Below, piece after piece: positions 1-45,335 of a DNA stretch of 45,335 bases. This DNA is from an uncultured Gammaproteobacteria bacterium (GTDB lineage: Bacteria; Patescibacteriota; Microgenomatia; UBA1406; GWC2-37-13). The stretch covers positions 1 through 45,335 of the forward strand of contig CAZKKK010000001.1 in NCBI GenBank assembly GCA_964553365.1. The letters run 5' to 3'. The notes under the pieces are model-generated. The model did no database searches, was not told where the DNA came from, and worked only from the letters and a program-made list of their open reading frames with translations. The number at the start of each line of letters is the position of its first letter. Positions within the stretch are counted from its first letter, which is position 1. A program made the position numbers and the translations under genes.

Positions 1-1128
1 CTTATTTTCCAACTTTCCCATTCTGCTTTTTATGTAGGGCTCAGTGCTGCAGCGTCGACTGTCCCCTCTTTATTCTTATCACTTATCGGAGGGGTCATCG
101 TCGACAGATTCCCTAAAAAAAAGATAATCATCCTGACACAGGCAATCGCCATGCTTTTGGCGTTTACCTTGGGAATATTGACCATAATGAATATGATCAC
201 TGTATGGCATATTATATTTTTGGCTTTCTTACTGGGAATCGTAAATGCCGTTGATATCCCAGCCCGGCAAGCATATGTAGCTGAATTGGTTGATGACAAG
301 AAATTGCTTTCCTCGGCGATAGCATTAAATTCAACAATCTACAACTCTGCCCGCGTCGTTGGACCAACTATTGCGGGATTGCTCATTGCAGCCTTTGGTT
401 TAGGTATGGCATTTATCCTGAATGGAGTAAGTTATATCGCGGTGATAGCTGCCTTGTTATTTATAAGAACAAGGACTATTCTCCCTAAAGTGCATCAAAA
501 CCCCTTAAAAGCTATTCGTGAGGGATTGCATTATGCTTTCTCTCATCCAACAATAAAATCCTTGCTTATCTCAACGATGTTCATATCTGTTTTTGGATGG
601 TCTTATTCCACCCTTATGCCAGTGGTCGCAAGTGAGGTCTTTCATCAAAACGCTACCGGACTTGGCTATTTATATGCAGCAACGGGAATTGGGGCGCTCA
701 TCGCCACCATTGTCATCTCTGCATATTCACAGAAAGCAAGCCCCTACCTGTTTATTGTCGGTGGCAATGCTCTTTTTGGGATTGGGCTTATCTTATTCAC
801 CCTTACAAAGAATGTCTACTTTGCCTACTTGTTTCTATTTATCGTTGGACTGGGTTTGGTTGGTATGTTTGCCATGGTCACTACCACAATTCAACATGCA
901 GTGTCAGACCATATGAGAGGGCGCGTGATGAGTATCTATGCTTTATTTTTCATGGGGTTTTCGCCACTCGGAAACTTCGAAATAGGCTACGTTGCGGAAA
1001 AATTCGGCTCTGAAATCGCGATACGCTTAAGCGCTCTGGTCGTCCTCATTTTCGGATTCTATTTTTATAAGAATATAAATAAAGTAAAAAACAACCAGCT
1101 AAAATGGAATGCTGAGAATACTTTATAA
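1..1128 (+). CDS. MFS transporter (5' end lies outside the window)
   Basis: Frame 1 is open from nt 1 (LIFQLSHSAFYVGLS...GGVIVDRFPKKKIIILTQ) and runs into the 151..1128 ORF. The serial hydrophobic helices and the D-R-x-x-K-K cytoplasmic loop are typical of major-facilitator (MFS_3/EntS-like) exporters. Confidence 0.85.
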   Translation, partial: LIFQLSHSAFYVGLSAAASTVPSLFLSLIGGVIVDRFPKKKIIILTQAIAMLLAFTLGILTIMNMITVWHIIFLAFLLGIVNAVDIPARQAYVAELVDDKKLLSSAIALNSTIYNSARVVGPTIAGLLIAAFGLGMAFILNGVSYIAVIAALLFIRTRTILPKVHQNPLKAIREGLHYAFSHPTIKSLLISTMFISVFGWSYSTLMPVVASEVFHQNATGLGYLYAATGIGALIATIVISAYSQKASPYLFIVGGNALFGIGLILFTLTKNVYFAYLFLFIVGLGLVGMFAMVTTTIQHAVSDHMRGRVMSIYALFFMGFSPLGNFEIGYVAEKFGSEIAIRLSALVVLIFGFYFYKNINKVKNNQLKWNAENTL

Positions 1129-1401
1129 TGGAAAGATATAAAAAAACAACTTTGGTTCAAGGCAAAAAACTATGGTTGGGGTTGGTATCCATATACTTGG
1201 CAAGGTTGGCTCGTGTTATTCATATATCTGATTGGAGTGCTCGGGAACTTTCTCCGTCTTGATGAAATCTCTCATTCAAATAGCGACACGATTAACCCAT
1301 TCGTCGTCCAGACTTTCATGATGACGATAATTCTCATTTTTATCTGTTATAAAACAGGTGAAAAACCAGAATGGAGATGGGGAAAGAAAAAAATTACTTA
1401 G
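1128..1401 (+). CDS. Small membrane protein (KNYGWGWYPYTWQGW motif). The reading frame is offset at an A7 run
   Basis: An ATG at 1128 overlaps the MFS stop (TAATG) but reads only about 44 codons in frame 3. The long ORF (frame 1, open 1129..1401) has no ATG before a GTG at 1213, yet it already encodes WFKAKNYGWGWYPYTWQGW upstream of that GTG. Removing one A from the A7 run at 1140-1146 joins MERYKK to QLWFKAKNYGWGW... Confidence 0.45.
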
Positions 1402-1759
1402 TCAGCTTATTGATACTAATCATGAGGTCCCGCAAGGATATATTGGATTTAACGATGTATTCATTTACCCCTAATCGCATCGCGGTCTCTCTGTCTTGAG
1501 GCTGGTCGAGGTTGCTCAGCACGATAAGAGGAATTTCCGATTTAAGTTTGATGCGTATCTCTTCGATTACTTCAAATCCGCTTTTCCTGGGAATGATAAG
1601 GTCAACTATTGCGAGTGATGGTTTTTCACTTTTGAATAATCGAATGGCTTCTTCCCCATCTACCGCAAGTATAGCTTTAAATCCACTGCTATTTAGTTTG
1701 TTTTCAAGCATCTTACGAATGCTTTGATCATCTTCAATGATGAGGATTTTTTTTATCAT
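1394..1759 (-). CDS. Stand-alone response-regulator receiver domain (CheY-like)
   Basis: MIKKILIIEDDQ..., phospho-acceptor context LAIVDLIIP, conserved K in YIVKS, and no output domain. I moved the start to ATG 1759, because the track start at 1777 is a TTG. Confidence 0.85.
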   Translation of the reverse strand: MIKKILIIEDDQSIRKMLENKLNSSGFKAILAVDGEEAIRLFKSEKPSLAIVDLIIPRKSGFEVIEEIRIKLKSEIPLIVLSNLDQPQDRETAMRLGVNEYIVKSNISLRDLMISINKLTK

Positions 1760-3152
1760 ATGATGTACTTGACCCAAATGCCCGAGGAACTATCGCTGAG
1801 ATAAAATATACCATAATGCAGACCCAATAAGCATTAATGACAAGGACCCAGGTGATTCCATAGCGGAAATAGTGGATGATAACGGAAGAAACACCCGCCA
1901 GTATGAAGAAAAGTTGAGGGAGAACGAGAATAATATTTGCTTTCGGTACCAATCCTTTTGGGGTGACTTTATAAACTGGCTTTTTATATAAGAGCGCCTT
2001 AAAGAAGGAAACGAAATAGACAGGAAAGAGGGATGCCCACATCCGCATGGAGTCCACCCCTTTCGAAAGAGTGCCAAACATGAGGAGGGACATATAAAAC
2101 GATGGGGCGCGCAATAAAATATACCATTCCTTTCCTAAGGTGATGATGGGATCATTCGCAAGCAGCGAATAGATATTCATGAGATAAATCATGGGGAAAA
2201 ATATCCCGCTTACGATGTAAGAATATCCTATTTCAAAATATTGAAGGCGCTGTGGAAACGTAAGACCTACGTGAAAGAGAGGGTTTTTGTAAATGAGAAG
2301 TCGTAGTGTATCTTGAGCCCATATACCACGTTGCTTGTATATTGCGGAGATATCAGTAGGCGCGTCGCCATAACTGAAGCTCTGGGAAACATAAATAGAT
2401 TTATATCCCTTACTATTGATGACGTAAGACGTATACAGATCTTCCACAATATTCCATTCTTGAAATCCCCCCACGGCCTCAAGGGCAGATCTCCGATAGA
2501 TAACCCCCGATCCACAACTTATACCCACTCCGGAGGAATTTTTACCTGTTTGCATGTACTCGTAAAAGAGATTCTCATGATTGAAATCCTTTTCATCCAC
2601 ATTAAAGCCCGGCCGCGTTGACACAAATCCTACCTTGTCATCGTTAAAGAAACCCAACAACTCATCCAATATCGTGGGGTTGGCCACCATATCAGCATCA
2701 AGCGTGAGAATGAACATACCATACGAGTTCCGCAATCCATAATTCATATTCGCTGCCTTATAGGTGAGGATGTCCCTGTTGAATCGAGACATGTATGTAC
2801 AGCTATATTTTTTTGCAATGCTCTCTATTTCCTTTCTTCCTCCATCGTCGAGAACATAAATACGTTTATTTGGGTAATAAATCGCATTGGCTGCCTTCAC
2901 CGTTTTTTCAAACAAGGAAGCATCCTCATTTTTTATCGTAAGGAATATATCTACAATTGGCCTAAGCGAATGTGGTCCTCCGCTGAGCGCATAGGTTCGT
3001 TTCCTGTTGTTGAGTATAAACAAGAACGTCAGTAATGACACACCCCATTCTAAGAAGACGAAAAGAGGATTGGTGTGGGTAAATAACAACCACACCAGAT
3101 AAAGCAAATTGAGGATTAATGCCCATGTAGCCAATTTGGGGAATGGATTCAT
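1734..3152 (-). CDS. Membrane-embedded family-2 glycosyltransferase, processive synthase-like
   Basis: N-terminal TM helices come first. The GT-A motifs are VLDDGG, LTLDADM and GSGVIYRR, plus a Q-x-x-R-W-like KQRGIWAQD motif. Several C-terminal TM helices follow. This is the architecture of cellulose/chitin/PNAG-type synthases. Confidence 0.8.
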   Translation of the reverse strand: MNPFPKLATWALILNLLYLVWLLFTHTNPLFVFLEWGVSLLTFLFILNNRKRTYALSGGPHSLRPIVDIFLTIKNEDASLFEKTVKAANAIYYPNKRIYVLDDGGRKEIESIAKKYSCTYMSRFNRDILTYKAANMNYGLRNSYGMFILTLDADMVANPTILDELLGFFNDDKVGFVSTRPGFNVDEKDFNHENLFYEYMQTGKNSSGVGISCGSGVIYRRSALEAVGGFQEWNIVEDLYTSYVINSKGYKSIYVSQSFSYGDAPTDISAIYKQRGIWAQDTLRLLIYKNPLFHVGLTFPQRLQYFEIGYSYIVSGIFFPMIYLMNIYSLLANDPIITLGKEWYILLRAPSFYMSLLMFGTLSKGVDSMRMWASLFPVYFVSFFKALLYKKPVYKVTPKGLVPKANIILVLPQLFFILAGVSSVIIHYFRYGITWVLVINAYWVCIMVYFISAIVPRAFGSSTSYDKKNPHH

Positions 3153-3505
3153 AGGAAATAGCCCGCTATTTTTTTCATCAATTCTTCTAAGGTTATGTCT
3201 GTCTTAACAACAAAATCACGCAAATCCGATGGATATACTGCTACAGATTGATTCGTAAGGATTATAACCGGCGTGTCGAGATGGAGATTGTTTTTCAGCT
3301 CATAAAAAAAAGTCTGTCCATCCATTTCCGGCATTCGCAAATCAAGGAGAATGAGGTTTACCTTGTCTCCTTGCATTTTCATTATATTCAATGCATTCTT
3401 TCCATCAACCGCCTCAGTTACCGTATAGCCCTCTGACTCCAGTTTCTTTCTGATCAAATCTCTATAAATGGTATCGTCATCCACAATGAGAATGTGTTTG
3501 CTCAT
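3149..3505 (-). CDS. Stand-alone response-regulator receiver domain (CheY-like)
   Basis: HILIVDDD, LILLDLRMPEMDG and VVKT. It is 118 aa with no output domain. Its stop overlaps the GT2 start by 4 nt. Confidence 0.85.
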   Translation of the reverse strand: MSKHILIVDDDTIYRDLIRKKLESEGYTVTEAVDGKNALNIMKMQGDKVNLILLDLRMPEMDGQTFFYELKNNLHLDTPVIILTNQSVAVYPSDLRDFVVKTDITLEELMKKIAGYFL

Positions 3506-3524
3506 AAGATTAAATATGAAATAT

Positions 3525-4613
3525 TTATAATGGAAACGTACAGACCATTTCAGTTCCCTTGTTCAAAACACTTTTTATTTTAATGGATCCAAGTAATTTG
3601 TGAATATATGTATTCACAATGTACATCCCTAACCCCGTTCCAGGAACGCTTATTGTATTACTACCCCGATAAAATTTCTCAAATACATGAGGTAAATCTT
3701 TATGTGTTATACCGATACCCATATCCTTAATGCTAAAGCTCCAATGGGACTTTGTTTTTCCAATTCGGATGCTTATATGTCCTTTCTTTTTCGAGTATTT
3801 TATCGCATTATCAAGCAGGTTTGAAATGATCTCCCTAACTAAAATGGGGTCGGTTGTTATGACCATCTTTTTATATGGGTTTTGCACATCTAGAGTAACT
3901 GACACGTTATCAAGTTTAATTTGAAAATGCGATTTTATGGTATTTAAAATCCCATCTAGGTTTGTTGGCTCCATGATTACCTTGAGTCGATTATCTCCAA
4001 TTCGGAGCACAATAAGAAGCCTATTAACCAAGTCGATCATATACTCATTTTGAACTGCGAGACTTGATATCTCTCTTTTAAGTTTTGGATTGTTTCCTGA
4101 TAGCAGCTCCAAATTCCATTTCATAGAGCCAAGTGGCGTCCGTAACTGGTGGGAGGCGAAAGAGATAAATTCTTCTTTATCCTTTTGTAATTTTTTTTCC
4201 AAAGTGATATCTTCTTCAGTTCCTACAAACCCAATTACTTTTTTCTCTTTTTGGATGGGAGAAATCGTAAGACGTGCCATATATGTGTCTCCATTTTTCC
4301 GATGGTTTTGGATTTCGCCCACATAAATATTCCCCTTATTAATTGTCTCCCAAAGTCGATCATAATAGAGATTACCCATCATTTTGCCCCATAATCCAAC
4401 TTTTTTTCCTAATACTTCCTCGCGTGAATATCCAGTTATTCTCTCTGTCGCTGGATTTGCATACTGGACTATGCCGCGATTATCAGTAATCACGACGCTA
4501 TTATATACGCTTTCGATAGCTAATATATACGTTTCCTCTGTGAGGAAAGCTACCGAAGAAGGGTGTGCATGTGAGTACAGTTTACTCAATATTTTTTGAA
4601 AGTCGTTATCCAT
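3525..4613 (-). CDS. Cytoplasmic PAS-domain sensor histidine kinase
   Basis: The N-terminal half is PAS-like (VITDNRGIVQYANPATERITGYSREEVLGK). It has H-box SHQLRTPL, N-box LLDNAIKYS and G-boxes DMGIGI and GTGLGMYIV. There is no TM segment. Confidence 0.88.
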   Translation of the reverse strand: MDNDFQKILSKLYSHAHPSSVAFLTEETYILAIESVYNSVVITDNRGIVQYANPATERITGYSREEVLGKKVGLWGKMMGNLYYDRLWETINKGNIYVGEIQNHRKNGDTYMARLTISPIQKEKKVIGFVGTEEDITLEKKLQKDKEEFISFASHQLRTPLGSMKWNLELLSGNNPKLKREISSLAVQNEYMIDLVNRLLIVLRIGDNRLKVIMEPTNLDGILNTIKSHFQIKLDNVSVTLDVQNPYKKMVITTDPILVREIISNLLDNAIKYSKKKGHISIRIGKTKSHWSFSIKDMGIGITHKDLPHVFEKFYRGSNTISVPGTGLGMYIVNTYIHKLLGSIKIKSVLNKGTEMVCTFPL

Positions 4614-4664
4614 AGTACCCTTTCAGGATACTTTATTTACTCCTGAGAGTCAATCTATGACTAA

Positions 4665-5102
4665 TTATATCTGAGTTCTTATCTTTTCAATTGCCTGCAT
4701 AAAACCAATTGTTGTACCTGAGGCGCCTGCAACGCGGGAAACATTGATATCCTTAATATTTTTTCCTATCACGAGTGGTTGTATAGCGCCATCAAAAGCA
4801 TCATGATATTGTATAGATTTCTTTAAATTGGATGTATGACTTATCTCTAGAGTAGTTACTATATTGTTTTTTAATATCAGCGTGACAATAATATCTTCAT
4901 TTGATTGCTTTACTGGATAACGTACTGTTTCTGTAAAACTCCTCAATGCGGAGGTGATAGTAGTTGTGGGAATTGGTGAGATGGAAATAATGGGAGTTAT
5001 TTGAGTTGATGGTGGAAGTATTCGGACATCAAAGATATAAAGAATGACACTCACTCCAAAAACCAGCCCCAACATCAGTAGACTGTTTTTCTTTATATTC
5101 AT
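4665..5102 (-). CDS. Membrane-anchored extracytoplasmic protein, possibly FMN-binding-domain-like
   Basis: It has an N-terminal TM anchor (LLMLGLVFGVSVILYIF). The C-terminal VSRVAGASGTTIGF resembles the S-G-A-T-x-T flavinylation motif of FMN_bind domains. It has a 4-nt overlap with the upstream ferric-reductase-like gene. Confidence 0.5.
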   Translation of the reverse strand: MNIKKNSLLMLGLVFGVSVILYIFDVRILPPSTQITPIISISPIPTTTITSALRSFTETVRYPVKQSNEDIIVTLILKNNIVTTLEISHTSNLKKSIQYHDAFDGAIQPLVIGKNIKDINVSRVAGASGTTIGFMQAIEKIRTQI

Positions 5103-5725
5103 TTTGATAAAGGTGTAAAATTCATTTTATTTCTATTATTTAGCATTTTGCTTACTCTCCAGACCACAATACCTGCATATGTCGCCATAAGTACAAACCA
5201 ATATATTTTTATAAGTATAAAAGTTCTTAAAAAGCTCCCTATTTCAAGTGGATGAATGAAAACGAAGAACATCATGGGATAGGATAGATAATGGATATTT
5301 AGCCATTTTTTATACGATAGGTTATTACGGAGAAAGGTACTGGTAAGCCAAACGAGGAGTGTTAATAAGATCGCAATCCTGCCATAGGTAATATGGGATG
5401 CTATTGAGGAAGATGCATCCGGTAAAAAAAGAAAGGAAATCTTTTCCGCATATGAAAACATTTCTAAAATCGGATGGACCAATACGAAGAACATACCCCA
5501 TACACCGAGAATGATATGGAGCTTCATAAAAATAGCTGGAGTCGGGGATATTTTATTTGCTATTTCTTTGATGCCAAGAATAAACTCCCAAAGAAGAAGA
5601 GTGGCTCCGATAAGTCCAGCGATATTCGCGAATGCATAGGTAAAATTACCAACAACCTGCATTTGTGTAAACAGATACAGAAAAGGGAGCACAGAAATGA
5701 CAATGATAGAGATTATTCCACCCAT
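5099..5725 (-). CDS. Ferric-reductase-like (MsrQ/YedZ-type) transmembrane haem protein
   Basis: It has six hydrophobic helices. Paired His residues sit in helices (LHIILGVWGMFFVLVHPIL and NIHYLSYPMMFFVFIHPL), as in bis-haem Ferric_reduct family proteins. Confidence 0.6.
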   Translation of the reverse strand: MGGIISIIVISVLPFLYLFTQMQVVGNFTYAFANIAGLIGATLLLWEFILGIKEIANKISPTPAIFMKLHIILGVWGMFFVLVHPILEMFSYAEKISFLFLPDASSSIASHITYGRIAILLTLLVWLTSTFLRNNLSYKKWLNIHYLSYPMMFFVFIHPLEIGSFLRTFILIKIYWFVLMATYAGIVVWRVSKMLNNRNKMNFTPLSK

Positions 5726-5742
5726 AATTCTATGATATCAAA

Positions 5743-6186
5743 TTAACGAGCAGACCCGCTTGCATTGCCTGCGTTACCGCTCATTCGAAACTGAGGATCA
5801 AGCTGAACGTTTTGTGCAGTTACACTACCGTCAGGATTACTTGTCCCAAAAATACCGACCTTCTCCCCTACTTTTAACTCTGATTTTTCGACAGTTGCTG
5901 TCTTATTAAAAATAGTCTTGTCACTGAGTAGGATAATTTTCGAACTTCCGTCAACTAATTTTACGGTAAGAGATGTAGAATCTATACTCAAAATCTCTCC
6001 TGAAACGGGTTGACCATTCCCCATTCTTCTCACTCCAGCTATTCCTGTTTGACCGTTTCTTCCTGTCCCCTGGCCCATTGTAAAATTTCGACCTGCGGGA
6101 ACCTGACTTTTCTGATACTGCATTCCTCCATAAAATGCTAACCCTCCTGCCACAACCGTTATTACTAGTACGATGATTGGTTTCAT
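5743..6186 (-). CDS. Secreted/anchored beta-rich protein (DUF5666-like from memory, unverified)
   Basis: An N-terminal TM/signal segment and a Gly-rich linker precede SGEILSIDSTSLTVKLVDGSSKIILLSDKTIFNK...VGEKVGIFGTSNPDGSVTAQNVQL. Confidence 0.55.
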   Translation of the reverse strand: MKPIIVLVITVVAGGLAFYGGMQYQKSQVPAGRNFTMGQGTGRNGQTGIAGVRRMGNGQPVSGEILSIDSTSLTVKLVDGSSKIILLSDKTIFNKTATVEKSELKVGEKVGIFGTSNPDGSVTAQNVQLDPQFRMSGNAGNASGSAR

Positions 6187-6228
6187 AAAAATATAAATAA
6201 ATTGATAATGATATTACCGATCAATGTA

Positions 6229-7452
6229 TTATTCGTATCTCAACGCCTCAATTGGTTGCAATTTTGCCGCTTTTTGAGCGGGATACCATCCGAATACTAC
6301 TCCGATGACCCCCGAAACACCCATTGCGAGGAATATCGCAGGCCATGAAATGGTGAATGGCAAACCCATTGTGTTTGAAAGTACAAATGAAATGAGAATG
6401 CCAAGTACCATTCCTATAATTCCTCCCGTGATTGTGAGAATAATCGCCTCAAAAAGAAATTGGAGAATAACTGTTTTTTGTTTTGCACCAAGCGCTTTTC
6501 GCAGCCCTATTTCGCGCGTACGTTCTGTCACTGTCACTAACATGATATTCATTATGCCTATGCCACCGACAAGAAGTGAGATTGCGGCAATTCCGCTTAG
6601 CAACGTCGTAAATGTCCCCGTCACTTGCGATGCTGTATTCATGATATCCGCTTGAGACATTATTGAAAAGTCTGCTTGTGTTGGATCATTTAATTTGTGT
6701 CTCGCTAATAGGAGATATCCTATTTCATTCTGTGCTTGTGTCATTACATCTTGTGATTTTGCTTCTATTGAAATCGAGCTTAAATAGGAAACGCCAAAAA
6801 GCTGCTTTTGGGCCGTGCTGAGTGGCACATATATCATGTCGTCTTGATTGTTGAATCCACTTCCCCCTTTTGCTACCGTGACTCCTACCACCTTTAATGA
6901 TTGTGTCCCTGTACGAATCATCCTCCCAATGGGGTTTACTCCGTCCCCGAATAGGTCGGTTGCAACTTGCGGACCGATAACGGCAACCTTGCTCATTGTT
7001 TCCACATCCCTCAAAGTAATAAATACTCCTGAGGAAAGAGTTACTTTGCGAATTTCTGCATAGGACGGATATACTCCGTATATCTGTGTGTTTGTGTTAT
7101 TTCTTCCTACAATTACTTGTGCTCTCCTTGAAAGCTCAGGGGAAATAGTCTTAACGTTGGTGATCTTAGGGGATGACTGTATAGCTAATGCATCTTCCAG
7201 TGTGAGCGTTTGACCCCCCCCTTGCGCCCCTCGAACAGCTCCGTTTGACTGCCCTCCAGGTTGGACGGTGAGCAGATTGGATCCAAGAGATTGGATCTGA
7301 TTCTCTACCATCTTTTGGCTTGCTTCTCCCAAAGAAATGAGCGCAATGACACTTCCGATACCGATGACTATTCCTAAGATAGCAAGACCCGTCCGCATTT
7401 TATTAACGGTAAGAGTACTGAAACATTCCAATAATAATTCTCCTATATCCAT
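6229..7452 (-). CDS. ABC transporter permease, MacB/FtsX type
   Basis: It has an N-terminal TM, a large periplasmic domain and a C-terminal FtsX bundle (GIMNIMLVTVTERTREIGLRKALGA). I moved the start to ATG 7452 (MDIGELL), which clears the upstream stop at 7466. Confidence 0.88.
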   Translation of the reverse strand: MDIGELLLECFSTLTVNKMRTGLAILGIVIGIGSVIALISLGEASQKMVENQIQSLGSNLLTVQPGGQSNGAVRGAQGGGQTLTLEDALAIQSSPKITNVKTISPELSRRAQVIVGRNNTNTQIYGVYPSYAEIRKVTLSSGVFITLRDVETMSKVAVIGPQVATDLFGDGVNPIGRMIRTGTQSLKVVGVTVAKGGSGFNNQDDMIYVPLSTAQKQLFGVSYLSSISIEAKSQDVMTQAQNEIGYLLLARHKLNDPTQADFSIMSQADIMNTASQVTGTFTTLLSGIAAISLLVGGIGIMNIMLVTVTERTREIGLRKALGAKQKTVILQFLFEAIILTITGGIIGMVLGILISFVLSNTMGLPFTISWPAIFLAMGVSGVIGVVFGWYPAQKAAKLQPIEALRYE

Positions 7453-7465
7453 ATATATTAATATT

Positions 7466-8161
7466 TCAACTAGTCTTCTTTCTTTTTTTATTAATCTCAT
7501 CCTTAATCAAAACTCCATCCCTGACATGAATAATCCTACCAGCGTGTGCCGCAATATCAGATTCATGAGTGATCATGATGATGGTGTGTCCCTCTTCATT
7601 TAGCTTTTGGAAAAGTGTCATGACTTCGTCCGCTTGGGCTGATGCGATATTTCCCGTTGGTTCATCCGCAAGGAGAATTGCAGGATTCATGACTAACCCT
7701 CGTGCAATTGCGACTCGTTGTTGTTGTCCTCCAGATAATTGATTTGATGTGTGGTACATTCGGTCAGCAAGCCCTACCATTTTTAGATATTTTTGCGCTT
7801 TCTCAAGTCGCTCTTCTTTAGGGGTTCCTGCATACATCATGGGGAGCATGACATTTTTCAGTGCGGTCGTTCGAGGGAGGAGATTGAATGCCTGGAAGAT
7901 AAAGCCAATTTTGCGATTACGTATATCAGCTAATTCATCCTCTCCAAGTTTTGAAACTGATTCGCCATCCAAAATATATTCCCCGCTCGTTGCTAAATCA
8001 AGAGCTCCCAATATATGCATGAGTGTTGACTTTCCGCTTCCCGATGGGCCCATGATGGCGACGAATTCCCCTTTTTTTACTTCGAAGGATACATGCGACA
8101 ATGCAATCGTCTCAATCATTTCAGTGGTATATATTTTAGATACATCTTTCAATTGGATCAT
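7466..8161 (-). CDS. ABC transporter ATP-binding protein (MacB/LolD-like)
   Basis: Walker A GPSGSGKST, signature LSGGQQQRVAIARGL, Walker B ILLADEPTGN and H-loop ITHE. Confidence 0.93.
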   Translation of the reverse strand: MIQLKDVSKIYTTEMIETIALSHVSFEVKKGEFVAIMGPSGSGKSTLMHILGALDLATSGEYILDGESVSKLGEDELADIRNRKIGFIFQAFNLLPRTTALKNVMLPMMYAGTPKEERLEKAQKYLKMVGLADRMYHTSNQLSGGQQQRVAIARGLVMNPAILLADEPTGNIASAQADEVMTLFQKLNEEGHTIIMITHESDIAAHAGRIIHVRDGVLIKDEINKKRKKTS

Positions 8162-8167
8162 AGTGAG

Positions 8168-9481
8168 TTATCTTCCCAACCTTAATGCTGCTCCGCTTCC
8201 CGCCCGTGCACCACCAAAAGAACTGAAGGGGGATGTGGAGTTGGATGTGCTCGCTGTCGAAGTAGTTATTGTGGCAGTTATCACAGTATCTCCCTCAGAT
8301 AACCCTGCAACTATTTCAGTTTGAGTATCTGACGAAAGCCCCACCTCAACCGTGACATCAGTAATTTTTCTGTTCTTCATGACTTGGACATAGCTTATTC
8401 CATCGGTATTTTGTTGGATACTGCTTGTCGGGACCATCAAAGCTTCGTTTTTCGTTGCGGTTATTATGTTCGCAGACACAGACATATTAGGTAAAATCGT
8501 TGTTGTATCCGTATCGAACTTTATGACAGTTGGATAAGTGGAGACTCCTGACGTAACCGAGCCGACCTTATCGATACTTACCACTTTCCCTGTAAAGGTC
8601 TTGTCTGGATAAGCATCCAAGGTGATGGTTGCTTTATCCCCAATCGTCACTTTCGGGACATCGATTTCCGTCAAGCTTATCGAAACAATCGGTGTCGCAT
8701 CTGTTTTTACGTTGGCAATTTTTGTATTACTTACATTACTGTTCTGAGAGGACGCATTTGATGTTATGACCGATCCTTCCTGAAGTGCGAGGCCAGAGAC
8801 TGTCCCTGAAATAGGAGCATATACAGTTGATGAGGCCTTTTGATATGCAGACCACGCAGAGCTCAAAGCTGTTTGGGATTGGTACACGACATTCTGTTGA
8901 ATTTTATATTTTGCCTCCGCCGCAAGCCAATTATCGTTTGCAATGTGAAATTCCGGAAGAGATCTATTGATGTTGTTTGGACTTCCGTTTTCATATTGAT
9001 ACGTCCCATTCTGTGCGATTTTCATGAAAGCGTCCCAATTAGTGAACATCGTGGACTGCATAGAATACATGTTTGCTTGTGCACTATCGGCATTGTTCTT
9101 CGCGCTTTGGTAGCTTGAAAGTGCTTGCGTCTCAGTTTGCTTTCCATCGAGATCAAGATCTATCTCCATGATCTTGTCCCCGCTTTTTACCTTATCTCCA
9201 TCTTTCACGTATAATTTTGAGACAACCCCGGTAGCTTGAGTGGTGATATTGGTGTTGTTCGCTGAAGATACCGTTCCCGAACCGGTGACGGTAACCACCA
9301 ATGTTCCTTTTTCGACTGTTCCCGTTTGGTAAGTGGTAGTAGATTTTTTAGTGCCGAATAAAGAATAACCAATCCCTCCTCCAATTCCCAGAACAACTAA
9401 TACTAAAATTATCTTGACGAATAATGTTTTTTTGTTAAACCAATTCTTTCCTTTATTAATTCCTCTTCTAACTTTATCCAT
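8168..9481 (-). CDS. Periplasmic adaptor / membrane-fusion protein (HlyD/MacA family)
   Basis: An N-terminal TM anchor is followed by a lipoyl-like VKDGDKVKSGDKIMEID, a coiled-coil stretch and a beta-barrel region (GKVVSIDKV). It sits directly upstream of the MacB-like ATPase and permease. The track start at 9490 is a TTG, so I used ATG 9481. Confidence 0.82.
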   Translation of the reverse strand: MDKVRRGINKGKNWFNKKTLFVKIILVLVVLGIGGGIGYSLFGTKKSTTTYQTGTVEKGTLVVTVTGSGTVSSANNTNITTQATGVVSKLYVKDGDKVKSGDKIMEIDLDLDGKQTETQALSSYQSAKNNADSAQANMYSMQSTMFTNWDAFMKIAQNGTYQYENGSPNNINRSLPEFHIANDNWLAAEAKYKIQQNVVYQSQTALSSAWSAYQKASSTVYAPISGTVSGLALQEGSVITSNASSQNSNVSNTKIANVKTDATPIVSISLTEIDVPKVTIGDKATITLDAYPDKTFTGKVVSIDKVGSVTSGVSTYPTVIKFDTDTTTILPNMSVSANIITATKNEALMVPTSSIQQNTDGISYVQVMKNRKITDVTVEVGLSSDTQTEIVAGLSEGDTVITATITTSTASTSNSTSPFSSFGGARAGSGAALRLGR

Positions 9482-9525
9482 ATGCCCCAAATACTAACTG
9501 TTAATTCTGAACATCCGCTTAATGA

Positions 9526-10530
9526 TTAAGATAATGGCAGCCAAACTGATACCGTTGTCCCAAAATTGACCGTGCTTTCGACATTGATATTCCCTCTATG
9601 TAATTTGACTATTTTTTTTGCTATGGGCAGTCCTAAACCATATCCCCCAACTCCCATTCTGCTACGAGCGCTGTCAGAACGATAAAATCGATCGAATATA
9701 TGAGGAAGGTCTTTTTCTTCTATACCCATACCAGTATCCGATACACGTAGCTCAAGCCCCTTTCTTTCCACTTCCCCTACGATCGACACTACCGTTTCTT
9801 TTGCACTATACTTAACCGCATTATCCAATAATATGGTGAAAAGTTCAATGAGTCTTTCCTCATTTCCTTTGATCGTAACCGTCGGAATGGAAGAGATATG
9901 TATCTTTATTTTTTTCTTATCTGCGCTATGCTTAAGTTGGTTAGAGGCTTTCGAAAGAACAACCTTCGGGTCTATCTTCACGAATGAGGAAAGGCTATTT
10001 GATTGATTTTCCGAAAGTGTCAGGAGTGATTCCGACAATGTCTGTAATCTATTTACCTCCTGTATATTGTCATGTAATACTTGTTTCGCTTCTTGGAGCG
10101 TCATTTTTGGATCACGAACATAAACCTCCAGTGCGCTTTTCATGGCGGTAAGAGGGGTTTTCAGTTCATGGGATGCGTCAGAAACAAAACGTTTCTGTTC
10201 TTCCATCATTTCTTGAATAGGCTCCAAAGTCTTGCCCGCCAAAAAATAGGAAAGACCTCCCATTGCGATGAGGATTATTCCGTTAATACCAAGAAAGCTT
10301 ATGATGATATGCTGTTTTGCCTCATTGATTATTTCTGTGTCGAGCACTAGAGGAGGTCGGGGAATGCCAGCTTCATCGAACCGACGTTCAATTCGAATGC
10401 GCTGTAAGGCAGTAAACCTATCAATTTCAGCGACCATCCCTCGATAGATAACGATACTAAAGGAAAGACTCACGCTCATGAGGATGACTATATACCATGC
10501 TGTTAGTCTTCGTCGCGCTGAAATAAACAT
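9526..10530 (-). CDS. Membrane sensor histidine kinase
   Basis: It has two TM helices, H-box SHELKTPL, N-box LLDNAVKYS and G-boxes DTGMGI and GYGLGLPIA. Confidence 0.9.
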   Translation of the reverse strand: MFISARRRLTAWYIVILMSVSLSFSIVIYRGMVAEIDRFTALQRIRIERRFDEAGIPRPPLVLDTEIINEAKQHIIISFLGINGIILIAMGGLSYFLAGKTLEPIQEMMEEQKRFVSDASHELKTPLTAMKSALEVYVRDPKMTLQEAKQVLHDNIQEVNRLQTLSESLLTLSENQSNSLSSFVKIDPKVVLSKASNQLKHSADKKKIKIHISSIPTVTIKGNEERLIELFTILLDNAVKYSAKETVVSIVGEVERKGLELRVSDTGMGIEEKDLPHIFDRFYRSDSARSRMGVGGYGLGLPIAKKIVKLHRGNINVESTVNFGTTVSVWLPLS

Positions 10531-10535
10531 AAATA

Positions 10536-11216
10536 TTATTCGTCTCCCCCTAGTTTATACCCGAAGCCACGAACTGTTTTGATCAATTGTTTTTTATTCA
10601 GGAATTTATTGTCGATTTTATCCCGTAATTTTTTTACGTACACTTCGACAGTGTTTGGTAAGATATCAGCATCAAAATTCCATACATGTTGGATAATCTG
10701 GTCTTTCGTAACGATCTGGTTTTTTTTTGTTAGGAGGAATTCAAGGAGCGAAAATTCTTTACTGGTGAGAGCTATAGATTCTTTCCCCCTTTTTACCTCA
10801 AATCGGGCGACATCCATCGAAAGATCCTCAATCGATAGGCTTGTCTGTACTACCGTTCCCTTTCTGCGAAGCAATGCCCGTATTCGCGCTAACAGTTCAT
10901 CGAAAGAAAATGGTTTCGTGAGATAATCATCCGCTCCACTGTTTAGCCCTGTAACTTTTTCAGTCGTTTGACCTTTGGCAGTGAGAAGCAAAATGGGAAT
11001 GTGAATGTTATTTTTTCTCAATTCTTTACATACGGTAATCCCATCCATTTCAGGAAGCATGATATCAAGGATGATAAGATCGTAATCTTCGGTTGACGCA
11101 AGATCATACCCATCCCGCCCGGTATACGCCACATCCACTGCAAATCGCTCCTGCTCAAGGCCTTTTTGAAGTGAGTGTGCAATACGGTGTTCATCTTCTA
11201 CTACAAGTATCCTCAT
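10536..11216 (-). CDS. OmpR-family response regulator
   Basis: The receiver has MRILVVEDE, LIILDIMLPEMDG and LLLTAK. The winged-helix output has VEVYVKKLRDKI...TVRGFGYKL. The 70 codons before ATG 11216 in the track ORF look non-coding, and a TATAAT lies 6 nt upstream of this ATG. Confidence 0.9.
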   Translation of the reverse strand: MRILVVEDEHRIAHSLQKGLEQERFAVDVAYTGRDGYDLASTEDYDLIILDIMLPEMDGITVCKELRKNNIHIPILLLTAKGQTTEKVTGLNSGADDYLTKPFSFDELLARIRALLRRKGTVVQTSLSIEDLSMDVARFEVKRGKESIALTSKEFSLLEFLLTKKNQIVTKDQIIQHVWNFDADILPNTVEVYVKKLRDKIDNKFLNKKQLIKTVRGFGYKLGGDE

Positions 11217-11222
11217 AGCCTC

Positions 11223-11228
11223 ATTATA
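11223..11228 (-). promoter_or_regulatory. Putative -10 box (TATAAT) 6 nt upstream of the response-regulator ATG
   Basis: The reverse strand reads TTGGCTATAATGAGGCT-ATG. Confidence 0.35.
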
Positions 11229-11324
11229 GCCAATTAACTGAATTCTTGCTGAATTTGGCATTTTGTCCCAATCTAAATAATAGTGTGGATGCTGCGGAAA
11301 AGGAGCTATACTAAGTAGTGGTAT

Positions 11325-12206
11325 ATGAAAACAAAAGGGTTTACTCTCATTGAATTGTTGATTGTGGTTGCACTGTTGGGAATCCTTTTGGTCGCGCTCC
11401 TTATCGCCCTCGATCCACTCGAACAAATAAGGAAGAGTCAGGACGTGAAAATGATCTCTGCTTCAAGAGAGATTTATGATTCTCTTTTTCGTTTTAACGC
11501 CAATACGGGCCAAGTTCCCTATGCTGCCGCCATTTCTGGGACTTCTCTTTCTTCAACTGAACCTCAGGACATGATCGTTAAGCTCATCAATAATGAAGAT
11601 TTGAAAAGTGATTTCAACCAGAGGGCTGGTGATATGCTGTCCGAGCTCTATTTCACCGGCAATGCAGATCTTTCGCAGCTTACCTTTTGTTTTATTCCCC
11701 AATCAAAAAGCTATAAAAGGAGCGGTGATACTCTCTATGACAAAATGGGGAATATAATCGACTGTTCGCAAAGCAGCTGCCATCTTTGTTTCGGCATTAA
11801 GTCATCAGTGTCGGAGGAAGGGTTATCCCTACCGGAGACCGTTCAAAATACCATTACACCGTCTGAACAATTGCCTTATTGTGAGGGGTTCGATTCAGAA
11901 AAACCTCAATACCCATGGACCTGCAACAACTCTTCCAAATGGAGCCAATATGGCTGCAGCAACTATTGCGTGGGGGATTTTGGGTGCGATTCCTTTTGCC
12001 CAGCTGGCCAAAGACACCTGAAGAAGAATTATTATGCTATCGGAAGTCCTGATTTTGAAAGATGCTTAAGTCGGTCTGGGGAAACATCTGAAGATTACTG
12101 TGTTTCAGGAATCGTTGCTCATTGTTCCGAAATGTCGTATCCGTCATCATCTTCGGACTTTCTGTGGGGATGCCTCAATCCAAGAAGACCTTACGCATGG
12201 AAGTAA
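11325..12206 (+). CDS. Type IV pilin / pseudopilin-like protein with a Cys-rich C-terminal domain
   Basis: MKTKG/FTLIELLIVVALLGILL is a textbook prepilin (class III) signal with the G-F-T-L-I-E cleavage/methylation motif. The C-terminal ~150 aa hold about 19 Cys. Confidence 0.85.
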   Translation: MKTKGFTLIELLIVVALLGILLVALLIALDPLEQIRKSQDVKMISASREIYDSLFRFNANTGQVPYAAAISGTSLSSTEPQDMIVKLINNEDLKSDFNQRAGDMLSELYFTGNADLSQLTFCFIPQSKSYKRSGDTLYDKMGNIIDCSQSSCHLCFGIKSSVSEEGLSLPETVQNTITPSEQLPYCEGFDSEKPQYPWTCNNSSKWSQYGCSNYCVGDFGCDSFCPAGQRHLKKNYYAIGSPDFERCLSRSGETSEDYCVSGIVAHCSEMSYPSSSSDFLWGCLNPRRPYAWK

Positions 12207-12210
12207 TTGA

Positions 12211-13272
12211 TTAAATATGGATGACTATGCTTTCCCTATTTTCCTTTTGTATTTCTTTCACAAGTTCTTCCTCAGTGGTCGTCATCACTGTCTGATATGT
12301 TTCAATTAATCGGACGATTCTTTCCTTGTTTTCGTGGTCAAATTCGGAAAAAACATCATCAAGGAGGAGTATGGGATGGATGTCGATTTCTTCTTCCATG
12401 AAGTGGATTTCATTCATCTTGAGCCAAAAAACTCCAAGCCGTTGTTCACTTCGACTCCCATATTTTTGGATATTTTTTTTTGCAGAACCCTTACTTGTCA
12501 GAGAAACGATCCAATCATCTTTCTGGGGACCGATAAGTGTCCTTCTTATACGTAACTCAAGCTCCTTTTTTTCTGCGAGACGCGCGAATGTGAATTCATT
12601 TCTCACGTATTCGATATTAAAACTCCTTCCATCAAGTCTTTCATGAGTGTTGAGAAATTCCGTATAGATATTTCTTTTTTCGGTAATATATTGCGCTTCC
12701 TTTTGGAGGTATATATCCCAAAATGATAACTCCTCTTTTAAACTTTCCAAGGATCGCGAATGCTCAAGGAGCTTGTTTCTTTTGCGCAAAGCCTGCTCAT
12801 AATTTATGAGGTGTTTTTTGTAAACTATATCGAATATGCTTATGAGCTTATTGAAGTAGTCTCGCCGTATATCCGGTGAACCGGTGATGATATCTATTTG
12901 TTCCGGAGCGAACAAAACGCACTTTGTTTGCTCATTCGTATAATGGGCGTGGCCTTTGCGCGCCTTTTGCACAAAGAAATTTTTTGTGATGGAGCCATTT
13001 ATATCTTTTTGGAGGAGGACACGAAAATGATTGACCTCCATGCCTTTATCAAATAAGCCATCAAGTTGCGTCTCAGCGCTTCCCATGAGAAGCAATTCTT
13101 CCTCCTTCGACTCTCGGAATCCCACTCCGTTTATGATGCAGTGAATGCTTTCAAGGATATTGGTCTTACCTTTAGCGTTCTCTCCCAGAATAATAGTGAG
13201 ATGTGGAGATATGTCAAAAACACGCGAGGAAATATTACGAAAATTATGAAGCTGAATCCGTTTCAAAATCAT
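12211..13272 (-). CDS. recF: DNA replication and repair protein RecF
   Basis: ILKRIQLHNFRN, Walker A GENAKGKTNILE, an SMC-like signature region (GSRSEQRL) and Walker B ILLLDDVFSEFD. Confidence 0.9.
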   Translation of the reverse strand: MILKRIQLHNFRNISSRVFDISPHLTIILGENAKGKTNILESIHCIINGVGFRESKEEELLLMGSAETQLDGLFDKGMEVNHFRVLLQKDINGSITKNFFVQKARKGHAHYTNEQTKCVLFAPEQIDIITGSPDIRRDYFNKLISIFDIVYKKHLINYEQALRKRNKLLEHSRSLESLKEELSFWDIYLQKEAQYITEKRNIYTEFLNTHERLDGRSFNIEYVRNEFTFARLAEKKELELRIRRTLIGPQKDDWIVSLTSKGSAKKNIQKYGSRSEQRLGVFWLKMNEIHFMEEEIDIHPILLLDDVFSEFDHENKERIVRLIETYQTVMTTTEEELVKEIQKENRESIVIHI

Positions 13273-13286
13273 CTAGTCATTATACC

Positions 13287-13598
13287 CTATATGATTCCTT
13301 GTCCTACTCCAAAAATATAGGCAAGCACTCTCGTAATAAAGAACGAAAGCACTAATAATACGAATCCAATGACTCCTGCGGTTATCTTTGCGTTCGCTCC
13401 CTTTAATTTTTCCGGTGAACCTTGAGAAGTCACATAATCGAAACCACCCCACATAAGGACAAAGAAAAGGATAATGCCTGCGATACTTATGACAAAGGGA
13501 ACCACATTATTGATGATATCTCCTATATTGGTAAAACCGACAAGAGGGTTACATATTCTTTGGCCACTCACAGTTATATATCCATTTGGACACGGCAT
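13287..13598 (-). CDS. Small two-TM pilin-like protein (TrbC/VirB2 or T4SS-pilin-like)
   Basis: It is a TM-loop-TM hairpin: VVPFVISIAGIILFFVLMWGGFDYVTSQGSPEKLKGANAKITAGVIGFVLLVLSFFI. The loop motif matches the C-terminus of the 23690..24436 protein. Confidence 0.6.
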   Translation of the reverse strand: MPCPNGYITVSGQRICNPLVGFTNIGDIINNVVPFVISIAGIILFFVLMWGGFDYVTSQGSPEKLKGANAKITAGVIGFVLLVLSFFITRVLAYIFGVGQGII

Positions 13599-13604
13599 AT
13601 TTAT

Positions 13605-14270
13605 TTATTTCAATCTTGATAATACTACTACTAGTATAGCGTGTATTCCTAAAGAAAACAAAAGAGGGGTTTGGATTGTCTGGATGAAGTAGGAGATGGG
13701 AGGTACTACCTGATTTATGAAGGCGGGAGAAAGCCGAATCGGAAATAGATAATACAAAAGGACAAATATAAGCCCAAGCGGGATAAGATATCCCGCATCA
13801 ACTAAATCCTGTTTTGATGAAAACATATTTGCCGTAATGGTGAGAATCAAATATCCAAACAATATGGTAATCCACCACGCATTTCCAGGGAATAGCTTCG
13901 TCTGAATTATCATCCATACAGAAACAAGAGCTCCAAGAAATGGAGCTATCCCAACCAATAGTGAACGAACAAAGTCATGGGGATTTTTTTCATACAAAAC
14001 ATGCCCTAACTTTACCTTTCTTCCCTCAATGACGGGGAAAATTCGAATTTCTTGTGGATGGAGATTGAGTATGAGTGCCGCTAAATAATGGGATACTTCA
14101 TGGATAATAGTTCCCGGCAAGTAAATGAGGGAAATGAGATACACGATCAGCCGGTCATTTTTTAGTATTTTCTTCAACACGGGATATGATTTTTGAAGTG
14201 AAAATCTTGAGAGTATAAATATGCCTACTATTTCAGCGATAAATACTACTATCTGCGTTAAGATATTCAT
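13605..14270 (-). CDS. Polytopic membrane protein with an HExxH motif (putative intramembrane zinc metallopeptidase)
   Basis: It has 5-6 hydrophobic helices. HEVSH (IIHEVSHYLAA) lies at a helix end. A 4-nt overlap links it to the upstream gene, and 6 nt separate it from the pilin-like gene. Confidence 0.6.
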   Translation of the reverse strand: MNILTQIVVFIAEIVGIFILSRFSLQKSYPVLKKILKNDRLIVYLISLIYLPGTIIHEVSHYLAALILNLHPQEIRIFPVIEGRKVKLGHVLYEKNPHDFVRSLLVGIAPFLGALVSVWMIIQTKLFPGNAWWITILFGYLILTITANMFSSKQDLVDAGYLIPLGLIFVLLYYLFPIRLSPAFINQVVPPISYFIQTIQTPLLFSLGIHAILVVVLSRLK

Positions 14271-14470
14271 GCAAAAAAGCCTGCTAGACCTAATTCTTGC
14301 ACCTTTTTCTCGATGATGATAAAGACGAGCACTGCCAGAATAGCTAAGGTTATTACGATAAGACTCAAAAACACGACATTGATATCAAAGGATTTATGTG
14401 ATGGTATTTGTTTCACTTCACCCTTCTTTCGAAAAGAAGCGATATTAAGAGGTGTGTAATTTACGTCCAT
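14267..14470 (-). CDS. Small single-pass membrane protein
   Basis: It is 67 aa with one TM (VVFLSLIVITLAILAVLVFIII). It starts 14 nt downstream of the ClpC-like stop and overlaps the next gene by 4 nt. Confidence 0.5.
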   Translation of the reverse strand: MDVNYTPLNIASFRKKGEVKQIPSHKSFDINVVFLSLIVITLAILAVLVFIIIEKKVQELGLAGFFA

Positions 14471-14484
14471 ACTTTTTTATTATA

Positions 14485-17400
14485 TCACTTCTGTGGTTGC
14501 GTCCCGTCTGGAGTTGGTACTGGTTGCTCTTTTGGGATTTGCGCTTCTGGCTCTGGTTTTTTTTCATCCTTTTGAGGTGGTGTTACTGGTGCATCAATGT
14601 CAAACTGTTCTTGAACTTTACTTGAGCCACATGACGAACATATGATTGTTGCATTAGGCACCACTTCAGTGGTAAATCTCGCTGCACAGATATTACACAT
14701 ATATCTCTTCCCTTGCTTTTTCTCCTTCTTTTCAAGAAGGGTCGCTTTCTGTATATTGAAAACGAACTGTTGCCCATCAAAGTCGACCACTACTTCATCT
14801 CCTGGATTGGCTTTCTTCTCTATGATAAGGCCTGATATTGGATTTTCAACAATCCTCTGGATTGCGCGGCGAAGAGGTCTTGCACCAAACACTGGATCGA
14901 ATCCATTTCGTGCGATTTCCTTGATCGCTGCCTCGGTATATGCAAAGCCCATATCCTGGTCTTCCATGGATTTTTGGACTCCCTTGAGTTGTATTTTGGC
15001 GATTCGAGTCATATGTTCAAACCGAAGTGGTTCAAACATTATCACTTCATCAAAACGGTTTACCAGTTCAGGACGGAAAAACTTCAGCATTTCATTCATC
15101 ACTTTTTCCTTCAAGGAGGCAAACTTTTTCTTGAAGACCTCTTCATCGATCTTGTGTTTTTCTTCCACATGTTGATCGAGAGGAAGGTCTGAACCGAAAT
15201 ATTCATTTATCGATTTTGTCTTCCAAACAGTCTCACCTTGCGCTTTTGTCCATACCGACTGCCCAACCACTATCACTTCTACTCCGGAAGGAGAGAATGT
15301 ATGGATGTCCCAATATGCGACAGGCAATTGTCCTTTGTCAGCTGTCTGATCGACAAGATAATCCCGTAGAAACCCTGTCTGCCAATCACCCGTACTCAAC
15401 TTTCTTCTCCAAAACCGATCCTTATAGGTGACTATCTCTTGCTCATCGGGAGTGAAAGCATGTGTTTTCAGTGCGGCTGTAGGAAGCTGCTCATCAGGAG
15501 CATCGGGAAGAGCGTTTATTACGACTCCTTCCTTAAAATATGAAATAAGGTTTGAATGTTCCCATGTCTTTGCGGTAGTCGATGTCTTGAAAAAGACTTC
15601 TCCCGCTTTCGTGATCATTTCAATTCCAGTCGAGGACATCGCATGCGTATCGAATCCATGAAGGGGTAATTCGAGCTTTTCAGTTGATGGAGTCTGGGGA
15701 GCTACTTCTCCCTCTTTCGGTGCAACAACTGCAGCTTTCACTTCTTGACCCGCAAAATAATCTAGCAACATCTTTTCCGACCACTTCCCTTGAGATTCTT
15801 TTTCTAGGATTTTACTCCCTATGGTGAGAATCTCTCGTCCTCTTGGTGAGAATGTGTATGAAGTTATCGTTGATGGCTCTTCAATCTCAGTTTTTCCACC
15901 CTTCATCAACTCCTCCTGGATGATCTTTGATCCCAAGTTTGAAGTACAGATTACAACGGCATTCTTGAATGAAACGACATGTCCCTTGTTGTCGGTAAGT
16001 CGTCCATCATCCAATATCTGAAGGAGAATGTTAAAAATATCCGGATGAGCTTTTTCAACTTCATCGAAAAGTACGACACAGTATGGTTTTCTTCTTACCG
16101 CTTCCGTCAATTTTCCACCCTCTTCGTAGCCAACATATCCAGGAGGTGCCCCAAGAAGTTTGGCAACCTCATGTTTTTCCATATACTCCGTCATGTCGAA
16201 GCGAATCATCGCATCCTCGCTCCCAAATAGAATATCCGCGAGTGTCTTTGCTAATTCTGTTTTTCCAGTACCCGTAGGTCCCATGAATATAAACGATCCA
16301 ATAGGGCGATTTGCGGACTTCAAACCAGCTCTCCCTCTTCGAACCGCTTGGGCCACTGAGCTCACCGCTTCTTCTTGGCCGATAAGTCGTTGATGCATGA
16401 TATCTTCCAACTTCGCAAGCTTTTCAGTTTCACTTCCTGCAATCTTATTCACAGGAATGCCGGTCCAACGAGAAACTATGTCCTTAATCATGGAAACGGT
16501 CACTGCCGTTGTCGTTTGTGCTTTTTTGGTATTGAACTCATCTTTTTTTGTATTCAAGTCCCCTTCGATATCCGACAATTTTGATTTGATGATGCGCGCG
16601 CGTACGTTGTCTCCGGATTTCGTTGACTCCACCATTTCTTGATTTAGTTGTTTTATGCGCTCATCCAAAGACTTTATTTCCTCAGGAAGAGAAATGAGAG
16701 GAAGTCGTACCGCTGAAGCGGATTCATCGATCAAGTCTATTGCCTTATCGGGTAAGAATCGTTCTCCTACATAGCGTTTTGAAAGGCGGACTGCCGCCTC
16801 AACCGCATCATCTGGAATCTGGACACGATGGAAAGCTTCATATTTTCCCTTCAAAGCTTTAAGCATCTTTATTGCCTGCTCTTCTGTTGGCTCTGGAACG
16901 ACGACAGGTTGGAAACGTCTCTCAAGGGCTGGATCCTTCTCGATATACTTTCTGTATTCCGTTAAGGTAGTTGCTCCAATGATCTGCATCTCTCCTCTGG
17001 ACAGGCCTGGTTTCAATAAATTTCCAGCGTCTCCTGAACCCTCTCCGCCTGCGACGATATTGTGGATTTCATCAATGAAGAGAATTATCTGCCCTTTACT
17101 TGCCTTTACCTCATCGATGACGCCCTTCATGCGTTCTTCAAACTCACCCTTGTGTGAGGCACCCGCCATAACACTCATCAAATCCAAACCAAGAATTCTT
17201 TTGTTTAACAAAGGTTCCGGTACTTGTTTATTGACGATTTGTTGAGCTAAACCTTCAATTATTGCGGTTTTTCCAACTCCAGCCTCTCCAACCATTACTG
17301 GATTATTCTTACTTCTTCTCGAAAGGATATGAATAACTCGCTCAATTACTTGAGATCTCTCAATCACTGGATCGAGCAATCCCTGTGCGGCGCGTGCTGT

Positions 17401-18288
17401 GATATCGATGGTAAATTGGTCAAGTGAACTTTTTTTCTTTTCCGCTTCTTTTTGATCGGTCAATAGACCCTCTTTGTTTCCTGTGATCTTTTTATTTAGC
17501 TCTTCCTTTTTCAGTCCTAATTTTGCAAGTGCACGTGCGCCAATTCCTTCACCCTCTTCATATAACGCAAAAAGGATATGCTCTGGTGAAATAAACTCAA
17601 ATCCAAGTTTTCGGGCGATAATAAGAGAATTATCAATAATTCGTTTCAGTCGAGGAGACATTTGGGGTGGAACAAGTTTTGCAGGCTCACGTTTATACGT
17701 TTGGGCAAGTTCCGCCTCAATTTGTTGCGGTTGGACCTTCATTTCCATCAAAAGCTTATATATTTCTCCATCTGCGAGTAATCCGTGGAGCATGTGTTCA
17801 CTATCGATAAACGCACTTCCCATTTCCTTTGCTTTTGCCTGCGCTGTGACGAATACCCTATTGGATCGTTGCGTAAGATGTGTCATCAAATCCAAATCGG
17901 TTCTCTTTTGCGAATTCATCGTTGAGTTTAAAGATGCCCCTAAAGGTTTTGCAGGTGGGACTTGACCTGGTGCTTGCGGTTTGTCGCTCGCTGGACCAAC
18001 AGGTTTTACCGGTGGTTGACTATTCAACAACTCTTGGACCCTTACTTGTTCCGGTGTGAGTACTTTTTGGGGTGGAGCTCCAATACCGTTATAAGCCTGT
18101 CCTCCAGGTGGGTTTCCGATACCATTATATGAAGTTGTTTGAGGCCTTGTGACGGTCTGTTGAGGAATAACGACTCCTGGCTGTGTCATTGCAGGAGGCA
18201 TCTGTGATGGTGCTCCAGGAACTGGTGAAATCGAAGGAGTGCTTGCATTCGAGTTGTTATTTTTTATAAAATCAAAAAAGCCAGACAT
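14485..18288 (-). CDS. ClpC/ClpB-family double-ring AAA+ unfoldase with atypical extensions
   Basis: It has two Clp_N repeats (FIDSEHMLHGLL and FISPEHILFALY). D1 has Walker A GEAGVGKTAI and Walker B ILFIDEIH. The middle region is short, about 70 aa. D2 has Walker A GPTGTGKTELAKTLA, Walker B VVLFDEVEKAH and sensor-1 CTSNLGS. FRPELVNRFDEVIMF and GARPLRRAIQ follow. It also carries a P/Q/G-rich N-terminus, a ~240-aa insertion in D2 and a CxxC...CxxC tail. Confidence 0.93.
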   Translation of the reverse strand: MSGFFDFIKNNNSNASTPSISPVPGAPSQMPPAMTQPGVVIPQQTVTRPQTTSYNGIGNPPGGQAYNGIGAPPQKVLTPEQVRVQELLNSQPPVKPVGPASDKPQAPGQVPPAKPLGASLNSTMNSQKRTDLDLMTHLTQRSNRVFVTAQAKAKEMGSAFIDSEHMLHGLLADGEIYKLLMEMKVQPQQIEAELAQTYKREPAKLVPPQMSPRLKRIIDNSLIIARKLGFEFISPEHILFALYEEGEGIGARALAKLGLKKEELNKKITGNKEGLLTDQKEAEKKKSSLDQFTIDITARAAQGLLDPVIERSQVIERVIHILSRRSKNNPVMVGEAGVGKTAIIEGLAQQIVNKQVPEPLLNKRILGLDLMSVMAGASHKGEFEERMKGVIDEVKASKGQIILFIDEIHNIVAGGEGSGDAGNLLKPGLSRGEMQIIGATTLTEYRKYIEKDPALERRFQPVVVPEPTEEQAIKMLKALKGKYEAFHRVQIPDDAVEAAVRLSKRYVGERFLPDKAIDLIDESASAVRLPLISLPEEIKSLDERIKQLNQEMVESTKSGDNVRARIIKSKLSDIEGDLNTKKDEFNTKKAQTTTAVTVSMIKDIVSRWTGIPVNKIAGSETEKLAKLEDIMHQRLIGQEEAVSSVAQAVRRGRAGLKSANRPIGSFIFMGPTGTGKTELAKTLADILFGSEDAMIRFDMTEYMEKHEVAKLLGAPPGYVGYEEGGKLTEAVRRKPYCVVLFDEVEKAHPDIFNILLQILDDGRLTDNKGHVVSFKNAVVICTSNLGSKIIQEELMKGGKTEIEEPSTITSYTFSPRGREILTIGSKILEKESQGKWSEKMLLDYFAGQEVKAAVVAPKEGEVAPQTPSTEKLELPLHGFDTHAMSSTGIEMITKAGEVFFKTSTTAKTWEHSNLISYFKEGVVINALPDAPDEQLPTAALKTHAFTPDEQEIVTYKDRFWRRKLSTGDWQTGFLRDYLVDQTADKGQLPVAYWDIHTFSPSGVEVIVVGQSVWTKAQGETVWKTKSINEYFGSDLPLDQHVEEKHKIDEEVFKKKFASLKEKVMNEMLKFFRPELVNRFDEVIMFEPLRFEHMTRIAKIQLKGVQKSMEDQDMGFAYTEAAIKEIARNGFDPVFGARPLRRAIQRIVENPISGLIIEKKANPGDEVVVDFDGQQFVFNIQKATLLEKKEKKQGKRYMCNICAARFTTEVVPNATIICSSCGSSKVQEQFDIDAPVTPPQKDEKKPEPEAQIPKEQPVPTPDGTQPQK

Positions 18289-18296
18289 ATAATTTC

Positions 18297-18325
18297 ATTA
18301 TGGAGAATAATTTGCCCATTGTCAA
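18297..18325 (-). promoter_or_regulatory. Sigma70-type promoter for the ClpC-like gene (TTGACA-17 nt-CATAAT)
   Basis: The reverse strand of the 40-nt divergent spacer reads TTG-TTGACA-ATGGGCAAATTATTCTC-CATAAT-GAAATTAT-ATG. This is a consensus -35, a 17-nt spacer and a -10. The ATG is 8 nt after the -10, so the leader is essentially absent. Confidence 0.55.
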
Positions 18326-18327
18326 CA

Positions 18328-18910
18328 AATGATAAAAAAAATACTTCCTATCTCCATTTTCGTTCTTGTCTTTGTTTCCATTCTCCTCATTTGGTTCCAA
18401 AGCACCCTCAATAAGGGGGGTTCTGGTAACTCTTCCCTGACTCCTACTATAGTCCCAGGAAAACAAGGAAGTGGATATACTCCCCTTACCGGAAAGACTA
18501 CTGGTGGAAATGCTGTGAAACAACTCTCTCCAGAGGAACTGAAAAAGAAACTTCCCATCATCGCTCCGGATTTCACCCTTGATTATTCTCCTCGCATGCA
18601 AAGATATGTGGTTACTGAAACGGGAGAAGGAGCCGCTAATTCCTACAATGATTGGATTGAACAGAATCCTGCTGCCGCAAATGAGCTCCAGGGTGCCGTT
18701 GTTACCAAACAGACAGTGGAAGAGCTGAATGCGGTACTTGACAATGCAAAGAAGAATCAACAGACCCCAGAGGAAAAGGCAGTAGAAAAAGCCACTGCAT
18801 TTACCTCCACATTCAAAATGCTCAACAGTCTTCCTTACATACTCATGAATATCCCAACCCCTCAATCGTCATTGAATCCTACAACTCCTCCAAAAGCACC
18901 AAGTCCGACT
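18328..18910. repeat. Copy 1 of a 583-bp perfect direct repeat
   Basis: It is identical to 20213..20795. Identity was judged by direct reading of both boundaries and by identical translations in three overlapping frames of the supplied ORF track. Confidence 0.9.
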
Positions 18911-19624
18911 GAATCCATGTCTCCAACGCCGAATGAGACACAACCCACGAAAGCCACTTCACCAACTGCGTCCCCGACCATACCGAGCGGGTCCACGAGC
19001 AACATACTCCCTAATCCTCTACCTGCCATATCATCTAAGGCTTTGAGCTTTAAACAATCCATAGGGCCTTGCATTTCAAATAAATCTCTCTATGAAGTGG
19101 CGTCATCTAAAACCGGTATTCAATGGGAAATACTTGCCGCAATTCACTATAACGAAGGTGGATGCGGTCAGAATAGCTCATTAGTGAGCGGGCGCGCGAT
19201 CGGAACGAACGAACCAGATATCGTACGAGGTGGTGGTTGTAGTAGCGGGGTAAGTGGGGAGGGAATTCCTTATCCTCTTCCCGGTGGTGGGTGTGGTTTT
19301 AAGACTCTCCTAGACTCGGCGATTTATGCAGGGAATCACATAAAGGGCAAGATCGGGAAAGTCCCCTCCAACTTTCAGGAACTTGCGAAGGCGTTTACTC
19401 GTTATAACGGAGGGGGCAACTCTAACTGTGGAAAAACTCCTTATACTAATTGCCCACGATTGTATGAAGGAGAAGATGATCCCTACGTCATGAACTTCTT
19501 CGATAGCAAACATGAAACGATGTATCTTGTGTACTGCGCGGATTTGACAAAATGTAATCCACCTCGGTCCTATGTTCGCCCTGGGGCCGGCACCATTATT
19601 AGATTAGTTACTAACCAAATATGA
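18329..19624 (+). CDS. Secreted/anchored protein: shared N-module + PTS linker + lysozyme-like (lytic-transglycosylase-like) domain
   Basis: It has an N-terminal TM/signal (ILPISIFVLVFVSILLIWF), the 194-aa shared module and a Pro/Thr/Ser linker. The C-terminal domain has WEILAAIHYNEGG (candidate catalytic Glu) and FTRYNGGG, which resembles the A-Y-N-x-G motif of SLT-family transglycosylases. Several Cys are present. Confidence 0.7.
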   Translation: MIKKILPISIFVLVFVSILLIWFQSTLNKGGSGNSSLTPTIVPGKQGSGYTPLTGKTTGGNAVKQLSPEELKKKLPIIAPDFTLDYSPRMQRYVVTETGEGAANSYNDWIEQNPAAANELQGAVVTKQTVEELNAVLDNAKKNQQTPEEKAVEKATAFTSTFKMLNSLPYILMNIPTPQSSLNPTTPPKAPSPTESMSPTPNETQPTKATSPTASPTIPSGSTSNILPNPLPAISSKALSFKQSIGPCISNKSLYEVASSKTGIQWEILAAIHYNEGGCGQNSSLVSGRAIGTNEPDIVRGGGCSSGVSGEGIPYPLPGGGCGFKTLLDSAIYAGNHIKGKIGKVPSNFQELAKAFTRYNGGGNSNCGKTPYTNCPRLYEGEDDPYVMNFFDSKHETMYLVYCADLTKCNPPRSYVRPGAGTIIRLVTNQI

Positions 19625-20196
19625 ACTTTCTACAAAGCACCAAAAACAAGATTGTAGTATTTATATCTCTTTTTTTTCTTTTTGGAATTATATTCCTACT
19701 GTCAAAAAATACCTTCATTGAAACAAAAAAATCAAACAATATCTCTCCTACGAGCATAAACACCCAAAACAGCAGCGAAAAAAATCCTTCATATAAAAAA
19801 GGGGGTCTAATTCCTACCTATCCGCCCAAAGAAGGGAGTGGAGTGGATCTAAGGACTCCCTTAGTAACACAATCAATAATAGAAATCGAAAAATTATATT
19901 CCTCTCTTCCTTATGAGGTAACAATAAATACACCTTCAAACCAGGAAGTTTCCATTGTCATTCCAGATAAAACAGCACAAACAAATCCATGGACTCTCCA
20001 AGTCTATGTTTTTGGTCTAGATTATCAACTTGCCAAAAATGATCCAGAATATGCCTCAGCAAAAAATTCTTTCAAATATTCCGTCGCTTCTCTTTATAAA
20101 TGGATTGAGGAAAAAGGTGCAGATCCCAAAAAAATAATGATCATCTGGGGAGATAAAGAACTTATACAGAACAAGTCGCAAGAGTGGCTTGAATAA
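19621..20196 (+). CDS. Membrane-anchored hypothetical protein (partner of hydrolase 1)
   Basis: Its ATG overlaps the upstream stop (ATGA). It has an N-terminal TM (IVVFISLFFLFGIIFLL) and an extracytoplasmic domain of about 160 aa. Confidence 0.65.
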   Translation: MNFLQSTKNKIVVFISLFFLFGIIFLLSKNTFIETKKSNNISPTSINTQNSSEKNPSYKKGGLIPTYPPKEGSGVDLRTPLVTQSIIEIEKLYSSLPYEVTINTPSNQEVSIVIPDKTAQTNPWTLQVYVFGLDYQLAKNDPEYASAKNSFKYSVASLYKWIEEKGADPKKIMIIWGDKELIQNKSQEWLE

Positions 20197-20212
20197 TGTA
20201 GTATGAATATAT

Positions 20213-20795
20213 AATGATAAAAAAAATACTTCCTATCTCCATTTTCGTTCTTGTCTTTGTTTCCATTCTCCTCATTTGGTTCCAAAGCACCCTCAATAAG
20301 GGGGGTTCTGGTAACTCTTCCCTGACTCCTACTATAGTCCCAGGAAAACAAGGAAGTGGATATACTCCCCTTACCGGAAAGACTACTGGTGGAAATGCTG
20401 TGAAACAACTCTCTCCAGAGGAACTGAAAAAGAAACTTCCCATCATCGCTCCGGATTTCACCCTTGATTATTCTCCTCGCATGCAAAGATATGTGGTTAC
20501 TGAAACGGGAGAAGGAGCCGCTAATTCCTACAATGATTGGATTGAACAGAATCCTGCTGCCGCAAATGAGCTCCAGGGTGCCGTTGTTACCAAACAGACA
20601 GTGGAAGAGCTGAATGCGGTACTTGACAATGCAAAGAAGAATCAACAGACCCCAGAGGAAAAGGCAGTAGAAAAAGCCACTGCATTTACCTCCACATTCA
20701 AAATGCTCAACAGTCTTCCTTACATACTCATGAATATCCCAACCCCTCAATCGTCATTGAATCCTACAACTCCTCCAAAAGCACCAAGTCCGACT
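20213..20795. repeat. Copy 2 of the 583-bp perfect direct repeat
   Basis: It is identical to 18328..18910, with a period of 1885 nt. Confidence 0.9.
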
Positions 20796-21380
20796 AATGG
20801 AGCATCCAATCCTACACCGACCAAAGTAGCTTCCAATCCACCAGCTTCGGGAACTGGATATGTATATTACTCACAATGTAGTGGTCCATACGATGCGCTT
20901 CCACTTCCGAATGGATGCACTATTTGCTATGCCGGATGTGGACCGACAAGTGCTGCAATGCTACTTTCAACATTTATTGATAAATCCCTCACCCCTCCAA
21001 AAACGATCGACCTCATGGATAAAGCAGGTGTTCGTATTGGATGTTATGGCTCTTATGTATCAGAGATATACTCCTATTTGAAAAGAAGGGGTGATCTTAA
21101 AGTCACCGATTTCATAATTCCTTCTGAACAAGCCCTCTCTGCAAAAAGTGTTGCGAAGGACTTCAAAGGATACACAGACGCAGGATACGCAGTGTTCGTT
21201 CTTGCCAACTTTAAAGTGGGAAGTGGCGGCCATTATTTCCTGGTCACAGCCGTAAACGACAATGGAGATATTCTTGCTTACGACCCATACTACGGAAAAC
21301 AACAAACCCCCCCTATAAATGAAAATAGATATGCACCAGCACCGTATTATCGTTATGCATTTGCCGTAAAAAAATCATGA
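20214..21380 (+). CDS. Secreted/anchored protein: shared N-module + linker + C39-like papain-fold cysteine peptidase
   Basis: It carries the same 194-aa N-module. The C-terminal domain has YYSQ (oxyanion Gln), AGCGPTSAAMLL (nucleophile Cys context typical of Peptidase_C39_2), GSGGHYFLVTAV (His) and LAYDPY (Asp). Confidence 0.78.
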   Translation: MIKKILPISIFVLVFVSILLIWFQSTLNKGGSGNSSLTPTIVPGKQGSGYTPLTGKTTGGNAVKQLSPEELKKKLPIIAPDFTLDYSPRMQRYVVTETGEGAANSYNDWIEQNPAAANELQGAVVTKQTVEELNAVLDNAKKNQQTPEEKAVEKATAFTSTFKMLNSLPYILMNIPTPQSSLNPTTPPKAPSPTNGASNPTPTKVASNPPASGTGYVYYSQCSGPYDALPLPNGCTICYAGCGPTSAAMLLSTFIDKSLTPPKTIDLMDKAGVRIGCYGSYVSEIYSYLKRRGDLKVTDFIIPSEQALSAKSVAKDFKGYTDAGYAVFVLANFKVGSGGHYFLVTAVNDNGDILAYDPYYGKQQTPPINENRYAPAPYYRYAFAVKKS

Positions 21381-21847
21381 TCCCAAAATCAATAATTAAA
21401 TTCTATTTAGTGCCCGGTGTTATTGTGTTAGTGATAATCATTTTGGTGCTCATCATTCCTTTAGGGAAAAAGAAGGAGACAATCCAAACTCCATCACCAA
21501 CTTCCGAGACCCCAGTAAACATCTCAATTACCAAGGCTGTTTCTCGCCCTCTGACTCCATCTTCAGCAAATAAAATCTCCCCCACCCTTATTCCCATTCC
21601 AGACTTTACTGGTGCCGAGGCAAATCAAGAACTTCCCCCTGACATAAAGATATTGGGGGAACAAAAAACGACACTTCGCAGGCTTACCCCCCTCACGCTT
21701 CCTTTTGCGGTAATAAACTTTGATTATGAGAACGATATGTTTGTAGTACTCCTATCAGAACCGAAAGACCAAAGCAGGGTACAATTCAATGCCTGGAGAG
21801 ATCAAAATTATTCCGCCTTAACGGACTCTAAATTTGTATTCAATTGA
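21377..21847 (+). CDS. Membrane-anchored hypothetical protein (partner of hydrolase 2)
   Basis: Its ATG overlaps the upstream stop (ATGA). It has an N-terminal TM (LVPGVIVLVIIILVLII) and a PTS linker. The C-terminal ~55 aa resemble part of the shared N-module. Confidence 0.65.
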   Translation: MIPKSIIKFYLVPGVIVLVIIILVLIIPLGKKKETIQTPSPTSETPVNISITKAVSRPLTPSSANKISPTLIPIPDFTGAEANQELPPDIKILGEQKTTLRRLTPLTLPFAVINFDYENDMFVVLLSEPKDQSRVQFNAWRDQNYSALTDSKFVFN

Positions 21848-21919
21848 CCTGTCCTCTCAATAGAATAGCCTCAGAACTTTTAGTCTTTACAGAGTGTATA
21901 TACTTGTATACAATGAATT

Positions 21920-23602
21920 ATGCCTCGTGTATTTACCTCAGGAATTGATTTCATTAAAAAAGCAATTTTGGTAGTGGTGGTCTACTATATAGTTTTCTCC
22001 ATATTTGGCAACGTAATCAATAGGAATCGTCCTCAAATTGATGATAAGGTTATTATTGCCGCCCAACAAAAAGAAATGTATAAGGTGTTGGACAACAATA
22101 AATTGAGTCAAACCAAGGCTGGGAAGATTTCGATAGCTCTCTATCGATTTACTAATTGTGCATTTATAGGAGAGCTTTGCACAGACAAGCCGATTGCGGA
22201 TGATAGCTACTTCAAATCAAGCCTCTTGGGTAAAATGTCATCGCTGATAGCACTTCCGTATCAAAATCCCCCGGCCTCAGGTGCCTATTGGGTAGCTGAC
22301 ACTCTTCAAAAAGCCGGCTTTATACCCGCCTCATATGCGGCAGAGGGTCTTGGGTATTCTTCATTGAAGCCTCTCATAAATATATGGAAAATTTTTCGTG
22401 ATGTTTCCTATCTCCTTATTGTCCTCATACTCGTCTCTATTGGATTTATGATTATGTTCCGCATGAAACTCAATCCTCAAACGGTTATATCAGTAGAAAA
22501 TGCACTCCCAAAGATAGTCGTCGCATTACTTCTCATTACTTTTTCATTCGCGATAGCGGGTTTCTTAATCGATATTACATATCTCCTCATACTTCTTTCC
22601 ATAAATCTTCTCAGTACCGGGGACGTGTATGTCAAAGTCCAAAACCAACTTCTTAATTCGAACTTGGGAACGTTGTGGGACTATATTCTCCCTAAAAATG
22701 GAACACTACTCGACCCAGTGTCTCGAGTATTTTATTTGGGCGATGCATTCGCTGCATTATTACCGAATGAAATAAATAATGCAGTTAAGATTCTGTCAGG
22801 TGGAGCTATTCTCTATTTTGTAGGAGCCTCCATGGTGAGAAAAGTCGAAGGAACGGGATTAGTAGCGTTTTTAAATGGCATAAACATTATAGGAAATGGT
22901 GTGGGAAATCTTTTTCAGGGGATAATTGGCACTATTGTGACTTTGGTGATTTATTCAAGTCTAGGTATAATGGCCGCAAATGGGCTTGGACTTATTTTTG
23001 GGATAATCGTCTTCCTTACTTTCACAAGTATATTGTTCACTATTTTCTTTCTCCTATTCCGATCTTATTTGCAAATTATCCTCATGATTGTTTTTGCCCC
23101 GGTTATCTTGCTCCTTGAAGCTGTGCCGGGAAAATCTACTTTCGGTTATTGGATTAAAGGGTTAATTGGAGAACTTATTACATTCCCAGTCGTTATTACG
23201 ATGCTCTTGGTGGGAAAAATGATGACGACCACCTTATCATATCCAGGTGACTATTGGAAAGCTCCATTTATTGGAAATCTGAATACCACAGGGTTTGGAG
23301 TAATAATGGGAGCTGGATTGATTTTTCTTATCCCCGACATTGTTAAACTAGTCAAAGATGGACTTGGAGTGAAGCCTCTTCCATTTAATCTTGGTGTCGG
23401 CACCTTTCTTGGTGGTGCTGGAGTACTGGGAGGAGGAGCTATGGGTATCTTGCAGCAATTTAGTACCTTGAATATGGGTATGGCTGCATTTGGAGATCAG
23501 GGTATCATTTCAAAATTACGAGGTAAGGGTGAGATTCCAAAAGAAAAAGCAAAGACTCCAGCTGTTACAACGGGTGTCGTTGTCCCAGGTCAGCCAACAT
23601 AA
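21920..23602 (+). CDS. Large polytopic integral membrane protein (possible VirB6/TrbL-like channel component, speculative)
   Basis: It is 560 aa. An N-terminal TM and an extracytoplasmic loop of about 130 aa come first. At least 8-10 hydrophobic helices and a Gly-rich C-terminal region (GVGTFLGGAGVLGGGAMG) follow. No catalytic motif was recognised. Confidence 0.7.
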   Translation: MPRVFTSGIDFIKKAILVVVVYYIVFSIFGNVINRNRPQIDDKVIIAAQQKEMYKVLDNNKLSQTKAGKISIALYRFTNCAFIGELCTDKPIADDSYFKSSLLGKMSSLIALPYQNPPASGAYWVADTLQKAGFIPASYAAEGLGYSSLKPLINIWKIFRDVSYLLIVLILVSIGFMIMFRMKLNPQTVISVENALPKIVVALLLITFSFAIAGFLIDITYLLILLSINLLSTGDVYVKVQNQLLNSNLGTLWDYILPKNGTLLDPVSRVFYLGDAFAALLPNEINNAVKILSGGAILYFVGASMVRKVEGTGLVAFLNGINIIGNGVGNLFQGIIGTIVTLVIYSSLGIMAANGLGLIFGIIVFLTFTSILFTIFFLLFRSYLQIILMIVFAPVILLLEAVPGKSTFGYWIKGLIGELITFPVVITMLLVGKMMTTTLSYPGDYWKAPFIGNLNTTGFGVIMGAGLIFLIPDIVKLVKDGLGVKPLPFNLGVGTFLGGAGVLGGGAMGILQQFSTLNMGMAAFGDQGIISKLRGKGEIPKEKAKTPAVTTGVVVPGQPT

Positions 23603-23689
23603 AGAAAGACAACTGAATATTACTTAATATTAAGACTCCTAATGCCTCTGCATGTTTCAACCTAACTTTATTGCTTTGAAGGAGGAGTG

Positions 23690-24436
23690 TTAACTGAATC
23701 CTGGTATCTTAAGTATATCGACTCCAATTATCTTAAGGATGAGCACTGAAAAAATGATAACCATGAGTCCCGTGATACAATTTGTCATCATCTCCTGAGC
23801 CTTCTTCACCTTCTCGGCGTTCCCAGCTGATGTTTGCATTTGAAACGCAGCAAGCATGATGCAGAGCATAGAAATACCCCCCGCAAGCCCTATCCCGGTC
23901 CTCATTATATTATTTGCGATAAAGTCCCCAATGTTCCCGTTAAAGCATCCCAAAGCAGTCCATGCACCTGATTTGTTATGTGAACAGTCTATGCAGAGCG
24001 TTTGTTCTGAAGGTGATTTGATATTTTGACACAAAGGCTCCAAAGCGGAAAGTGGCTCCGCTGGGGGTTCGATAATGCAGACGCATCCTGCATCTGCCTG
24101 CGGCCCACTTGGCGTCCCTTCTGCACACGCTTTTACTACTATCGACTTCTGTTGCTGGATCAATTCATTTGTGACTTTGTCAGTGAGTGGTTGAAGGATA
24201 TCTCGACCTGCATTAAGAACAATATTGTTGTAGTCAATGGTCCCCGGCTTAATGATGGGAGATTTACAGCATTTTTGAAAATCCCCCGTTCTATTGGGAT
24301 CTCCACAATTTATACCCGGTTGAGGAGCATCTGTAACGCCAACCACCTGGGAATAGGAGGTCTTCTGCGTAATTACCAGTACCGTAATGACGAATAATAT
24401 CGCCAATATTTTTCTTACCATATATTTACTATACAC
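23690..24436 (-). CDS. Secreted Cys-rich protein with a C-terminal two-TM pilin-like (TrbC/VirB2 or T4SS-pilin-like) module
   Basis: It has a signal peptide (ILAILFVITVLVITQKTSYSQ) and an ectodomain of about 150 aa with about 12 Cys. These are followed by GIGLAGGISMLCIMLAAFQMQTSAGNAEKVKKAQEMMTNCITGLMVIIFSVLILKIIG. Confidence 0.7.
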   Translation of the reverse strand: MYSKYMVRKILAILFVITVLVITQKTSYSQVVGVTDAPQPGINCGDPNRTGDFQKCCKSPIIKPGTIDYNNIVLNAGRDILQPLTDKVTNELIQQQKSIVVKACAEGTPSGPQADAGCVCIIEPPAEPLSALEPLCQNIKSPSEQTLCIDCSHNKSGAWTALGCFNGNIGDFIANNIMRTGIGLAGGISMLCIMLAAFQMQTSAGNAEKVKKAQEMMTNCITGLMVIIFSVLILKIIGVDILKIPGFS

Positions 24437-24442
24437 TAATGA

Positions 24443-27400
24443 TTACTTCTTTTTTCCTTCAGAATTTTCAAAAGCCTTTTTAATTTGAGCTATCAAAATG
24501 AAAAGAAGGAATGCAGGGAGATATTTATTAAGGATATCAAAGAACATATCGTTTTTTGTTCCTCCGAATTTTTCCCTAAGCGATTTGGACCACACCGCAT
24601 GATTGCGTTTTCTTTTCCAGAAAAGCGGAACGTCGGGAATCGTAAACTCTTTATCAATTCCGGGTATTTTAAATTTACCCGTCTTTGAATCTCCCCCGAG
24701 TAATCCTGCGAGTTTTGAAGTTGATATTTTTTCCGGCATCTTCATGGGCTTTTTCAAAAAAGGCAGTGTCAAATATACCGGTTCTTTTTCTGGCTCTGAT
24801 GCAATATTGTATGGCGTCCCTGGAACAAGGTTTCGCGCTTCAAGAGCGGTGATAAAGCGATCAATATCGGAACTGTCCCACTCCCACACTCCCGTTTTCC
24901 TATGAACGCTCTCTGCCGCCATTGAATTGAACCGCCCTATTCCGAATGCACCCATCATCGCCCGCGCTTGTGTGTCTTTTTTCATATACATTATCGTCAT
25001 TGACGCTAAGTTTGAGGCAAGTTCATTTGCATAAGGAAATCCAATGATGCCATCCATCGCGCCCCACACTTTTTGGATGATCTCAATCACGGGGCCGAAA
25101 TCCTTCTTACCGTTTATTGCCATGTCGCGCAGAGTTTTCACTAACTGAGTGATAGGTTCCGAAACGCCTTTTTCAACGGCTGCGACGTCTCGGAGAGATC
25201 TTGCAAGTACGCTTTCTCCTCCTCCTCGGAAGGGGATGAAACTCATATCCGTTTCGTCCAATGCAATAGTATATTTTGATTTGCGTTCTTGTGCACCTCC
25301 ATGTTTGAAAAAAGGGACAAGGTCTACATCGACAAATTCCTTTCCCTTATTGGGCCCAGTTGTATACTTGAAATCGATATAATTGCTTTGGATGTGACCG
25401 AATAATTTCAAAACATTGTTAAGTCGCGTCTGGTCCATCTTCCCTTTTGCGATAAGAGGACCAAGGAGGGCTTTGATTGTGTCTGGATTCATTTCATAAT
25501 CTATTTCTCCATATTTCCACTCTTCTCCCGGCTTCCCACTATCACGTTTTATATACATTTGTCTACTCACGTCTCTCCGCAGCATTTGTTCAGCCAAGAG
25601 CATGTCTGTCATGATGTTGTCGAATTTGTCAGACTCTCCCTCAAGACCCATATCTTTCATCACTTTTTTATACCTACTCGTTCCGTCGGGGGAAAGCCTA
25701 TCACGATCCATGCGGATTATTTTGCTCGGCAAACGCTTCACGATGACGCGCGCAAGCATCCGATCTAAAAATTCGAATGATGCTGCCGCTTCCACTTCTC
25801 CCTCAATATCGTCCGGGGCGCTCAGACCGCTGCGGACTTTCCCTAGGACTTCATTCCTCTTCGCATCACGGATCTTATCCATGTATTTACCCAGGTCTTT
25901 TGGATCTTTATCGAAATATTTTTCAAATATATACTTAAATAAAGCATCTTTTTGTTCATACAGTGCTGATTGCTCTTTACTCATTCCAAAAGTACTCCGA
26001 GCTTTTAAAAGATCATCATCCCCTGCTTTTGGATGTGGACCAAGCTTGGTAACATAATCCTGCAAAAGTTCATAACCGATATTCTCTAAATGTTGAAAAG
26101 TTTTCAAATGGTTTGTTTTGACATAACTTTGTCCTTTTTCATTTGTTACTTTATCGCTGATATAAAGACTATCAAGTTGCCATGCAGTACGCCAACCCTT
26201 GCGCTGCATAGGACCTCCCACTAGACCAATATTGTTAAGCTTATCGAAGAATGTCTGTTCAGGGAGCGGCTCTCGCCCTTTAATGAAGGATGCCTTATAT
26301 TTCTCTGCCTTATCCCACAGCGCGTGATGGTCGGTAAATGCCTGACTCCCTTTAAAACTGTCAACGGGGAGGAAAAAGATTGGATCAAGAAGATTTGGTC
26401 CTCCCGCGAAACGAGCCAAGAGGTGTTGGGGATTAAAAGCCATGAGAGCAGTAGCATCCTGGTGATAATAGCTTGTGAATGTGGATCCTCCCGTCTCATT
26501 CAGATGGGGATCTGCATGGGCAGCCATCTCAACCTCAGTGAGAAACATTCCACGTGAAGCTCCAACAGCCATAGTAAGAGCGGCGGTAAGCCGTTCCTCT
26601 GAAGCATCTCCAAACATCGCACTTAGTTGCTCCAAAACCCGACCTTCGATTTGGGTGGTGTGCTTATTCAGTTGTGCTGTAAACATTCCAGCCGAGTGTC
26701 GCCAATCATTTTTCGCGAAGCCCTCTTCAATCATTTTGTTATACAAACCAAAAGCACTCTGAAAAATATCATTATCGGGCAACAACATCATCTGATCGAA
26801 GTCCAACATCGATGTCTCTGCTGCGAATTTTGCAAGTTGACCATAAAATCCTGTCTGGGCATCAACCGGATGAAGAAAGACCGCGCGGGAATTATGAGTA
26901 TATCTTCGAGCTTCGATATAATGATCAACGATTTGATCTAGGTAATGTGCAAAATGCGAGCCGCTCGCCTCTTCTGCTTCCAACTTGGTTCTAAATCGGG
27001 GACGTGGTTTAAGGCTCCCTTTGACATTGACTGAAACGGTTTCCGTATCCTGCTCCAACCGTTGGAAAAACTTCGGAGCTTCTTTTCCGCTTTTTTCAAG
27101 TTCTACCTGATACGGTGCTAAGCTCGTTCCCAGGAGAGTAATGCGGCGTTTGAGCTCGCTTTTTACCGGAGTGATACCCTTCATGATATCCTCTTGTTCG
27201 ATGCTCTGGAAAAACTCCTTCGGGCTTTCATGATCTAGCCTTGTATACAACTTCGCGAACAAAAGAGATATCTTCACTTCCATTTGCTCCGAAGCCTTTT
27301 GGGCTATCTTTGTTTTATCGAGGCTCGGATCTTTTTTTATTTCTTCTGCTTGGATCTTTTCGTAATAATCGACAAACTTAGCGGGGGAATACAACGCTTT

Positions 27401-28168
27401 TACCAAATCTTTTTCTGCCCCTTCATTGAAATGACCCGAAAAAATATGCTCCCAATTTTGATTGAATGCCGATTCTGCGGATCTCTCTTCCATTGCTCTT
27501 CTTTGGGATTCTTCATTTTGAACCATGTCTGTGCTTACTTCTTGAACACCAAACATCTTATTTGCATCCTTTTCTGCAATATTATTTTCTTTTGCATATT
27601 CAACGCCTGCTTTTTGAATTTTTCCAAATACATCGGCTGAGGCAGAATCAAAGTTTGCAACGGGAGCAATCTTCCGCACTTCTTCCGCGAGATTATCTAC
27701 TCCCACTTTCCCCTCGGTGATCGACTTCAATAGATCATAAAAATACGGAGCATTTTGATCGTTGATTTCTTCTAATCGTATATGGGAGCTTATTTTCTGA
27801 AGAAGCTTAGTGCTCTCAGGAGTGGGGATAGGAGCCTTTGGATCTTTCGGTGTGGGTTTATCAGCTGCAGGTATTTTTTCAGGAGTATTTCGTGCGGCAT
27901 AAAACATTTTTTGGATAAGCTCCGTTATTGAGTTTGCCTTCCCCCGCTCTGTTCCCGTATCATTCTTATCTCCCGATCCAAAATCATGTTGTCGTTTATT
28001 ATTTTGAATAAGATCGATCTCTATATTTTGCTTTATATCTGTCACCCATTTTCCCAGTCTCACAAATTCTTCCTTCAACTGCTCGGCAGATTGAGCTTTC
28101 ACTTTCTGCTCAATTTTCTGTTCAACAGCTGATGAGCCCGAATTGTTTTCCACAGAATTCTCTGCCAT
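24443..28168 (-). CDS. Giant (1241 aa) hypothetical protein, predicted tail-anchored
   Basis: It is a single uninterrupted ORF with no signal peptide and no P-loop (no GxxxxGK[ST]). The only hydrophobic helix is at the extreme C-terminus (YLPAFLLFILIAQI). It ends 6 nt upstream of the pilin-like gene. Confidence 0.8.
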   Translation of the reverse strand: MAENSVENNSGSSAVEQKIEQKVKAQSAEQLKEEFVRLGKWVTDIKQNIEIDLIQNNKRQHDFGSGDKNDTGTERGKANSITELIQKMFYAARNTPEKIPAADKPTPKDPKAPIPTPESTKLLQKISSHIRLEEINDQNAPYFYDLLKSITEGKVGVDNLAEEVRKIAPVANFDSASADVFGKIQKAGVEYAKENNIAEKDANKMFGVQEVSTDMVQNEESQRRAMEERSAESAFNQNWEHIFSGHFNEGAEKDLVKALYSPAKFVDYYEKIQAEEIKKDPSLDKTKIAQKASEQMEVKISLLFAKLYTRLDHESPKEFFQSIEQEDIMKGITPVKSELKRRITLLGTSLAPYQVELEKSGKEAPKFFQRLEQDTETVSVNVKGSLKPRPRFRTKLEAEEASGSHFAHYLDQIVDHYIEARRYTHNSRAVFLHPVDAQTGFYGQLAKFAAETSMLDFDQMMLLPDNDIFQSAFGLYNKMIEEGFAKNDWRHSAGMFTAQLNKHTTQIEGRVLEQLSAMFGDASEERLTAALTMAVGASRGMFLTEVEMAAHADPHLNETGGSTFTSYYHQDATALMAFNPQHLLARFAGGPNLLDPIFFLPVDSFKGSQAFTDHHALWDKAEKYKASFIKGREPLPEQTFFDKLNNIGLVGGPMQRKGWRTAWQLDSLYISDKVTNEKGQSYVKTNHLKTFQHLENIGYELLQDYVTKLGPHPKAGDDDLLKARSTFGMSKEQSALYEQKDALFKYIFEKYFDKDPKDLGKYMDKIRDAKRNEVLGKVRSGLSAPDDIEGEVEAAASFEFLDRMLARVIVKRLPSKIIRMDRDRLSPDGTSRYKKVMKDMGLEGESDKFDNIMTDMLLAEQMLRRDVSRQMYIKRDSGKPGEEWKYGEIDYEMNPDTIKALLGPLIAKGKMDQTRLNNVLKLFGHIQSNYIDFKYTTGPNKGKEFVDVDLVPFFKHGGAQERKSKYTIALDETDMSFIPFRGGGESVLARSLRDVAAVEKGVSEPITQLVKTLRDMAINGKKDFGPVIEIIQKVWGAMDGIIGFPYANELASNLASMTIMYMKKDTQARAMMGAFGIGRFNSMAAESVHRKTGVWEWDSSDIDRFITALEARNLVPGTPYNIASEPEKEPVYLTLPFLKKPMKMPEKISTSKLAGLLGGDSKTGKFKIPGIDKEFTIPDVPLFWKRKRNHAVWSKSLREKFGGTKNDMFFDILNKYLPAFLLFILIAQIKKAFENSEGKKK

Positions 28169-28230
28169 ACGTTCATTCTAGCACGAAAATGGATGTCAAA
28201 AAGAGAAGAATGCAAATACCCCTTGACAGA

Positions 28231-28404
28231 CTAGACTGGAGGTGTCTCCTTATTCAAAAAAGGTACCGTCTGGGAAAGGATATGAAATGAAAGGGACGAG
28301 TTCTGGATGAATTCATTGATGCCAAAACAGTTCCAACACGTAGACCGAGTCATAAAATACACGACTATGTCTAGTAAGACCAAGAACGGCAACAACAAAA
28401 GCAT
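28231..28404 (-). CDS. Possible small membrane protein
   Basis: An internal ATG of the 28231..28458 ORF gives MLLLLPFLVLLDIVVYFM..., 58 aa, downstream of jag. There is no supporting motif. Confidence 0.25.
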   Translation of the reverse strand: MLLLLPFLVLLDIVVYFMTRSTCWNCFGINEFIQNSSLSFHILSQTVPFLNKETPPV

Positions 28405-28426
28405 CAATGGATTCGCTTTTCTCTGG

Positions 28427-28909
28427 TTATTCCTGATTGGTTGCGGTTTGGGGAGCATTCTCCTTTAAGTCTATCACAAGCTGACGATCTCGTCCCTCTC
28501 CAACGGAGTAGCTCGCAAGATCTGGGAACTCGGCTGTGATGAGCTGGTGAATGATGCGTCTTTCATAAGAAGAAAGATCGCTGATATATCCGGCCATTTT
28601 GCTATCAAGTGTTTTCTGAGCATATTCCCGTGCCATTTCATTCAATCGTTCTGTCTGTTTTTCGCGATAATCATTGACATTGATAAGGAGTCGCACTGGT
28701 TCTTTGAATAATTGAAACAACATCACCTCAAGGATTTTCTGAAATGCTCTTACTGTGTCACCATGTCTTCCGATGAGGGAAGGGGCTTCTTCTGTCTTAA
28801 TCACGATTTGAAAGGCTCCAGCATCTTCTACGACTTCCAAAGTGTACTGAGACACGAGTTTTTTTAATAAAGCTTCTGTCTCTGTTCGCACTGTTTCTAT
28901 TTTTTCCAT
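28427..28909 (-). CDS. jag: Jag/KhpB RNA-binding protein (KH + R3H)
   Basis: It has the KH GxxG (IGRHGDTVRAF) and the R3H domain (SYERRIIHQLI...SYSVGEGRDRQLVI). It lies immediately downstream of yidC. Confidence 0.88.
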   Translation of the reverse strand: MEKIETVRTETEALLKKLVSQYTLEVVEDAGAFQIVIKTEEAPSLIGRHGDTVRAFQKILEVMLFQLFKEPVRLLINVNDYREKQTERLNEMAREYAQKTLDSKMAGYISDLSSYERRIIHQLITAEFPDLASYSVGEGRDRQLVIDLKENAPQTATNQE

Positions 28910-28939
28910 ATAATTTAAAAATTAATAATATTGATAATC

Positions 28940-29776
28940 TTATTTAGACTTGGAATTAAGTACTTTTGGACCTTTGGACTCTTTTTTGTGCAACTCGTAT
29001 TGGATTATACTAAACACAGAAAATATATTCCAATAAAGCGCCAATCCTGCAGGCATGCTAAGCGAAAACCATCCGATCATGAAAGGAAAGATGTATTTCA
29101 TTTGAGTGTTCATCGCTTTTTGAAAATCATCTCCGGCACCCTTTTCTTTCCCATCTTTCTTACTATCTATTTCCTTTGTTGGTTGTGGCGTCATCCCGGC
29201 AGTCGTACTGACCGTTTGGAAATACTGCAGGATTCCGGTGACAATGGGGATGAGATATGCAAAAACTGTTCCCATCTGTTTTGGAGTTGCCGCGAGGTTC
29301 ACTCCTAAAAACCATGCATCCAAGGTCTTAAAGTGCAGGAATGGAAAATAGAGAGTTTTGTTCAATGAAACGATTATCTTCGTGGTATCCGCAACGAAAA
29401 ACATCTGCAATGTTTGGTAGAGTGCGATAAAGACAGGAATTTGGATGATCATGAACAGACATCCGGAAGCAGGATTGATCCCCGCTTCTTGATAAAGACG
29501 CATCTGCTCTTCCTGAATTTTTTTCGAATCTCCCTTATGTTTTTTGGATAGATTGTCGATATGTGGCTTTATGTCCTGCATCTTCTTTGCGGAATCCATT
29601 TGCTGCTTAAAAAACGGATGAAGTAAAAGACGGATGGTAACGGTAAGTGCTACGATCGAAAAACCGAGTGTGCCTGGAACCTTAAGAAGAGAAAAGAGAT
29701 AGTGATATAACGCAAGCAAATTGACTATTGGATGCGCAAATACCGTGTTGAAAAATGCGATAAAAGGTTGGAACAT
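28940..29776 (-). CDS. yidC: Membrane protein insertase YidC (short, Gram-positive/Oxa1-like form)
   Basis: It shows the five-TM YidC/Oxa1 core: LLLHPFFKQQ, MRLYQEAGINPASGCLFMIIQIPVFIALY and PAGLALYWNIFSVFSIIQ. Confidence 0.92.
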   Translation of the reverse strand: MFQPFIAFFNTVFAHPIVNLLALYHYLFSLLKVPGTLGFSIVALTVTIRLLLHPFFKQQMDSAKKMQDIKPHIDNLSKKHKGDSKKIQEEQMRLYQEAGINPASGCLFMIIQIPVFIALYQTLQMFFVADTTKIIVSLNKTLYFPFLHFKTLDAWFLGVNLAATPKQMGTVFAYLIPIVTGILQYFQTVSTTAGMTPQPTKEIDSKKDGKEKGAGDDFQKAMNTQMKYIFPFMIGWFSLSMPAGLALYWNIFSVFSIIQYELHKKESKGPKVLNSKSK

Positions 29777-29803
29777 AAGTAAGGTAATTAGGCGAAATGA
29801 TTA

Positions 29804-29941
29804 TTAAACGGTCAAATTCTTTCTTCCCTTTGCTCGTCTTCGCGCGATAACCTTACGACCATCTGGAGTGGCCATGCGGGCTAAAAATCCATGTGTCTTT
29901 ACACGTTTTCCTTTTTTTGGCTGAAATGTTCTTTTTGGCAT
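29804..29941 (-). CDS. rpmH: 50S ribosomal protein L34
   Basis: It is not in the ORF track (under 60 aa). The reverse strand reads [45 protein letters not shown] followed by a stop. Confidence 0.93.
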
Positions 29942-29979
29942 ACGATTTAATAATATTAAATAATCAAGCTTACATTATA

Positions 29980-32106
29980 TCAAACCTTTCGCTGTAAAAC
30001 CGACTCATTTTCCCCATTGAATACTTGCCACAAAGCCTCGGTCTCAAAAGGAATGAAAGGATGAAGCATCACGACACATTCAAGGAACGCCTTTTCAAGG
30101 GTTTTTTGGACCTCGCTATTCCCTGCTTTGAGCTCTTCCTTAAGTTCTTCTATATATACATCTGCAAATCGATGCCATGTGAATGCATGGAGATCTCCCA
30201 ATACCTGCCCGAATTTGTATCCATCCATGTTTTTATGGTAGGTCTTTTTTACAGATTCAAGTTCTTTTATTAATTTAACTAGTTTGTCATTTTGAACTTT
30301 TGGCTTTGTACTATCAGCTTTTACTTCTGTCCTGTTCATATAGATGAATCGTCCGATATTCCAAAGCTTATTTCCGAAATTCCTCATCCCGATCATCTTC
30401 TCATCGGTAAGCACTACATCGCTTCCCTCTTTTGTCTCAAACATCAAGCTCGCTCGAAGCACATCAGCCCCGAATTTCTGTATCACCTCAAGTGGGTTCA
30501 CCACGTTTCCTTTGCTCTTGCTCATCTTCTGGCCATTCTTGTCCCGTACTAATCCATGGAGAAAAACCGTCTTGAAGGGAACTTTTCCCGTGACATGAAG
30601 ACCCAACATAAGCATGCGTGCAACCCAAGCTCGCAAAATATCGTGACCCGTTTCCATTACAGCCGTAGGATAAAAATGATTATACATTTCGCTACCCGAC
30701 GTCTGCAGAGTGACAAATGGCCACTGGCCTGAAGAAAACCACGTATCAAACGTGTCTTCATCTTGTTTAAAAAGTATGGACGAACAGTGTGGGCATTTTT
30801 CCGGCTTTTCAAGCGACACGAACCATCCCATTGCATGTCGACATATATCATTCTTCATTTCCACGCATTTATATGCCGGAATACGTATTCCCCAAACAAT
30901 TTGGCGGGATATATTCCAGTCGATGAAATTATCCAATATGCGAATGAGTTCTTTTTTGAAACGTTTTGGATATACTTCGACCTCTCCCTTTTTCACGGCT
31001 TCGATAGCCCTCGCTGCAAGTGGCTTGATTGAGATAAACCATTGCTCTTTAGGAAGTGGTTCAATAACCCGTTTGCAGCGATAACATCTGCCAACTCGGT
31101 GCATATGTTTTTTTTCTTCTCCAAGCAAATCCTTTTCTTTTAGAGAAAGAAGGACGGCTTCACGCGCTTTTGAAATTGAGAGACCGGCATATTCTCCGGC
31201 ATCTTTTGTCATTTTTCCATCAGTACCAATCACTTGGATGTTCATTAGGCCGTGTTTTTGCCCCATTTCCCAATCAGTATGATCATGAGAAGGGGTCACT
31301 TTCACCGCTCCGGTTCCAAACTTCATATCGACCGAATCATCAGCGATAATTTGGACTTCACGACCGATAAGTGGGACCATTGCATACTTCCCAATCAATT
31401 TTTTATAGCGTTTGTCTTTTGGATTGACCACTATCGCGGTGTCGCCAAGAAGTGTCTCAGGGCGAGTCGTTGCGACGGTGATTGAGCCATTTCCTTCGCG
31501 TAATGGATAGCGGATTTCCCAAAGAGTACCCTCTCTTTCTTCATAATCCACTTCAAGGTCGGAAAATGAGGTTCCGCAATTGACGCAATAATTCACCAGT
31601 TTTTTTGCACGATAGGTGAGTTTATCATCGAAGAGCTTCTTGAATGTGGTGTGGACGATTTTTACGATATTTTCATCCATCGGAAACTTTGGATTATCAT
31701 AATCAAGCCCAAATCCGAGTTTTTGGAGCTGATCCTTCATTATGTTCTTATTCTGTGAAACAAAATCATATATCATCTGGAACAGCACGTTTCGTTCAAA
31801 ATCAAATCTACTTTTCCCTTCTTTTTTCAGATGTTTTTCAAATACGAACTGGGTTTCAATCCCTGCATGGTCCGTGCCATACATCCATAAGGTGTTGTCT
31901 CCCTGCATCTTTCGATATCGGATCATTATGTCTTCATAGACCATCATCGCATGCCCTAAATGAAGATCTGCATTTGCGTTTGGTGGAGGAAGGATGATAC
32001 AAAACGGCTTTTTGTTCTTTTCGACGACGCCTTTGAAATATCCTTTTGATTCCCAAAATGAAGACAGTTTTTGCTCGAATAGAGCTGGTGTATACTTACT
32101 TTCCAT
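29980..32106 (-). CDS. valS: Valine--tRNA ligase
   Basis: The HIGH region is PPPNANADLHLGH and KMSKS is present (GQKMSKSKGNVV). TRPETLLGDTAIVVNP is the ValRS editing-domain signature. The track start at 32124 is a GTG. ATG 32106 gives MESKYTPALFEQK, which fits ValRS N-termini. Confidence 0.93.
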   Translation of the reverse strand: MESKYTPALFEQKLSSFWESKGYFKGVVEKNKKPFCIILPPPNANADLHLGHAMMVYEDIMIRYRKMQGDNTLWMYGTDHAGIETQFVFEKHLKKEGKSRFDFERNVLFQMIYDFVSQNKNIMKDQLQKLGFGLDYDNPKFPMDENIVKIVHTTFKKLFDDKLTYRAKKLVNYCVNCGTSFSDLEVDYEEREGTLWEIRYPLREGNGSITVATTRPETLLGDTAIVVNPKDKRYKKLIGKYAMVPLIGREVQIIADDSVDMKFGTGAVKVTPSHDHTDWEMGQKHGLMNIQVIGTDGKMTKDAGEYAGLSISKAREAVLLSLKEKDLLGEEKKHMHRVGRCYRCKRVIEPLPKEQWFISIKPLAARAIEAVKKGEVEVYPKRFKKELIRILDNFIDWNISRQIVWGIRIPAYKCVEMKNDICRHAMGWFVSLEKPEKCPHCSSILFKQDEDTFDTWFSSGQWPFVTLQTSGSEMYNHFYPTAVMETGHDILRAWVARMLMLGLHVTGKVPFKTVFLHGLVRDKNGQKMSKSKGNVVNPLEVIQKFGADVLRASLMFETKEGSDVVLTDEKMIGMRNFGNKLWNIGRFIYMNRTEVKADSTKPKVQNDKLVKLIKELESVKKTYHKNMDGYKFGQVLGDLHAFTWHRFADVYIEELKEELKAGNSEVQKTLEKAFLECVVMLHPFIPFETEALWQVFNGENESVLQRKV

Positions 32107-32114
32107 AGAATTGT

Positions 32115-32123
32115 ATTGTACCA
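32115..32123 (-). promoter_or_regulatory. Extended -10 (TGGTACAAT) 8 nt upstream of the valS ATG
   Basis: The reverse strand reads TGGTACAAT-ACAATTCT-ATG, with no Shine-Dalgarno between them. Confidence 0.4.
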
Positions 32124-32141
32124 CTAGTCGTTAATTTTATA

Positions 32142-32147
32142 TATAAT
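32142..32147 (+). promoter_or_regulatory. -10 box (TATAAT) 10 nt upstream of the DUF2298 gene ATG
   Basis: TATAATCACTTACTAT-ATG, within the 51-nt divergent spacer shared with valS. Confidence 0.35.
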
Positions 32148-32157
32148 CACTTACTAT

Positions 32158-34236
32158 ATGGACTGGATTTATCAAACATTGCAATGGTATTTTGCTCTTC
32201 TCTGCATCGGGGTTATTTTTTTTGGAATCACCAAAAAATTACTTTCCTCTTTCTTCGACCAAGGTTATGCATTTTCTAAGACGATTGGGATCATCATCCT
32301 CAGTTACACGGTTTTCCTCTTGGGGAACCTCCATATCGCGCCTTTTCACCTCACGACTCTCCTAGTTTGTCTATTTATTTATTTTCTCATTAGCTCCTAT
32401 TTTCAACGAAAGAATGCTAAGAAAATCCCCTGGCGCATCATCCTTTTTGAGGAGTTATTCTTCCTTGCCGCTTTATTTTTATGGACCTATGTTCGAGGCC
32501 AAGAGCCATCCATTCGGGGCCTGGAGAAGTTTATGGACTTTGGTTTCATGCAATCGATTTTGCGCACCACTTATTTCCCCCCGCTTGATATGTGGTATGC
32601 AAAACTTCCCATCAACTACTATTACTTTGGTCATTTGACGGGAGCGATACAGATAAAGCTCAGCGGTATACCTCCGGAAATAGGATACAACCTTATCCTT
32701 GCCACTATATTCGCACAGTCTATGGTCTCGACGTTCTCTCTGGTTACCCAGATCGTTTTTTCCTATGGGAAGAAGCTAAAAAACGCATTCATATTTGGTT
32801 TTATCGGTACATGGATCCTCAACTTCGGAGGAAACTTGCATACACTTTATTTATTTACCACAGGATACCCCGTTGATAAACCAGTTCCTTTTTGGGAAAT
32901 ACTAAGCTGGTATAACCCAACGAAATATTGGTATCCTAATGCTACCCGATTCATTCCCTTTACCATCCATGAATTCCCTTCTTATTCTTATGTGGTTGCA
33001 GATCTTCATGGACACGTATTCGATATCCTTTTCGTTCTCCTTACCCTCGCCATTCTTTTCATTTTCTTTACGTATAGAGATGAAAAAAGACGTTCGGGCC
33101 CCACTAACCACTATTCCCTCGTTGCGCTCCTCGGATTCATGGCCGCCATTCACTATATGACCAATGCATTTGATGGACCTATTTATATTCTCCTTACTAC
33201 GGCATTCTTGTTTTTGGTGTTCAAATTTTCTCGTACTTTTTTTATCCACATCGGCATTCTCATTGGTTCTTTCCTTCTTTTCTCAATGCCCTTCTCCATT
33301 CACTTCAAGCCATTTGTGACCGCGATAGGCATGAATTGTGCGCCTTCGTTCCTAGTCAATATCGGTAAAATAGGACCATTCATCTTTGAAAAAGGAAATT
33401 GCCAACCAGATGAGCTCTGGATGCTGTTCATACTTTGGGGTTTCTTCTTTATTTCTTTCCTCCTGTTCATTTGGGGAAAAGCCGCTGAAAAATATAAAGA
33501 ACACGCAACTGACGACTTCATCTTCGTATTATTTTCATTCGGCATGTTTCTTATCCTTATCCCTGAATTTTTCTACATTAAAGATATCTATCCTGCCCAT
33601 TTTCGTGCAAATACCATGTTTAAGTTGGGATACCAAGCATTCATGATGATGACGGTCGCTTCAACCTACACGTTCTTTGTCATTTCTCGTACCCATTCCC
33701 CCAGTAAAATCATAAAGAAAGCCATCTGGGTCATTCCTTTCCTTTTTGTGGGTGTATATATGTTTTATGCAGCACCATCCTACTATGGCTTACTAGATAA
33801 GACACCACAACTGAATGGATTCAAATGGCTTGTGTCCCAAAATTCCGATACTCAAGAAATAATAACCTATATGAATACACATATTACAGGCCAACCAGTC
33901 ATCCTTGAAGCTCAAGGTGATTCGTATACCGATTTTAATCATGTGAGCGCCTACACGGGCCTTCCAACTGTCGCTGGATGGTGGGTACATGAATGGTTGT
34001 GGAGAGGGAGTGCAGATGCTGTAGGGAAACGTATTCCCGATGTTGTTACACTCTACGAGTCGCAAGATCTAGGGAAAACAAAAGAGCTTATCAAAAAATA
34101 TGATATTAAATATATTATCGTCTCCTCACTCGAACGACAAAAGTATAAAGAGCTTCAGGAAGCCAAGTTCACGAAATTGGGTAAGAAAATATTTGAATCA
34201 AGTAATGGGTTTGGGGCTCTATATCAACTAAAATAA
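32158..34236 (+). CDS. DUF2298 ('YYY' domain) polytopic membrane protein, GT-C-like
   Basis: It is 692 aa with more than 12 TM helices. The PINYYYFGH motif is characteristic of the Chlor_Arch_YYY/DUF2298 family. It has a C-terminal soluble domain. Confidence 0.8.
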   Translation: MDWIYQTLQWYFALLCIGVIFFGITKKLLSSFFDQGYAFSKTIGIIILSYTVFLLGNLHIAPFHLTTLLVCLFIYFLISSYFQRKNAKKIPWRIILFEELFFLAALFLWTYVRGQEPSIRGLEKFMDFGFMQSILRTTYFPPLDMWYAKLPINYYYFGHLTGAIQIKLSGIPPEIGYNLILATIFAQSMVSTFSLVTQIVFSYGKKLKNAFIFGFIGTWILNFGGNLHTLYLFTTGYPVDKPVPFWEILSWYNPTKYWYPNATRFIPFTIHEFPSYSYVVADLHGHVFDILFVLLTLAILFIFFTYRDEKRRSGPTNHYSLVALLGFMAAIHYMTNAFDGPIYILLTTAFLFLVFKFSRTFFIHIGILIGSFLLFSMPFSIHFKPFVTAIGMNCAPSFLVNIGKIGPFIFEKGNCQPDELWMLFILWGFFFISFLLFIWGKAAEKYKEHATDDFIFVLFSFGMFLILIPEFFYIKDIYPAHFRANTMFKLGYQAFMMMTVASTYTFFVISRTHSPSKIIKKAIWVIPFLFVGVYMFYAAPSYYGLLDKTPQLNGFKWLVSQNSDTQEIITYMNTHITGQPVILEAQGDSYTDFNHVSAYTGLPTVAGWWVHEWLWRGSADAVGKRIPDVVTLYESQDLGKTKELIKKYDIKYIIVSSLERQKYKELQEAKFTKLGKKIFESSNGFGALYQLK

Positions 34237-34280
34237 CACCCTCCTTGACAAGCACAGAAAGGTGTGTTAAGTTATTCCTT

Positions 34281-34337
34281 GAGCATTACTACTCGTCGTC
34301 CCCTACATACGAGCGGTAGTGATGCTCCTTTTTTTTT
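34281..34337 (+). terminator. Rho-independent terminator
   Basis: GAGCATTACTAC-TCGT pairs with ACGA-(GCG bulge)-GTAGTGATGCTC, giving 12 + 4 bp with one G-U pair and a 12-nt loop. A C and then nine T (34329-34337) follow, 45 nt after the stop at 34236. Confidence 0.75.
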
Positions 34338-34340
34338 GCC

Positions 34341-34484
34341 TTATAATCTAAACGACTTCACGGGCACTCCTAAATGTTTCTTTACCAGACTCTTAAACTG
34401 AAAATTGGCGAAATCCACCATCTCTTTTCCTAGGCTGTTTATTTCTACCTTTGACTGCTGTTTGTAACGAATTGAAATCTTCAT
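34341..34484 (-). CDS. Possible 47-aa ORF
   Basis: The reverse strand reads MKISIRYKQQSKVEINSLGKEMVDFANFQFKSLVKKHLGVPVKSFRL then a stop. It ends next to the terminator hairpin. I found no motif, and it is below the ORF-track cutoff. Confidence 0.25.
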   Translation of the reverse strand: MKISIRYKQQSKVEINSLGKEMVDFANFQFKSLVKKHLGVPVKSFRL

Positions 34485-34666
34485 ACACAGACTATACAGA
34501 ACTCAAAACTTCCTGTCAAGCCCTATAGAAAAATACATATGTACTATAAGATATCCTATATTTATATATTCATAAATAATACCGTCCTGATAGGCTATAT
34601 ATAAAATGTGGATAACTAATATATGAATGTGTATATGTATATTATGATACAATTGCGCGATGTTTT

Positions 34667-34675
34667 TGCTATAAT
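34667..34675 (+). promoter_or_regulatory. Extended -10 (TGCTATAAT) 14 nt upstream of the ATG at 34690
   Basis: TTTTGCTATAATTTGAGCTATTCTTT-ATG at the end of a 453-nt AT-rich spacer. No Shine-Dalgarno is present. Confidence 0.4.
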
Positions 34676-34689
34676 TTGAGCTATTCTTT

Positions 34690-36357
34690 ATGAAAAAAAT
34701 CGTACAGTTGTGCTGGAGTTCTTCCCTGTACCGAACTGTCTTTTTTTTGATACTTACAGTCTTTATCGTGCTTTCATATGGGTATTATTTCGGGACATTC
34801 GACCAAGCGAGTCATATTCCATTCCTCAAGAAAACAGTGGATGTGTCTCTTTTCCCAAACGATCATTTTTTTGATTTACGCACTACACACTTCTCTTATT
34901 TTTGGCTTCTTTTCATCCCCTTCTATAAAGCGGGGATCCTTGAACCTATTATGTTTTTGGTCCATATCATCTCTATATTCCTTACCTTTTGGGCCATAGG
35001 GAAATTAAGCAGGACGCTCTTTCATAATCAACTTACCTCATTTCTTGCCGTGGTCGCAAGTGCACTCCCTCATATCGGCTTCTCGGGTTTTCCTTTGTTT
35101 GAATTCAGCATGTTGAATCGCACGGTTGTGCTCCCTTTTGAATTGATCGCATTTAACTATTATCTTAAGAAGAATTATGTTGTCTCGTTTCTCATCTTGG
35201 GGATACTCTATAATTTCCACGCGCTTTCTGTGCATTTTGTCCTTGCTATGATTGGAATGGATATGCTTTTTTCCCTAGTGCAGAAAAAAAATATACGACC
35301 ATTCCTTTTTACTCCATTATTCCTTCTTGCTGCACTTCCCGTGCTTATCTGGAAATTTGGACACTCAGGGGTGCCTATTACCGTGCAATGGGAGTGGTTC
35401 AATCTCCTCAACATGTCTACTTTTTTTCACTTATTCAACTTCATCAGTATCTCAAAGCCAATCGTGATGATTCTGACCGTGGGTGGGGTTTCGGCGCTTA
35501 TCCTTTTTTTCATCGCAAAGAGACAGATCCCAAAAAACGAAACACATGAAACCGTCGGTCATTTTATGTATGGAGGTATCTTCATTCTATTCGTCCAACT
35601 CTTAGCGACCACCTTCTTTCCTCTCACTATCATTATCCAAGGCCAAGTTATACGTATTGGAACATTCCTTACGTTATTTGCATACCTTTATATGACGCAT
35701 ATGATAGTCATATCACATAAATCCAAATCTCATTTTATTTGTTTTGTGTCATCCCTTTTCCTGTCATTTTCCCCATTCTTCCTTTTGGTATCACTCTTGT
35801 TTTGGAGAGTCAGGAATAGTAACAAGTTAAGATATATCACGATATCGATATTCTTGCTGTTTATGGTTGTTCTTTCCGGATTGCTCTATCTTAATTTAGC
35901 TCGCCCAGGAGTTCATATCTGGCCTGAAAAAACCCCATTTTATGAAGTGCAACTCTGGGCAAAAAACAATACACCGAAAGATGCTATATTTATCACCCCT
36001 CCTTCAAAATGGTGGCTTTATGATGTTGAATGGCGCGTTGTATCAGAGCGATCTACGGTTTCCACTTTATCTGAACTTCTCGAGGCGGCATTCGACCCCG
36101 GATACATACAATACTGGAAACCACGATTTGAAGATGTTGCGCCGAAAGTGTTGAATCGATTTCAAGGAGACTATCTGGAAAATTTGAAAATGACGAGCGA
36201 AGCGTATTATACGAATACTTCCGAGGATTTTTTAAGGATGGGTAAAAAATATAAAGCAAGCTATCTTGTATCGGGTAACCGCCATCGATACAATCTCCCT
36301 ATCCTCTTTGGAAACAAAGAATATACCGTCTATTCCCTCAAATATCCAACCCGCTGA
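34690..36357 (+). CDS. Polytopic membrane protein with a C-terminal soluble domain (putative GT-C-type glycosyltransferase/polymerase)
   Basis: It is 555 aa with about 12 TM helices and then a domain of about 150 aa (IFITPPSKWWLYDVEWRVVSERS...). It is flanked by DUF2298 and two GT2 genes. The functional call is by context only. Confidence 0.55.
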   Translation: MKKIVQLCWSSSLYRTVFFLILTVFIVLSYGYYFGTFDQASHIPFLKKTVDVSLFPNDHFFDLRTTHFSYFWLLFIPFYKAGILEPIMFLVHIISIFLTFWAIGKLSRTLFHNQLTSFLAVVASALPHIGFSGFPLFEFSMLNRTVVLPFELIAFNYYLKKNYVVSFLILGILYNFHALSVHFVLAMIGMDMLFSLVQKKNIRPFLFTPLFLLAALPVLIWKFGHSGVPITVQWEWFNLLNMSTFFHLFNFISISKPIVMILTVGGVSALILFFIAKRQIPKNETHETVGHFMYGGIFILFVQLLATTFFPLTIIIQGQVIRIGTFLTLFAYLYMTHMIVISHKSKSHFICFVSSLFLSFSPFFLLVSLLFWRVRNSNKLRYITISIFLLFMVVLSGLLYLNLARPGVHIWPEKTPFYEVQLWAKNNTPKDAIFITPPSKWWLYDVEWRVVSERSTVSTLSELLEAAFDPGYIQYWKPRFEDVAPKVLNRFQGDYLENLKMTSEAYYTNTSEDFLRMGKKYKASYLVSGNRHRYNLPILFGNKEYTVYSLKYPTR

Positions 36358-37183
36358 TAAAAGAGCGGATATATTTATTGAACTGCTTAAGGAGTTGTTT
36401 TGGGCTTATTTTGATGAGGTCAAGAAGCACTTTCTTTGATGACTTATTATAAAGATGCCCACCCATTTCATAAGTGATGATTTGCTTGTCAACTTTCCCT
36501 TTCGCAAGGAAGTAAATGGTGCTTTTCACGTACTTATAGAGCATTTCCAACTTGCCTTCTCTTTTGAACCTACGCAAGGAGAATTTAACTTTAATATTAG
36601 ACAAGAACTTGGCATTTACCCCATATTTGAAAGCGTTTCGGACCAAAAGGTGGTCTTCGCTGAGGGGAACATCTTCCGGAAACCCACCAATGATCGAAAA
36701 GAAGTTTTTCTCCAAAATCATCGACCCGCCCGTCGAAAATGGTTTCCCGATTTTGTTCGAAAGACTGATGAGTGCATTCGTAAAGTCGACAATCATGCTT
36801 AGTTGGGGATCCTTTTTGGAAACGGAGAAGGCAGGGATAAAAAGGAGCCCTTTATGGATTTTTATATACTTGTCGAGTTTACGAAGGAAATTGTTCTTGA
36901 TACGTGAATCCGCATCAAGGAAGACAAGGTAGGATCCTTGTGCGTTCTCCGCTCCTGTATTTCGTTGTTTGGATACGTTCCTTCCCTTTATTTGGATGAT
37001 TTTTTGAATGGGGAGGAGTGTGGAATATTTTTTTGCAACTTCTATCGTCTCATCTTCGGAATGGGCATCGACAAGGATTATCTCGAAGTTCTTAAAATCT
37101 TGTTTTATGAGGTCATCAAAAAGCTTTCCAACAAAATTTTCCTCGTTGAGGGTGGGGATGATTATGGTGAAAAATGGCTTCAT
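36338..37183 (-). CDS. Family-2 glycosyltransferase
   Basis: FTIIIPTLNEENF, ILVDAHSEDET and LVFLDADS are GT-A / DxD motifs. Confidence 0.85.
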   Translation of the reverse strand: MKPFFTIIIPTLNEENFVGKLFDDLIKQDFKNFEIILVDAHSEDETIEVAKKYSTLLPIQKIIQIKGRNVSKQRNTGAENAQGSYLVFLDADSRIKNNFLRKLDKYIKIHKGLLFIPAFSVSKKDPQLSMIVDFTNALISLSNKIGKPFSTGGSMILEKNFFSIIGGFPEDVPLSEDHLLVRNAFKYGVNAKFLSNIKVKFSLRRFKREGKLEMLYKYVKSTIYFLAKGKVDKQIITYEMGGHLYNKSSKKVLLDLIKISPKQLLKQFNKYIRSFISGLDI

Positions 37184-37193
37184 AACGGTCTTT

Positions 37194-37202
37194 ATTATAC
37201 CA
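37194..37202 (-). promoter_or_regulatory. Extended -10 (TGGTATAAT) 10 nt upstream of the GT2 ATG at 37183
   Basis: The reverse strand reads AAGTGGTATAAT-AAAGACCGTT-ATG. Confidence 0.4.
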
Positions 37203-37218
37203 CTTATTCAAATTCTGA

Positions 37219-37224
37219 TAGAAT
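37219..37224 (+). promoter_or_regulatory. -10-like box (TAGAAT) 6 nt upstream of the GT2 ATG at 37231
   Basis: CTGATAGAATAGAGAC-ATG in the 47-nt divergent spacer. Confidence 0.3.
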
Positions 37225-37230
37225 AGAGAC

Positions 37231-37980
37231 ATGAAAGTATCGCTTATCATTCCCATCTATAACGAGGAAAAATATATAGCGGGATGCTTGGAAAGCATCT
37301 CAAAACAAAAAGTCCAGCCTGATGAGGTGATCGTGGTGAATAACAACTGTACGGATGGTTCTATTTCCATCGTAAAAAAGTATCCCTTCGTCCGTATTGT
37401 TGACGAAACGAAACAGGGTATGATTGCCGCTCGCAATGCTGGGTTCAATGCGGCATCCTATGAAATTCTAGCGCGTTGTGATGCAGACACAAGACCTCCT
37501 GCTAATTGGGTCGCTCGAATCCACCGCGATTTTGCCAACAAGGAAATCGACGCCCTTACCGGGCCGATCATGTTTTATGATGCACCCATCAAAACCTCGT
37601 ATATCGCTCGCGCCTACCTGGACATGATGAAACCCCTCCATAGAGGAAAAGAGACACTCGTCGGACCAAATATGGTAATCACAAAAAAAATGTGGGAAAA
37701 GGTTAAGAATGCGGTATGCCTAAATGACAAGCTTGTCCATGAAGATATCGACCTTGCCTATCACATTCATGAGGCAGGGGGGATCATCAAAAGAGACGAT
37801 AGGCTTATCATGTATACGTCAAGCAGAAGGATAAAGAAAAACCCGCATTCTTTTTTTGGGGAGTATCCTGTCCGATTCATGAAAACTCTTCTTCATCATG
37901 ACACGGGAGTTTCTTCATTTAAAAAGAAGCTTATGCTTCCTGCTTGGTATACAAGTCGGAGATCTCGGAAAAAGTCGTAA
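37231..37980 (+). CDS. Family-2 glycosyltransferase
   Basis: VSLIIPIYNEEKYI, VVNNNCTDGS and ARCDADT are GT-A / DxD motifs. Confidence 0.85.
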   Translation: MKVSLIIPIYNEEKYIAGCLESISKQKVQPDEVIVVNNNCTDGSISIVKKYPFVRIVDETKQGMIAARNAGFNAASYEILARCDADTRPPANWVARIHRDFANKEIDALTGPIMFYDAPIKTSYIARAYLDMMKPLHRGKETLVGPNMVITKKMWEKVKNAVCLNDKLVHEDIDLAYHIHEAGGIIKRDDRLIMYTSSRRIKKNPHSFFGEYPVRFMKTLLHHDTGVSSFKKKLMLPAWYTSRRSRKKS

Positions 37981-39664
37981 CGTCCGTTTTCAGTTTATCA
38001 TCCCTAAACCTCACCAGTCGCGGAAATCGAAGTGCATATAAAGCTGTATGATTGGGAGATTGAGTGATTTCATCCGCTTTGATTTCAACCACTATTCCTG
38101 CCTCAACCCACATATCCACTTCCATTGTCTTGTCTATCATGTATTCCGCTGGTTTTTTCTTCGTTTGGAGTTTATCGCATCTGCTTTTCATCTCCCGCCA
38201 TTCCTCATCGGTCAACCCAGTCCCTATTTTTGAAACGGTCTTGAATGTCTCCTCTTTTTCATCATATACTCCGACGAGAAATGCCCCAATACCAAAACCA
38301 GTTCTCTTCCCCTTTCCTGTGTCGTATCCCATGACAAGACAATCCACCGTATCATGGATCTTTGATGAATAACTTCTTTTGAATTTAATCCAGTTCCATC
38401 CGCGGGCACCTGGCTTATATGTTCCATCTAATTTCTTCGCGATTATCCCTTCCAGTCCTTCGGCCACCGCATCGTCAAAATTCTGTTCGATAATCAGCGC
38501 ATCAGAAAGAAGTTCGTGGGGGGCAAGGATGGTCGTGTTTTTTTCCGGAATATTCTTTTTGCTGATTACCTTTTCCAATACTTCCCTCCGTTTCGTGAAT
38601 GTGTCATTTATATAAGAAGCGCCGTTATAGTAAAGCAGTTCAAAAACAAAAAGCTTTAAGGGAATCTCCTTTGCCTTTTCCTCTATATCATACTTCCGTT
38701 TTCTCTGGACCGTCTCTTGGAAAGGAAGGAAGATGTGTGTTTGTGGGTTGTATCCTATCGCCTCTCCCTCAAAGATGATTTCTTCTGCATTTATTTCTTG
38801 CTGTACCCCCATCACGATATCGGGATACATATAGGAAACGTCCTCAAGATTACGAGAATACAACCTTACTTCCCCGCTCTCTTTTTTATAATGTATCTGA
38901 AGTCTGAACCCATCATATTTTGGCTCGATTGCACAGGTGCCTATCTGTTTGACTATTTCTTCCCCCGAGGAAAGACGCTCAGCCCGCATCATGATGATTG
39001 GAGTGAAGATATGTGGCGCAACTTTTTTTATTCCCTCAATCCCTTCTTTTTTAATAAGTCTCCCGATATATCCTAGGTCTGGTCGCACATGATAAGCAGC
39101 TTCTATTTCCGGTCGATATTGTTTTGAACCAACCAACATCCATGAATAGGAATCGATTATGGTCATGTCGGAAAACCCAAGTCGCATCATCCCCTGAGGT
39201 ATACGTACGAGATAACGGCACGACTTACTATCGAGTTGTCTGACTAGGCCGCTGAGTATCCCCACCTTCATTTCGTTTGATCCATCTCCACTTGCCTTTG
39301 CGAGCCGTTCCAAATCAAGGAATACTTCGTTTATCGTCATCTCCCGTTCTTCGAACGAAACATATTGTTTTTTGAATTCCTCAACCGTTTTCCCTACATC
39401 CCCAAGCCGTCTGTTTTCTTTCTCAAAATATGGTCTATCGATATTCAGGGAGGAAACGATTGATTTGATGACAGTTTTTTCGGCCATCCCGAACTCCGTT
39501 TTTTCAAAAAGTGGAGCGACCCGCCCTTGGAGAAGATATACCGTCTGCCCTATTTCCTCAGCACTGAGTTCATTGAATAATTCTGCAAGGATATGTGTTA
39601 TTTCGAGTCGAGAACTCTTTTCTTCTATCCGTTCGAAATAGGTTGCCAGTCGGGAAAAGTACAT
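37931..39664 (-). CDS. lig: ATP-dependent DNA ligase (archaeal/eukaryotic Lig1-like three-domain type)
   Basis: It has an N-terminal DNA-binding domain. Motif I is EPKYDGFRLQIH (adenylated Lys), motif III is IFEGEAI, motif IV is EGIIAK and motif V is NWIKFK. A C-terminal OB domain follows. Confidence 0.9.
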   Translation of the reverse strand: MYFSRLATYFERIEEKSSRLEITHILAELFNELSAEEIGQTVYLLQGRVAPLFEKTEFGMAEKTVIKSIVSSLNIDRPYFEKENRRLGDVGKTVEEFKKQYVSFEEREMTINEVFLDLERLAKASGDGSNEMKVGILSGLVRQLDSKSCRYLVRIPQGMMRLGFSDMTIIDSYSWMLVGSKQYRPEIEAAYHVRPDLGYIGRLIKKEGIEGIKKVAPHIFTPIIMMRAERLSSGEEIVKQIGTCAIEPKYDGFRLQIHYKKESGEVRLYSRNLEDVSYMYPDIVMGVQQEINAEEIIFEGEAIGYNPQTHIFLPFQETVQRKRKYDIEEKAKEIPLKLFVFELLYYNGASYINDTFTKRREVLEKVISKKNIPEKNTTILAPHELLSDALIIEQNFDDAVAEGLEGIIAKKLDGTYKPGARGWNWIKFKRSYSSKIHDTVDCLVMGYDTGKGKRTGFGIGAFLVGVYDEKEETFKTVSKIGTGLTDEEWREMKSRCDKLQTKKKPAEYMIDKTMEVDMWVEAGIVVEIKADEITQSPNHTALYALRFPRLVRFRDDKLKTDVTTFSEISDLYTKQEA

Positions 39665-39707
39665 GAGTAGTATTGTATCGCATTCGCGCGTCTAAAAACA
39701 ATAGCCT

Positions 39708-39716
39708 TGATATAAT
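39708..39716 (+). promoter_or_regulatory. Extended -10 (TGATATAAT) 9 nt upstream of the def ATG
   Basis: CCTTGATATAATGAGGTCATT-ATG. The GAGG could instead act as a Shine-Dalgarno if transcription starts further upstream. Confidence 0.35.
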
Positions 39717-39725
39717 GAGGTCATT

Positions 39726-40310
39726 ATGGCAATAAAAACGATTATTGAGATTGGACACCGCATATTGAAGTTGGAAAATAAACCAATAGTTGATTTTGAT
39801 TCCCCATCCCTGAAAAAACTCCTGGGGGATTTGGATGACACCATGAAATCCGTCGACCTCATCGGTATCGCAGCTCCACAGATCGGAAATAATTCCCAAG
39901 TGTTCCTTACCCACCCCAGAAAGACAAATGCACGAAAACTTGAAAAATCAGATATTCTTCGCGTCTATATAAATCCGAAAATCACTTTTATGTCAAAGGA
40001 AACAAGCCTTATCTTTGAAGGATGTGGGTGCGTGCCAAAAAGTTCCGTCTTTGGACCTGTCGTAAGACCGAGAGAGATTGGAGTTGAGGCATTTGACGAA
40101 AATGGAGAAAAATTTAGTCTCAGATGTGATGGATTGTTAGCGAGAGTCATCCAACATGAATATGACCATTTGCACGGCATCGAATTCCTGGAGCGAGTCA
40201 CCGACAATAGAAAGATGATTTCATGGAATTTCTATCGGAAGGAAATCCGAAATTCACACGAACAAAAGGAAGCATCAAGGATAACCAAAGTGGAATACAA
40301 AAAAATCTGA
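39726..40310 (+). CDS. def: Peptide deformylase
   Basis: Motif 1 is GIAAPQIG, motif 2 is the variant EGCGCVP (usual form EGCLS) and motif 3 is QHEYDHLHG. Confidence 0.92.
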   Translation: MAIKTIIEIGHRILKLENKPIVDFDSPSLKKLLGDLDDTMKSVDLIGIAAPQIGNNSQVFLTHPRKTNARKLEKSDILRVYINPKITFMSKETSLIFEGCGCVPKSSVFGPVVRPREIGVEAFDENGEKFSLRCDGLLARVIQHEYDHLHGIEFLERVTDNRKMISWNFYRKEIRNSHEQKEASRITKVEYKKI

Positions 40311-40523
40311 TCACATCAACCACTGTATTACTGTCAAAACCCCAACCACACAAAGGACAGCGATAAACATCTCATCCATTCTTTTATAGTTACATTTATT
40401 TATCTTCTTTGCAAGTCGTGATACCACTAATGATCTTTTTATATCATCCTGACGGCCCTTGTAGAAAAAAAGCGGCTTATAAGCCGTTGTTTGACTCCTA
40501 ATGGAGAAAGTATATTGGGAACT

Positions 40524-42038
40524 ATGCTTGCACGCATTTTTTCTGGCACGACTATCGGACTTGATGGGGTGATTATCGAAATAGAAGTTGATATCGCAAA
40601 CAAGGGTTTTCCTACATTCAATTTAGTGGGGCTGCCGAATAAGGCAATTGATGAATCCAAAGATAGAGTGCGCACAGCCATTTCCAATGTGGGTTTTGAA
40701 ATGCCTGACTCCCGCCTCACGGTAAATCTGGCTCCTGCTAATATCCCCAAAGAGGGCTCAAGTTTTGATCTCCCTATCGCTCTTGGTGTCCTTACGGCTG
40801 CGGGTATGATTGACAAGAGAAGTGTCGAAAATAGTTTTTTCATTGGAGAGCTTTCGCTCGAAGGAACGATTCGGGGAGTGTCGGGCGTCCTTCCCCTCAC
40901 TCTTCTTGCTCGGGAGAAGAAGATAAAGACAATCTATGTCCCCACACAAAATTGTTTAGAAGCTTCTGCAGTTGAAGGAATCACTGTTATCTCTGTTTAC
41001 AATTTGGAAGAGCTCATTCTTCATTTGAACGGGCAGAAAAAACTAGAACCCGCCCCGGCACTTTCACTCGAACATTTTAAATCGAATAACCCAATCGAAA
41101 TAGATTTTGAAGGAATACGGGGACAGGAAACGGCTAAACGGGCACTAGAGATTGCGGCGGCGGGATTTCATAATATCCATCTGAAGGGTGTCCCAGGGGC
41201 CGGGAAAACCCTCCTCTCTCGAGCGTTTCCCTCTCTCATGCCACAACTGGAACGGGAAGAAATATTGGAGGTTTCGAAAATATATTCCATTGTCGGACTC
41301 CTGCAAAATAAAGGCTTTATTACGACTCGCCCTTTCCGGACACCTCATCACACCACCTCTCGAATTGGTCTTACTGGGGGAGGAACACATCCAATGCCTG
41401 GTGAGATATCGCTTGCCCACCGGGGAGTCTTGTTTTTAGATGAGTTTCCCGAATTTCCCCGTTCAACACTCGAGTCACTTCGACAACCAATCGAGGATGG
41501 ACAAATTTGTATTTCTCGCGCGGCGGGAAGTATAACGTTTCCTTGCCGATTCCTTCTAATAGCGGCTTCTAACCCCTGTCCATGCGGGTATCTTGGACAC
41601 CCTTCAAAAAAATGCAGCTGCTCGTTTTATTCAATACAACAATATAGAAAAAGATTGTCAGGACCAATTCTTGATAGAATCGATATTCACGTCGACATCC
41701 CCCCTGTAAAAGAAGAGAGACTCACCTCAGACGAAAAGGCAGAGTCAAGCTCTGTTGTTAGAAAACGGGTTTGTATTGCACGGCAAAAACAGATCAGGCG
41801 ATTCGGGCGTCCACTGACGAACGCGGAGATGAGTTCAAATCAAATACGTACCATGTGTAAAATGAGCGATGCCGCCACCTCCCTTTTGAAAACCGCTATC
41901 ACCCGTCTTTCCCTTTCCGCCCGTTCCTATTTTAAAATCATAAAAATATCACAAACCATTTCAGACCTAGAAAACACGGATAAAATCGAGGGGAAACATG
42001 TTGCCGAAGCATTGCAGTACAGACCGAAAGAAGAGTGA
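40524..42038 (+). CDS. comM: YifB/ComM-family Mg-chelatase-like AAA+ ATPase
   Basis: It has a Lon-protease-like N-domain. Walker A is GVPGAGKTLL and Walker B is VLFLDEFPEF. The family-typical Cys cluster is NPCPCGYLGHPSKKCSC. The track start at 40491 is a TTG. ATG 40524 gives MLARIFSGTTIGLDG. Confidence 0.9.
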   Translation: MLARIFSGTTIGLDGVIIEIEVDIANKGFPTFNLVGLPNKAIDESKDRVRTAISNVGFEMPDSRLTVNLAPANIPKEGSSFDLPIALGVLTAAGMIDKRSVENSFFIGELSLEGTIRGVSGVLPLTLLAREKKIKTIYVPTQNCLEASAVEGITVISVYNLEELILHLNGQKKLEPAPALSLEHFKSNNPIEIDFEGIRGQETAKRALEIAAAGFHNIHLKGVPGAGKTLLSRAFPSLMPQLEREEILEVSKIYSIVGLLQNKGFITTRPFRTPHHTTSRIGLTGGGTHPMPGEISLAHRGVLFLDEFPEFPRSTLESLRQPIEDGQICISRAAGSITFPCRFLLIAASNPCPCGYLGHPSKKCSCSFYSIQQYRKRLSGPILDRIDIHVDIPPVKEERLTSDEKAESSSVVRKRVCIARQKQIRRFGRPLTNAEMSSNQIRTMCKMSDAATSLLKTAITRLSLSARSYFKIIKISQTISDLENTDKIEGKHVAEALQYRPKEE

Positions 42039-42178
42039 TTAATAAAATAACAAATATAAATACGAATCCAAAATTAATATAAGATACTAATAAATATAAA
42101 GCAAAATTCTTATTTATTATTTGTTAGTTATATTTATATTTGTCTTTATTATTAGTTTTGCTATTTGTTTTTTATTAT

Positions 42179-42206
42179 TTGCAATTTTCAAACGGCTCTC
42201 TATAAT
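42179..42206 (+). promoter_or_regulatory. Candidate recA promoter (TTGCAA-16 nt-TATAAT)
   Basis: The -35-like TTGCAA is at 42179-42184 and TATAAT is at 42201-42206. An alternative TATACT at 42233-42238 lies 11 nt from the ATG. Confidence 0.35.
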
Positions 42207-42249
42207 GAGCATTATTATCATTCATTAGTACTTATACTATTTACTATAT

Positions 42250-43272
42250 ATGTCAACACATACACCTGCAGCAAAACCAGAAGAGAAAAAAAGCCAAAAA
42301 ACACAGGCTGTCGACTTAGCGATTGAACAAATTCAAAGAGAGTTTGGAAAAGGATCTATCATGCGTCTTGGTCAAGCCCCTTCTTCTTCTATTGATGCCC
42401 TTAAAACAGGTGTTATCCCTCTCGACTTTGCCCTTGGCATTGGGGGGATTCCAAAAGGAAGAATTATTGAGATATTTGGTCCCGAATCTTCAGGTAAAAC
42501 AACTGTTTGTCTTTCCCTTATCGCGGAATGCCAGAAAATCGGTGGTACCGCAGCATTCATTGACGCAGAACACGCAATTGATCCGGCATGGGCTAAAACG
42601 CTTGGCGTTCAACTCGATGATTTGCTTGTTTCTCAACCAGATACAGGAGAACAAGCTCTTGAAATCACTGAGTCTCTTATTCGCTCCGGGGGAGTCGACT
42701 TGGTGGTTGTAGATTCCGTTGCAGCACTTGTTCCAAAAGCGGAAATCGAGGGCGATATGGGAGATGCACAGATGGGTCTCCAAGCCCGCCTTATGTCCCA
42801 AGCCCTGCGAAAACTAGCGGGAGTCCTTTCCAAATCGAAGACAACCATCGTATTTACGAATCAACTTCGTATGAAGATCGGTATCATGTTCGGAAATCCC
42901 GAAACGACACCAGGAGGTATGGCTCTTAAATTCTATGCATCAATCCGAATGGATGTGCGAAAAATCGAGACATTGAAAAAAGGAACAGAAGTGATTGGCA
43001 CTCGTGTCCGCGTGAAGATCGTGAAAAACAAAATGGCTCCTCCTTTCAAGTTGGCTGAATTTACCATTAATGCACAAGGCATCGACAAACTCGAAAGCGT
43101 CATCGACACCGGACTTGAATGCGGAATCCTTACCAGAAGTGGTTCATTCATCAAATACCAGGATAAAATGTTGGGTCAGGGCAAAGAACAGGTAAAAGAT
43201 TTACTTATGCAAGATGAAAAACTGAAACATGCCCTCATAAAGGCAGTGGAGCAAAAAGTGTTTAAAAAGTAA
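42250..43272 (+). CDS. recA: Recombinase RecA
   Basis: [19 protein letters not shown]-type N-terminus, Walker [20 protein letters not shown]-type motif and [17 protein letters not shown]. Confidence 0.97.
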
Positions 43273-43282
43273 TATGTGTCTT

Positions 43283-43298
43283 TCCCGCGAAGGCGGGA
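43283..43298 (+). other. GC-rich stem-loop directly after the recA stop
   Basis: TCCCGC-GAAG-GCGGGA is a perfect 6-bp stem in an otherwise AT-rich context. There is no downstream T-run, so it is not a canonical terminator. Confidence 0.35.
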
Positions 43299-43324
43299 AT
43301 CCAGACTATAATTACCATATTGAT

Positions 43325-44080
43325 ATGAATCAATATATTAAGATTTTCAATCCCTCAAGGGAGAAGCTCGATACTCTTGTTGAAGGAAATGAAAAAAGCC
43401 CGATTTCTATTGTTATGGTTCATGGCCTCGGAACCGATAAACATGAGACAGGGGGGCAGTTTGATTTCATCGCAAAATCCCTCTCTGAAAATTATCGAGT
43501 GGTTCGATTTGACTTCTCGGGATTTGGGAAAAGTGAAGGAAAAATGGAAGACTTTGATTATGTAAAACATGCAGACGATTTGAAGGCGGTACTCAGCTAC
43601 TCGAAAAAAACCTATGGAGGAACTGTCTATATCATTGCTCAATCAATGGGGTGTTTTGTCACTTCTCTTCTTAATCCTCAAGGTATAAATAAAACAATTT
43701 TTTTGGGAATTCCCAATTCAAATACTGAATATATCATTAATCGATTTTCTAAGAGATTTTCTTCAAAACCGGGAGGCGTAGTTAATTTCGAAGGAATAAG
43801 TCTCGTACCCCGTTCAACTGGAGCAATTCAACATATTGGTCCTTCATTCTGGAAGGTTTTGAGAGAGTTTAACCCTGTAAAAGCGGTGGCTGAATTTTCA
43901 AAAAAAACCCATCTCCTCATTGTTCATCCCCTTCAAGATGATGTTGTTGGGCCTGAATTTCAAAAAGAATATGATGCAATCCCAAACATAAAAATTGAAT
44001 GGATTAATGGGGATCATTCATTCAAAAAAAGAGAAGACCGCAGTGCTCTTATTAAAACTATAAAAACTTTTCTTACCTAA
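43325..44080 (+). CDS. Alpha/beta-fold hydrolase
   Basis: It has the HG oxyanion motif (VMVHGLG), the nucleophile elbow IIAQSMGCF, a late Asp (HPLQDDVV) and His (INGDHSF). I chose the start at MNQYIKIF (43325). The track start at 43274 would translate through the hairpin. Confidence 0.8.
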   Translation: MNQYIKIFNPSREKLDTLVEGNEKSPISIVMVHGLGTDKHETGGQFDFIAKSLSENYRVVRFDFSGFGKSEGKMEDFDYVKHADDLKAVLSYSKKTYGGTVYIIAQSMGCFVTSLLNPQGINKTIFLGIPNSNTEYIINRFSKRFSSKPGGVVNFEGISLVPRSTGAIQHIGPSFWKVLREFNPVKAVAEFSKKTHLLIVHPLQDDVVGPEFQKEYDAIPNIKIEWINGDHSFKKREDRSALIKTIKTFLT

Positions 44081-44544
44081 TGGAAAAAGCATTGTCCCTT
44101 GCCTATCGCTATCTTTCATTCCGTCCCCGCAGTGTCGGTGAGGTTGAAAAATACCTGGAAAAGAAATCAGAGAAATATACAATTTCTTCAGGAGATATAC
44201 AGGCAACCTTGGAACTCCTTAAAGATCAGGGATATTTGAATGATGGCGAGTTTATTAAGTCGTTTGTCGAATCCCGAAATCTGCTTAAGCCAAAAAGCGA
44301 ACGGGTATTAGGAATGGAATTGAGGAAACTGGGCGTTTCTCAAGAGGATATCGATTCCTATTTTTCTGAAAATACAACGGACGAGATCGATTTGGCACAA
44401 AAAGCGTTACGGAAAAAAATGAAGTCCCTTTTACTCATTGTGGATGAGAGAAAACGATTCATAAAAGCGATCACCTTCCTCCAAAGAAGGGGGTTTTCAT
44501 ACGATATAGCAAAGCAAACTTATTTGCATCTCCTCTCGAAATAG
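44080..44544 (+). CDS. recX: RecA regulator RecX
   Basis: ALSLAYRYLSFRPRSVGEVEKYLEKK together with the repeated three-helix pattern. Its ATG overlaps the upstream TAA by 1 nt. Confidence 0.85.
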   Translation: MEKALSLAYRYLSFRPRSVGEVEKYLEKKSEKYTISSGDIQATLELLKDQGYLNDGEFIKSFVESRNLLKPKSERVLGMELRKLGVSQEDIDSYFSENTTDEIDLAQKALRKKMKSLLLIVDERKRFIKAITFLQRRGFSYDIAKQTYLHLLSK

Positions 44545-44691
44545 AGTACAATATCGCTATATTATTAATTGGTTGGCGGAGAGGTACCAATTATTGTTCA
44601 AATCACCATGATTCACTATTTATCGCAATTTGGCAAAACAAATAATGCATAAAATACGTACTCTCTCTCAACTGATCTAAACAAAAAGACT

Positions 44692-45335
44692 ATGTTCGGT
44701 TCATTTTTTAAACGATTGTTCTTCGGAAAGCAGGTCGAAGATCAAGAAATCAAGCTTCGCCAAGAAGCAAAAGAGATTATCCTCAAAGCTAATGAGGAAG
44801 CGCTCCACATTAAGACTGATGCAGAACGACAGGCTCAAAAGAACCTCGCGGAAGCTCTTGAAGTAGAAAAACGCATCGCTACTGAAAGACAGCAGATTGA
44901 TGAAAAGGAACGACTGCTCGACACGGAAAAGTTAAGTATCGAGAAAGAAAGACAATCTCTTGCGGATACCAAGAAAAATGTAGAGGAAAAAAGAGACCAA
45001 ATCCTTCAAAAACTTGAGGCAATTGCCCAAATGACAAAGGACCAGGCAAAACAACTCCTCCTTCAGGGTTGGGAAGAAAAACTCAAGGCAGACGTTGCTC
45101 GTCGCATTACCCAAGCAGAAGAGGATGTTAAACGAACAGTCGATGAAAAAGCAAAACACCTCCTTGTTGATGCGATGCGCTATGGAGCAACAGATGTTAC
45201 GGCTGAATACACACTTTCTGTAGTTCACCTCCCCAGCGATGAATTCAAGGGAAGAATCATCGGGAAAGAAGGAAGAAACATTCGTGCGTTTGAAGTGGCA
45301 ACAGGAGTAGATGTCGACCTTGAAGAAGAAGGAGT
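44692..45335 (+). CDS. rny: Ribonuclease Y (3' end lies outside the window)
   Basis: It is not in the ORF track because no stop falls in the window. From ATG 44692 it reads MFGSFFKRLFF..., followed by a long coiled-coil (EAKEIILKANEEALHIK...). The KH motif EFKGRIIGKEGRNIRAFEVATGVD comes last. Confidence 0.88.
   Translation, partial: MFGSFFKRLFFGKQVEDQEIKLRQEAKEIILKANEEALHIKTDAERQAQKNLAEALEVEKRIATERQQIDEKERLLDTEKLSIEKERQSLADTKKNVEEKRDQILQKLEAIAQMTKDQAKQLLLQGWEEKLKADVARRITQAEEDVKRTVDEKAKHLLVDAMRYGATDVTAEYTLSVVHLPSDEFKGRIIGKEGRNIRAFEVATGVDVDLEEEG

What the first reader, a model, noticed from the sequence alone, without database searches (positions are those of the whole stretch)
15169..15891. 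Four tandem repeats of about 45 aa inserted between sensor-1 and the Arg-finger region of ClpC-like AAA+ domain 2
In canonical ClpB/ClpC roughly 30 residues separate TSNLGS from FRPEF(L/I)NR. Here about 285 residues separate CTSNLGS (aa 781) from FRPELVNRF (aa 1071). The extra sequence resolves into four repeats. R1 is SYTFSPRGREILTIGSKILEKESQGKWSEKMLLDYF. R2 is THAMSSTGIEMITKAGEVFFKTSTTAKTWEHSNLISYF. R3 is THAFTPDEQEIVTYKDRFWRRKLSTGDWQTGFLRDYL. R4 is IHTFSPSGVEVIVVGQSVWTKAQGETVWKTKSINEYF. The consensus is [TI]-H-x-F-[ST]-P-x-G-x-E-[IV]-[IV]-x-x-G-x-x-[VF]-[WF]-x-K-x(6)-W-x(4,6)-[LI]-x-x-Y-[FL], with Pro/Glu-rich linkers between repeats. A repeat domain at this position would project from the D2 ring and could be a substrate, adaptor or partner docking platform. 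I do not know of this insertion in characterised Clp/Hsp100 proteins.
Basis: partly seen in the sequence, partly recalled or inferred. Interest (0 to 1): 0.7.

Follow-up and report, generated by a model that had tools for sequence, protein, structure and literature searches.

The report
Hemopexin-like propeller inside ClpC's ClpP-docking loop
A ClpC-type protein-unfolding ATPase from uncultured Roizmanbacteria carries a predicted four-bladed, hemopexin-like beta-propeller exactly where relatives have the short loop that docks the ClpP protease, an architecture I found described nowhere and whose function is untested.

Summary
The 1267-aa ClpC-like ORF (window 14485-18288, minus strand) has about 262 residues (aa 794-1055) where B. 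subtilis ClpC has 13 (aa 669-681). Those 13 residues include the VGF tripeptide that docks ClpP.

The four repeats are statistically significant. AlphaFold2 folds them confidently (pLDDT 82, pTM 0.80) into four 4-stranded blades. Foldseek's best PDB matches are hemopexin-fold four-bladed propellers. Profile searches link the blades to secreted bacterial proteins whose repeats match Pfam Hemopexin.

The insert occurs in at least 75 species-level genomes, almost all Roizmanbacteria/Microgenomates MAGs, and is as conserved as other ClpC domains. An inter-blade loop, VINALPDAPDEQLPT, is nearly invariant. Seven genomes carry a second propeller nested inside the first.

Orthologues without the insert sit in the same gene neighbourhood, so the HExxH and pilin-like neighbours are not specific to the insert. 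No conserved ClpP-docking tripeptide exists in the insert-bearing proteins or in 93 insert-less relatives.

Most likely this is a ClpP-independent unfoldase with a crown of six propellers on its exit face, each on a long helix leading to the Arg finger, acting as a partner- or ligand-binding module. That function is inferred. It is a new variant of a known kind.

The parts
14485..18288 (-). ClpC-like class-I Hsp100 gene, 1267 aa: N-extension, Clp_N x2, AAA1, short M-domain, AAA2 with insert, D2-small, C-terminal zinc ribbon and tail.
   Evidence: Walker A at aa 334 and 670, Walker B at aa 402 and 738, sensor-2 GARPLRR at aa 1135.
15937..15945 (-). AAA2 sensor-1 (TSN, aa 782-784), the last canonical element before the insert.
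15124..15909 (-). Inserted domain, aa 794-1055. It replaces the 13-residue P-loop segment (aa 669-681, containing VGF) of B. subtilis ClpC.
   Evidence: AF2 pLDDT 81.8, pTM 0.80. Foldseek hits to the hemopexin fold.
15745..15882 (-). Blade 1 (aa 803-848). The loop between its strands 3 and 4 varies in length among homologues and hosts the nested second propeller in L046 and L062.
15529..15672 (-). Blade 2 (aa 873-920). It includes 'HGFDTHAMS'. The GF aligns with the first blade strand of the other repeats (the ID of the IDAAYF motif) and is not a free ClpP tripeptide.
15481..15528 (-). Near-invariant inter-blade 2-3 segment GVVINALPDAPDEQLP (aa 921-936). Low pLDDT in the insert-only model suggests an exposed, flexible loop. 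Candidate interaction motif.
   Evidence: most positions identical in about 90-100% of 59 sequences. (0.88 identity, equal to the AAA+ cores). (pLDDT 54-71).
15352..15486 (-). Blade 3 (aa 935-979).
15190..15327 (-). Blade 4 (aa 988-1033).
15079..15180 (-). Predicted continuous 34-residue helix (aa 1037-1070) running from the propeller exit into the helix that precedes the Arg finger.
   Evidence: helix at model residues 438-471, pLDDT about 85-87.
15055..15078 (-). AAA2 Arg-finger motif FRPELVNR (aa 1071-1078).
17884..18288 (-). N-terminal Pro/Gln-rich extension (aa 1-135) with conserved MSGFFDF start and two Y(N/S)GIG motifs.
14629..14697 (-). C-terminal CxxC...CxxC zinc-ribbon-like motif (aa 1198-1220), shared with the insert-less Microgenomates orthologues.
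   Evidence: (four Cys columns conserved in at least 90% of rows).

Best explanation
The four repeats are the four blades of a divergent hemopexin-like beta-propeller, about 240 aa, with no cysteine. It has been inserted in frame into the P-loop of AAA2. In ClpC, ClpE, ClpA and ClpX that loop carries the (V/I/L)-G-(F/L) tripeptide that plugs into ClpP.

The host protein keeps every ATPase motif, so it should still form a two-tiered hexameric unfoldase. It lacks a conserved docking tripeptide, as do its closest insert-less orthologues. I therefore infer that it works without canonical ClpP docking, like ClpB, ClpG or ClpL.

Six propellers would decorate the substrate-exit (ClpP-facing) side. 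Each is joined N-terminally by a roughly 10-residue flexible tether. Each is joined C-terminally by a long helix continuous with the helix that carries the AAA2 Arg finger.

I propose the propeller is a binding module for a partner protein or small ligand. Candidate sites are the invariant VINALPDAPDEQLPT loop and the conserved His/Tyr in the first strand of each blade. Occupancy could be coupled to the ATPase cycle through the Arg-finger helix.

Shown: the insertion point, the repeat significance, the predicted fold, homology to hemopexin-like repeats, the distribution, purifying selection, and absence of a tripeptide. Inferred: ClpP independence, the exit-face crown geometry, the binding role, and allosteric coupling.
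For: Insertion point and P-loop identity. P-loop function comes from bioRxiv 10.1101/2022.09.15.508104 and PMC13125188.

Repeat significance.

Fold: AF2 pLDDT 81.8 and pTM 0.80, with four units of 4 strands plus a short helix. The same blades appear in the D2+insert model, pLDDT 83.1 and pTM 0.73. Foldseek's top hits are hemopexin-fold propellers, E 6e-9 to 1e-7, TM 0.65-0.73 on the target.

Sequence link: the insert profile hits secreted repeat proteins at E 3e-12 to 6e-4 against 1.84 billion representatives. Blade-versus-blade hhalign gives probability 98.4%, E 1e-14. Pfam Hemopexin scores 25.2 bits, above its 21.3 cut-off, on one of those proteins.

Selection: blade identity is 0.58-0.71, against 0.61-0.73 for the Clp_N, M and D2-small domains. 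The blade 2-3 loop is 0.88.

No tripeptide: 59 of 68 inserts have no [LIVM]G[FL], and the other 9 have one at non-homologous places. None of 93 insert-less relatives has one.

ATPase motifs are intact.
Against: No experiment exists and the organism is uncultured. Whether these genomes encode ClpP could not be checked; none lies within 817 kb of clpC-flanking sequence, which is uninformative.

The hexamer geometry is extrapolated from ClpC/ClpE-ClpP structures, not modelled.

Pfam Hemopexin does not hit the insert itself, even at E<=10. A non-canonical ClpP contact cannot be excluded.
Confidence: 0.5

Rival explanations
1. The propeller is a replacement docking device. It binds ClpP, or another compartmental peptidase, in a non-canonical way, so the enzyme is still the ATPase half of a protease.
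For: It sits exactly at the ClpP-docking loop. The adjacent helix region contacts ClpP hairpins in ClpC/ClpE complexes (PMC13125188). A few insert-less relatives keep 'NVGVGRD' or 'DIGVLRA' sequences that could be degenerate P-loops.
Against: Canonical docking uses flexible loops that accommodate the 6:7 symmetry mismatch, whereas this is a folded domain of about 240 residues. There is no conserved hydrophobic-Gly-Phe/Leu. The closest insert-less orthologues have Lys/Glu-rich loops without a tripeptide, so coupling was probably lost before the insertion. No peptidase gene is conserved next to clpC.
Confidence: 0.15
2. The propellers control assembly state. They mediate ring-to-ring (tail-to-tail) or higher-order contacts that store or activate the ATPase, as M-domains do for the ClpC and ClpE resting states.
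For: Six identical surface domains on one ring face are well placed for symmetric ring stacking. From my own knowledge, some hemopexin domains dimerise; an MMP-9 hemopexin dimer (1itv) is among the Foldseek hits. ClpE and ClpC form large regulated assemblies (PMC13125188).
Against: There is no direct evidence. The invariant acidic, proline-rich loop looks more like a linear interaction motif for a distinct partner. Seven genomes tolerate a second nested propeller, which would disturb a precise ring-ring interface.
Confidence: 0.15
3. The propeller recruits substrates or adaptors for unfolding, that is, it acts as an extra N-domain.
For: From my own knowledge, beta-propellers and hemopexin domains are common protein-binding modules, for example in MMP substrate recognition.
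Against: In class-I Hsp100 proteins substrates enter at the N-domain/AAA1 face. By homology the P-loop is on the opposite face. The protein keeps its two Clp_N repeats.
Confidence: 0.12
4. It is a passenger domain without function, tolerated at a permissive loop.
For: The site is an insertion hot spot. The insert-less relative P0157 has a 143-residue Lys/Glu/Asp-rich segment between sensor-1 and the Arg finger, where relatives have 36-65 residues. The linkers between blades vary freely.
Against: It is retained in at least 75 species-level genomes, with blade conservation like the other ClpC domains and a loop as conserved as the ATPase cores. The reading frame is open in all full-length copies.
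Confidence: 0.05

Closest known systems
ClpC / ClpE (class-I Hsp100 ATPases that dock ClpP through an AAA2 P-loop with a VGF tip)
   Same: Domain order Clp_N-AAA1-short M-domain-AAA2-D2-small. Contiguous alignment to B. subtilis ClpC 5-668 and 682-804 (E 1e-230). Intact Walker A/B, sensor-1, Arg-finger and sensor-2 motifs.
   Different: The P-loop segment with VGF is replaced by a propeller of about 262 aa and there is no docking tripeptide. It has an extra N-terminal low-complexity extension and a C-terminal zinc ribbon. The AAA1 pore-loop Tyr is His ('SHKG' against 'KYRG').
ClpB / Hsp104 / ClpG / ClpL (ClpP-independent Hsp100 disaggregases)
   Same: No ClpP-docking tripeptide between sensor-1 and the Arg finger. 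The insert-less Microgenomates orthologues have only a short charged linker there. ClpB is the best NCBIfam match.
   Different: The M-domain is ClpC-length, not ClpB-length. The ClpB model scores 940 bits against a cut-off of 1232. None of the solved Hsp100 proteins matched here has a folded domain at this site.
Hemopexin-fold four-bladed propellers (hemopexin, MMP PEX domains, vitronectin, legume albumins CP4/LS24; Pfam PF00045)
   Same: Four repeats of about 45 aa, each predicted as a 4-stranded blade plus a short helix. These are the best Foldseek matches, TM 0.65-0.73 on the target. There is a sequence bridge through secreted bacterial repeat proteins.
   Different: It is cytoplasmic and embedded in an AAA+ loop rather than extracellular or terminal. 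It has no blade I-IV disulfide, as it has no Cys at all. The 'DAA' first-strand motif is replaced by D/K-T/I-H. Pfam does not detect it directly.
Other domain insertions in AAA+ unfoldases (HslU I-domain, ClpB/ClpC M-domain, Vps4 beta-domain); comparison from my own knowledge
   Same: A folded accessory domain is spliced into a surface loop of the ATPase module and is displayed six times on the ring.
   Different: The insertion site differs (the P-loop, between sensor-1 and the Arg-finger helix), the ring face differs (exit side), and the fold differs (beta-propeller).

Membership tests
Class-I Hsp100/Clp ATPase, ClpC type | Two AAA+ modules with Walker A, Walker B, sensor-1, Arg finger and sensor-2. 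| tested here: met
   GEAGVGKT at 334, ILFIDE at 402, GPTGTGKT at 670, VVLFDE at 738, TSN at 782, FRPELVNR at 1071, GARPLRR at 1135. Pfam AAA, AAA_lid_9, AAA_2 and ClpB_D2-small.
Class-I Hsp100/Clp ATPase, ClpC type | Double Clp_N repeat and a short, ClpC-length coiled-coil M-domain. | tested here: met
   Clp_N matches in two stretches. Query 137-793 aligns to ClpC 5-668 as a single stretch, including the M-domain region.
Class-I Hsp100/Clp ATPase, ClpC type | AAA2 P-loop with a hydrophobic-Gly-Phe/Leu tripeptide that docks ClpP. | tested here: not met
   The segment holding VGF 671-673 is replaced by the insert. There is no conserved [LIVM]G[FL] in 68 inserts or in 93 insert-less relatives.
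Class-I Hsp100/Clp ATPase, ClpC type | Physical and functional association with ClpP. | not testable with these tools
   Whole genomes could not be scanned for clpP, and no biochemistry is available.
ClpB | Long (about 120 aa) M-domain and a score above the ClpB equivalog cut-off. | tested here: not met
   TIGR03346 scores 940.6 bits against a cut-off of 1232.1. The M-domain aligns with ClpC within one continuous stretch, while ClpB matches split into two stretches.
Hemopexin-like repeat / four-bladed propeller (PF00045) | Four tandem repeats of about 45 aa. | tested here: met
Hemopexin-like repeat / four-bladed propeller (PF00045) | Each repeat forms a four-stranded antiparallel blade, and four blades close into a propeller. 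| tested here: met
   Prediction only. AF2 gives pLDDT 81.8 and pTM 0.80, with 4 strands plus a helix per repeat. Foldseek's top hits are 3oyo, 1qhu, 1rtg, 6o5e and 1pex.
Hemopexin-like repeat / four-bladed propeller (PF00045) | Match to the Pfam Hemopexin model. | tested here: inconclusive
   No Pfam hit on the insert at E<=10. The blades are homologous (hhalign 98.4%, E 1e-14) to repeats of secreted proteins, one of which passes the PF00045 cut-off at 25.2 bits against 21.3.
Hemopexin-like repeat / four-bladed propeller (PF00045) | Disulfide between blades I and IV (vertebrate PEX domains). | tested here: not met
   No cysteine in aa 794-1055. This is expected for a cytoplasmic protein and, from my own knowledge, the disulfide is not universal in the fold.

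The most novel reading that the evidence does not exclude
Roizmanbacteria have converted the ClpP-docking face of a ClpC-type unfoldase into a six-propeller receptor. This creates a new class of Hsp100 machine that hands over, or is gated by, a non-ClpP partner or small ligand. The signal would be carried straight to the AAA2 Arg finger through the long helix. The His/Tyr-bearing first strands and the invariant NALPDAPDEQLP loop would be the sensing or docking elements.
Probability: 0.2. Interest if true: 0.8.

Novelty: new variant of a known kind. Interest (0 to 1): 0.6.

Why it matters
The P-loop is the element that decides whether an Hsp100 ATPase is a protease component or a stand-alone chaperone. 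No solved Hsp100 matched here, and no paper I could find, has a folded domain there.

A propeller at this site, tied by a helix to the Arg finger, would be a natural example of re-engineering the output face of an AAA+ unfoldase. It could reveal a new partner or a ligand-control mechanism in CPR bacteria, whose proteostasis is essentially unstudied.

It also extends the hemopexin fold to a cytoplasmic, domain-inserted context. In addition it provides natural propeller-within-propeller nestings.

In practical terms, current annotation hides the feature. Genes are split or truncated at the insert (L001-L003), so it is invisible in protein databases.

Tried and rejected
- Pfam on the insert alone at E<=10 found nothing.
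- NCBIfam gave no model above its cut-off.
- Tandem Repeats Finder on the gene found no DNA-level repeat.
- I considered 'HGF' before blade 2 as a relocated ClpP tripeptide and rejected it. It aligns with the first strand of every blade (F/L/W/I position) and with the 'ID' of the IDAAYF motif in relatives. Its first residue varies among homologues (H, Q, Y, F).
- The truncated homologues (409-445 aa 'hypothetical proteins') are not a naturally split gene. Full ORFs are open in L001 and L003. The truncations coincide with runs of N in L002 and L003. In L001 the truncation is a short annotated gene call inside the open ORF; I suspect but did not verify that this is a PGAP artefact.
- tblastn with E. 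coli ClpP against the window and 78 loci (817 kb) found nothing. This is uninformative because only clpC flanks are held.
- The first related-loci scan with the gappy alignment A2 failed. It was redone with the blade 2-3 core, A3.
- Literature searches for ClpC with CPR, hemopexin, P-loop insertion or Roizmanbacteria found nothing relevant.
- A specific link between the insert and the HExxH or pilin neighbours is rejected.
Full report
**1. The observation**

The finding lies in a 1267-aa ORF on the minus strand (14485-18288). Pfam finds Clp_N (two stretches), AAA, AAA_lid_9, AAA_2 and ClpB_D2-small. Coordinates 15169-15891 correspond to aa 800-1040, and the quoted motifs and repeats are at the stated positions.

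phmmer against all PDB sequences gives B. subtilis ClpC as best hit (E 1e-230), in two pieces: query 137-793 to ClpC 5-668, and query 1056-1178 to ClpC 682-804. So about 262 residues stand where ClpC has 13.

All six pairwise local alignments of the four repeats are in register. Their z-scores are 4.3-11.2 against 1000 shuffles. There is no DNA-level tandem repeat.

**2. What the insertion site is**

I checked the B. subtilis ClpC sequence 649-714 against PDB entries and it matched exactly. This places the VGF tripeptide at residues 671-673, inside the replaced 669-681 segment.

The literature describes this as the P-loop. It extends from the bottom of the hexamer and plugs its VGF/IGF tip into the hydrophobic pockets of ClpP. 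VGF-to-GGR mutants lose ClpP binding but still unfold (bioRxiv 10.1101/2022.09.15.508104; PMC13125188). The ClpE paper also notes that the region next to the helix carrying the AAA2 Arg finger contacts ClpP.

**3. What the insert is**

- An insert-only alignment of 11 sequences (A2) gave an AlphaFold2 model with mean pLDDT 81.8 and pTM 0.80.
- In that model each repeat forms four beta-strands followed by a short helix. Only the N-terminal tether and the blade 1-2 linker are disordered.
- Foldseek against the PDB returns hemopexin-fold four-bladed propellers as the best hits. Examples are cowpea CP4 3oyo, hemopexin 1qhu, the MMP-2/-13/-14 PEX domains and vitronectin 6o5e. E-values run from 6e-9 to about 1e-7, with TM 0.65-0.73 normalised to the target.
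- Pfam does not detect the insert, even at E<=10.
- An exhaustive profile search of 1.84 billion representatives found only 42 proteins at E<=1e-3. The strong hits are ClpC fragments or full-length ClpC.
- The weaker hits (E 3e-12 to 6e-4) include proteins with N-terminal hydrophobic segments and GH- or dockerin-type domains, so I take them to be secreted. They carry C-terminal 'IDAAYFD..GGYTVIKGDRYWYR...W..NTL..AY' repeats fused to DUF2961, GH39/42-like, dockerin or Peptidase_C39_2 domains.
- A blade profile from ClpC aligns to a blade profile from those proteins over 45 of 46 columns. hhalign probability is 98.4% and E is 1e-14.
- Pfam Hemopexin scores 25.2 bits (cut-off 21.3) on one of those proteins and 17.2 bits on another.

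The insert is therefore a divergent hemopexin-like propeller by predicted fold and by transitive sequence homology. It has no cysteine, so it lacks the blade I-IV disulfide of vertebrate PEX domains.

**4. Distribution and evolution**

A scan of one genome per GTDB species found 75 loci encoding the blade 2-3 core. Most records that carry an informative name are Roizmanbacteria, Microgenomates or Patescibacteria MAGs. Many others are titled 'uncultured Gammaproteobacteria', which I take to be placeholder names.

In 68 inserts that could be delimited, the sensor-1 to Arg-finger distance is 264-570 residues. A blade HMM finds four blades in most.

Seven genomes have eight blades. In L046 and L062 a complete second propeller is nested between strands 3 and 4 of blade 1. 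In L064 it is nested between strands 1 and 2 of blade 2. This points to two separate nesting events.

Across 39 other full-length orthologues, identity to the window protein is:
- blades: 0.58-0.71
- Clp_N: 0.73
- M-domain: 0.61
- Arg-finger helix plus D2-small: 0.72
- AAA+ cores: 0.83-0.87
- blade 2-3 segment GVVINALPDAPDEQLP: 0.88, most positions identical in about 90-100% of 59 sequences
- blade 1-2 linker: 0.20

They indicate purifying selection on the propeller and strongest constraint on one loop. That loop has low pLDDT (54-71) in the insert-only model.

**5. Orthologues without the insert**

A search with AAA2 plus the insert returned insert-bearing proteins first. It then returned many Microgenomates/Patescibacteria ClpC proteins of 825-1017 aa, about 85% identical in AAA2.

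In 93 of these the sensor-1 to Arg-finger segment is 36-65 residues, with one of 143. It is Lys/Glu-rich and never contains [LIVM]-G-[FLM]. A few have 'NVGVGRD' or 'DIGVLRA', possibly degenerate P-loops. Among the insert-bearing proteins, 59 of 68 have no [LIVM]G[FL] in the insert, and the other nine have one at unrelated positions.

Two insert-less genes have the same neighbours as the window gene. They are P0088 in the 1.1-Mb record CP066689.1, and P0077. Upstream and divergent are a C39-like gene, a small gene and a gene of about 560 aa. Downstream are the HExxH membrane protein, the T4SS-pilin-like gene and recF. tblastn shows the ClpC alignment skipping the insert.

So these are orthologues that differ by an indel, and the neighbourhood is not specific to the insert. 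Among 59 insert-bearing loci with at least 2.5 kb of downstream sequence, the pilin-like gene is found in 52, recF in 47 and the HExxH gene in 36.

**6. Attachment to the ATPase**

A second AF2 model covers aa 600-1190 with 43 sequences. It has pLDDT 83.1 and pTM 0.73. It reproduces the four blades with pLDDT around 90.

It predicts one continuous 34-residue helix (aa 1037-1070, pLDDT about 85-87) from the propeller exit to the FRPELVNR Arg-finger motif. The N-terminal connection (aa 797-809) is a lower-confidence loop. Only aa 1056-1070 of that helix align with ClpC. So the helix seems extended by about 19 residues, like a stalk. I could not obtain coordinates or PAE, so the relative orientation is not established.

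**7. Most likely mechanism**

Shown:
- an intact double-AAA+ ClpC-type ATPase
- the P-loop replaced by a conserved, predicted hemopexin-like propeller
- no docking tripeptide in this protein or its orthologues

Inferred:
- The enzyme acts without canonical ClpP docking.
- Six propellers form a crown on the exit face.
- The propeller binds a partner protein or small ligand. Candidate sites are the invariant acidic, proline-rich loop and the conserved His (blades 2-4) or Tyr (blade 1) in the first strand. That position corresponds to the second Ala of the 'DAA' motif, which lines the central tunnel of hemopexin domains (family knowledge, not measured here).
- Binding may be coupled to the AAA2 Arg finger through the helix.

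Rivals are non-canonical docking of ClpP or another peptidase, control of ring stacking or assembly, substrate recruitment, and a neutral passenger domain. They are weighed in the report sections. The passenger idea is the least compatible with the conservation data.

**8. Comparison and novelty**

The protein works like, and is largely a member of, the ClpC branch of class-I Hsp100 proteins, but it fails the P-loop criterion. It is not ClpB: it has a ClpC-length M-domain and scores below the ClpB cut-off.

The insert is hemopexin-like by predicted fold and by transitive homology, but not by a direct Pfam match. Accessory domains inserted in AAA+ modules are known in kind (HslU I-domain, M-domains). 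I found no precedent at this site, on this face or with this fold, either among solved structures or in the searchable literature. I rate it a new variant of a known kind, with interest 0.6.

The main gaps are whether clpP is present in these genomes, the hexamer geometry, and any experimental data.

Noticed in passing
L046, L057, L061, L062, L065, L066 (nested in blade 1) and L064 (nested in blade 2); inserts of 542-576 aa: Seven genomes carry eight blades. A complete second four-blade propeller is nested inside a blade of the first, at two different positions, which suggests independent propeller-in-propeller duplications.
   Followed up: partly
window 17884-18288 (-), aa 1-135: N-terminal Pro/Gln-rich extension with a conserved MSGFFDF start and two copies of a Y(N/S)GIG motif. 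The start motif and a low-complexity extension are also seen in insert-less Microgenomates orthologues; the YxGIG motifs were seen in L001, L003 and P0015. Function unknown.
   Followed up: no
window 14629-14697 (-), aa 1198-1220, plus tail to aa 1267: C-terminal CxxC...CxxC zinc-ribbon-like motif followed by a Pro/Gln/Lys-rich tail. The four Cys are conserved in at least 90% of 43 aligned Microgenomates ClpC proteins. Like the insert it follows D2-small, so it probably also sits near the exit face.
   Followed up: partly
window about 17143-17154 (-), aa 379-382: The AAA1 pore-1 loop reads 'SHKG', where B. subtilis ClpC has 'KYRG'. The conserved aromatic Tyr is His in this protein; the insert-less relatives read 'SHRG'. 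The AAA2 'GYVG' loop is intact.
   Followed up: no
P0014 (834 aa, from the representative search): A divergent relative keeps Clp_N, one AAA+ module, the four-blade insert, D2-small and the zinc ribbon. It lacks AAA1 and has a degenerate Walker B ('VFSDIEKA'). It may be an inactive or regulatory paralogue.
   Followed up: no
L001 (JBNAVI010000021.1), L002 (PFED01000031.1), L003 (ERZ22276489 NODE_6097): Public annotation hides the feature. In L001 only the C-terminal 443 aa are called, as a 'hypothetical protein', although the 1261-aa ORF is open. L002 and L003 have runs of N inside blade 1, so assemblies break at the variable region.
   Followed up: yes
window 13605-14270 (-), 13287-13598 (-), 12211-13272 (-); L079, L080: The order clpC, (small ORF in L079/L080), HExxH multi-pass membrane protein with no Pfam or NCBIfam hit, T4SS-pilin-like protein, recF is conserved in both insert-bearing and insert-less Microgenomates. 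The HExxH protein is uncharacterised.
   Followed up: partly
P0157 (867 aa, insert-less relative): At the same P-loop position this relative has a 143-residue Lys/Glu/Asp-rich low-complexity segment between sensor-1 and the Arg finger. The loop seems to be an insertion hot spot in Microgenomates ClpC.
   Followed up: no
P0031, P0033, P0036, P0040, P0041, P0044, P0046-P0048, P0050, P0051; L082, L083: Apparently secreted bacterial proteins carry three to four hemopexin-like 'IDAAYFD...GDRYWYR' repeats. These are fused to DUF2961, GH39/42-like, dockerin or Peptidase_C39_2 domains, and most go undetected by Pfam Hemopexin. They are the closest relatives of the ClpC blades outside ClpC and a possible source of the domain.
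   Followed up: partly
record titles (e.g. L010, L011, L013-L015): Many GTDB representative records holding this Roizmanbacteria-type clpC are titled 'uncultured Gammaproteobacteria bacterium' (TPA assemblies). A few others are labelled Weeksellaceae, Limisphaerales, Omnitrophica or Nitrosocosmicus. These are probably placeholder names or mis-binned contigs.
   Followed up: no

Follow-up and report, generated by a model that had tools for sequence, protein, structure and literature searches.

The 45,335-nt stretch of DNA analyzed here (the window) appears to come from a Microgenomates/Roizmanbacteria-like bacterium of the Candidate Phyla Radiation (CPR). It carries two genes, designated A and B, for putative membrane-anchored cell-wall hydrolases within what may be a pilin-associated envelope gene cluster. 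The features considered are as follows.

13287-13598: second pilin gene, the stronger match of the two (E 7.8e-10)
14485..18288, minus strand: ClpB-like AAA+ gene (1267 aa), divergently transcribed from gene A
18328..18910, plus strand: repeat copy 1, comprising 1 nt and codons 1-194 of gene A, an exact 583-nt match to copy 2
18329..19624, plus strand: gene A (431 aa), comprising the N-module, a PT linker (~aa 178-222) and a C-terminal X domain (~aa 223-431)
19621..20196, plus strand: single-TM protein of 191 aa, in 4-nt overlap with the end of gene A
20213..20795, plus strand: repeat copy 2, comprising 1 nt and codons 1-194 of gene B, an exact 583-nt match to copy 1
20214..21380, plus strand: gene B (388 aa), comprising the N-module, a PT linker and a Peptidase_C39_2-like cysteine peptidase domain (aa 217-359)
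21377..21847, plus strand: single-TM protein of 156 aa, in 4-nt overlap with the end of gene B
21920..23602, plus strand: 560-aa polytopic membrane protein, a conserved downstream neighbor, syntenic in the relatives L002, L032, L033 and L034
23690..24436, minus strand: VirB2-type (T4SS_pilin-like) membrane protein, a conserved neighbor (PF18895, E 9.2e-5, below cut-off; NF045849 pilin-like, E 0.0024)
42250..43272, plus strand: recA (PF00154, E 3.6e-130)
44080-44544: recX, 3' of recA, with RecX domains

We compared the 5' parts of genes A and B by exact extension in the assembled contig. All 583 positions of 18328-18910 were identical to those of 20213-20795, with copy starts 1885 nt apart in direct orientation, and a separate repeat search returned the same pair. 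The identity runs from 1 nt 5' of each ATG to codon 194, within a Pro/Ser/Thr linker (..PPKAPSPT), and its coding content is residues 1-194 of both products. On both flanks of the repeat, identity drops immediately to what chance would give (3-12 matching positions in 30 nt), and no further exact repeat of at least 25 nt, direct or inverted, was found across the window. An earlier note on this DNA had claimed base-for-base identity with this spacing, a start 1 nt before the ATG, an abrupt end after codon 194, unrelated flanks and no second long repeat, all of which the self-alignment and repeat search bear out; the identical antisense shadow ORFs that it described are also present. The scattered substitutions that it associated with ordinary old paralogy were absent (0 mismatches in 583 nt). 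Its description of two adjacent hydrolase genes holds in part: both products are plausibly hydrolases, since the C39_2 domain scores above the Pfam cut-off and the X domain is weakly lysozyme-like by fold, but the 191-aa gene lies between them. Its term "C39-headed" was loose, as the C39-like domain is real but forms the C-terminal part of gene B.

The repeat encodes an undescribed, rare N-terminal module (the N-module) made up of a signal-anchor TM helix, a disordered stretch, a small alpha/beta domain, a long helix and the start of the PT linker. In its AF2 model, a helix spans residues 6-27 and the folded domain spans residues 63-175 with a pLDDT of ~90; this orphan alpha/beta domain is ~110 aa long. 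A word-indexed homology search with the N-module returned a single protein, and relatives were found by exhaustive HMMER search, which gave 33 matches with E<=1e-3 in a set of 1.84 billion representative proteins. Among these relatives, the N-module is fused to X, C39_2, CHAP and Peptidase_M15_4 domains. Neither sequence nor structure search gave a relative of established function, and Foldseek gave no credible fold relative (best E 0.46, prob <=0.14). When the ORFs of the window were scanned with a broadened N-module HMM, the 156-aa gene product showed weak similarity to the N-module core (E 0.006).

The X domain of gene A belongs to a Cys-rich family that is widespread across CPR bacteria (70 homologues, some labelled "lysozyme family protein" by JGI). 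It had no sequence match in Pfam, NCBIfam or PDB, including no match to a lysozyme or SLT profile. Its AF2 model has a pLDDT of >95, and nearly all of the top 50 Foldseek matches were g-type lysozymes, MltC/E/F or FlgJ, although the resemblance was weak (best E 0.019, prob 0.97, TM 0.47). Among 69 X-domain sequences, at least 90% retain E276 (AAIHYNEGG), a candidate catalytic Glu by sequence. These results suggest that the X domain is probably a divergent lysozyme-like glycosidase, the fold resemblance in the model being weak. One X-like domain, in L007 (Saccharibacteria), lies within a 792-aa protein among glycosyltransferases; a T4SS link by way of Saccharibacteria had been considered and was dropped, because this setting is uninformative.

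Gene B matched PF13529 with an E value of 2.5e-9 and 38.3 bits against a gathering cut-off of 24, over profile positions 4-143 of 143. Cys242 (GCGP), His340 (GGHYF) and Asp357 are invariant in 15 homologues and are the predicted catalytic residues. By BLASTP, the X and C39 domains showed no relation to each other, nor did the 191-aa and 156-aa proteins encoded downstream of them. The two cassettes are thus not simple whole-unit tandem duplicates.

In every relative, the X gene is accompanied by the gene for the 191-aa protein, and an orthologue lies 3' of the X gene in L002, L003, L004/L015, L016, L017, L018, L034 and L035. The 560-aa membrane protein gave no family match in Pfam or NCBIfam profile searches, and a 1241-aa neighbor gave no PDB or Pfam match. 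The two VirB2-type pilin-like genes were the only T4SS-type genes among the scanned window ORFs, which included no VirB4, T4CP or other secretion ATPase; any envelope machine served by the hydrolases therefore stays putative. The unique 5' flank of copy 1 is the 40-nt intergenic region between the ClpB-like gene and gene A, where a promoter-like TTGACA-17-CATAAT on the minus strand (18325-18297) abuts the ATG of gene A; promoter and terminator counts in the scan were no different from those in shuffled sequence.

We then examined the layout in relatives. The order ClpB, N-module::lysozyme-like gene, 191-aa gene, N-module::C39 gene is kept, with both junctions, in very divergent relatives whose synonymous sites are saturated. 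L002 and L034 are syntenic with the window, and these three genomes are the only ones with both N-module copies on one contig. Junction 1 (ClpB to N-module) is conserved in L001, L002 and L003. The 5' junction of copy 2, where the stop of the 191-aa gene is followed by TGTAGTATGAATATATA, has orthologous junctions in L002, L034, L016, L035 and L003. Junction 2 showed no similarity to the sequences on either side of the A cassette where it stands alone in Roizmanbacteria contigs. In alignments, the two unique junctions are orthologous across the window, L001, L002, L003, L016, L034 and L035, which indicates that the tandem layout is older than these lineages. At the ClpB site, more distant relatives (L032, L033 and L036) have a single cassette instead of two. 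L001, the closest of the relatives found, combines ClpB with N-module::C39, keeps junction 1 intact and lacks the A cassette; its amino acid identity to the window is 85% in the ClpB N-terminus and 86% in the C39 segment. The earlier note had predicted that recombination between the copies would leave such a product through a 1885-bp deletion, and the layout of L001 is that product. L001 is represented by one Logan contig of 1.7 kb, whose linker contains an in-frame TAG.

Nucleotide identity between the two N-module copies within a genome is 100% in the window, 100% in L034 and 86.6% in L002, whereas identity between genomes is 52-62%. Between the window and L002 it is 54%, with synonymous sites saturated. 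In an NJ tree, the N-modules pair by genome (A and B of the window, of L002 and of L034) and not by catalytic domain. The catalytic domains behave like ordinary orthologues, with a dN of 0.13 for X and 0.16 for C39. The dN of the N-module is 0.45, which is the pace of the neighboring membrane and pilin genes (0.47-0.67). The L034 copies are exact over at least 634 nt and likewise end in the PT linker. In L002, an independent JGI assembly, the two copies form a mosaic: 259 nt are exact from 2 nt 5' of the ATG, with a dS of 0.03 over 88 codons, and beyond this tract the copies are ~78% identical, with a dS of 1.13 and a dN of 0.14 over the next 102 codons. The L002 copies differ at 81 sites in total.

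Grouping by genome together with an old shared layout points to concerted evolution by recurrent gene conversion rather than recent duplication. We therefore consider it likely that the repeat is an ancient two-copy segment held identical by recurrent intrachromosomal gene conversion. Among the options raised in the earlier note, ongoing gene conversion is favored by the ancestral layout, the higher identity within than between genomes and the L002 mosaic, while very recent duplication is rejected on the grounds of the ancestral layout. The window also encodes homologous-recombination machinery (recA and recX).

An assembly artefact, which was the null hypothesis of the earlier note, would require that strains were joined chimerically through the 583-bp segment or that near-identical copies were collapsed and written twice. 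Several observations are in keeping with this: the sequence resembles a metagenome-derived CPR contig, the repeat is longer than short reads, and contigs of relatives break at the N-module (the L034 contig starts where the repeat does, and the L016 contig is delimited by the two copies). Exact-protein look-ups gave no other record of the gene A or gene B product. However, all four junctions (ClpB to N-module, N-module to X linker, small gene to N-module, and N-module to C39 linker) have orthologues in independent contigs, and the L002 mosaic cannot arise from repeat collapse. Differing as they do, the L002 copies could be assembled without ambiguity. On both counts the layout can be taken as real, and we regard an artefact as unlikely. 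The artefact reading now bears on exactness alone: the 100% identity is known from the assembly, bubble-popping by short-read metagenome assemblers can remove a few real differences between near-identical copies, and the true value may be 100% or, for example, 98-99%.

The repeats could also serve a programmed or selected recombination switch, in which deletion or exchange of the lysozyme-like cassette, by head-swapping or phase variation, gives subpopulations that have either one hydrolase or both. L001, with exactly the deletion product, fits this reading, but L001 may reflect assembly collapse or gene decay, and any direct repeat can be expected to give rise to deletions as a by-product. 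Such deletions are also irreversible, which is not how a switch behaves, and no site-specific recombinase or invertible element was found near the repeat. We consider a switch very improbable. A very recent segmental duplication of the N-module or the whole cassette, too young to have diverged, is scarcely credible: it agrees with the zero differences over 583 nt and with the single cassette at the ClpB site of distant relatives, which shows that an insertion happened at some time, but the tandem layout and both junctions are common to lineages at saturated synonymous divergence, three independent events with identical boundaries are implausible, and L002, where an old part (dS ~1.1) adjoins a recently homogenized part, requires an old duplication with later conversion and largely refutes it.

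Under recurrent gene conversion, the lysozyme-like gene A and the C39-like gene B would use a common N-module, consisting of the signal-anchor helix and the orphan alpha/beta domain. Because homology between the N-modules extends from the start codon as far as the Pro/Thr linker, and they lie 1.9 kb apart in direct orientation, RecA-dependent copying is possible, and such recombination may repeatedly copy one N-module over the other. The latest tract in the window would take in all of the homologous block, which begins at position -1 relative to the ATG and ends with codon 194. Its abrupt ends would then be the limits of homology, set upstream by the ClpB promoter region and the small-gene junction and downstream by the unrelated linkers and catalytic domains. 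The start contexts (ATGATA versus ATGATC) suggest conversion from A to B in the window and from B to A in L002 and L034, and the single-gene layout of L001 may be the product of unequal crossover between the copies. Homogenization may be favored if the fast-evolving N-module serves to dock both enzymes on one common partner in the envelope machine. More tentatively, and as a possibility that we rate as rather doubtful, the N-module might be a docking adaptor that brings varied wall-cutting enzymes to a fast-evolving partner in a pilin-associated envelope machine of an epibiont-like CPR bacterium, with conversion letting both enzymes track that partner. Homogenization would then amount to module matching and would be more than neutral housekeeping. 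If so, lineages could also lose the lysozyme cassette by way of these repeats, as seen in L001.

Concerted evolution by RecA-dependent gene conversion is classically seen in tufA/tufB, rRNA operons and the Neisseria opa/pil loci; Santoyo and Romero are said to have reviewed bacterial gene conversion and concerted evolution in 2005. The present case resembles these in that copies within a genome are closer than orthologues, identity stops sharply where homology does, relatives have mosaic tracts and recA is present. It differs in that homogenization is confined to one N-terminal module on two enzymes with unrelated catalytic domains, the host is a member of the CPR/Patescibacteria and there are no antigenic-variation donor cassettes. 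No paper on concerted evolution among peptidoglycan hydrolases came up in a literature search. Pneumococcal choline-binding proteins and phage lysins are modular cell-wall hydrolases with a common targeting module. As in those proteins, one accessory module is joined here to varied catalytic domains, but the N-module is N-terminal, membrane-anchored, non-repetitive, without an established ligand and rare.

According to PMC12102498, two-domain VirB1-type hydrolases of monoderm conjugation, namely PrgK (pCF10) and TraG (pIP501), combine an N-terminal TM segment with SLT/muramidase and CHAP domains. The N-terminal membrane anchor, the lysozyme-like and cysteine-peptidase activities (predicted here) and the location beside pilin- and channel-like membrane genes are shared with genes A and B. 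In contrast to PrgK and TraG, the domains here are on two polypeptides that both carry the same anchor module, the peptidase resembles C39_2 and not CHAP, the glycosidase has no SLT profile match, and the scanned window ORFs lack VirB4 and T4CP. The same paper cites Ca. Southlakia epibionticum, in which virB4 is flanked by genes for peptidase and lysozyme homologues that are reported to be essential for epibiotic growth (PMC12102498). That pair is likewise one of peptidase and lysozyme-like genes with T4SS-type genes in a Patescibacteria genome, a likeness in described gene content; for that pair, the paper reports nothing of a shared or identical N-terminal module.

The process itself is known and no new mechanism is involved; the locus is a fresh example of it with an undescribed N-module. 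To our knowledge, the recombination biology of CPR bacteria is almost unstudied, and for this group the locus is a clear example, open to checking, of concerted evolution restricted to one domain. It also brings to light an N-terminal module, rare and without annotation, that several classes of CPR wall hydrolase use, together with a Cys-rich, probably lysozyme-like family absent from Pfam. The predicted activities suggest that the muramidase-plus-cysteine-peptidase logic of Gram-positive secretion and conjugation hydrolases can be divided over two genes with one common anchor. On the practical side, the repeat puts correct assembly of such genomes at risk and is a hotspot for deletion.

Exact match extension aligned window positions 18328–18910 with 20213–20795 at 583 of 583 positions, with an offset of 1885 nt between the starts, confirming the identity of the two modules claimed in the earlier note. 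The repeat begins one base upstream of each ATG and ends at codon 194 (...PPKAPSPT). Identity over the 300 nt past both ends was at chance level (3–12 matches per 30 nt), in agreement with the claim of unrelated flanks, and no further direct or inverted exact repeat of ≥25 nt was found in the whole window, bearing out the remark that it holds no other long repeat. The sense ORFs (431 aa and 388 aa) also matched the earlier description, as did the antisense ORFs, which are identical. By contrast, the genes described as adjacent are separated by a 191-aa gene, and the C39-like domain, placed at the gene head in that description, is C-terminal. Assemblers can smooth near-identical copies, so that the literal 100% identity is provisional; as assembled, zero differences at 583 sites put the true divergence of the copies below about 0.5% (rule of three). 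The features of the region are as follows.

11325–12206, +: protein of 293 aa whose N-terminus carries a type IV pilin-like methylation motif (PF07963)
13287–13598: VirB2-type pilin gene
14485–18288, −: ClpB-like protein
18329–19624: gene A, 431 aa
19004–19621: X domain, about aa 223–431 of gene A
19621–20196: 191-aa TM protein, between genes A and B
20214–21380: gene B, 388 aa
21377–21847: 156-aa TM protein, following gene B
21920–23602, +: 560-aa polytopic protein
23690–24436: VirB2-type pilin gene
24443–28168, −: 1241-aa protein

We compared the shared N-module (residues 1–194; copy 1 in gene A, copy 2 in gene B) with related loci.

L002 (JGI, 24-kb contig): syntenic with the window, gene for gene; N-modules identical over 259 nt starting 2 nt upstream of the ATG, with ~78% nt identity thereafter
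L034 (other contig and organism): gene A, 192 aa, gene B, 149 aa, 539 aa, pilin; N-modules repeated exactly over at least 634 nt, clipped where the contig begins and with the far end inside the PT linker
L003: ClpB, N::X, small gene, ending in junction 2 (small-gene side of copy 2); single N-module copy on the contig
L035: small gene, then N::C39; single N-module copy on the contig
L016 (1.4 kb): unique segment between the two copies, stopping 100 nt inside copy 2; partial N-module

Past the exact tract, the L002 copies showed a dS of 1.13 and a dN of 0.14 (102 codons). In the comparison of the window with L002, synonymous sites were saturated, and dN was 0.086 for ClpB, 0.13 for X, 0.16 for C39, 0.45 for the N-module, 0.47 for the 156-aa protein, 0.63 for the pilin-like protein, and 0.67 for the 560-aa protein. 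The nt identity of N-modules was 87–100% within genomes versus 52–62% between them, and in a neighbor-joining tree they paired by genome, not by catalytic partner. Because the copies in an old tandem pair are far closer to each other than to their orthologues, and one lineage (L002) shows a mosaic tract where two others show full-length ones, these sequence comparisons support the gene-conversion option of the earlier note and read as the hallmark of concerted evolution through repeated gene conversion. The process is already well known, and the locus is a new example.

An assembly artefact behind the layout is unlikely, since the 81 differences between the L002 copies would let that contig be assembled unambiguously, and each junction has orthologues in independent assemblies: the passage from the ClpB intergenic region to copy 1 (junction 1) aligns across related lineages, as does that from the small-gene stop, TGTACTATGAATATATAG, to copy 2 (junction 2). 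Recent duplication, also proposed earlier, was ruled out by the ancestral layout. Separately, contig ends in independent assemblies coincide with the N-module or fall inside it (L018:1–1103, L034:1–634, and the whole of L016): a 170-kb contig begins mid-module, L034 begins at the repeat start, and L016 comprises the inter-repeat segment only. This suggests that, in several of these genomes, assembly is interrupted by near-identical copies of the module.

We infer the direction of conversion in all three genomes from the start context. Copy 1 starts with ATGATA in L001 and L003, copy 2 with ATGATC in L035, and both copies with ATGATC in L002 and L034. In the window, both copies carry ATGATA and the ~11 nt that other loci have before copy 2 are missing, which suggests conversion from A to B. 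The shared ATGATC suggests the direction B to A in L002 and L034, as does a remnant ATGAT plus 11-nt insertion kept before copy 1 in L002.

The abrupt ends of the repeat in the window are where homology ends, because a conserved ClpB promoter-like element lies 5' of copy 1, the small-gene junction lies 5' of copy 2, and unrelated linkers and catalytic domains follow downstream. The strongest promoter-like site of the region (18297–18325, −; TTGACA-17-CATAAT, 11/12) is oriented toward ClpB. Its −35 box (GTTGTCAACA block) stops 3 nt short of the gene A ATG, at the 5' repeat limit, and the block is kept in the window, L001, L002, L003, and L036.

The single-gene crossover product predicted in the earlier note matches the layout of L001, the closest relative found (85% aa identity in the ClpB N-terminus and 86% in the C39 segment), in which ClpB, junction 1, the N-module, and the C39 domain occur without the A cassette (the N::X gene and its following small gene). 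Alternatively, this layout could reflect assembly collapse or gene decay, as L001 consists of one Logan contig of 1.7 kb whose N::C39 linker is interrupted by an in-frame TAG (L001:1418–1420); the frame is otherwise open into the C39 domain, and the TAG may stem from a nonsense mutation, from a read error, or from splitting of the gene. Farther relatives (L032, L033, and L036, a Roizmanbacteria MAG) have ClpB and N::C39 alone, and Roizmanbacteria-type contigs (L004/L015, L017, and L018) carry an N-like::X plus small-gene cassette elsewhere. Gene B likely adjoined ClpB ancestrally; the A cassette then likely entered between them, possibly via N-module homology, and ongoing conversion with occasional deletion would likely have followed. 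No trace of such an arrival was found when junction 2 was compared with the flanks of the stand-alone cassettes in the Roizmanbacteria contigs.

The N-module consists of a signal-anchor helix (aa 6–27), a disordered stretch, a compact alpha/beta domain and a long helix (aa 63–175; pLDDT ~90 in the AlphaFold model), and a Pro/Thr linker; no credible structural relative was found. Among 1.84 billion representative proteins, an exhaustive HMMER profile search matched only 33 at E ≤ 1e-3, some with two copies in tandem. Since the module lies ahead of X, C39_2, CHAP, or Peptidase_M15_4 domains in these matches, it is an accessory module of wall hydrolases. The 156-aa protein (also at L036:3727–4170) has a motif resembling the N-module core (LP..F.i.Y...d.fVV....d....F..W...N); among the window's ORFs, a broadened N-module HMM matched it weakly (E 0.006), and the 191-aa protein reached only E 0.18 with this HMM.

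Gene B matches Peptidase_C39_2 at aa 217–359 (38.3 bits versus a Pfam cut-off of 24), and its Cys242, His340, and Asp357 are unchanged across 15 homologues. The X domain had no match in Pfam, NCBIfam, or PDB sequences, and its family is covered by no curated family. All 70 homologue clusters come from CPR-type metagenome bins (Parcubacteria, Woesebacteria, and Roizmanbacteria), and a few carry the JGI label "lysozyme family protein." In Foldseek searches of the PDB with an AlphaFold model (69 input sequences; pLDDT >95), the top matches were nearly all goose-type lysozymes, lytic transglycosylases MltC/E/F, and FlgJ, with weak scores (best E 0.019, prob 0.97, TM 0.47). The domain is probably a divergent lysozyme-like glycosidase, with E276, kept in ≥90% of sequences, as a candidate catalytic residue. 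Six nearly invariant cysteines (C304, C322, C367, C375, C403, and C409) and the invariant Y255, H273, and D297 would fit a disulfide-stabilized extracytoplasmic enzyme. The N-module and this hydrolase family are undescribed additions in CPR bacteria.

The N-module evolves at about the rate of the neighboring membrane and pilin genes, three times that of the catalytic domains. It is plausible that it docks both enzymes on one rapidly changing partner and that conversion keeps them matched; alternatively, direct repeats lying this close may just convert efficiently, which would be selectively neutral. The data fit either reading.

The gene order is ClpB-like (−), gene A, 191-aa TM, gene B, 156-aa TM, 560-aa polytopic, pilin-like (−), 1241-aa orphan (−), KhpB/Jag, YidC, and LeuRS; upstream of ClpB are RecF and another VirB2-type pilin gene, the clearer of the two, and recA and recX are present in the window. 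VirB2-like pilins are widespread in Patescibacteria, the VirB1 proteins of monoderms unite a transglycosylase and a CHAP peptidase, and peptidase and lysozyme homologues adjoining virB4 are essential in Ca. Southlakia epibionticum (PMC12102498). The gene A/B pair follows the same functional logic as monoderm VirB1, here split over two genes. Despite the two VirB2-type pilin genes, neither VirB4 nor a coupling protein was found in the window ORFs scanned, and we therefore refer to the locus as a pilin-associated envelope cluster and not as a type IV secretion system. Two distinct pilin types occur inside 12 kb, the PF07963-type 293-aa protein lying near the VirB2-type genes. The 1241-aa and 560-aa proteins, which had no Pfam, NCBIfam, or PDB match, keep their position in all relatives with extreme divergence (23% and 37% aa identity to L002, respectively). 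The ClpB-like protein is unusually long (1267 aa), with a P/Q-rich N-terminal extension, a ~280-aa insertion with apparently repeated "T..FSP.G.E.." units between AAA_2 and D2-small, and a CxxC...CxxC zinc-ribbon-like C-terminal tail, all of which are kept in L002.

Follow-up and report, generated by a model that had tools for sequence, protein, structure and literature searches.

Two putative peptidoglycan hydrolases with one recurrently converted N-terminal module and head-specific membrane-anchored partners at a conserved Microgenomates locus

Why would a bacterium mount two different candidate wall-degrading domains on the same membrane-anchored module, and provide each with a small partner of its own? 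The question is raised by four genes, here called A1, B1, A2 and B2, that run in one direction at positions 18329-21847 of a 45,335-nucleotide stretch of DNA (the window). The initial annotation had reported four open reading frames, ATGA overlaps, a shared module, a set of sequence motifs and TM anchors, and we find all of these as described.

18329..19624, plus strand: A1, 431 aa, shared N-module followed by a lysozyme/GH23-like head (head1)
19621..20196, plus strand: B1, 191 aa, partner specific to head1, its start overlapping the A1 stop (ATGA)
20214..21380, plus strand: A2, 388 aa, shared N-module followed by a Peptidase_C39_2 head
21377..21847, plus strand: B2, 156 aa, partner specific to the C39 head, its start overlapping the A2 stop (ATGA)

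A hydropathy scan finds one N-terminal hydrophobic segment in each of the four proteins. The genes constitute a conserved chromosomal locus of Roizmanbacteria/Microgenomates, and an identical four-nucleotide overlap between enzyme and partner is seen in the related loci L001, L012, L013, L014 and L015.

The two enzyme genes begin within a perfect direct repeat of 583 nt, established by a repeat search and a base-by-base comparison.

18328..18910, plus strand: repeat copy 1, encoding the A1 N-module, aa 1-194
20213..20795, plus strand: repeat copy 2, encoding the A2 N-module, aa 1-194

The repeat starts one base 5' of the ATG and stops sharply within the Pro/Thr/Ser linker, and the DNA upstream of the two copies is unrelated. 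A1 and A2 are 100% identical over their first 582 nt; this figure may be a little too high, since assembly software can erase small differences between near-identical repeats. The same effect is found in L012, an independent assembly, with 100% identity in the first 240 nt and approximately 80% in the remainder. Within a genome the N-modules are 98-100% (window), 85% (L012) and 61% (L001) identical; between genomes they are 43-52% identical and the heads 74-83%. The N-modules of A1 and A2 evolve in concert, and their identity reflects recurrent gene conversion, a point absent from the initial annotation. Because conversion keeps the two modules alike, both enzymes may dock to one lineage-specific partner; tandem paralogues can also undergo gene conversion with no selection for a common docking site.

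The N-module comprises a TM helix, an alpha-beta-beta-alpha-beta domain and a helical stalk. It is a real and reusable unit, as had been proposed: when 1.84 billion proteins are searched with its profile, the family is found, often doubled, on C39_2, M15_4, CHAP and further heads, the alternatives in distant relatives being assigned by Pfam (M15_4, CHAP) or by eye (SLT-like, amidase-like). On the N-module of this clade we find just two head types, with no orphan cassettes in the related loci. The same principle recurs in L015 and L021 on shared N-terminal modules unrelated to this one and to each other, so that in three lineages, with three unrelated modules, one N-terminal module is common to hydrolases with different heads in the same genome.

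Having a common N-terminus, the enzymes differ in what follows it, and in A1 this is laid out as follows.

18341-18409, plus strand: TM anchor, aa 5-27
18521-18853, plus strand: N-module domain and helical stalk, aa 65-175
18854-19000, plus strand: disordered PTS linker, aa 176-224
19001-19621, plus strand: head1, lysozyme/GH23-like, aa 225-431

In the AF2 model of A1, pLDDT exceeds 90 in the N-module domain and 95 in the head. Searched with Foldseek against the PDB, head1 gives individually weak matches (best E 0.011, probability 0.99, TM-score ~0.5 on the target), and all 50 PDB matches listed are wall glycosidases of the lysozyme superfamily: g-type lysozyme, MltC/E/F, FlgJ and Tge. Against BFVD, where the matches are likewise all lysozyme-like, the best E is 3.7e-6, with tail lysins and transglycosylases next. 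Across 88 homologues E276 and the YNG motif do not vary, and E295 and D297 do so hardly or not at all; the motifs HYNEGG and RYNGGG lie at aa 273 and 358. Pfam and PDB sequence searches return no match for head1, and no sequence profile ties it to SLT, GEWL or VirB1. The model and its Foldseek matches show a divergent lysozyme/GH23-like fold, and A1 would be a cutter of the glycan strand.

The A2 head is recognizable by sequence.

20829-21377, plus strand: papain-like Peptidase_C39_2 head of A2, aa 206-388, after a short PT linker

It matches Pfam PF13529 (Peptidase_C39_2) with E 2.5e-9 and 38.3 bits, above the cut-off of 24, and with the lysozyme-superfamily matches of head1 this bears out the earlier assignment of hydrolase folds to both heads. 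Its candidate catalytic residues Q221, C242, H340 and D357 are invariant in 24 homologues and lie within the motifs YYSQCSG (218), AGCGPTS (240), GGHYF (338) and AYDPYYG (355). A Pfam name does not imply a substrate. Classical C39 peptidases cleave leader peptides, and the 248-aa pilin-like protein encoded nearby (listed below) carries a ~170-aa N-terminal extension before its pilin domain; one could therefore picture the A2 head as a processing protease that matures, for example, VirB2-like pilins or the giant protein of the locus, leaving A1 as the only enzyme to attack peptidoglycan. We regard this as improbable: the alternative N-module heads that could be identified all belong to wall-hydrolase families, the C39-like domain of L015 is fused to Peptidase_M14 with a CHAP enzyme in the same slot, and Peptidase_C39_2 is catalogued among the catalytic domains of phage lysins (PMC8223927). 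The family assignment thus supports a wall-hydrolase-type head with peptidoglycan as candidate substrate, and A2 would be the peptide cutter. By fold or family and by topology, both A1 and A2 are predicted to be bitopic, N-in/C-out membrane-anchored peptidoglycan hydrolases.

The partners are built on a similar plan, each with an anchor and a C-terminal domain.

B1, plus strand, aa 4-30: TM helix, followed by a disordered linker
B1, plus strand, 19852-20193, aa 78-191: globular alpha-beta-beta-beta-alpha-beta-alpha domain
B2, plus strand, aa 11-29: TM segment, followed by a PT-rich linker
B2, plus strand, 21659-21844, aa ~95-156: C-terminal domain homologous to the N-module

For B1 the PDB offers no informative fold match, whether to known inhibitors, to VirB8 or to anything else. 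The N-module aligns with B2 by hhalign at E 8.8e-5, the B2 profile matches both modules of protein P0180 (2.7e-9 and 6.7e-9), and the N-module profile itself retrieves P0180. These profile comparisons show that the N-module domain is present as a further copy in B2, which the initial annotation had missed.

Partners co-vary with head type. The lysozyme head is followed by B1 in 8 of 8 loci with four different N-terminal architectures (L001, L012, L013, L014, L015, L017, L018 and L021, besides the window), B1 being scored by profile at E 1e-33 to 1e-45 in L014, L015, L017, L018 and L021 and recognized by tblastn in L001, L012 and L013. B2 comes after the C39 head in 15 of 15 loci, among them the window, L001, L003, L005-L012, L015, L019 and L020. 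Independent occurrence of partners and heads would have spoken against a cognate relationship, and the survey of relatives finds the opposite. The one-to-one binding of B1 to the lysozyme head and of B2 to the C39 head, and control of the heads by these partners as safety catch or activator, is the most likely reading; each partner is translationally coupled to its own enzyme and shares its topology, and B2 additionally bears a copy of the putative docking module.

Such pairs recall effectors and their immunity proteins. A1 and A2 would then be weapons against the wall of a host or competitor, the N-module a targeting or trafficking tag, and B1 and B2 the immunity proteins. Strictly head-specific partner genes directly downstream, the extracytoplasmic topology common to enzyme and partner and the use of one N-terminal module with differing heads all agree with this, and pairs of peptidoglycan-hydrolase effector and immunity protein are known from the T6SS (4kt3 is among our fold matches) and from the Xanthomonas T4SS. 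The T4SS context discussed below is also compatible with it, as is the epibiotic way of life known from cultivated Patescibacteria (PMC10633639, PMC12102498). Polymorphic toxin loci (T6SS Tae/Tge-Tai/Tgi, Xanthomonas X-Tfe/X-Tfi, CDI, Rhs), to which the initial annotation had likened the locus, similarly combine a constant N-terminus with alternative wall-degrading C-termini and a head-specific gene directly 3', and recombination holds their constant part identical. However, the analogy does not carry far. The locus is single-copy, syntenic and located beside housekeeping genes; it is not strain-variable, and we find no orphan immunity genes, silent C-terminal cassettes or mobile-element features. 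The heads are among its most conserved parts, also between species, and diverge less than the 'constant' module does; both enzymes are full-length and encoded in one operon. B1 has no known inhibitor fold, and B2 is no unrelated binder, being paralogous to the anchor module. Finally, the TM anchors of A1 and A2 look uncleaved, which would tether the enzymes to the producer's membrane. We consider the effector-immunity reading unlikely, and a hypervariable locus of swappable toxins is rejected on account of the conserved chromosomal synteny and the two heads only on this clade's N-module.

If the enzymes act on the producer's own wall, the neighbouring genes may indicate for what.

13287..13598, minus strand: VirB2-like pilin, 103 aa (Pfam PF18895, 39.1 bits, above cut-off)
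13605-14270, minus strand: neighbour of the 103-aa pilin, 221 aa, 5 TM segments
14485..18288, minus strand: ClpB-like AAA+ gene (Pfam), 1267 aa, divergent from A1 across a 40-nt gap
21920..23602, plus strand: polytopic membrane protein, 560 aa, ~10 hydrophobic segments (hydropathy scan)
23690..24436, minus strand: VirB2-like pilin-domain protein, 248 aa, 'T4SS_pilin' domain C-terminal (aa 176-236)
24443..28168, minus strand: giant protein, 1241 aa, one C-terminal TM segment

We compared gene order across the related loci, of which L005-L011 were retrieved by search. It runs from ClpB through the hydrolases and partners to the 560-aa protein, the VirB2-like pilin and the 1241-aa protein, and then to Jag and YidC. 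The ClpB-like gene is the conserved left border and adjoins the hydrolase slot in all related loci, and the 560-aa protein is always immediately 3' of the slot (L001, L003, L005-L012, L015, L021). The latter, which may be a scaffold or a VirB6-like channel subunit, has no match in Pfam, NCBIfam, PDB or plasmid searches. The 1241-aa protein is a constant member by synteny and likewise matches nothing known. Synteny of the 103-aa pilin is likewise conserved. The 248-aa protein scores E 9.2e-5 and 22.9 bits against PF18895, under the cut-off of 26.6, and E 0.0024 against the NCBIfam ICE pilin-like family, and tblastn gives cross-matches with the regions of the 103-aa pilin.

VirB2-like pilins flank the locus. 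No VirB4, VirB3/PrgI or coupling protein was found in the 45-kb window, and so the link to a T4SS rests here on the pilin-like genes and on other lineages. [quoted passage not shown] The Patescibacteria T4SS lies near the replication origin, and in Microgenomatia VirB1 and VirB6 can seldom be detected (PMC12102498; PMC10633639 supplement). In the Saccharibacterium S. epibionticum, 'peptidase and lysozyme homologues' adjoining virB4 are reported to be essential (PMC12102498).

Alternatively, A1 and A2 could be housekeeping autolysins of growth, division or daughter-cell separation with B1 and B2 as regulators, the pilin-like neighbours reflecting mere origin-proximal synteny. Membrane-anchored hydrolases controlled by partners are common in bacteria, as in FtsEX-PcsB/CwlO, EnvC/NlpD with the amidases, and IseA; the locus occupies a core-genome position beside RecF, ClpB, YidC, Jag and LeuRS, and the window contains no VirB4. 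We nevertheless doubt this explanation, as two other CPR lineages have head1-B1 inside a T4SS operon, immediately behind virB4, and a third has head1 joined to a VirB2-like pilin. The genes for the polytopic, pilin-like and giant proteins, too, bracket the slot in every case, even where ClpB identity is down to 53%.

On balance we lean towards A1 and A2 being a split VirB1/PrgK/CwlT-like hydrolase pair of a Patescibacteria T4SS-like apparatus, in which B1 and B2 would be control subunits, each for its own head, and the N-module a common docking unit. Together with the VirB2-like pilins, the polytopic protein and the giant protein, they would be part of a type IV secretion or pilus-like envelope apparatus, for which they would open the cell wall locally, as the bifunctional PrgK, TraG and CwlT do in Gram-positive conjugation; judged by gene context here and in the other CPR lineages, this is the most likely role. 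The N-module, which evolves fast between species but stays alike in the two enzymes of a given cell, would be the docking or anchoring part.

PrgK (pCF10), TraG (pIP501) and CwlT (ICEBs1), the VirB1-type hydrolases of Gram-positive MPF-FATA T4SS, resemble A1 and A2 in having an N-terminal membrane anchor, in pairing a glycosidase of the lysozyme/SLT type with a papain-like cysteine peptidase (CHAP or NlpC/P60 in their case), in adjoining the gene of a polytopic VirB6-like subunit (a candidate here) and in their T4SS context, head1 directly following virB4 in other CPR lineages. In contrast to these, the A1 glycosidase is not recognized by SLT or VirB1 sequence profiles, the A2 peptidase is C39_2-like, virB4 is absent from the window, and each enzyme has a small membrane-anchored partner; we know of no dedicated partner of this kind described for PrgK, TraG or CwlT. 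SpoIID-SpoIIM-SpoIIP of Bacillus engulfment also pairs two membrane-anchored hydrolases, for glycan and peptide, with a polytopic membrane scaffold; the likeness is functional only, with no sequence relationship, shared N-module or small partners.

The Saccharibacteria T4SS cluster of Southlakia epibionticum, SEML1_0006-0019, is origin-proximal and chromosomal as here, contains VirB2-like pilin arrays, giant membrane proteins, and lysozyme-like plus cysteine-proteinase and M15/M23-type hydrolases, and its genes are essential for epibiotic growth (PMC10633639, PMC12102498). A shared N-module, head-specific partner genes and gene conversion are not reported for it. By its description, SEML1_0006 combines lysozyme-like and cysteine-proteinase domains in one protein (PMC10633639 supplement), unlike A1 and A2, which each carry their own copy of one anchor module. 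The apparatus proposed here would distribute two wall chemistries over two polypeptides instead of one bifunctional enzyme.

Four genes on the forward strand make up the locus, arranged as two cassettes that each pair an enzyme gene with a small partner gene:

18329-19624, + strand: A1, 431 aa, enzyme with a lysozyme-like C-terminal domain (head1), cassette 1
19621-20196, + strand: B1, 191 aa, partner gene following A1, cassette 1
20214-21380, + strand: A2, 388 aa, enzyme with a C39-like C-terminal domain (C39 head), cassette 2
21377-21847, + strand: B2, 156 aa, partner gene following A2, cassette 2

A1 and A2 share their N-terminal region, here called the N-module. This is the arrangement described in the initial annotation, and it is confirmed: the open reading frames and the shared module are present, every motif quoted is found in A1 or A2, and ATGA overlaps join A1 to B1 and A2 to B2. 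B1 and A2 are 17 nt apart, and the A1 start lies 40 nt from a divergent ClpB-like gene. A hydropathy scan gives a single N-terminal hydrophobic segment in each of the four proteins. The window contains no extra copies of the N-module, B1 or B2 elsewhere and no tRNA genes, and a scan of it for promoters and terminators gave signals no higher than shuffled expectation. Further genes of the window that concern us are:

11325-12206, + strand: 293-aa protein with a type IV pilin N-terminal methylation motif
13287-13598, − strand: 103-aa VirB2-like pilin
13605-14270, − strand: 221-aa protein with five hydrophobic segments
14485-18288, − strand: ClpB-like gene, 1267 aa
23690-24436: second VirB2-like pilin protein
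32158-36357 (+ strand) and 36338-37980: large DUF2298 and DUF6798 membrane proteins and two family-2 glycosyltransferases

Homologues of A1 and A2 occur in Candidatus Roizmanbacteria and other Microgenomates. In independent assemblies the gene order is RecF, the 103-aa pilin, a 5-TM protein, ClpB (minus strand), the hydrolase genes, a polytopic protein of about 560 aa (plus strand), a 248-aa pilin-like protein and a protein of about 1240 aa (both minus strand), then Jag and YidC; synteny with housekeeping genes is kept in more than 12 loci. Cassette 2 (C39 enzyme plus B2) was found at every locus, including all seven GTDB species representatives retrieved. Cassette 1 (lysozyme enzyme plus B1) is an extra, seen in the window and in the related loci L001/L002, L012, L013, L019 and L020, always 5' of cassette 2. 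Between the window and L001 the heads are 80% and 74% identical, B1 52%, B2 56%, the polytopic protein 61% and the N-modules 44-53%.

The ClpB-like gene is unusually long. In its product the second AAA module (Pfam AAA_2) ends at aa 804 and the D2-small domain starts at aa 1088; the roughly 280 aa inserted between them resemble some four repeats of about 45 aa. The product also has a Pro/Gln-rich N-terminal extension and a zinc-ribbon-like tail (CxxC...CxxC). The gene divergently adjoins the hydrolase genes in all related loci, even at 53% identity (L015, L016, L021), and by analogy with ClpV and the T6SS a functional tie to a secretion apparatus is conceivable. On the far side of ClpB, the 221-aa protein, which has no family match, is a constant companion of the 103-aa pilin; it could be a further component that has so far escaped recognition, perhaps a VirB3-like or a pilin-handling protein. 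The DUF2298/DUF6798/glycosyltransferase region looks like envelope glycan assembly and seems to have no apparent tie to the hydrolase locus.

The two heads were assigned by different routes. That of A2, proposed earlier to be a C39-like cysteine peptidase, scores 38.3 bits with Peptidase_C39_2 (PF13529, papain-like clan CA; cut-off 24, E 2.5e-9), with aa 217-359 aligned to positions 4-143 of the 143-position profile. Q221, C242 (in AGCGPT), H340 (in GGHYF) and D357 (in YDP), the Gln/Cys/His/Asp set, are invariant in 24 A2 homologues. A weak 27-residue match of the A2-family profile in the PDB, near the catalytic His, to the DUF4150 protein 9l5u (E 0.08) was set aside. The substrate would be the peptide of peptidoglycan, by analogy with the other heads found on the N-module (M15_4, CHAP), with a fusion to M14 in L015, and with Peptidase_C39_2 being listed as a catalytic domain in the lysins of phages that infect Gram-positive bacteria (PMC8223927).

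Head1 has no family in Pfam or NCBIfam at E up to 0.1 (SLT and GEWL included), and PDB sequence searches with the single sequence or a 61-sequence profile returned no match. An AlphaFold2 model of A1, built from the 61-sequence alignment, has pLDDT of about 90 at aa 65-175 and above 95 at aa 225-428, with a disordered segment between. All 50 Foldseek matches of the head listed against the PDB are lysozyme-superfamily wall glycosidases (best E 0.011, probability 0.99): goose-type lysozymes, MltC/MltE/MltF, FlgJ and the T6SS effector Tge. Against BFVD the best E is 3.7e-6, followed by tail lysins, the PRD1 transglycosylase and LT_GEWL proteins. E276 (in IHYxEG), the candidate catalytic glutamate, is the same in all 88 homologues. 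S284, S287, G288, E295, D297, the Cys residues and Y359-N360-G361, a candidate for the AYNxG-like motif of the superfamily, are almost invariant. The lysozyme-like character first ascribed to this head is thus borne out for the modelled fold; given the lack of any sequence-profile match together with the structural matches and the conserved residues, we call head1 a divergent GH23-like domain, presumably active as a lysozyme or lytic transglycosylase.

The N-module is encoded in a perfect direct repeat: positions 18328-18910 and 20213-20795 are 100% identical. Each copy opens one base before the start codon of A1 or A2 and takes in the initial 582 nt of the gene. Identity breaks off within the Pro/Thr/Ser-rich linker, and the DNA 5' of the two copies is unrelated.

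Identity of N-modules over the first 200 aa
Within genome, window: 98-100%
Within genome, L012: 85% (first 240 nt identical, remainder about 80%)
Within genome, L001: 61%, with near-identical patches
Between genomes, same head type: 43-52%

The heads are 74-83% identical between genomes, as against 43-52% for the N-module, and N-modules cluster by genome and not by head type; heads and partners are orthologous across genomes. This combination is the signature of repeated gene conversion between tandem paralogues, and judged by it the N-modules of A1/A2-type genes evolve in concert within genomes. We reject the idea that assembly alone made the modules identical, because homogenisation is partial in two independent assemblies. 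Conversion tracts that differ in length across three independent assemblies also speak against an artefact, though the exact 100% in the window may be inflated slightly by assembly. As the repeats bracket head1 and B1, homologous recombination between them would excise precisely that cassette, and genomes with cassette 2 only at this position would fit such a loss. Many contigs with A1- or A2-type genes are just 1.5-4 kb long and broken in or near the N-module or beside B1 (e.g. L019, L020). Assemblers break at near-identical repeats, and these contigs lend indirect support to homogenised N-modules being common in the clade.

In the A1 model, the N-module consists of a TM helix (aa 8-27), a disordered stretch, a helix-strand-strand-helix-strand unit (aa 68-126) and a helical stalk to about aa 173. 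A Pfam scan of 14 sequences at E up to 10 found no consistent family, with a lone SpoIIIAH match at E 0.08; one idea prompted by the predicted alpha-beta-beta-alpha-beta topology is that it could be a ring-building motif. A profile of the core retrieved 28 matches from 1.84 billion representative proteins. In distant relatives beyond the close family the N-module, frequently duplicated, stands between an N-terminal TM segment and one of various heads.

Heads found with the N-module in distant relatives (single homologous proteins)
Peptidase_C39_2, by Pfam: P0176, P0178, P0185, P0187; weaker in P0189, P0193
Peptidase_M15_4, by Pfam: P0179
CHAP, by Pfam: P0182, P0184
M15-like LAS peptidase, by eye only: P0183
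Amidase-2-like domain, by eye only: P0188
Another papain-like domain, by eye only: P0190
SLT-like domains, by eye only: P0191, P0194, P0195

The core idea of the initial annotation, one anchoring module combined with alternative wall-hydrolase chemistries, therefore holds broadly, with C39_2, M15_4 and CHAP heads in distant relatives. It also extends to other modules. In L021 the CHAP and lysozyme enzymes have a common signal peptide and Cys-rich domain (39% over 186 aa, E 2e-33); in L015 a signal peptide and 'EVPMIDRGDGYAVYP...LFNxF' are found both on the M14::C39-like enzyme and on the one with the lysozyme head, and the CHAP enzyme carries the LFNF part only. By sequence comparison, then, sharing of one N-terminus by different heads within a genome recurs with two N-terminal modules unrelated to the N-module, and has been seen in the window, L012, L001, L015 and L021. 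The C39-type homologue P0100 (L020:1404-2747) carries the N-module core in tandem duplicate (LKNKLPISSTHFTIDYS... and LKQKLPLFTPDFSINYS...); with the two-copy distant relatives, this indicates that the core of about 50 aa behaves as a repeatable unit.

The slot between the ClpB gene and the polytopic protein gene holds lineage-specific sets of wall hydrolases.

Slot content in three related loci
L021:5331-11583: CHAP enzyme, Big_5 protein, head1 enzyme, B1
L015:4333-11218: CHAP enzyme, Big_5 protein, M14::C39-like enzyme with B2, head1 enzyme with B1
L016:1275-5565: two-module M15_4 enzyme, 68-aa TM protein, two-module C39-like enzyme

The Big_5 proteins that follow CHAP enzymes have, by eye, a module-like strand-strand-helix-strand C-terminal end, and may be the CHAP partner.

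Partner and head go together. Wherever the downstream gene is visible, it is B1 behind head1 and B2 behind the C39 head. B1 homologues lie directly 3' of head1 (profile E 1e-33 to 1e-45), mostly with an ATGA overlap, and the pairing holds despite other N-termini on head1: a VirB2-like pilin domain (L014), a secreted form (L015), a Cys-rich domain (L021), or a cytoplasmic tail and TM segment with or without DUF11 (L017, L018). In L015 a B2 homologue (E 2e-12) follows the C39-like domain, there fused to Peptidase_M14. Partners occurring independently of head type, which the initial annotation had named as an observation that would refute its reading, were found in none of these loci.

B1 and B2 have no detectable similarity to each other. 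B2 carries, as its C-terminal domain, another copy of the N-module domain: aligning the two profiles with hhalign gives E 8.8e-5 over the strand-strand-helix core, tblastn gives weak matches in both directions, and the B2 profile matches both modules (E 2.7e-9 and 6.7e-9) of P0180, a two-module protein without a head that the N-module profile retrieved from the whole library (E 1.3e-7). In the AlphaFold2 model of B1, a disordered linker joins a TM helix to a helix-strand-strand-strand-helix-strand-helix domain (pLDDT above 90 at aa 80-190). When the B1 profile was compared with those of the N-module and of B2, signal was confined to the TM segment, and we do not claim B1 as an N-module paralogue, despite a similar order of secondary structure with one extra strand. 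Foldseek against the PDB (best E 0.21, probability at most 0.28, unrelated matches) ruled out a lysozyme inhibitor (PliG, Ivy, MliC/PliC) or a VirB8/NTF2 fold, and PDB sequence searches with the B1 and B2 profiles gave nothing useful. Given their equal topology, tight coupling and head specificity, the most economical reading is that B1 and B2 are control subunits, each binding its own head one-to-one. Two more genes come after head1-B1 in the virB4 operon of L018 (L018:9089-10389). One encodes a secreted protein of 232 aa in which LAS/M15-like motifs (HxxxxxxD ... HxxHFH) can be made out by eye, the other a small TM-anchored protein of 199 aa; the two may be a third hydrolase-plus-partner pair.

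What do these enzymes serve? The window holds the origin-region genes RecF, YidC and Jag and two VirB2-like 'T4SS_pilin' proteins, the 103-aa one above the Pfam threshold and the second just below; neither VirB4 nor PrgI was found in its 45 kb. Beside RecF and a two-component system, the 293-aa protein (PF07963, E 2.7e-7) adds a second, T4P-type kind of pilin near the VirB2-like ones. Patescibacteria T4SS are of the Gram-positive type (MPF-FATA) and lie near the replication origin; in Microgenomatia VirB2-like pilin arrays are abundant, VirB6 is 'scarce' and VirB1 rarely detected (PMC12102498). In L017 and L018 the genes run (pilins), PrgI, TraC-like, VirB4, head1 protein, B1 homologue, dnaN, dnaA. 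In L014 head1 is fused to a pilin domain and, together with B1, sits some 5 kb away from VirB4/TraC-like/PrgI and dnaN. In a published gene list SEML1_0006, annotated with two lysozyme-like domains and a cysteine proteinase, is near the VirB4-type ATPase gene SEML1_0008 (PMC10633639 supplement).

From this gene context, A1 and A2 would most likely be the wall-opening enzymes of the Patescibacteria T4SS-like apparatus. They resemble the VirB1-type proteins PrgK/TraG/CwlT in the N-terminal membrane anchor (one TM helix per enzyme) and in the combination of glycosidase and peptidase, both predicted here; the two would be functionally equivalent to these, with the activities split over two chains. 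A VirB1-type hydrolase of a monoderm T4SS would be expected beside virB4 and other core genes. Among these the window has VirB2-like pilins only; the homologous head1-B1 pair comes directly after virB4 in L017 and L018. The 560-aa polytopic protein has no match in Pfam, NCBIfam or the PDB, or by tblastn against 72,556 plasmids, so 'VirB6-like scaffold' is a purely positional suggestion from its location and topology. A PDB sequence search with the 1241-aa protein gave nothing useful.

The locus had been likened to polymorphic effectors with cognate partners, and that interpretation survives in part. A common N-terminal region with alternative C-terminal domains is indeed shared with polymorphic toxin loci, and a head-specific gene immediately downstream with effector-immunity loci, an immunity role here being putative; the modular anchor, two predicted wall-attacking chemistries and head-specific coupled partners all stand. 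The polymorphic-toxin framing finds no support: strain-level hypervariability of heads, orphan or silent cassettes and a mobile context were not seen, and we find instead a syntenic chromosomal locus without extra copies in the window, whose heads are better conserved than the N-module (74-83% against 43-52% between genomes). The general theme, a lysozyme and a peptidase at the CPR T4SS, has been published before. Judged against the literature searched, the new parts are the B1 and B2 partner families, the anchor-module family with its paralogue in B2, the within-genome concerted evolution, and the Pfam-less head1 family, which is likely the missing VirB1.

A joint reading, which we consider rather unlikely, would make the N-terminal modules of CPR lineage-specific 'address tags' that plug any wall hydrolase into the T4SS-like machine, or through it onto the host cell; the tags would be kept identical by gene conversion, the partners would be cognate immunity or safety proteins, and the head1 family would be the missing 'VirB1'. 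A large part of bacterial diversity belongs to the Patescibacteria (CPR). In their one genetically tractable representative a T4SS-like apparatus is essential for epibiotic growth (PMC10633639), and VirB1-type hydrolases and VirB6 are mostly undetectable in surveys, above all in Microgenomatia (PMC12102498). The locus supplies concrete candidates: a lysozyme-like family that Pfam lacks, a C39-like peptidase, two partner families not noticed before and a reusable anchor module. They are testable handles on how these cells open a wall, their own or that of the host, for the apparatus. The locus is also a clean natural example of a putative docking module in concerted evolution across enzymes of different chemistries and, were the address-tag reading true, it would be a modular kit for host-wall breaching that underlies the epibiotic lifestyle.

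Follow-up and report, generated by a model that had tools for sequence, protein, structure and literature searches.

The 45,335 nucleotides of DNA analysed here (hereafter the window) belong to the genome of a Candidatus Roizmanbacteria, an ultrasmall bacterium of the CPR/Patescibacteria, and contain a locus which we interpret, with a confidence somewhat above even, as the envelope module of a split Patescibacteria-type T4SS in its Roizmanbacteria form. This is the best reading because published tables list VirB4 in several genomes that carry the locus. T4SS with VirB2-like pilins have already been described in Patescibacteria (PMC10633639, PMC12102498), and the Patescibacteria T4SS, a clade of MPF-FATA within the VirB/VirD4 superfamily, goes back to conjugation machines of monoderm bacteria, which have a single membrane. 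The locus lies between recF on one side and jag-yidC-rpmH on the other. Its full extent is about 13287-28168, because a canonical PF18895 pilin, in an apparent operon with the ClpB-like gene, had been overlooked in the first-pass annotation; the seven ORFs which that annotation had described are all present as claimed. The features are as follows.

13287..13598, minus strand: 103-aa VirB2-like short pilin, two-TM hairpin (PF18895 T4SS_pilin)
13605..14270, minus strand: 221-aa polytopic HExxH membrane protein, candidate intramembrane metalloprotease
14267..14470, minus strand: 67-aa single-pass membrane protein (ORF with TM segment; 4-nt overlap with the next gene)
14485..18288, minus strand: 1267-aa ClpB-like double AAA+ protein with a ~280-aa D2 insertion and a C-terminal zinc ribbon
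18328-18910: direct repeat copy 1, perfect over 583 nt, encoding the shared 194-aa anchor and linker
18329..19624, plus strand: 431-aa protein with N-terminal membrane anchor, Pro/Thr-rich linker and Cys-rich putative muramidase-like domain (residues ~225-431)
19621..20196, plus strand: 191-aa single-pass partner of the muramidase-like protein (ORF with TM segment; 4-nt overlap)
20213-20795: direct repeat copy 2, perfect over 583 nt
20214..21380, plus strand: 388-aa protein joining the same 194-aa anchor/linker to a C39-like cysteine peptidase domain
21377..21847, plus strand: 156-aa single-pass partner of the C39-like peptidase (ORF with TM segment; 4-nt overlap)
21920..23602, plus strand: 560-aa polytopic membrane protein, candidate highly divergent VirB6-like channel subunit
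23690..24436, minus strand: 248-aa PF18895-type "long pilin" with signal/TM, Cys-rich ectodomain and C-terminal hairpin
24443..28168, minus strand: 1241-aa orphan, mostly helical, with one C-terminal hydrophobic helix and an ...EGKKK tail

The two transcription units converge at 23602/23690 as had been proposed, meeting across an 87-nt gap (23603-23689), and the 40-nt spacer towards the divergent Clp-type gene (14485-18288, minus strand) was likewise borne out. The 6-nt spacing reported for the 1241-aa and 248-aa ORFs is correct if the GTG start is used; with the ATG at codon 6 as start, the gap becomes 21 nt. The 431-aa and 388-aa proteins do not differ over residues 1-194, the part encoded by the perfect 583-nt direct repeat, a feature missed in the first-pass annotation.

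Two proteins of the locus carry a VirB2-like pilin domain. The 103-aa ORF matched PF18895 above the gathering threshold (E 7.8e-10, 39.1 bits, cut-off 26.6), and a syntenic pilin of ~105 aa is present in related loci. This canonical pilin, which lies outside 18329-28168, had previously escaped notice. Hydropathy and motif counts give the 248-aa protein a signal/TM segment at the N-terminus, a pair of TM helices at the C-terminus and 12 Cys in all. Its C-terminus matched PF18895 under the cut-off (E 9e-5, 22.9 bits), as did all three orthologs tested (E 4.6e-5 to 0.025), and the protein shares 34% identity over 70 aa (E 1e-10) with the 103-aa pilin of the same window. The PF18895 signal and the homology to the 103-aa pilin support its earlier designation as a pilin and show that its C-terminal hairpin shares ancestry with a genuine T4SS pilin of PF18895. 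The orthologs of the long pilin measure between 237 and 693 aa; their C-termini are near-invariant, and the ectodomain varies in length.

Homology searches with the two putative wall hydrolases gave different results. The 388-aa protein matched Pfam Peptidase_C39_2 (PF13529, papain-like) above threshold (E 2.5e-9, 38.3 bits, cut-off 24), and the catalytic set Q221, C242 (in GCGPT), H340 and D357 was invariant in 50 orthologs; the earlier assignment as a C39-like peptidase is thus well founded. The 431-aa protein is the hydrolase that had been called "LT-like", a designation which sequence searches did not bear out: its muramidase-like domain had no match in Pfam or PDB even with profiles, neither to an SLT or lysozyme model nor to a lytic transglycosylase. 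This domain defines a family of 539 clusters with the invariant motifs H..E, SLVSGR.IG..EPD and RYNG.GN.NC. Two homologs bear the JGI label 'lysozyme family protein', and homologs of the 431-aa protein occur at the same locus in L167 and L168. Among 49 multidomain relatives the domain is fused to CHAP, C39_2 or M14 domains in six and to T4SS_pilin in four, the latter fusion being found also in two of 32 members of another set. As far as domain architecture can tell, these fusions are compatible with a pilin-linked wall hydrolase.

The partners of the two hydrolases, 191 and 156 aa in length, show no mutual similarity. In L167 and L168 the gene for the homologous hydrolase is succeeded by an ORF of 186-194 aa, and orthologs of the 156-aa partner were detected in 56 of 86 loci. 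At the same place other genomes encode CHAP, M14, C39_2 or muramidase-like cassettes, each with its own partner of ~150-260 aa, and the number and type of these cassettes differ between genomes. In the Xanthomonas X-Tfe/X-Tfi pairs of bacteria-killing T4SS, peptidoglycan hydrolases are encoded beside small cognate envelope proteins. Unlike those of X-Tfe, the hydrolases of the locus possess N-terminal membrane anchors, and by analogy their partners may have an immunity role.

The 560-aa protein, polytopic according to simple hydropathy, had been proposed to be VirB6/TrbL-like. This proposal received no support from sequence comparison, as none of 51 homologs matched Pfam TrbL/VirB6 at E ≤ 1 and no PDB sequence match was obtained for the protein, profile search included. 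A Foldseek search of its AF2 model (pLDDT 71.8) against 350,542 PDB chains returned TrwI/VirB6 of R388 at ranks 1-4 and 6-9 and DotA at rank 5, all with weak scores (E 0.12-1.2, probability ≤ 0.82, TM 0.3-0.46). The structural part of the proposal therefore stands as a suggestion only, namely that the modelled fold may be VirB6-like. In Microgenomatia VirB6 was reported to be scarce, 'suggesting extreme sequence divergence', and VirB2 arrays to be abundant (Quinonero-Coronel et al. 2025, PMC12102498).

The 1241-aa protein contains 0 Cys and no Walker A motif according to motif counts, and had no match in Pfam, NCBIfam, PHROG or PDB. Its AF2 model is confidently helical (pLDDT 80.2, pTM 0.75), and structural relatives were found neither in PDB nor in BFVD. 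A large protein of 1200-1400 aa is universal across the loci, and divergent proteins at this position proved to be homologs (hhalign probability 99.5%, 14% identity). The 1241-aa protein is a fast-evolving orphan.

Relatives of the 560-aa protein occur in about 230 species-level genomes; its more than 838 homologs are all unannotated and stem exclusively from Roizmanbacteria, Microgenomates or Patescibacteria. For comparison 80 loci were fetched from species-level genomes, and 86 related loci entered the survey of ATPases and orthologs. The gene synteny that the first-pass annotation had put forward for checking was found in related loci. In most Roizmanbacteria loci the whole neighbourhood is collinear including its housekeeping flanks, and most of this synteny therefore says little on function. 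Wherever the loci have enough flank, three genes are neighbours, namely those of the 560-aa protein, the long pilin and the large protein; this trio also holds together in inverted blocks (L033, L037, L047, L050), with swapped gene order (L022) and with different flanks (L038, L068, L170). As this trio is invariant while the hydrolases vary, it is the core of the locus and not an accessory. The proteins of the locus evolve faster than the flanking housekeeping genes, with median ortholog identities of 31-50% as compared to 68% for the ClpB-like protein.

Pfam scans, which covered the main ORFs from 120 aa upwards, agreed with the earlier statement that the 45 kb contain no VirB4/VirD4/VirB11, relaxase or integrase. 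VirB4-family ATPases are a hallmark of every T4SS, but a phmmer search with a genuine CPR VirB4 (L158:7504-9339) gave nothing at E ≤ 10, either in the six-frame ORFs of the window or in those of 166 loci. In the 86 related loci, neither a VirB4/VirD4-type ATPase within 10 kb of the 560-aa gene nor, Clp and EF-G apart, any ORF of 450 aa or more with a Walker A motif was found. VirB4 was also absent within 10 kb of recF in Roizmanbacteria-like metagenome loci; on another CPR contig, L158, it is located about 5 kb from recF. Pfam detected no T4CP in the window, and Pfam and NCBIfam gave no VirB3/PrgI or VirB8 signal, including for the 67-aa, 156-aa and 191-aa proteins, which were compared with these families at sequence level.

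The published Table S1 lists VirB4 in 41 of the 56 Roizmanbacteria assemblies counted, and published tables list it for the locus-carrying genomes of L002, L013 and L057. According to these tables only TrsD and at most one pilin are found near VirB4 in Roizmanbacteria, and these few parts complement those at the recF-side locus. The genome of L052, which carries the locus, is listed without VirB4 and has TrsD beside a protein called T4CP. As VirB4 was not located in any locus-carrying genome, the link between the locus and VirB4 is drawn at the level of the clade only. Among the three options offered by the first-pass annotation, a T4SS whose ATPases lie elsewhere is best supported and a distinct apparatus is possible, while a degenerate T4SS is unlikely because of the intact conservation across about 230 species.

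The closest described counterpart is the T4SS of Southlakia epibionticum, SEML1_0006-0019, which lies three genes beyond recF (Wang et al. 2023, PMC10633639). It comprises lysozyme-like plus cysteine-proteinase, VirB4, PrgI and ARM-repeat VirB6-like proteins together with six PF18895 pilins, and most genes of the cluster were scored essential (PMC10633639). Both systems share an origin-proximal chromosomal site near recF, PF18895 pilins, a single membrane, the absence of a relaxase, wall hydrolases of cysteine-peptidase and, putatively at our locus, lysozyme-like type, a candidate polytopic VirB6-like protein and a large helical (ARM-like) mass predicted to be cytoplasmic. In contrast to the Southlakia cluster, our locus lacks VirB4, TrsD and PrgI/VirB3 in cis as well as an NTF2-like VirB8 recognisable by sequence. 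Its hydrolases are separate, N-terminally anchored, provided with their own partners and variable as cassettes; its VirB6-like candidate is short (560 aa) and unrecognisable by sequence; and its helical mass is a separate, tail-anchored protein of 1241 aa. Furthermore, one of its pilins has a large variable ectodomain, and ClpB-like and HExxH genes are co-operonic with the short pilin.

With the wall-spanning machines of single-membrane cells the locus shares the combination of a VirB1-type glycosidase with CHAP/cysteine-peptidase hydrolases and a VirB6-like polytopic protein (PMC12102498), the glycosidase and VirB6-like members being putative here. In those machines the cluster encodes VirB4 together with a coupling protein and a relaxase, and VirB2-type pilins are missing, whereas our locus contains pilins and lacks the ATPases. 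A precedent for components at several chromosomal loci exists in Rickettsia, whose T4SS is scattered over a number of islands (as cited in PMC12102498). The Rickettsia system, however, is a Gram-negative MPF-T with all parts recognisable, while the dispersal we infer for Roizmanbacteria is deduced from the locus and the published tables.

The variable cassettes could also constitute a host-directed wall-degrading arsenal without need of a channel, filament or VirB4, which we regard as rather unlikely. The tethered enzymes would then attack host peptidoglycan, their partners would confer immunity or control, the PF18895 hairpins would be only anchors displaying ectodomains, and the 560-aa and 1241-aa proteins would serve an unrelated envelope function. 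Such an arsenal would explain why the hydrolases vary in number and type (C39_2, CHAP, M14, muramidase-like), each with its own partner in a manner resembling effector-immunity pairs, and is in agreement with the dissimilarity of the two partners in the window, the fact that other CPR proteins have the pilin domain joined directly to an enzyme, as a module for anchoring or display should be, the faster evolution of the locus proteins and the absence of an ATPase in cis. However, the 103-aa short pilin bears no cargo and is a typical VirB2-like subunit, in Southlakia this pilin family forms part of the T4SS cluster, most genes of which were scored essential, and the sole structural resemblance of the 560-aa protein, though weak, is to VirB6. 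The invariance of the trio beside variable hydrolases argues in the same direction.

Another explanation would assign the role of motor to the ClpB-like protein. The ClpB-like, 67-aa, 221-aa HExxH and short pilin genes follow each other in this order with gaps of 14, -4 and 6 nt and are thus packed as an apparent operon; no more than 40 nt separate it from the divergently oriented hydrolase genes. The arrangement recurs in related loci, where the 221-aa gene lies between the ClpB-like gene and the pilin, and in some of which the pilin directly follows the ClpB-like gene; an ORF of 50-69 aa occupies the position of the 67-aa protein in L001, L005 and L167. The 221-aa protein showed a weak match to Peptidase_M50B (E 0.016), its motifs HE..H and MFSS.qDL.D show no variation among 24 orthologs, and it might participate in pilin maturation. 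The ClpB-like protein contains the Pfam domains Clp_N, AAA, AAA_lid_9, AAA_2 and ClpB_D2-small and scored 940.6 bits with NCBIfam ClpB. That it falls short of the cut-off (1232.1) is due to its N-terminal extension and its unusual, lineage-specific D2 insertion. In a self-contained, VirB4-independent contact apparatus it would extract or feed pilin and other subunits and, together with the HExxH protease, process the pilin-domain proteins and drive their assembly through the 560-aa channel; the pilins would include versions with enzyme or adhesin ectodomains, and the 1241-aa protein would represent a novel type of platform in the cytoplasm. We consider this improbable. With its median identity of 68%, the highest of the region and above those of YidC and LeuRS, the ClpB-like protein behaves as a housekeeping chaperone and may be a plain housekeeping disaggregase. 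Moreover, L038, L068 and L170 possess the trio but no ClpB-like gene within 10 kb of it, and related genomes encode VirB4/TrsD. To our knowledge, no pilus or secretion system (T4SS, T4P, T6SS) uses a ClpB-type unfoldase as assembly motor, the role of ClpV being limited to sheath recycling. A T4SS-like list of parts minus ATPases, relaxase and integrase might finally be expected from the decaying remnant of an integrated conjugative element, for which we see hardly any probability: nearly all loci fetched from the 80 species-level genomes occupy the same site from recF to jag-yidC-rpmH, the ORFs are intact with motifs conserved at identities down to 14-40%, base composition shows no anomaly, and neither repeats nor tRNA-type borders were found except the internal 583-nt duplication.

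If the locus is indeed the envelope module of a split T4SS, its two VirB2-like pilin-domain proteins would be a short pilin and a long one displaying a variable Cys-rich ectodomain on the surface, and the 560-aa protein would act as a very divergent VirB6-like polytopic component. The muramidase-like and C39-like wall hydrolases would be membrane-anchored, each paired with its own small single-pass protein. The lineage-specific 1241-aa protein would be anchored at the cytoplasmic face and could form a platform reminiscent of the ARM-repeat domains that Saccharibacteria carry in their extended VirB6-like proteins, and the VirB4/TrsD motor would be encoded at another genome site. By opening peptidoglycan, that of the cell itself or of its host, the hydrolases would allow a pilin/VirB6 conduit to reach the host cell on which the epibiont depends.

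In the single species examined so far, epibiotic growth requires the Patescibacteria T4SS. The locus provides concrete candidates for its missing envelope parts, namely a putative VirB6-like family, short and cargo-bearing pilins, hydrolase/partner cassettes and an orphan. Two protein families without annotation, the muramidase-like domain and the 1241-aa family, are defined by these results. If our reading is true, the system would be genetically split in the Roizmanbacteria lineage.

All seven ORFs of the envelope locus described in the first-pass annotation were present at exactly the coordinates given there. The two transcription units converge on an intervening gap at 23603-23689, the 1241-aa and 248-aa ORFs lie 6 nt apart with the given GTG start, and the ClpB-like gene is divergent across a 40-nt spacer. 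The observation was confirmed, and its interpretation as a T4SS-like set of parts without an ATPase is supported in part. Three ORFs located 3′ of the ClpB-like gene, which are separated by gaps of 14, −4 and 6 nt, had been overlooked. The features concerned are:

14485-18288, minus strand: ClpB-like gene
3′ of the ClpB-like gene: 67-aa transmembrane (TM) protein
13605-14270, minus strand: 221-aa polytopic HExxH protein
13287-13598: 103-aa ORF (short pilin)
23690-24436, minus strand: 248-aa ORF (long pilin)
29804-29941: rpmH

The Pfam scan of the main window ORFs revealed housekeeping functions only, including MFS, glycosyltransferases, two-component systems, a MacB-type ABC system, RecF, YidC, Jag, LeuRS, DUF2298, an ATP-dependent DNA ligase, deformylase, a Mg-chelatase (ChlI)-family AAA+ protein, RecA and RecX. 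Base composition was uniform over the whole window, and promoter and terminator scans performed no better than chance. Exact-match look-ups of the window's proteins returned neither a name nor a longer contig. The DNA ligase (37931-39664, minus strand) is of the archaeal/eukaryotic type and LeuRS (29980-32124, minus strand) is short with 714 aa; both features have been reported from CPR genomes. Adjoining recF, a 293-aa protein (11325-12206, plus strand) carries a prepilin methylation motif at its N-terminus (Pfam N_methyl, 2.7e-7) and is, as judged from this motif, a putative type IV pilin or pseudopilin-like gene. Because this gene overlaps the TTG start listed for the response-regulator ORF (10536-11426), that start is probably wrong.

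Homologs of the 560-aa polytopic protein number more than 838; none bears a functional name or Pfam domain, and wherever a taxon was stated it was Candidatus Roizmanbacteria or Patescibacteria. Complete or single-contig Roizmanbacteria chromosomes with the locus include CP066689.1 (at 218-240 kb), MGBH01000001.1 and CAWJTN010000001.1. Scanning of one genome per species yielded 230 relatives, 80 loci were fetched and their layout was compared by local phmmer/HMM analysis. On the left, recF is followed by short pilin, HExxH protein, small TM protein and ClpB-like gene, divergent from the hydrolase side; on the right, one or more hydrolase/partner cassettes and the 560-aa family converge with the long pilin and a protein of ~1200-1400 aa, flanked by jag, yidC, rpmH and leuS. 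As the housekeeping flanks are collinear as well, most of this synteny is uninformative on function. The gene-neighbourhood test proposed in the first-pass annotation showed that the 560-aa, 248-aa and 1241-aa proteins nevertheless stay together in relatives in which the block is inverted as one unit (loci L033, L037, L047 and L050) or its last two genes are swapped (L022). The trio is also present in L038 and L068, which have no ClpB-like or C39 gene within 10 kb, and adjoins a Fic gene in L170. This trio is the invariant core of the locus. The locus proteins evolve faster than the housekeeping genes, and the ClpB-like protein is conserved in the manner of a housekeeping chaperone.

Median identity of window proteins to their counterparts in 38 loci
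1241-aa protein: 31%
156-aa partner: 38%
221-aa HExxH protein: 39%
560-aa protein: 40.5%
Long pilin: 41%
C39 domain: 44%
Short pilin: 49.5%
RecF: 51%
LeuRS: 56%
Jag: 57%
YidC: 59%
ClpB-like protein: 68%

The 103-aa ORF encodes a bona fide T4SS_pilin (PF18895; 39.1 bits, cut-off 26.6). The 248-aa protein, in which our hydropathy/motif script counted 12 cysteines and placed a signal/TM segment at the N-terminus and a pair of TM helices at the C-terminus, had been regarded as pilin-like; its C-terminal hairpin indeed matched PF18895, below threshold (E 9e-5), as did those of the three orthologs tested. It shares 34% identity over 70 aa with the short pilin (E 1e-10), and among orthologs of 237-693 aa the ectodomain varies while the C-terminus is nearly invariant. 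The start of this ORF is ambiguous: initiation at the ATG of codon 6 would shorten the product to 243 aa and widen the distance from the gene upstream to 21 nt. The exact GTG-start product was absent from the protein collection, in which the neighbouring proteins are present. Between the short pilin and the ClpB-like gene, the 221-aa protein shows invariant HExxH and MFSS.qDL.D motifs, the former kept in 24 orthologs; a weak M50B match is its sole family link, and it may be an intramembrane metalloprotease. The ClpB-like protein (942-1620 aa among orthologs) has a P/Q-rich N-terminal extension of ~135 aa, a ~280-aa insertion in the second AAA+ module consisting of four ~45-60-aa repeats (motif T.(F/A)(S/T)P.G.E...), and a C-terminal zinc ribbon (CxxC...CxxC).

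For the 1241-aa protein, motif and hydropathy analysis found one C-terminal hydrophobic helix and neither Walker A motif nor cysteine, and searches of Pfam, NCBIfam, PHROG and PDB gave no match. Its AF2 model is confident and largely helical (pLDDT 80.2, pTM 0.75), and comparison with PDB and BFVD returned no real match (top probability 0.14, TM ~0.1). Large proteins at the equivalent position which had been missed by HMM searches proved to be homologs (hhalign probability 99.5%, E 3.6e-23, 14% identity over 960 columns); the family is poor in cysteine and conserves the C-terminal hydrophobic helix and an ...EGKKK tail. A degenerate VirB4 was considered and rejected, given the lack of Walker A and of profile matches, the absence of a consistent weak match among 30 homologs, the model without PDB or BFVD counterpart and the empty phmmer search with a CPR VirB4.

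The 560-aa protein, polytopic by our hydropathy script, had been compared to VirB6/TrbL. No sequence link to this family was found by Pfam (0/51 homologs), and the profile did not match PDB sequences. Foldseek comparison of its AF2 model (pLDDT 71.8) with PDB placed TrwI/VirB6 chains of the R388 T4SS at ranks 1-4 and 6-9 and DotA at rank 5, with E 0.12-1.2, probability ≤0.82 and TM ≤0.46. This model-based likeness to VirB6 is suggestive and falls short of family membership.

The 431-aa and 388-aa hydrolases are identical in residues 1-194, encoded within a perfect 583-nt direct repeat (18328-18910 and 20213-20795), so that one membrane anchor with Pro/Thr linker bears two different C-terminal enzymes, one muramidase-like and one C39-like. 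The repeat points to a recent duplication or to gene conversion; a MAG assembly artefact is a further possibility. The closest relative, compared at the protein level, likewise has two hydrolases, each with a partner (444, 189, 405 and 154 aa). The C39-like assignment stood, exceeding the Pfam threshold with Q, C, H and D invariant in 50 orthologs. The label "LT-like" found no such support: a sequence link to SLT or lysozyme was not found, the best being a single SLT_2 match (E 0.32), and residues ~225-431 of the 431-aa protein had no match in Pfam, PHROG or PDB, profiles included. When 1.84 billion representatives were searched in full with HMMER, this muramidase-like domain turned up in 539 clusters, mostly as the C-terminal part of proteins 143-2411 aa long. 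Its 49 multidomain members carried, by Pfam, T4SS_pilin (4), CHAP (3), Peptidase_C39_2 (2), M14 (1) and glycoside hydrolases (2); among closer homologs 2/32 were pilin fusions. In the proteins P0191 and P0212 and in 4/49 proteins of the domain alignment, the PF18895 hairpin is fused at the N- or C-terminus. Such CPR fusions suggest that enzymes can be cargo of the pilin domain. Standalone homologs occupy the equivalent locus position in other genomes, adjoining CHAP, M14 or C39_2 cassettes, and behind every cassette comes its own small ORF. We regard this unannotated muramidase-like domain as probably wall-degrading and as associated with the pilin system. The 191-aa and 156-aa partners share no mutual similarity and were rejected as paralogs.

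As previously stated, Pfam scans of the main window ORFs detected no VirB4, VirD4, VirB11, relaxase or integrase. Among 86 loci, Walker A motifs in ORFs of 450 aa or more were confined to Clp and EF-G. The recF-centred metagenome scan provided a genuine CPR VirB4 (L158:7504-9339; P-loop_TraG 2e-30, DUF87, AAA_10), and phmmer with this query found no relative at E ≤ 10 in the complete ORF set from the window plus 166 loci, which places VirB4 more than 10 kb from the locus throughout the sampled clade. VirB4 was not found in Roizmanbacteria-like metagenome loci around recF; the scan brought up EF-G, RpoC, a DEAD helicase and further genes of housekeeping type there. The L158 contig (Ga0172381_10003829, 1364-9339) belongs to a different CPR lineage; its 611-aa VirB4 lies ~5 kb from recF, a setting that recalls Southlakia, and the neighbours (758, 232, 233 and 246 aa) have no sequence similarity to window proteins. 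Published tables mark VirB4 as present in 41/56 counted Roizmanbacteria assemblies, including the locus-bearing genomes of L002 and L013 (single contigs, 1.217 Mb) and L057 (PMC12102498). In two of the three Roizmanbacteria genomes considered here from this survey, VirB4 adjoins TrsD, with almost no other recognised part close by. VirB4 of the L057 genome lies nine genes away from a PF18895 pilin, which may or may not be the locus pilin (PMC12102498).

In Southlakia epibionticum, a T4SS cluster located three genes past dnaA-dnaN-recF, with the majority of genes scored essential, encodes a lysozyme-like plus cysteine-proteinase protein, a large peptidase, VirB4, a TrsD-like protein, PrgI, two ~1000-aa VirB6-like/T4SS proteins with ARM repeats, an NTF2-like protein and six PF18895 pilins (PMC10633639). 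In 3035 Patescibacteria genomes, T4SS genes lie near origin-proximal genes; in Microgenomatia VirB2 arrays are abundant and VirB6 is scarce, "suggesting extreme sequence divergence" (PMC12102498). Our locus has in common with these systems the position near recF, the pilin family, the theme of a (here putative) glycosidase plus cysteine peptidase and, suggestively, a polytopic VirB6-like protein. It differs in lacking VirB4, TrsD and PrgI in cis, in hydrolases split into variable anchored cassettes with partners, in its short VirB6-like candidate, in a separate 1241-aa helical protein that would replace the ARM-like mass, in one cargo-bearing pilin, and in the ClpB-like gene and HExxH protein co-operonic with the short pilin. 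The CPR "Pam" pilus (bioRxiv 10.64898/2026.03.03.709456) has Ig-like donor-strand pilins and another gene context and was rejected.

We favour, with somewhat better than even confidence, a reading in which the locus encodes the envelope module of a Patescibacteria-type T4SS whose genes are split between genomic sites. A host-directed arsenal of hydrolases and immunity proteins, with pilin domains as mere anchors, seems unlikely. Still less probable is an apparatus that works independently of VirB4 with the ClpB-like protein as its motor; this protein has the conservation of a housekeeping chaperone. A decayed mobile element, for which the reduced parts list might speak, is very improbable and was rejected on conservation and fixed chromosomal position. 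Read as the envelope module of a split T4SS, the locus offers candidates for the missing T4SS parts of Microgenomatia, and it defines two unannotated protein families.
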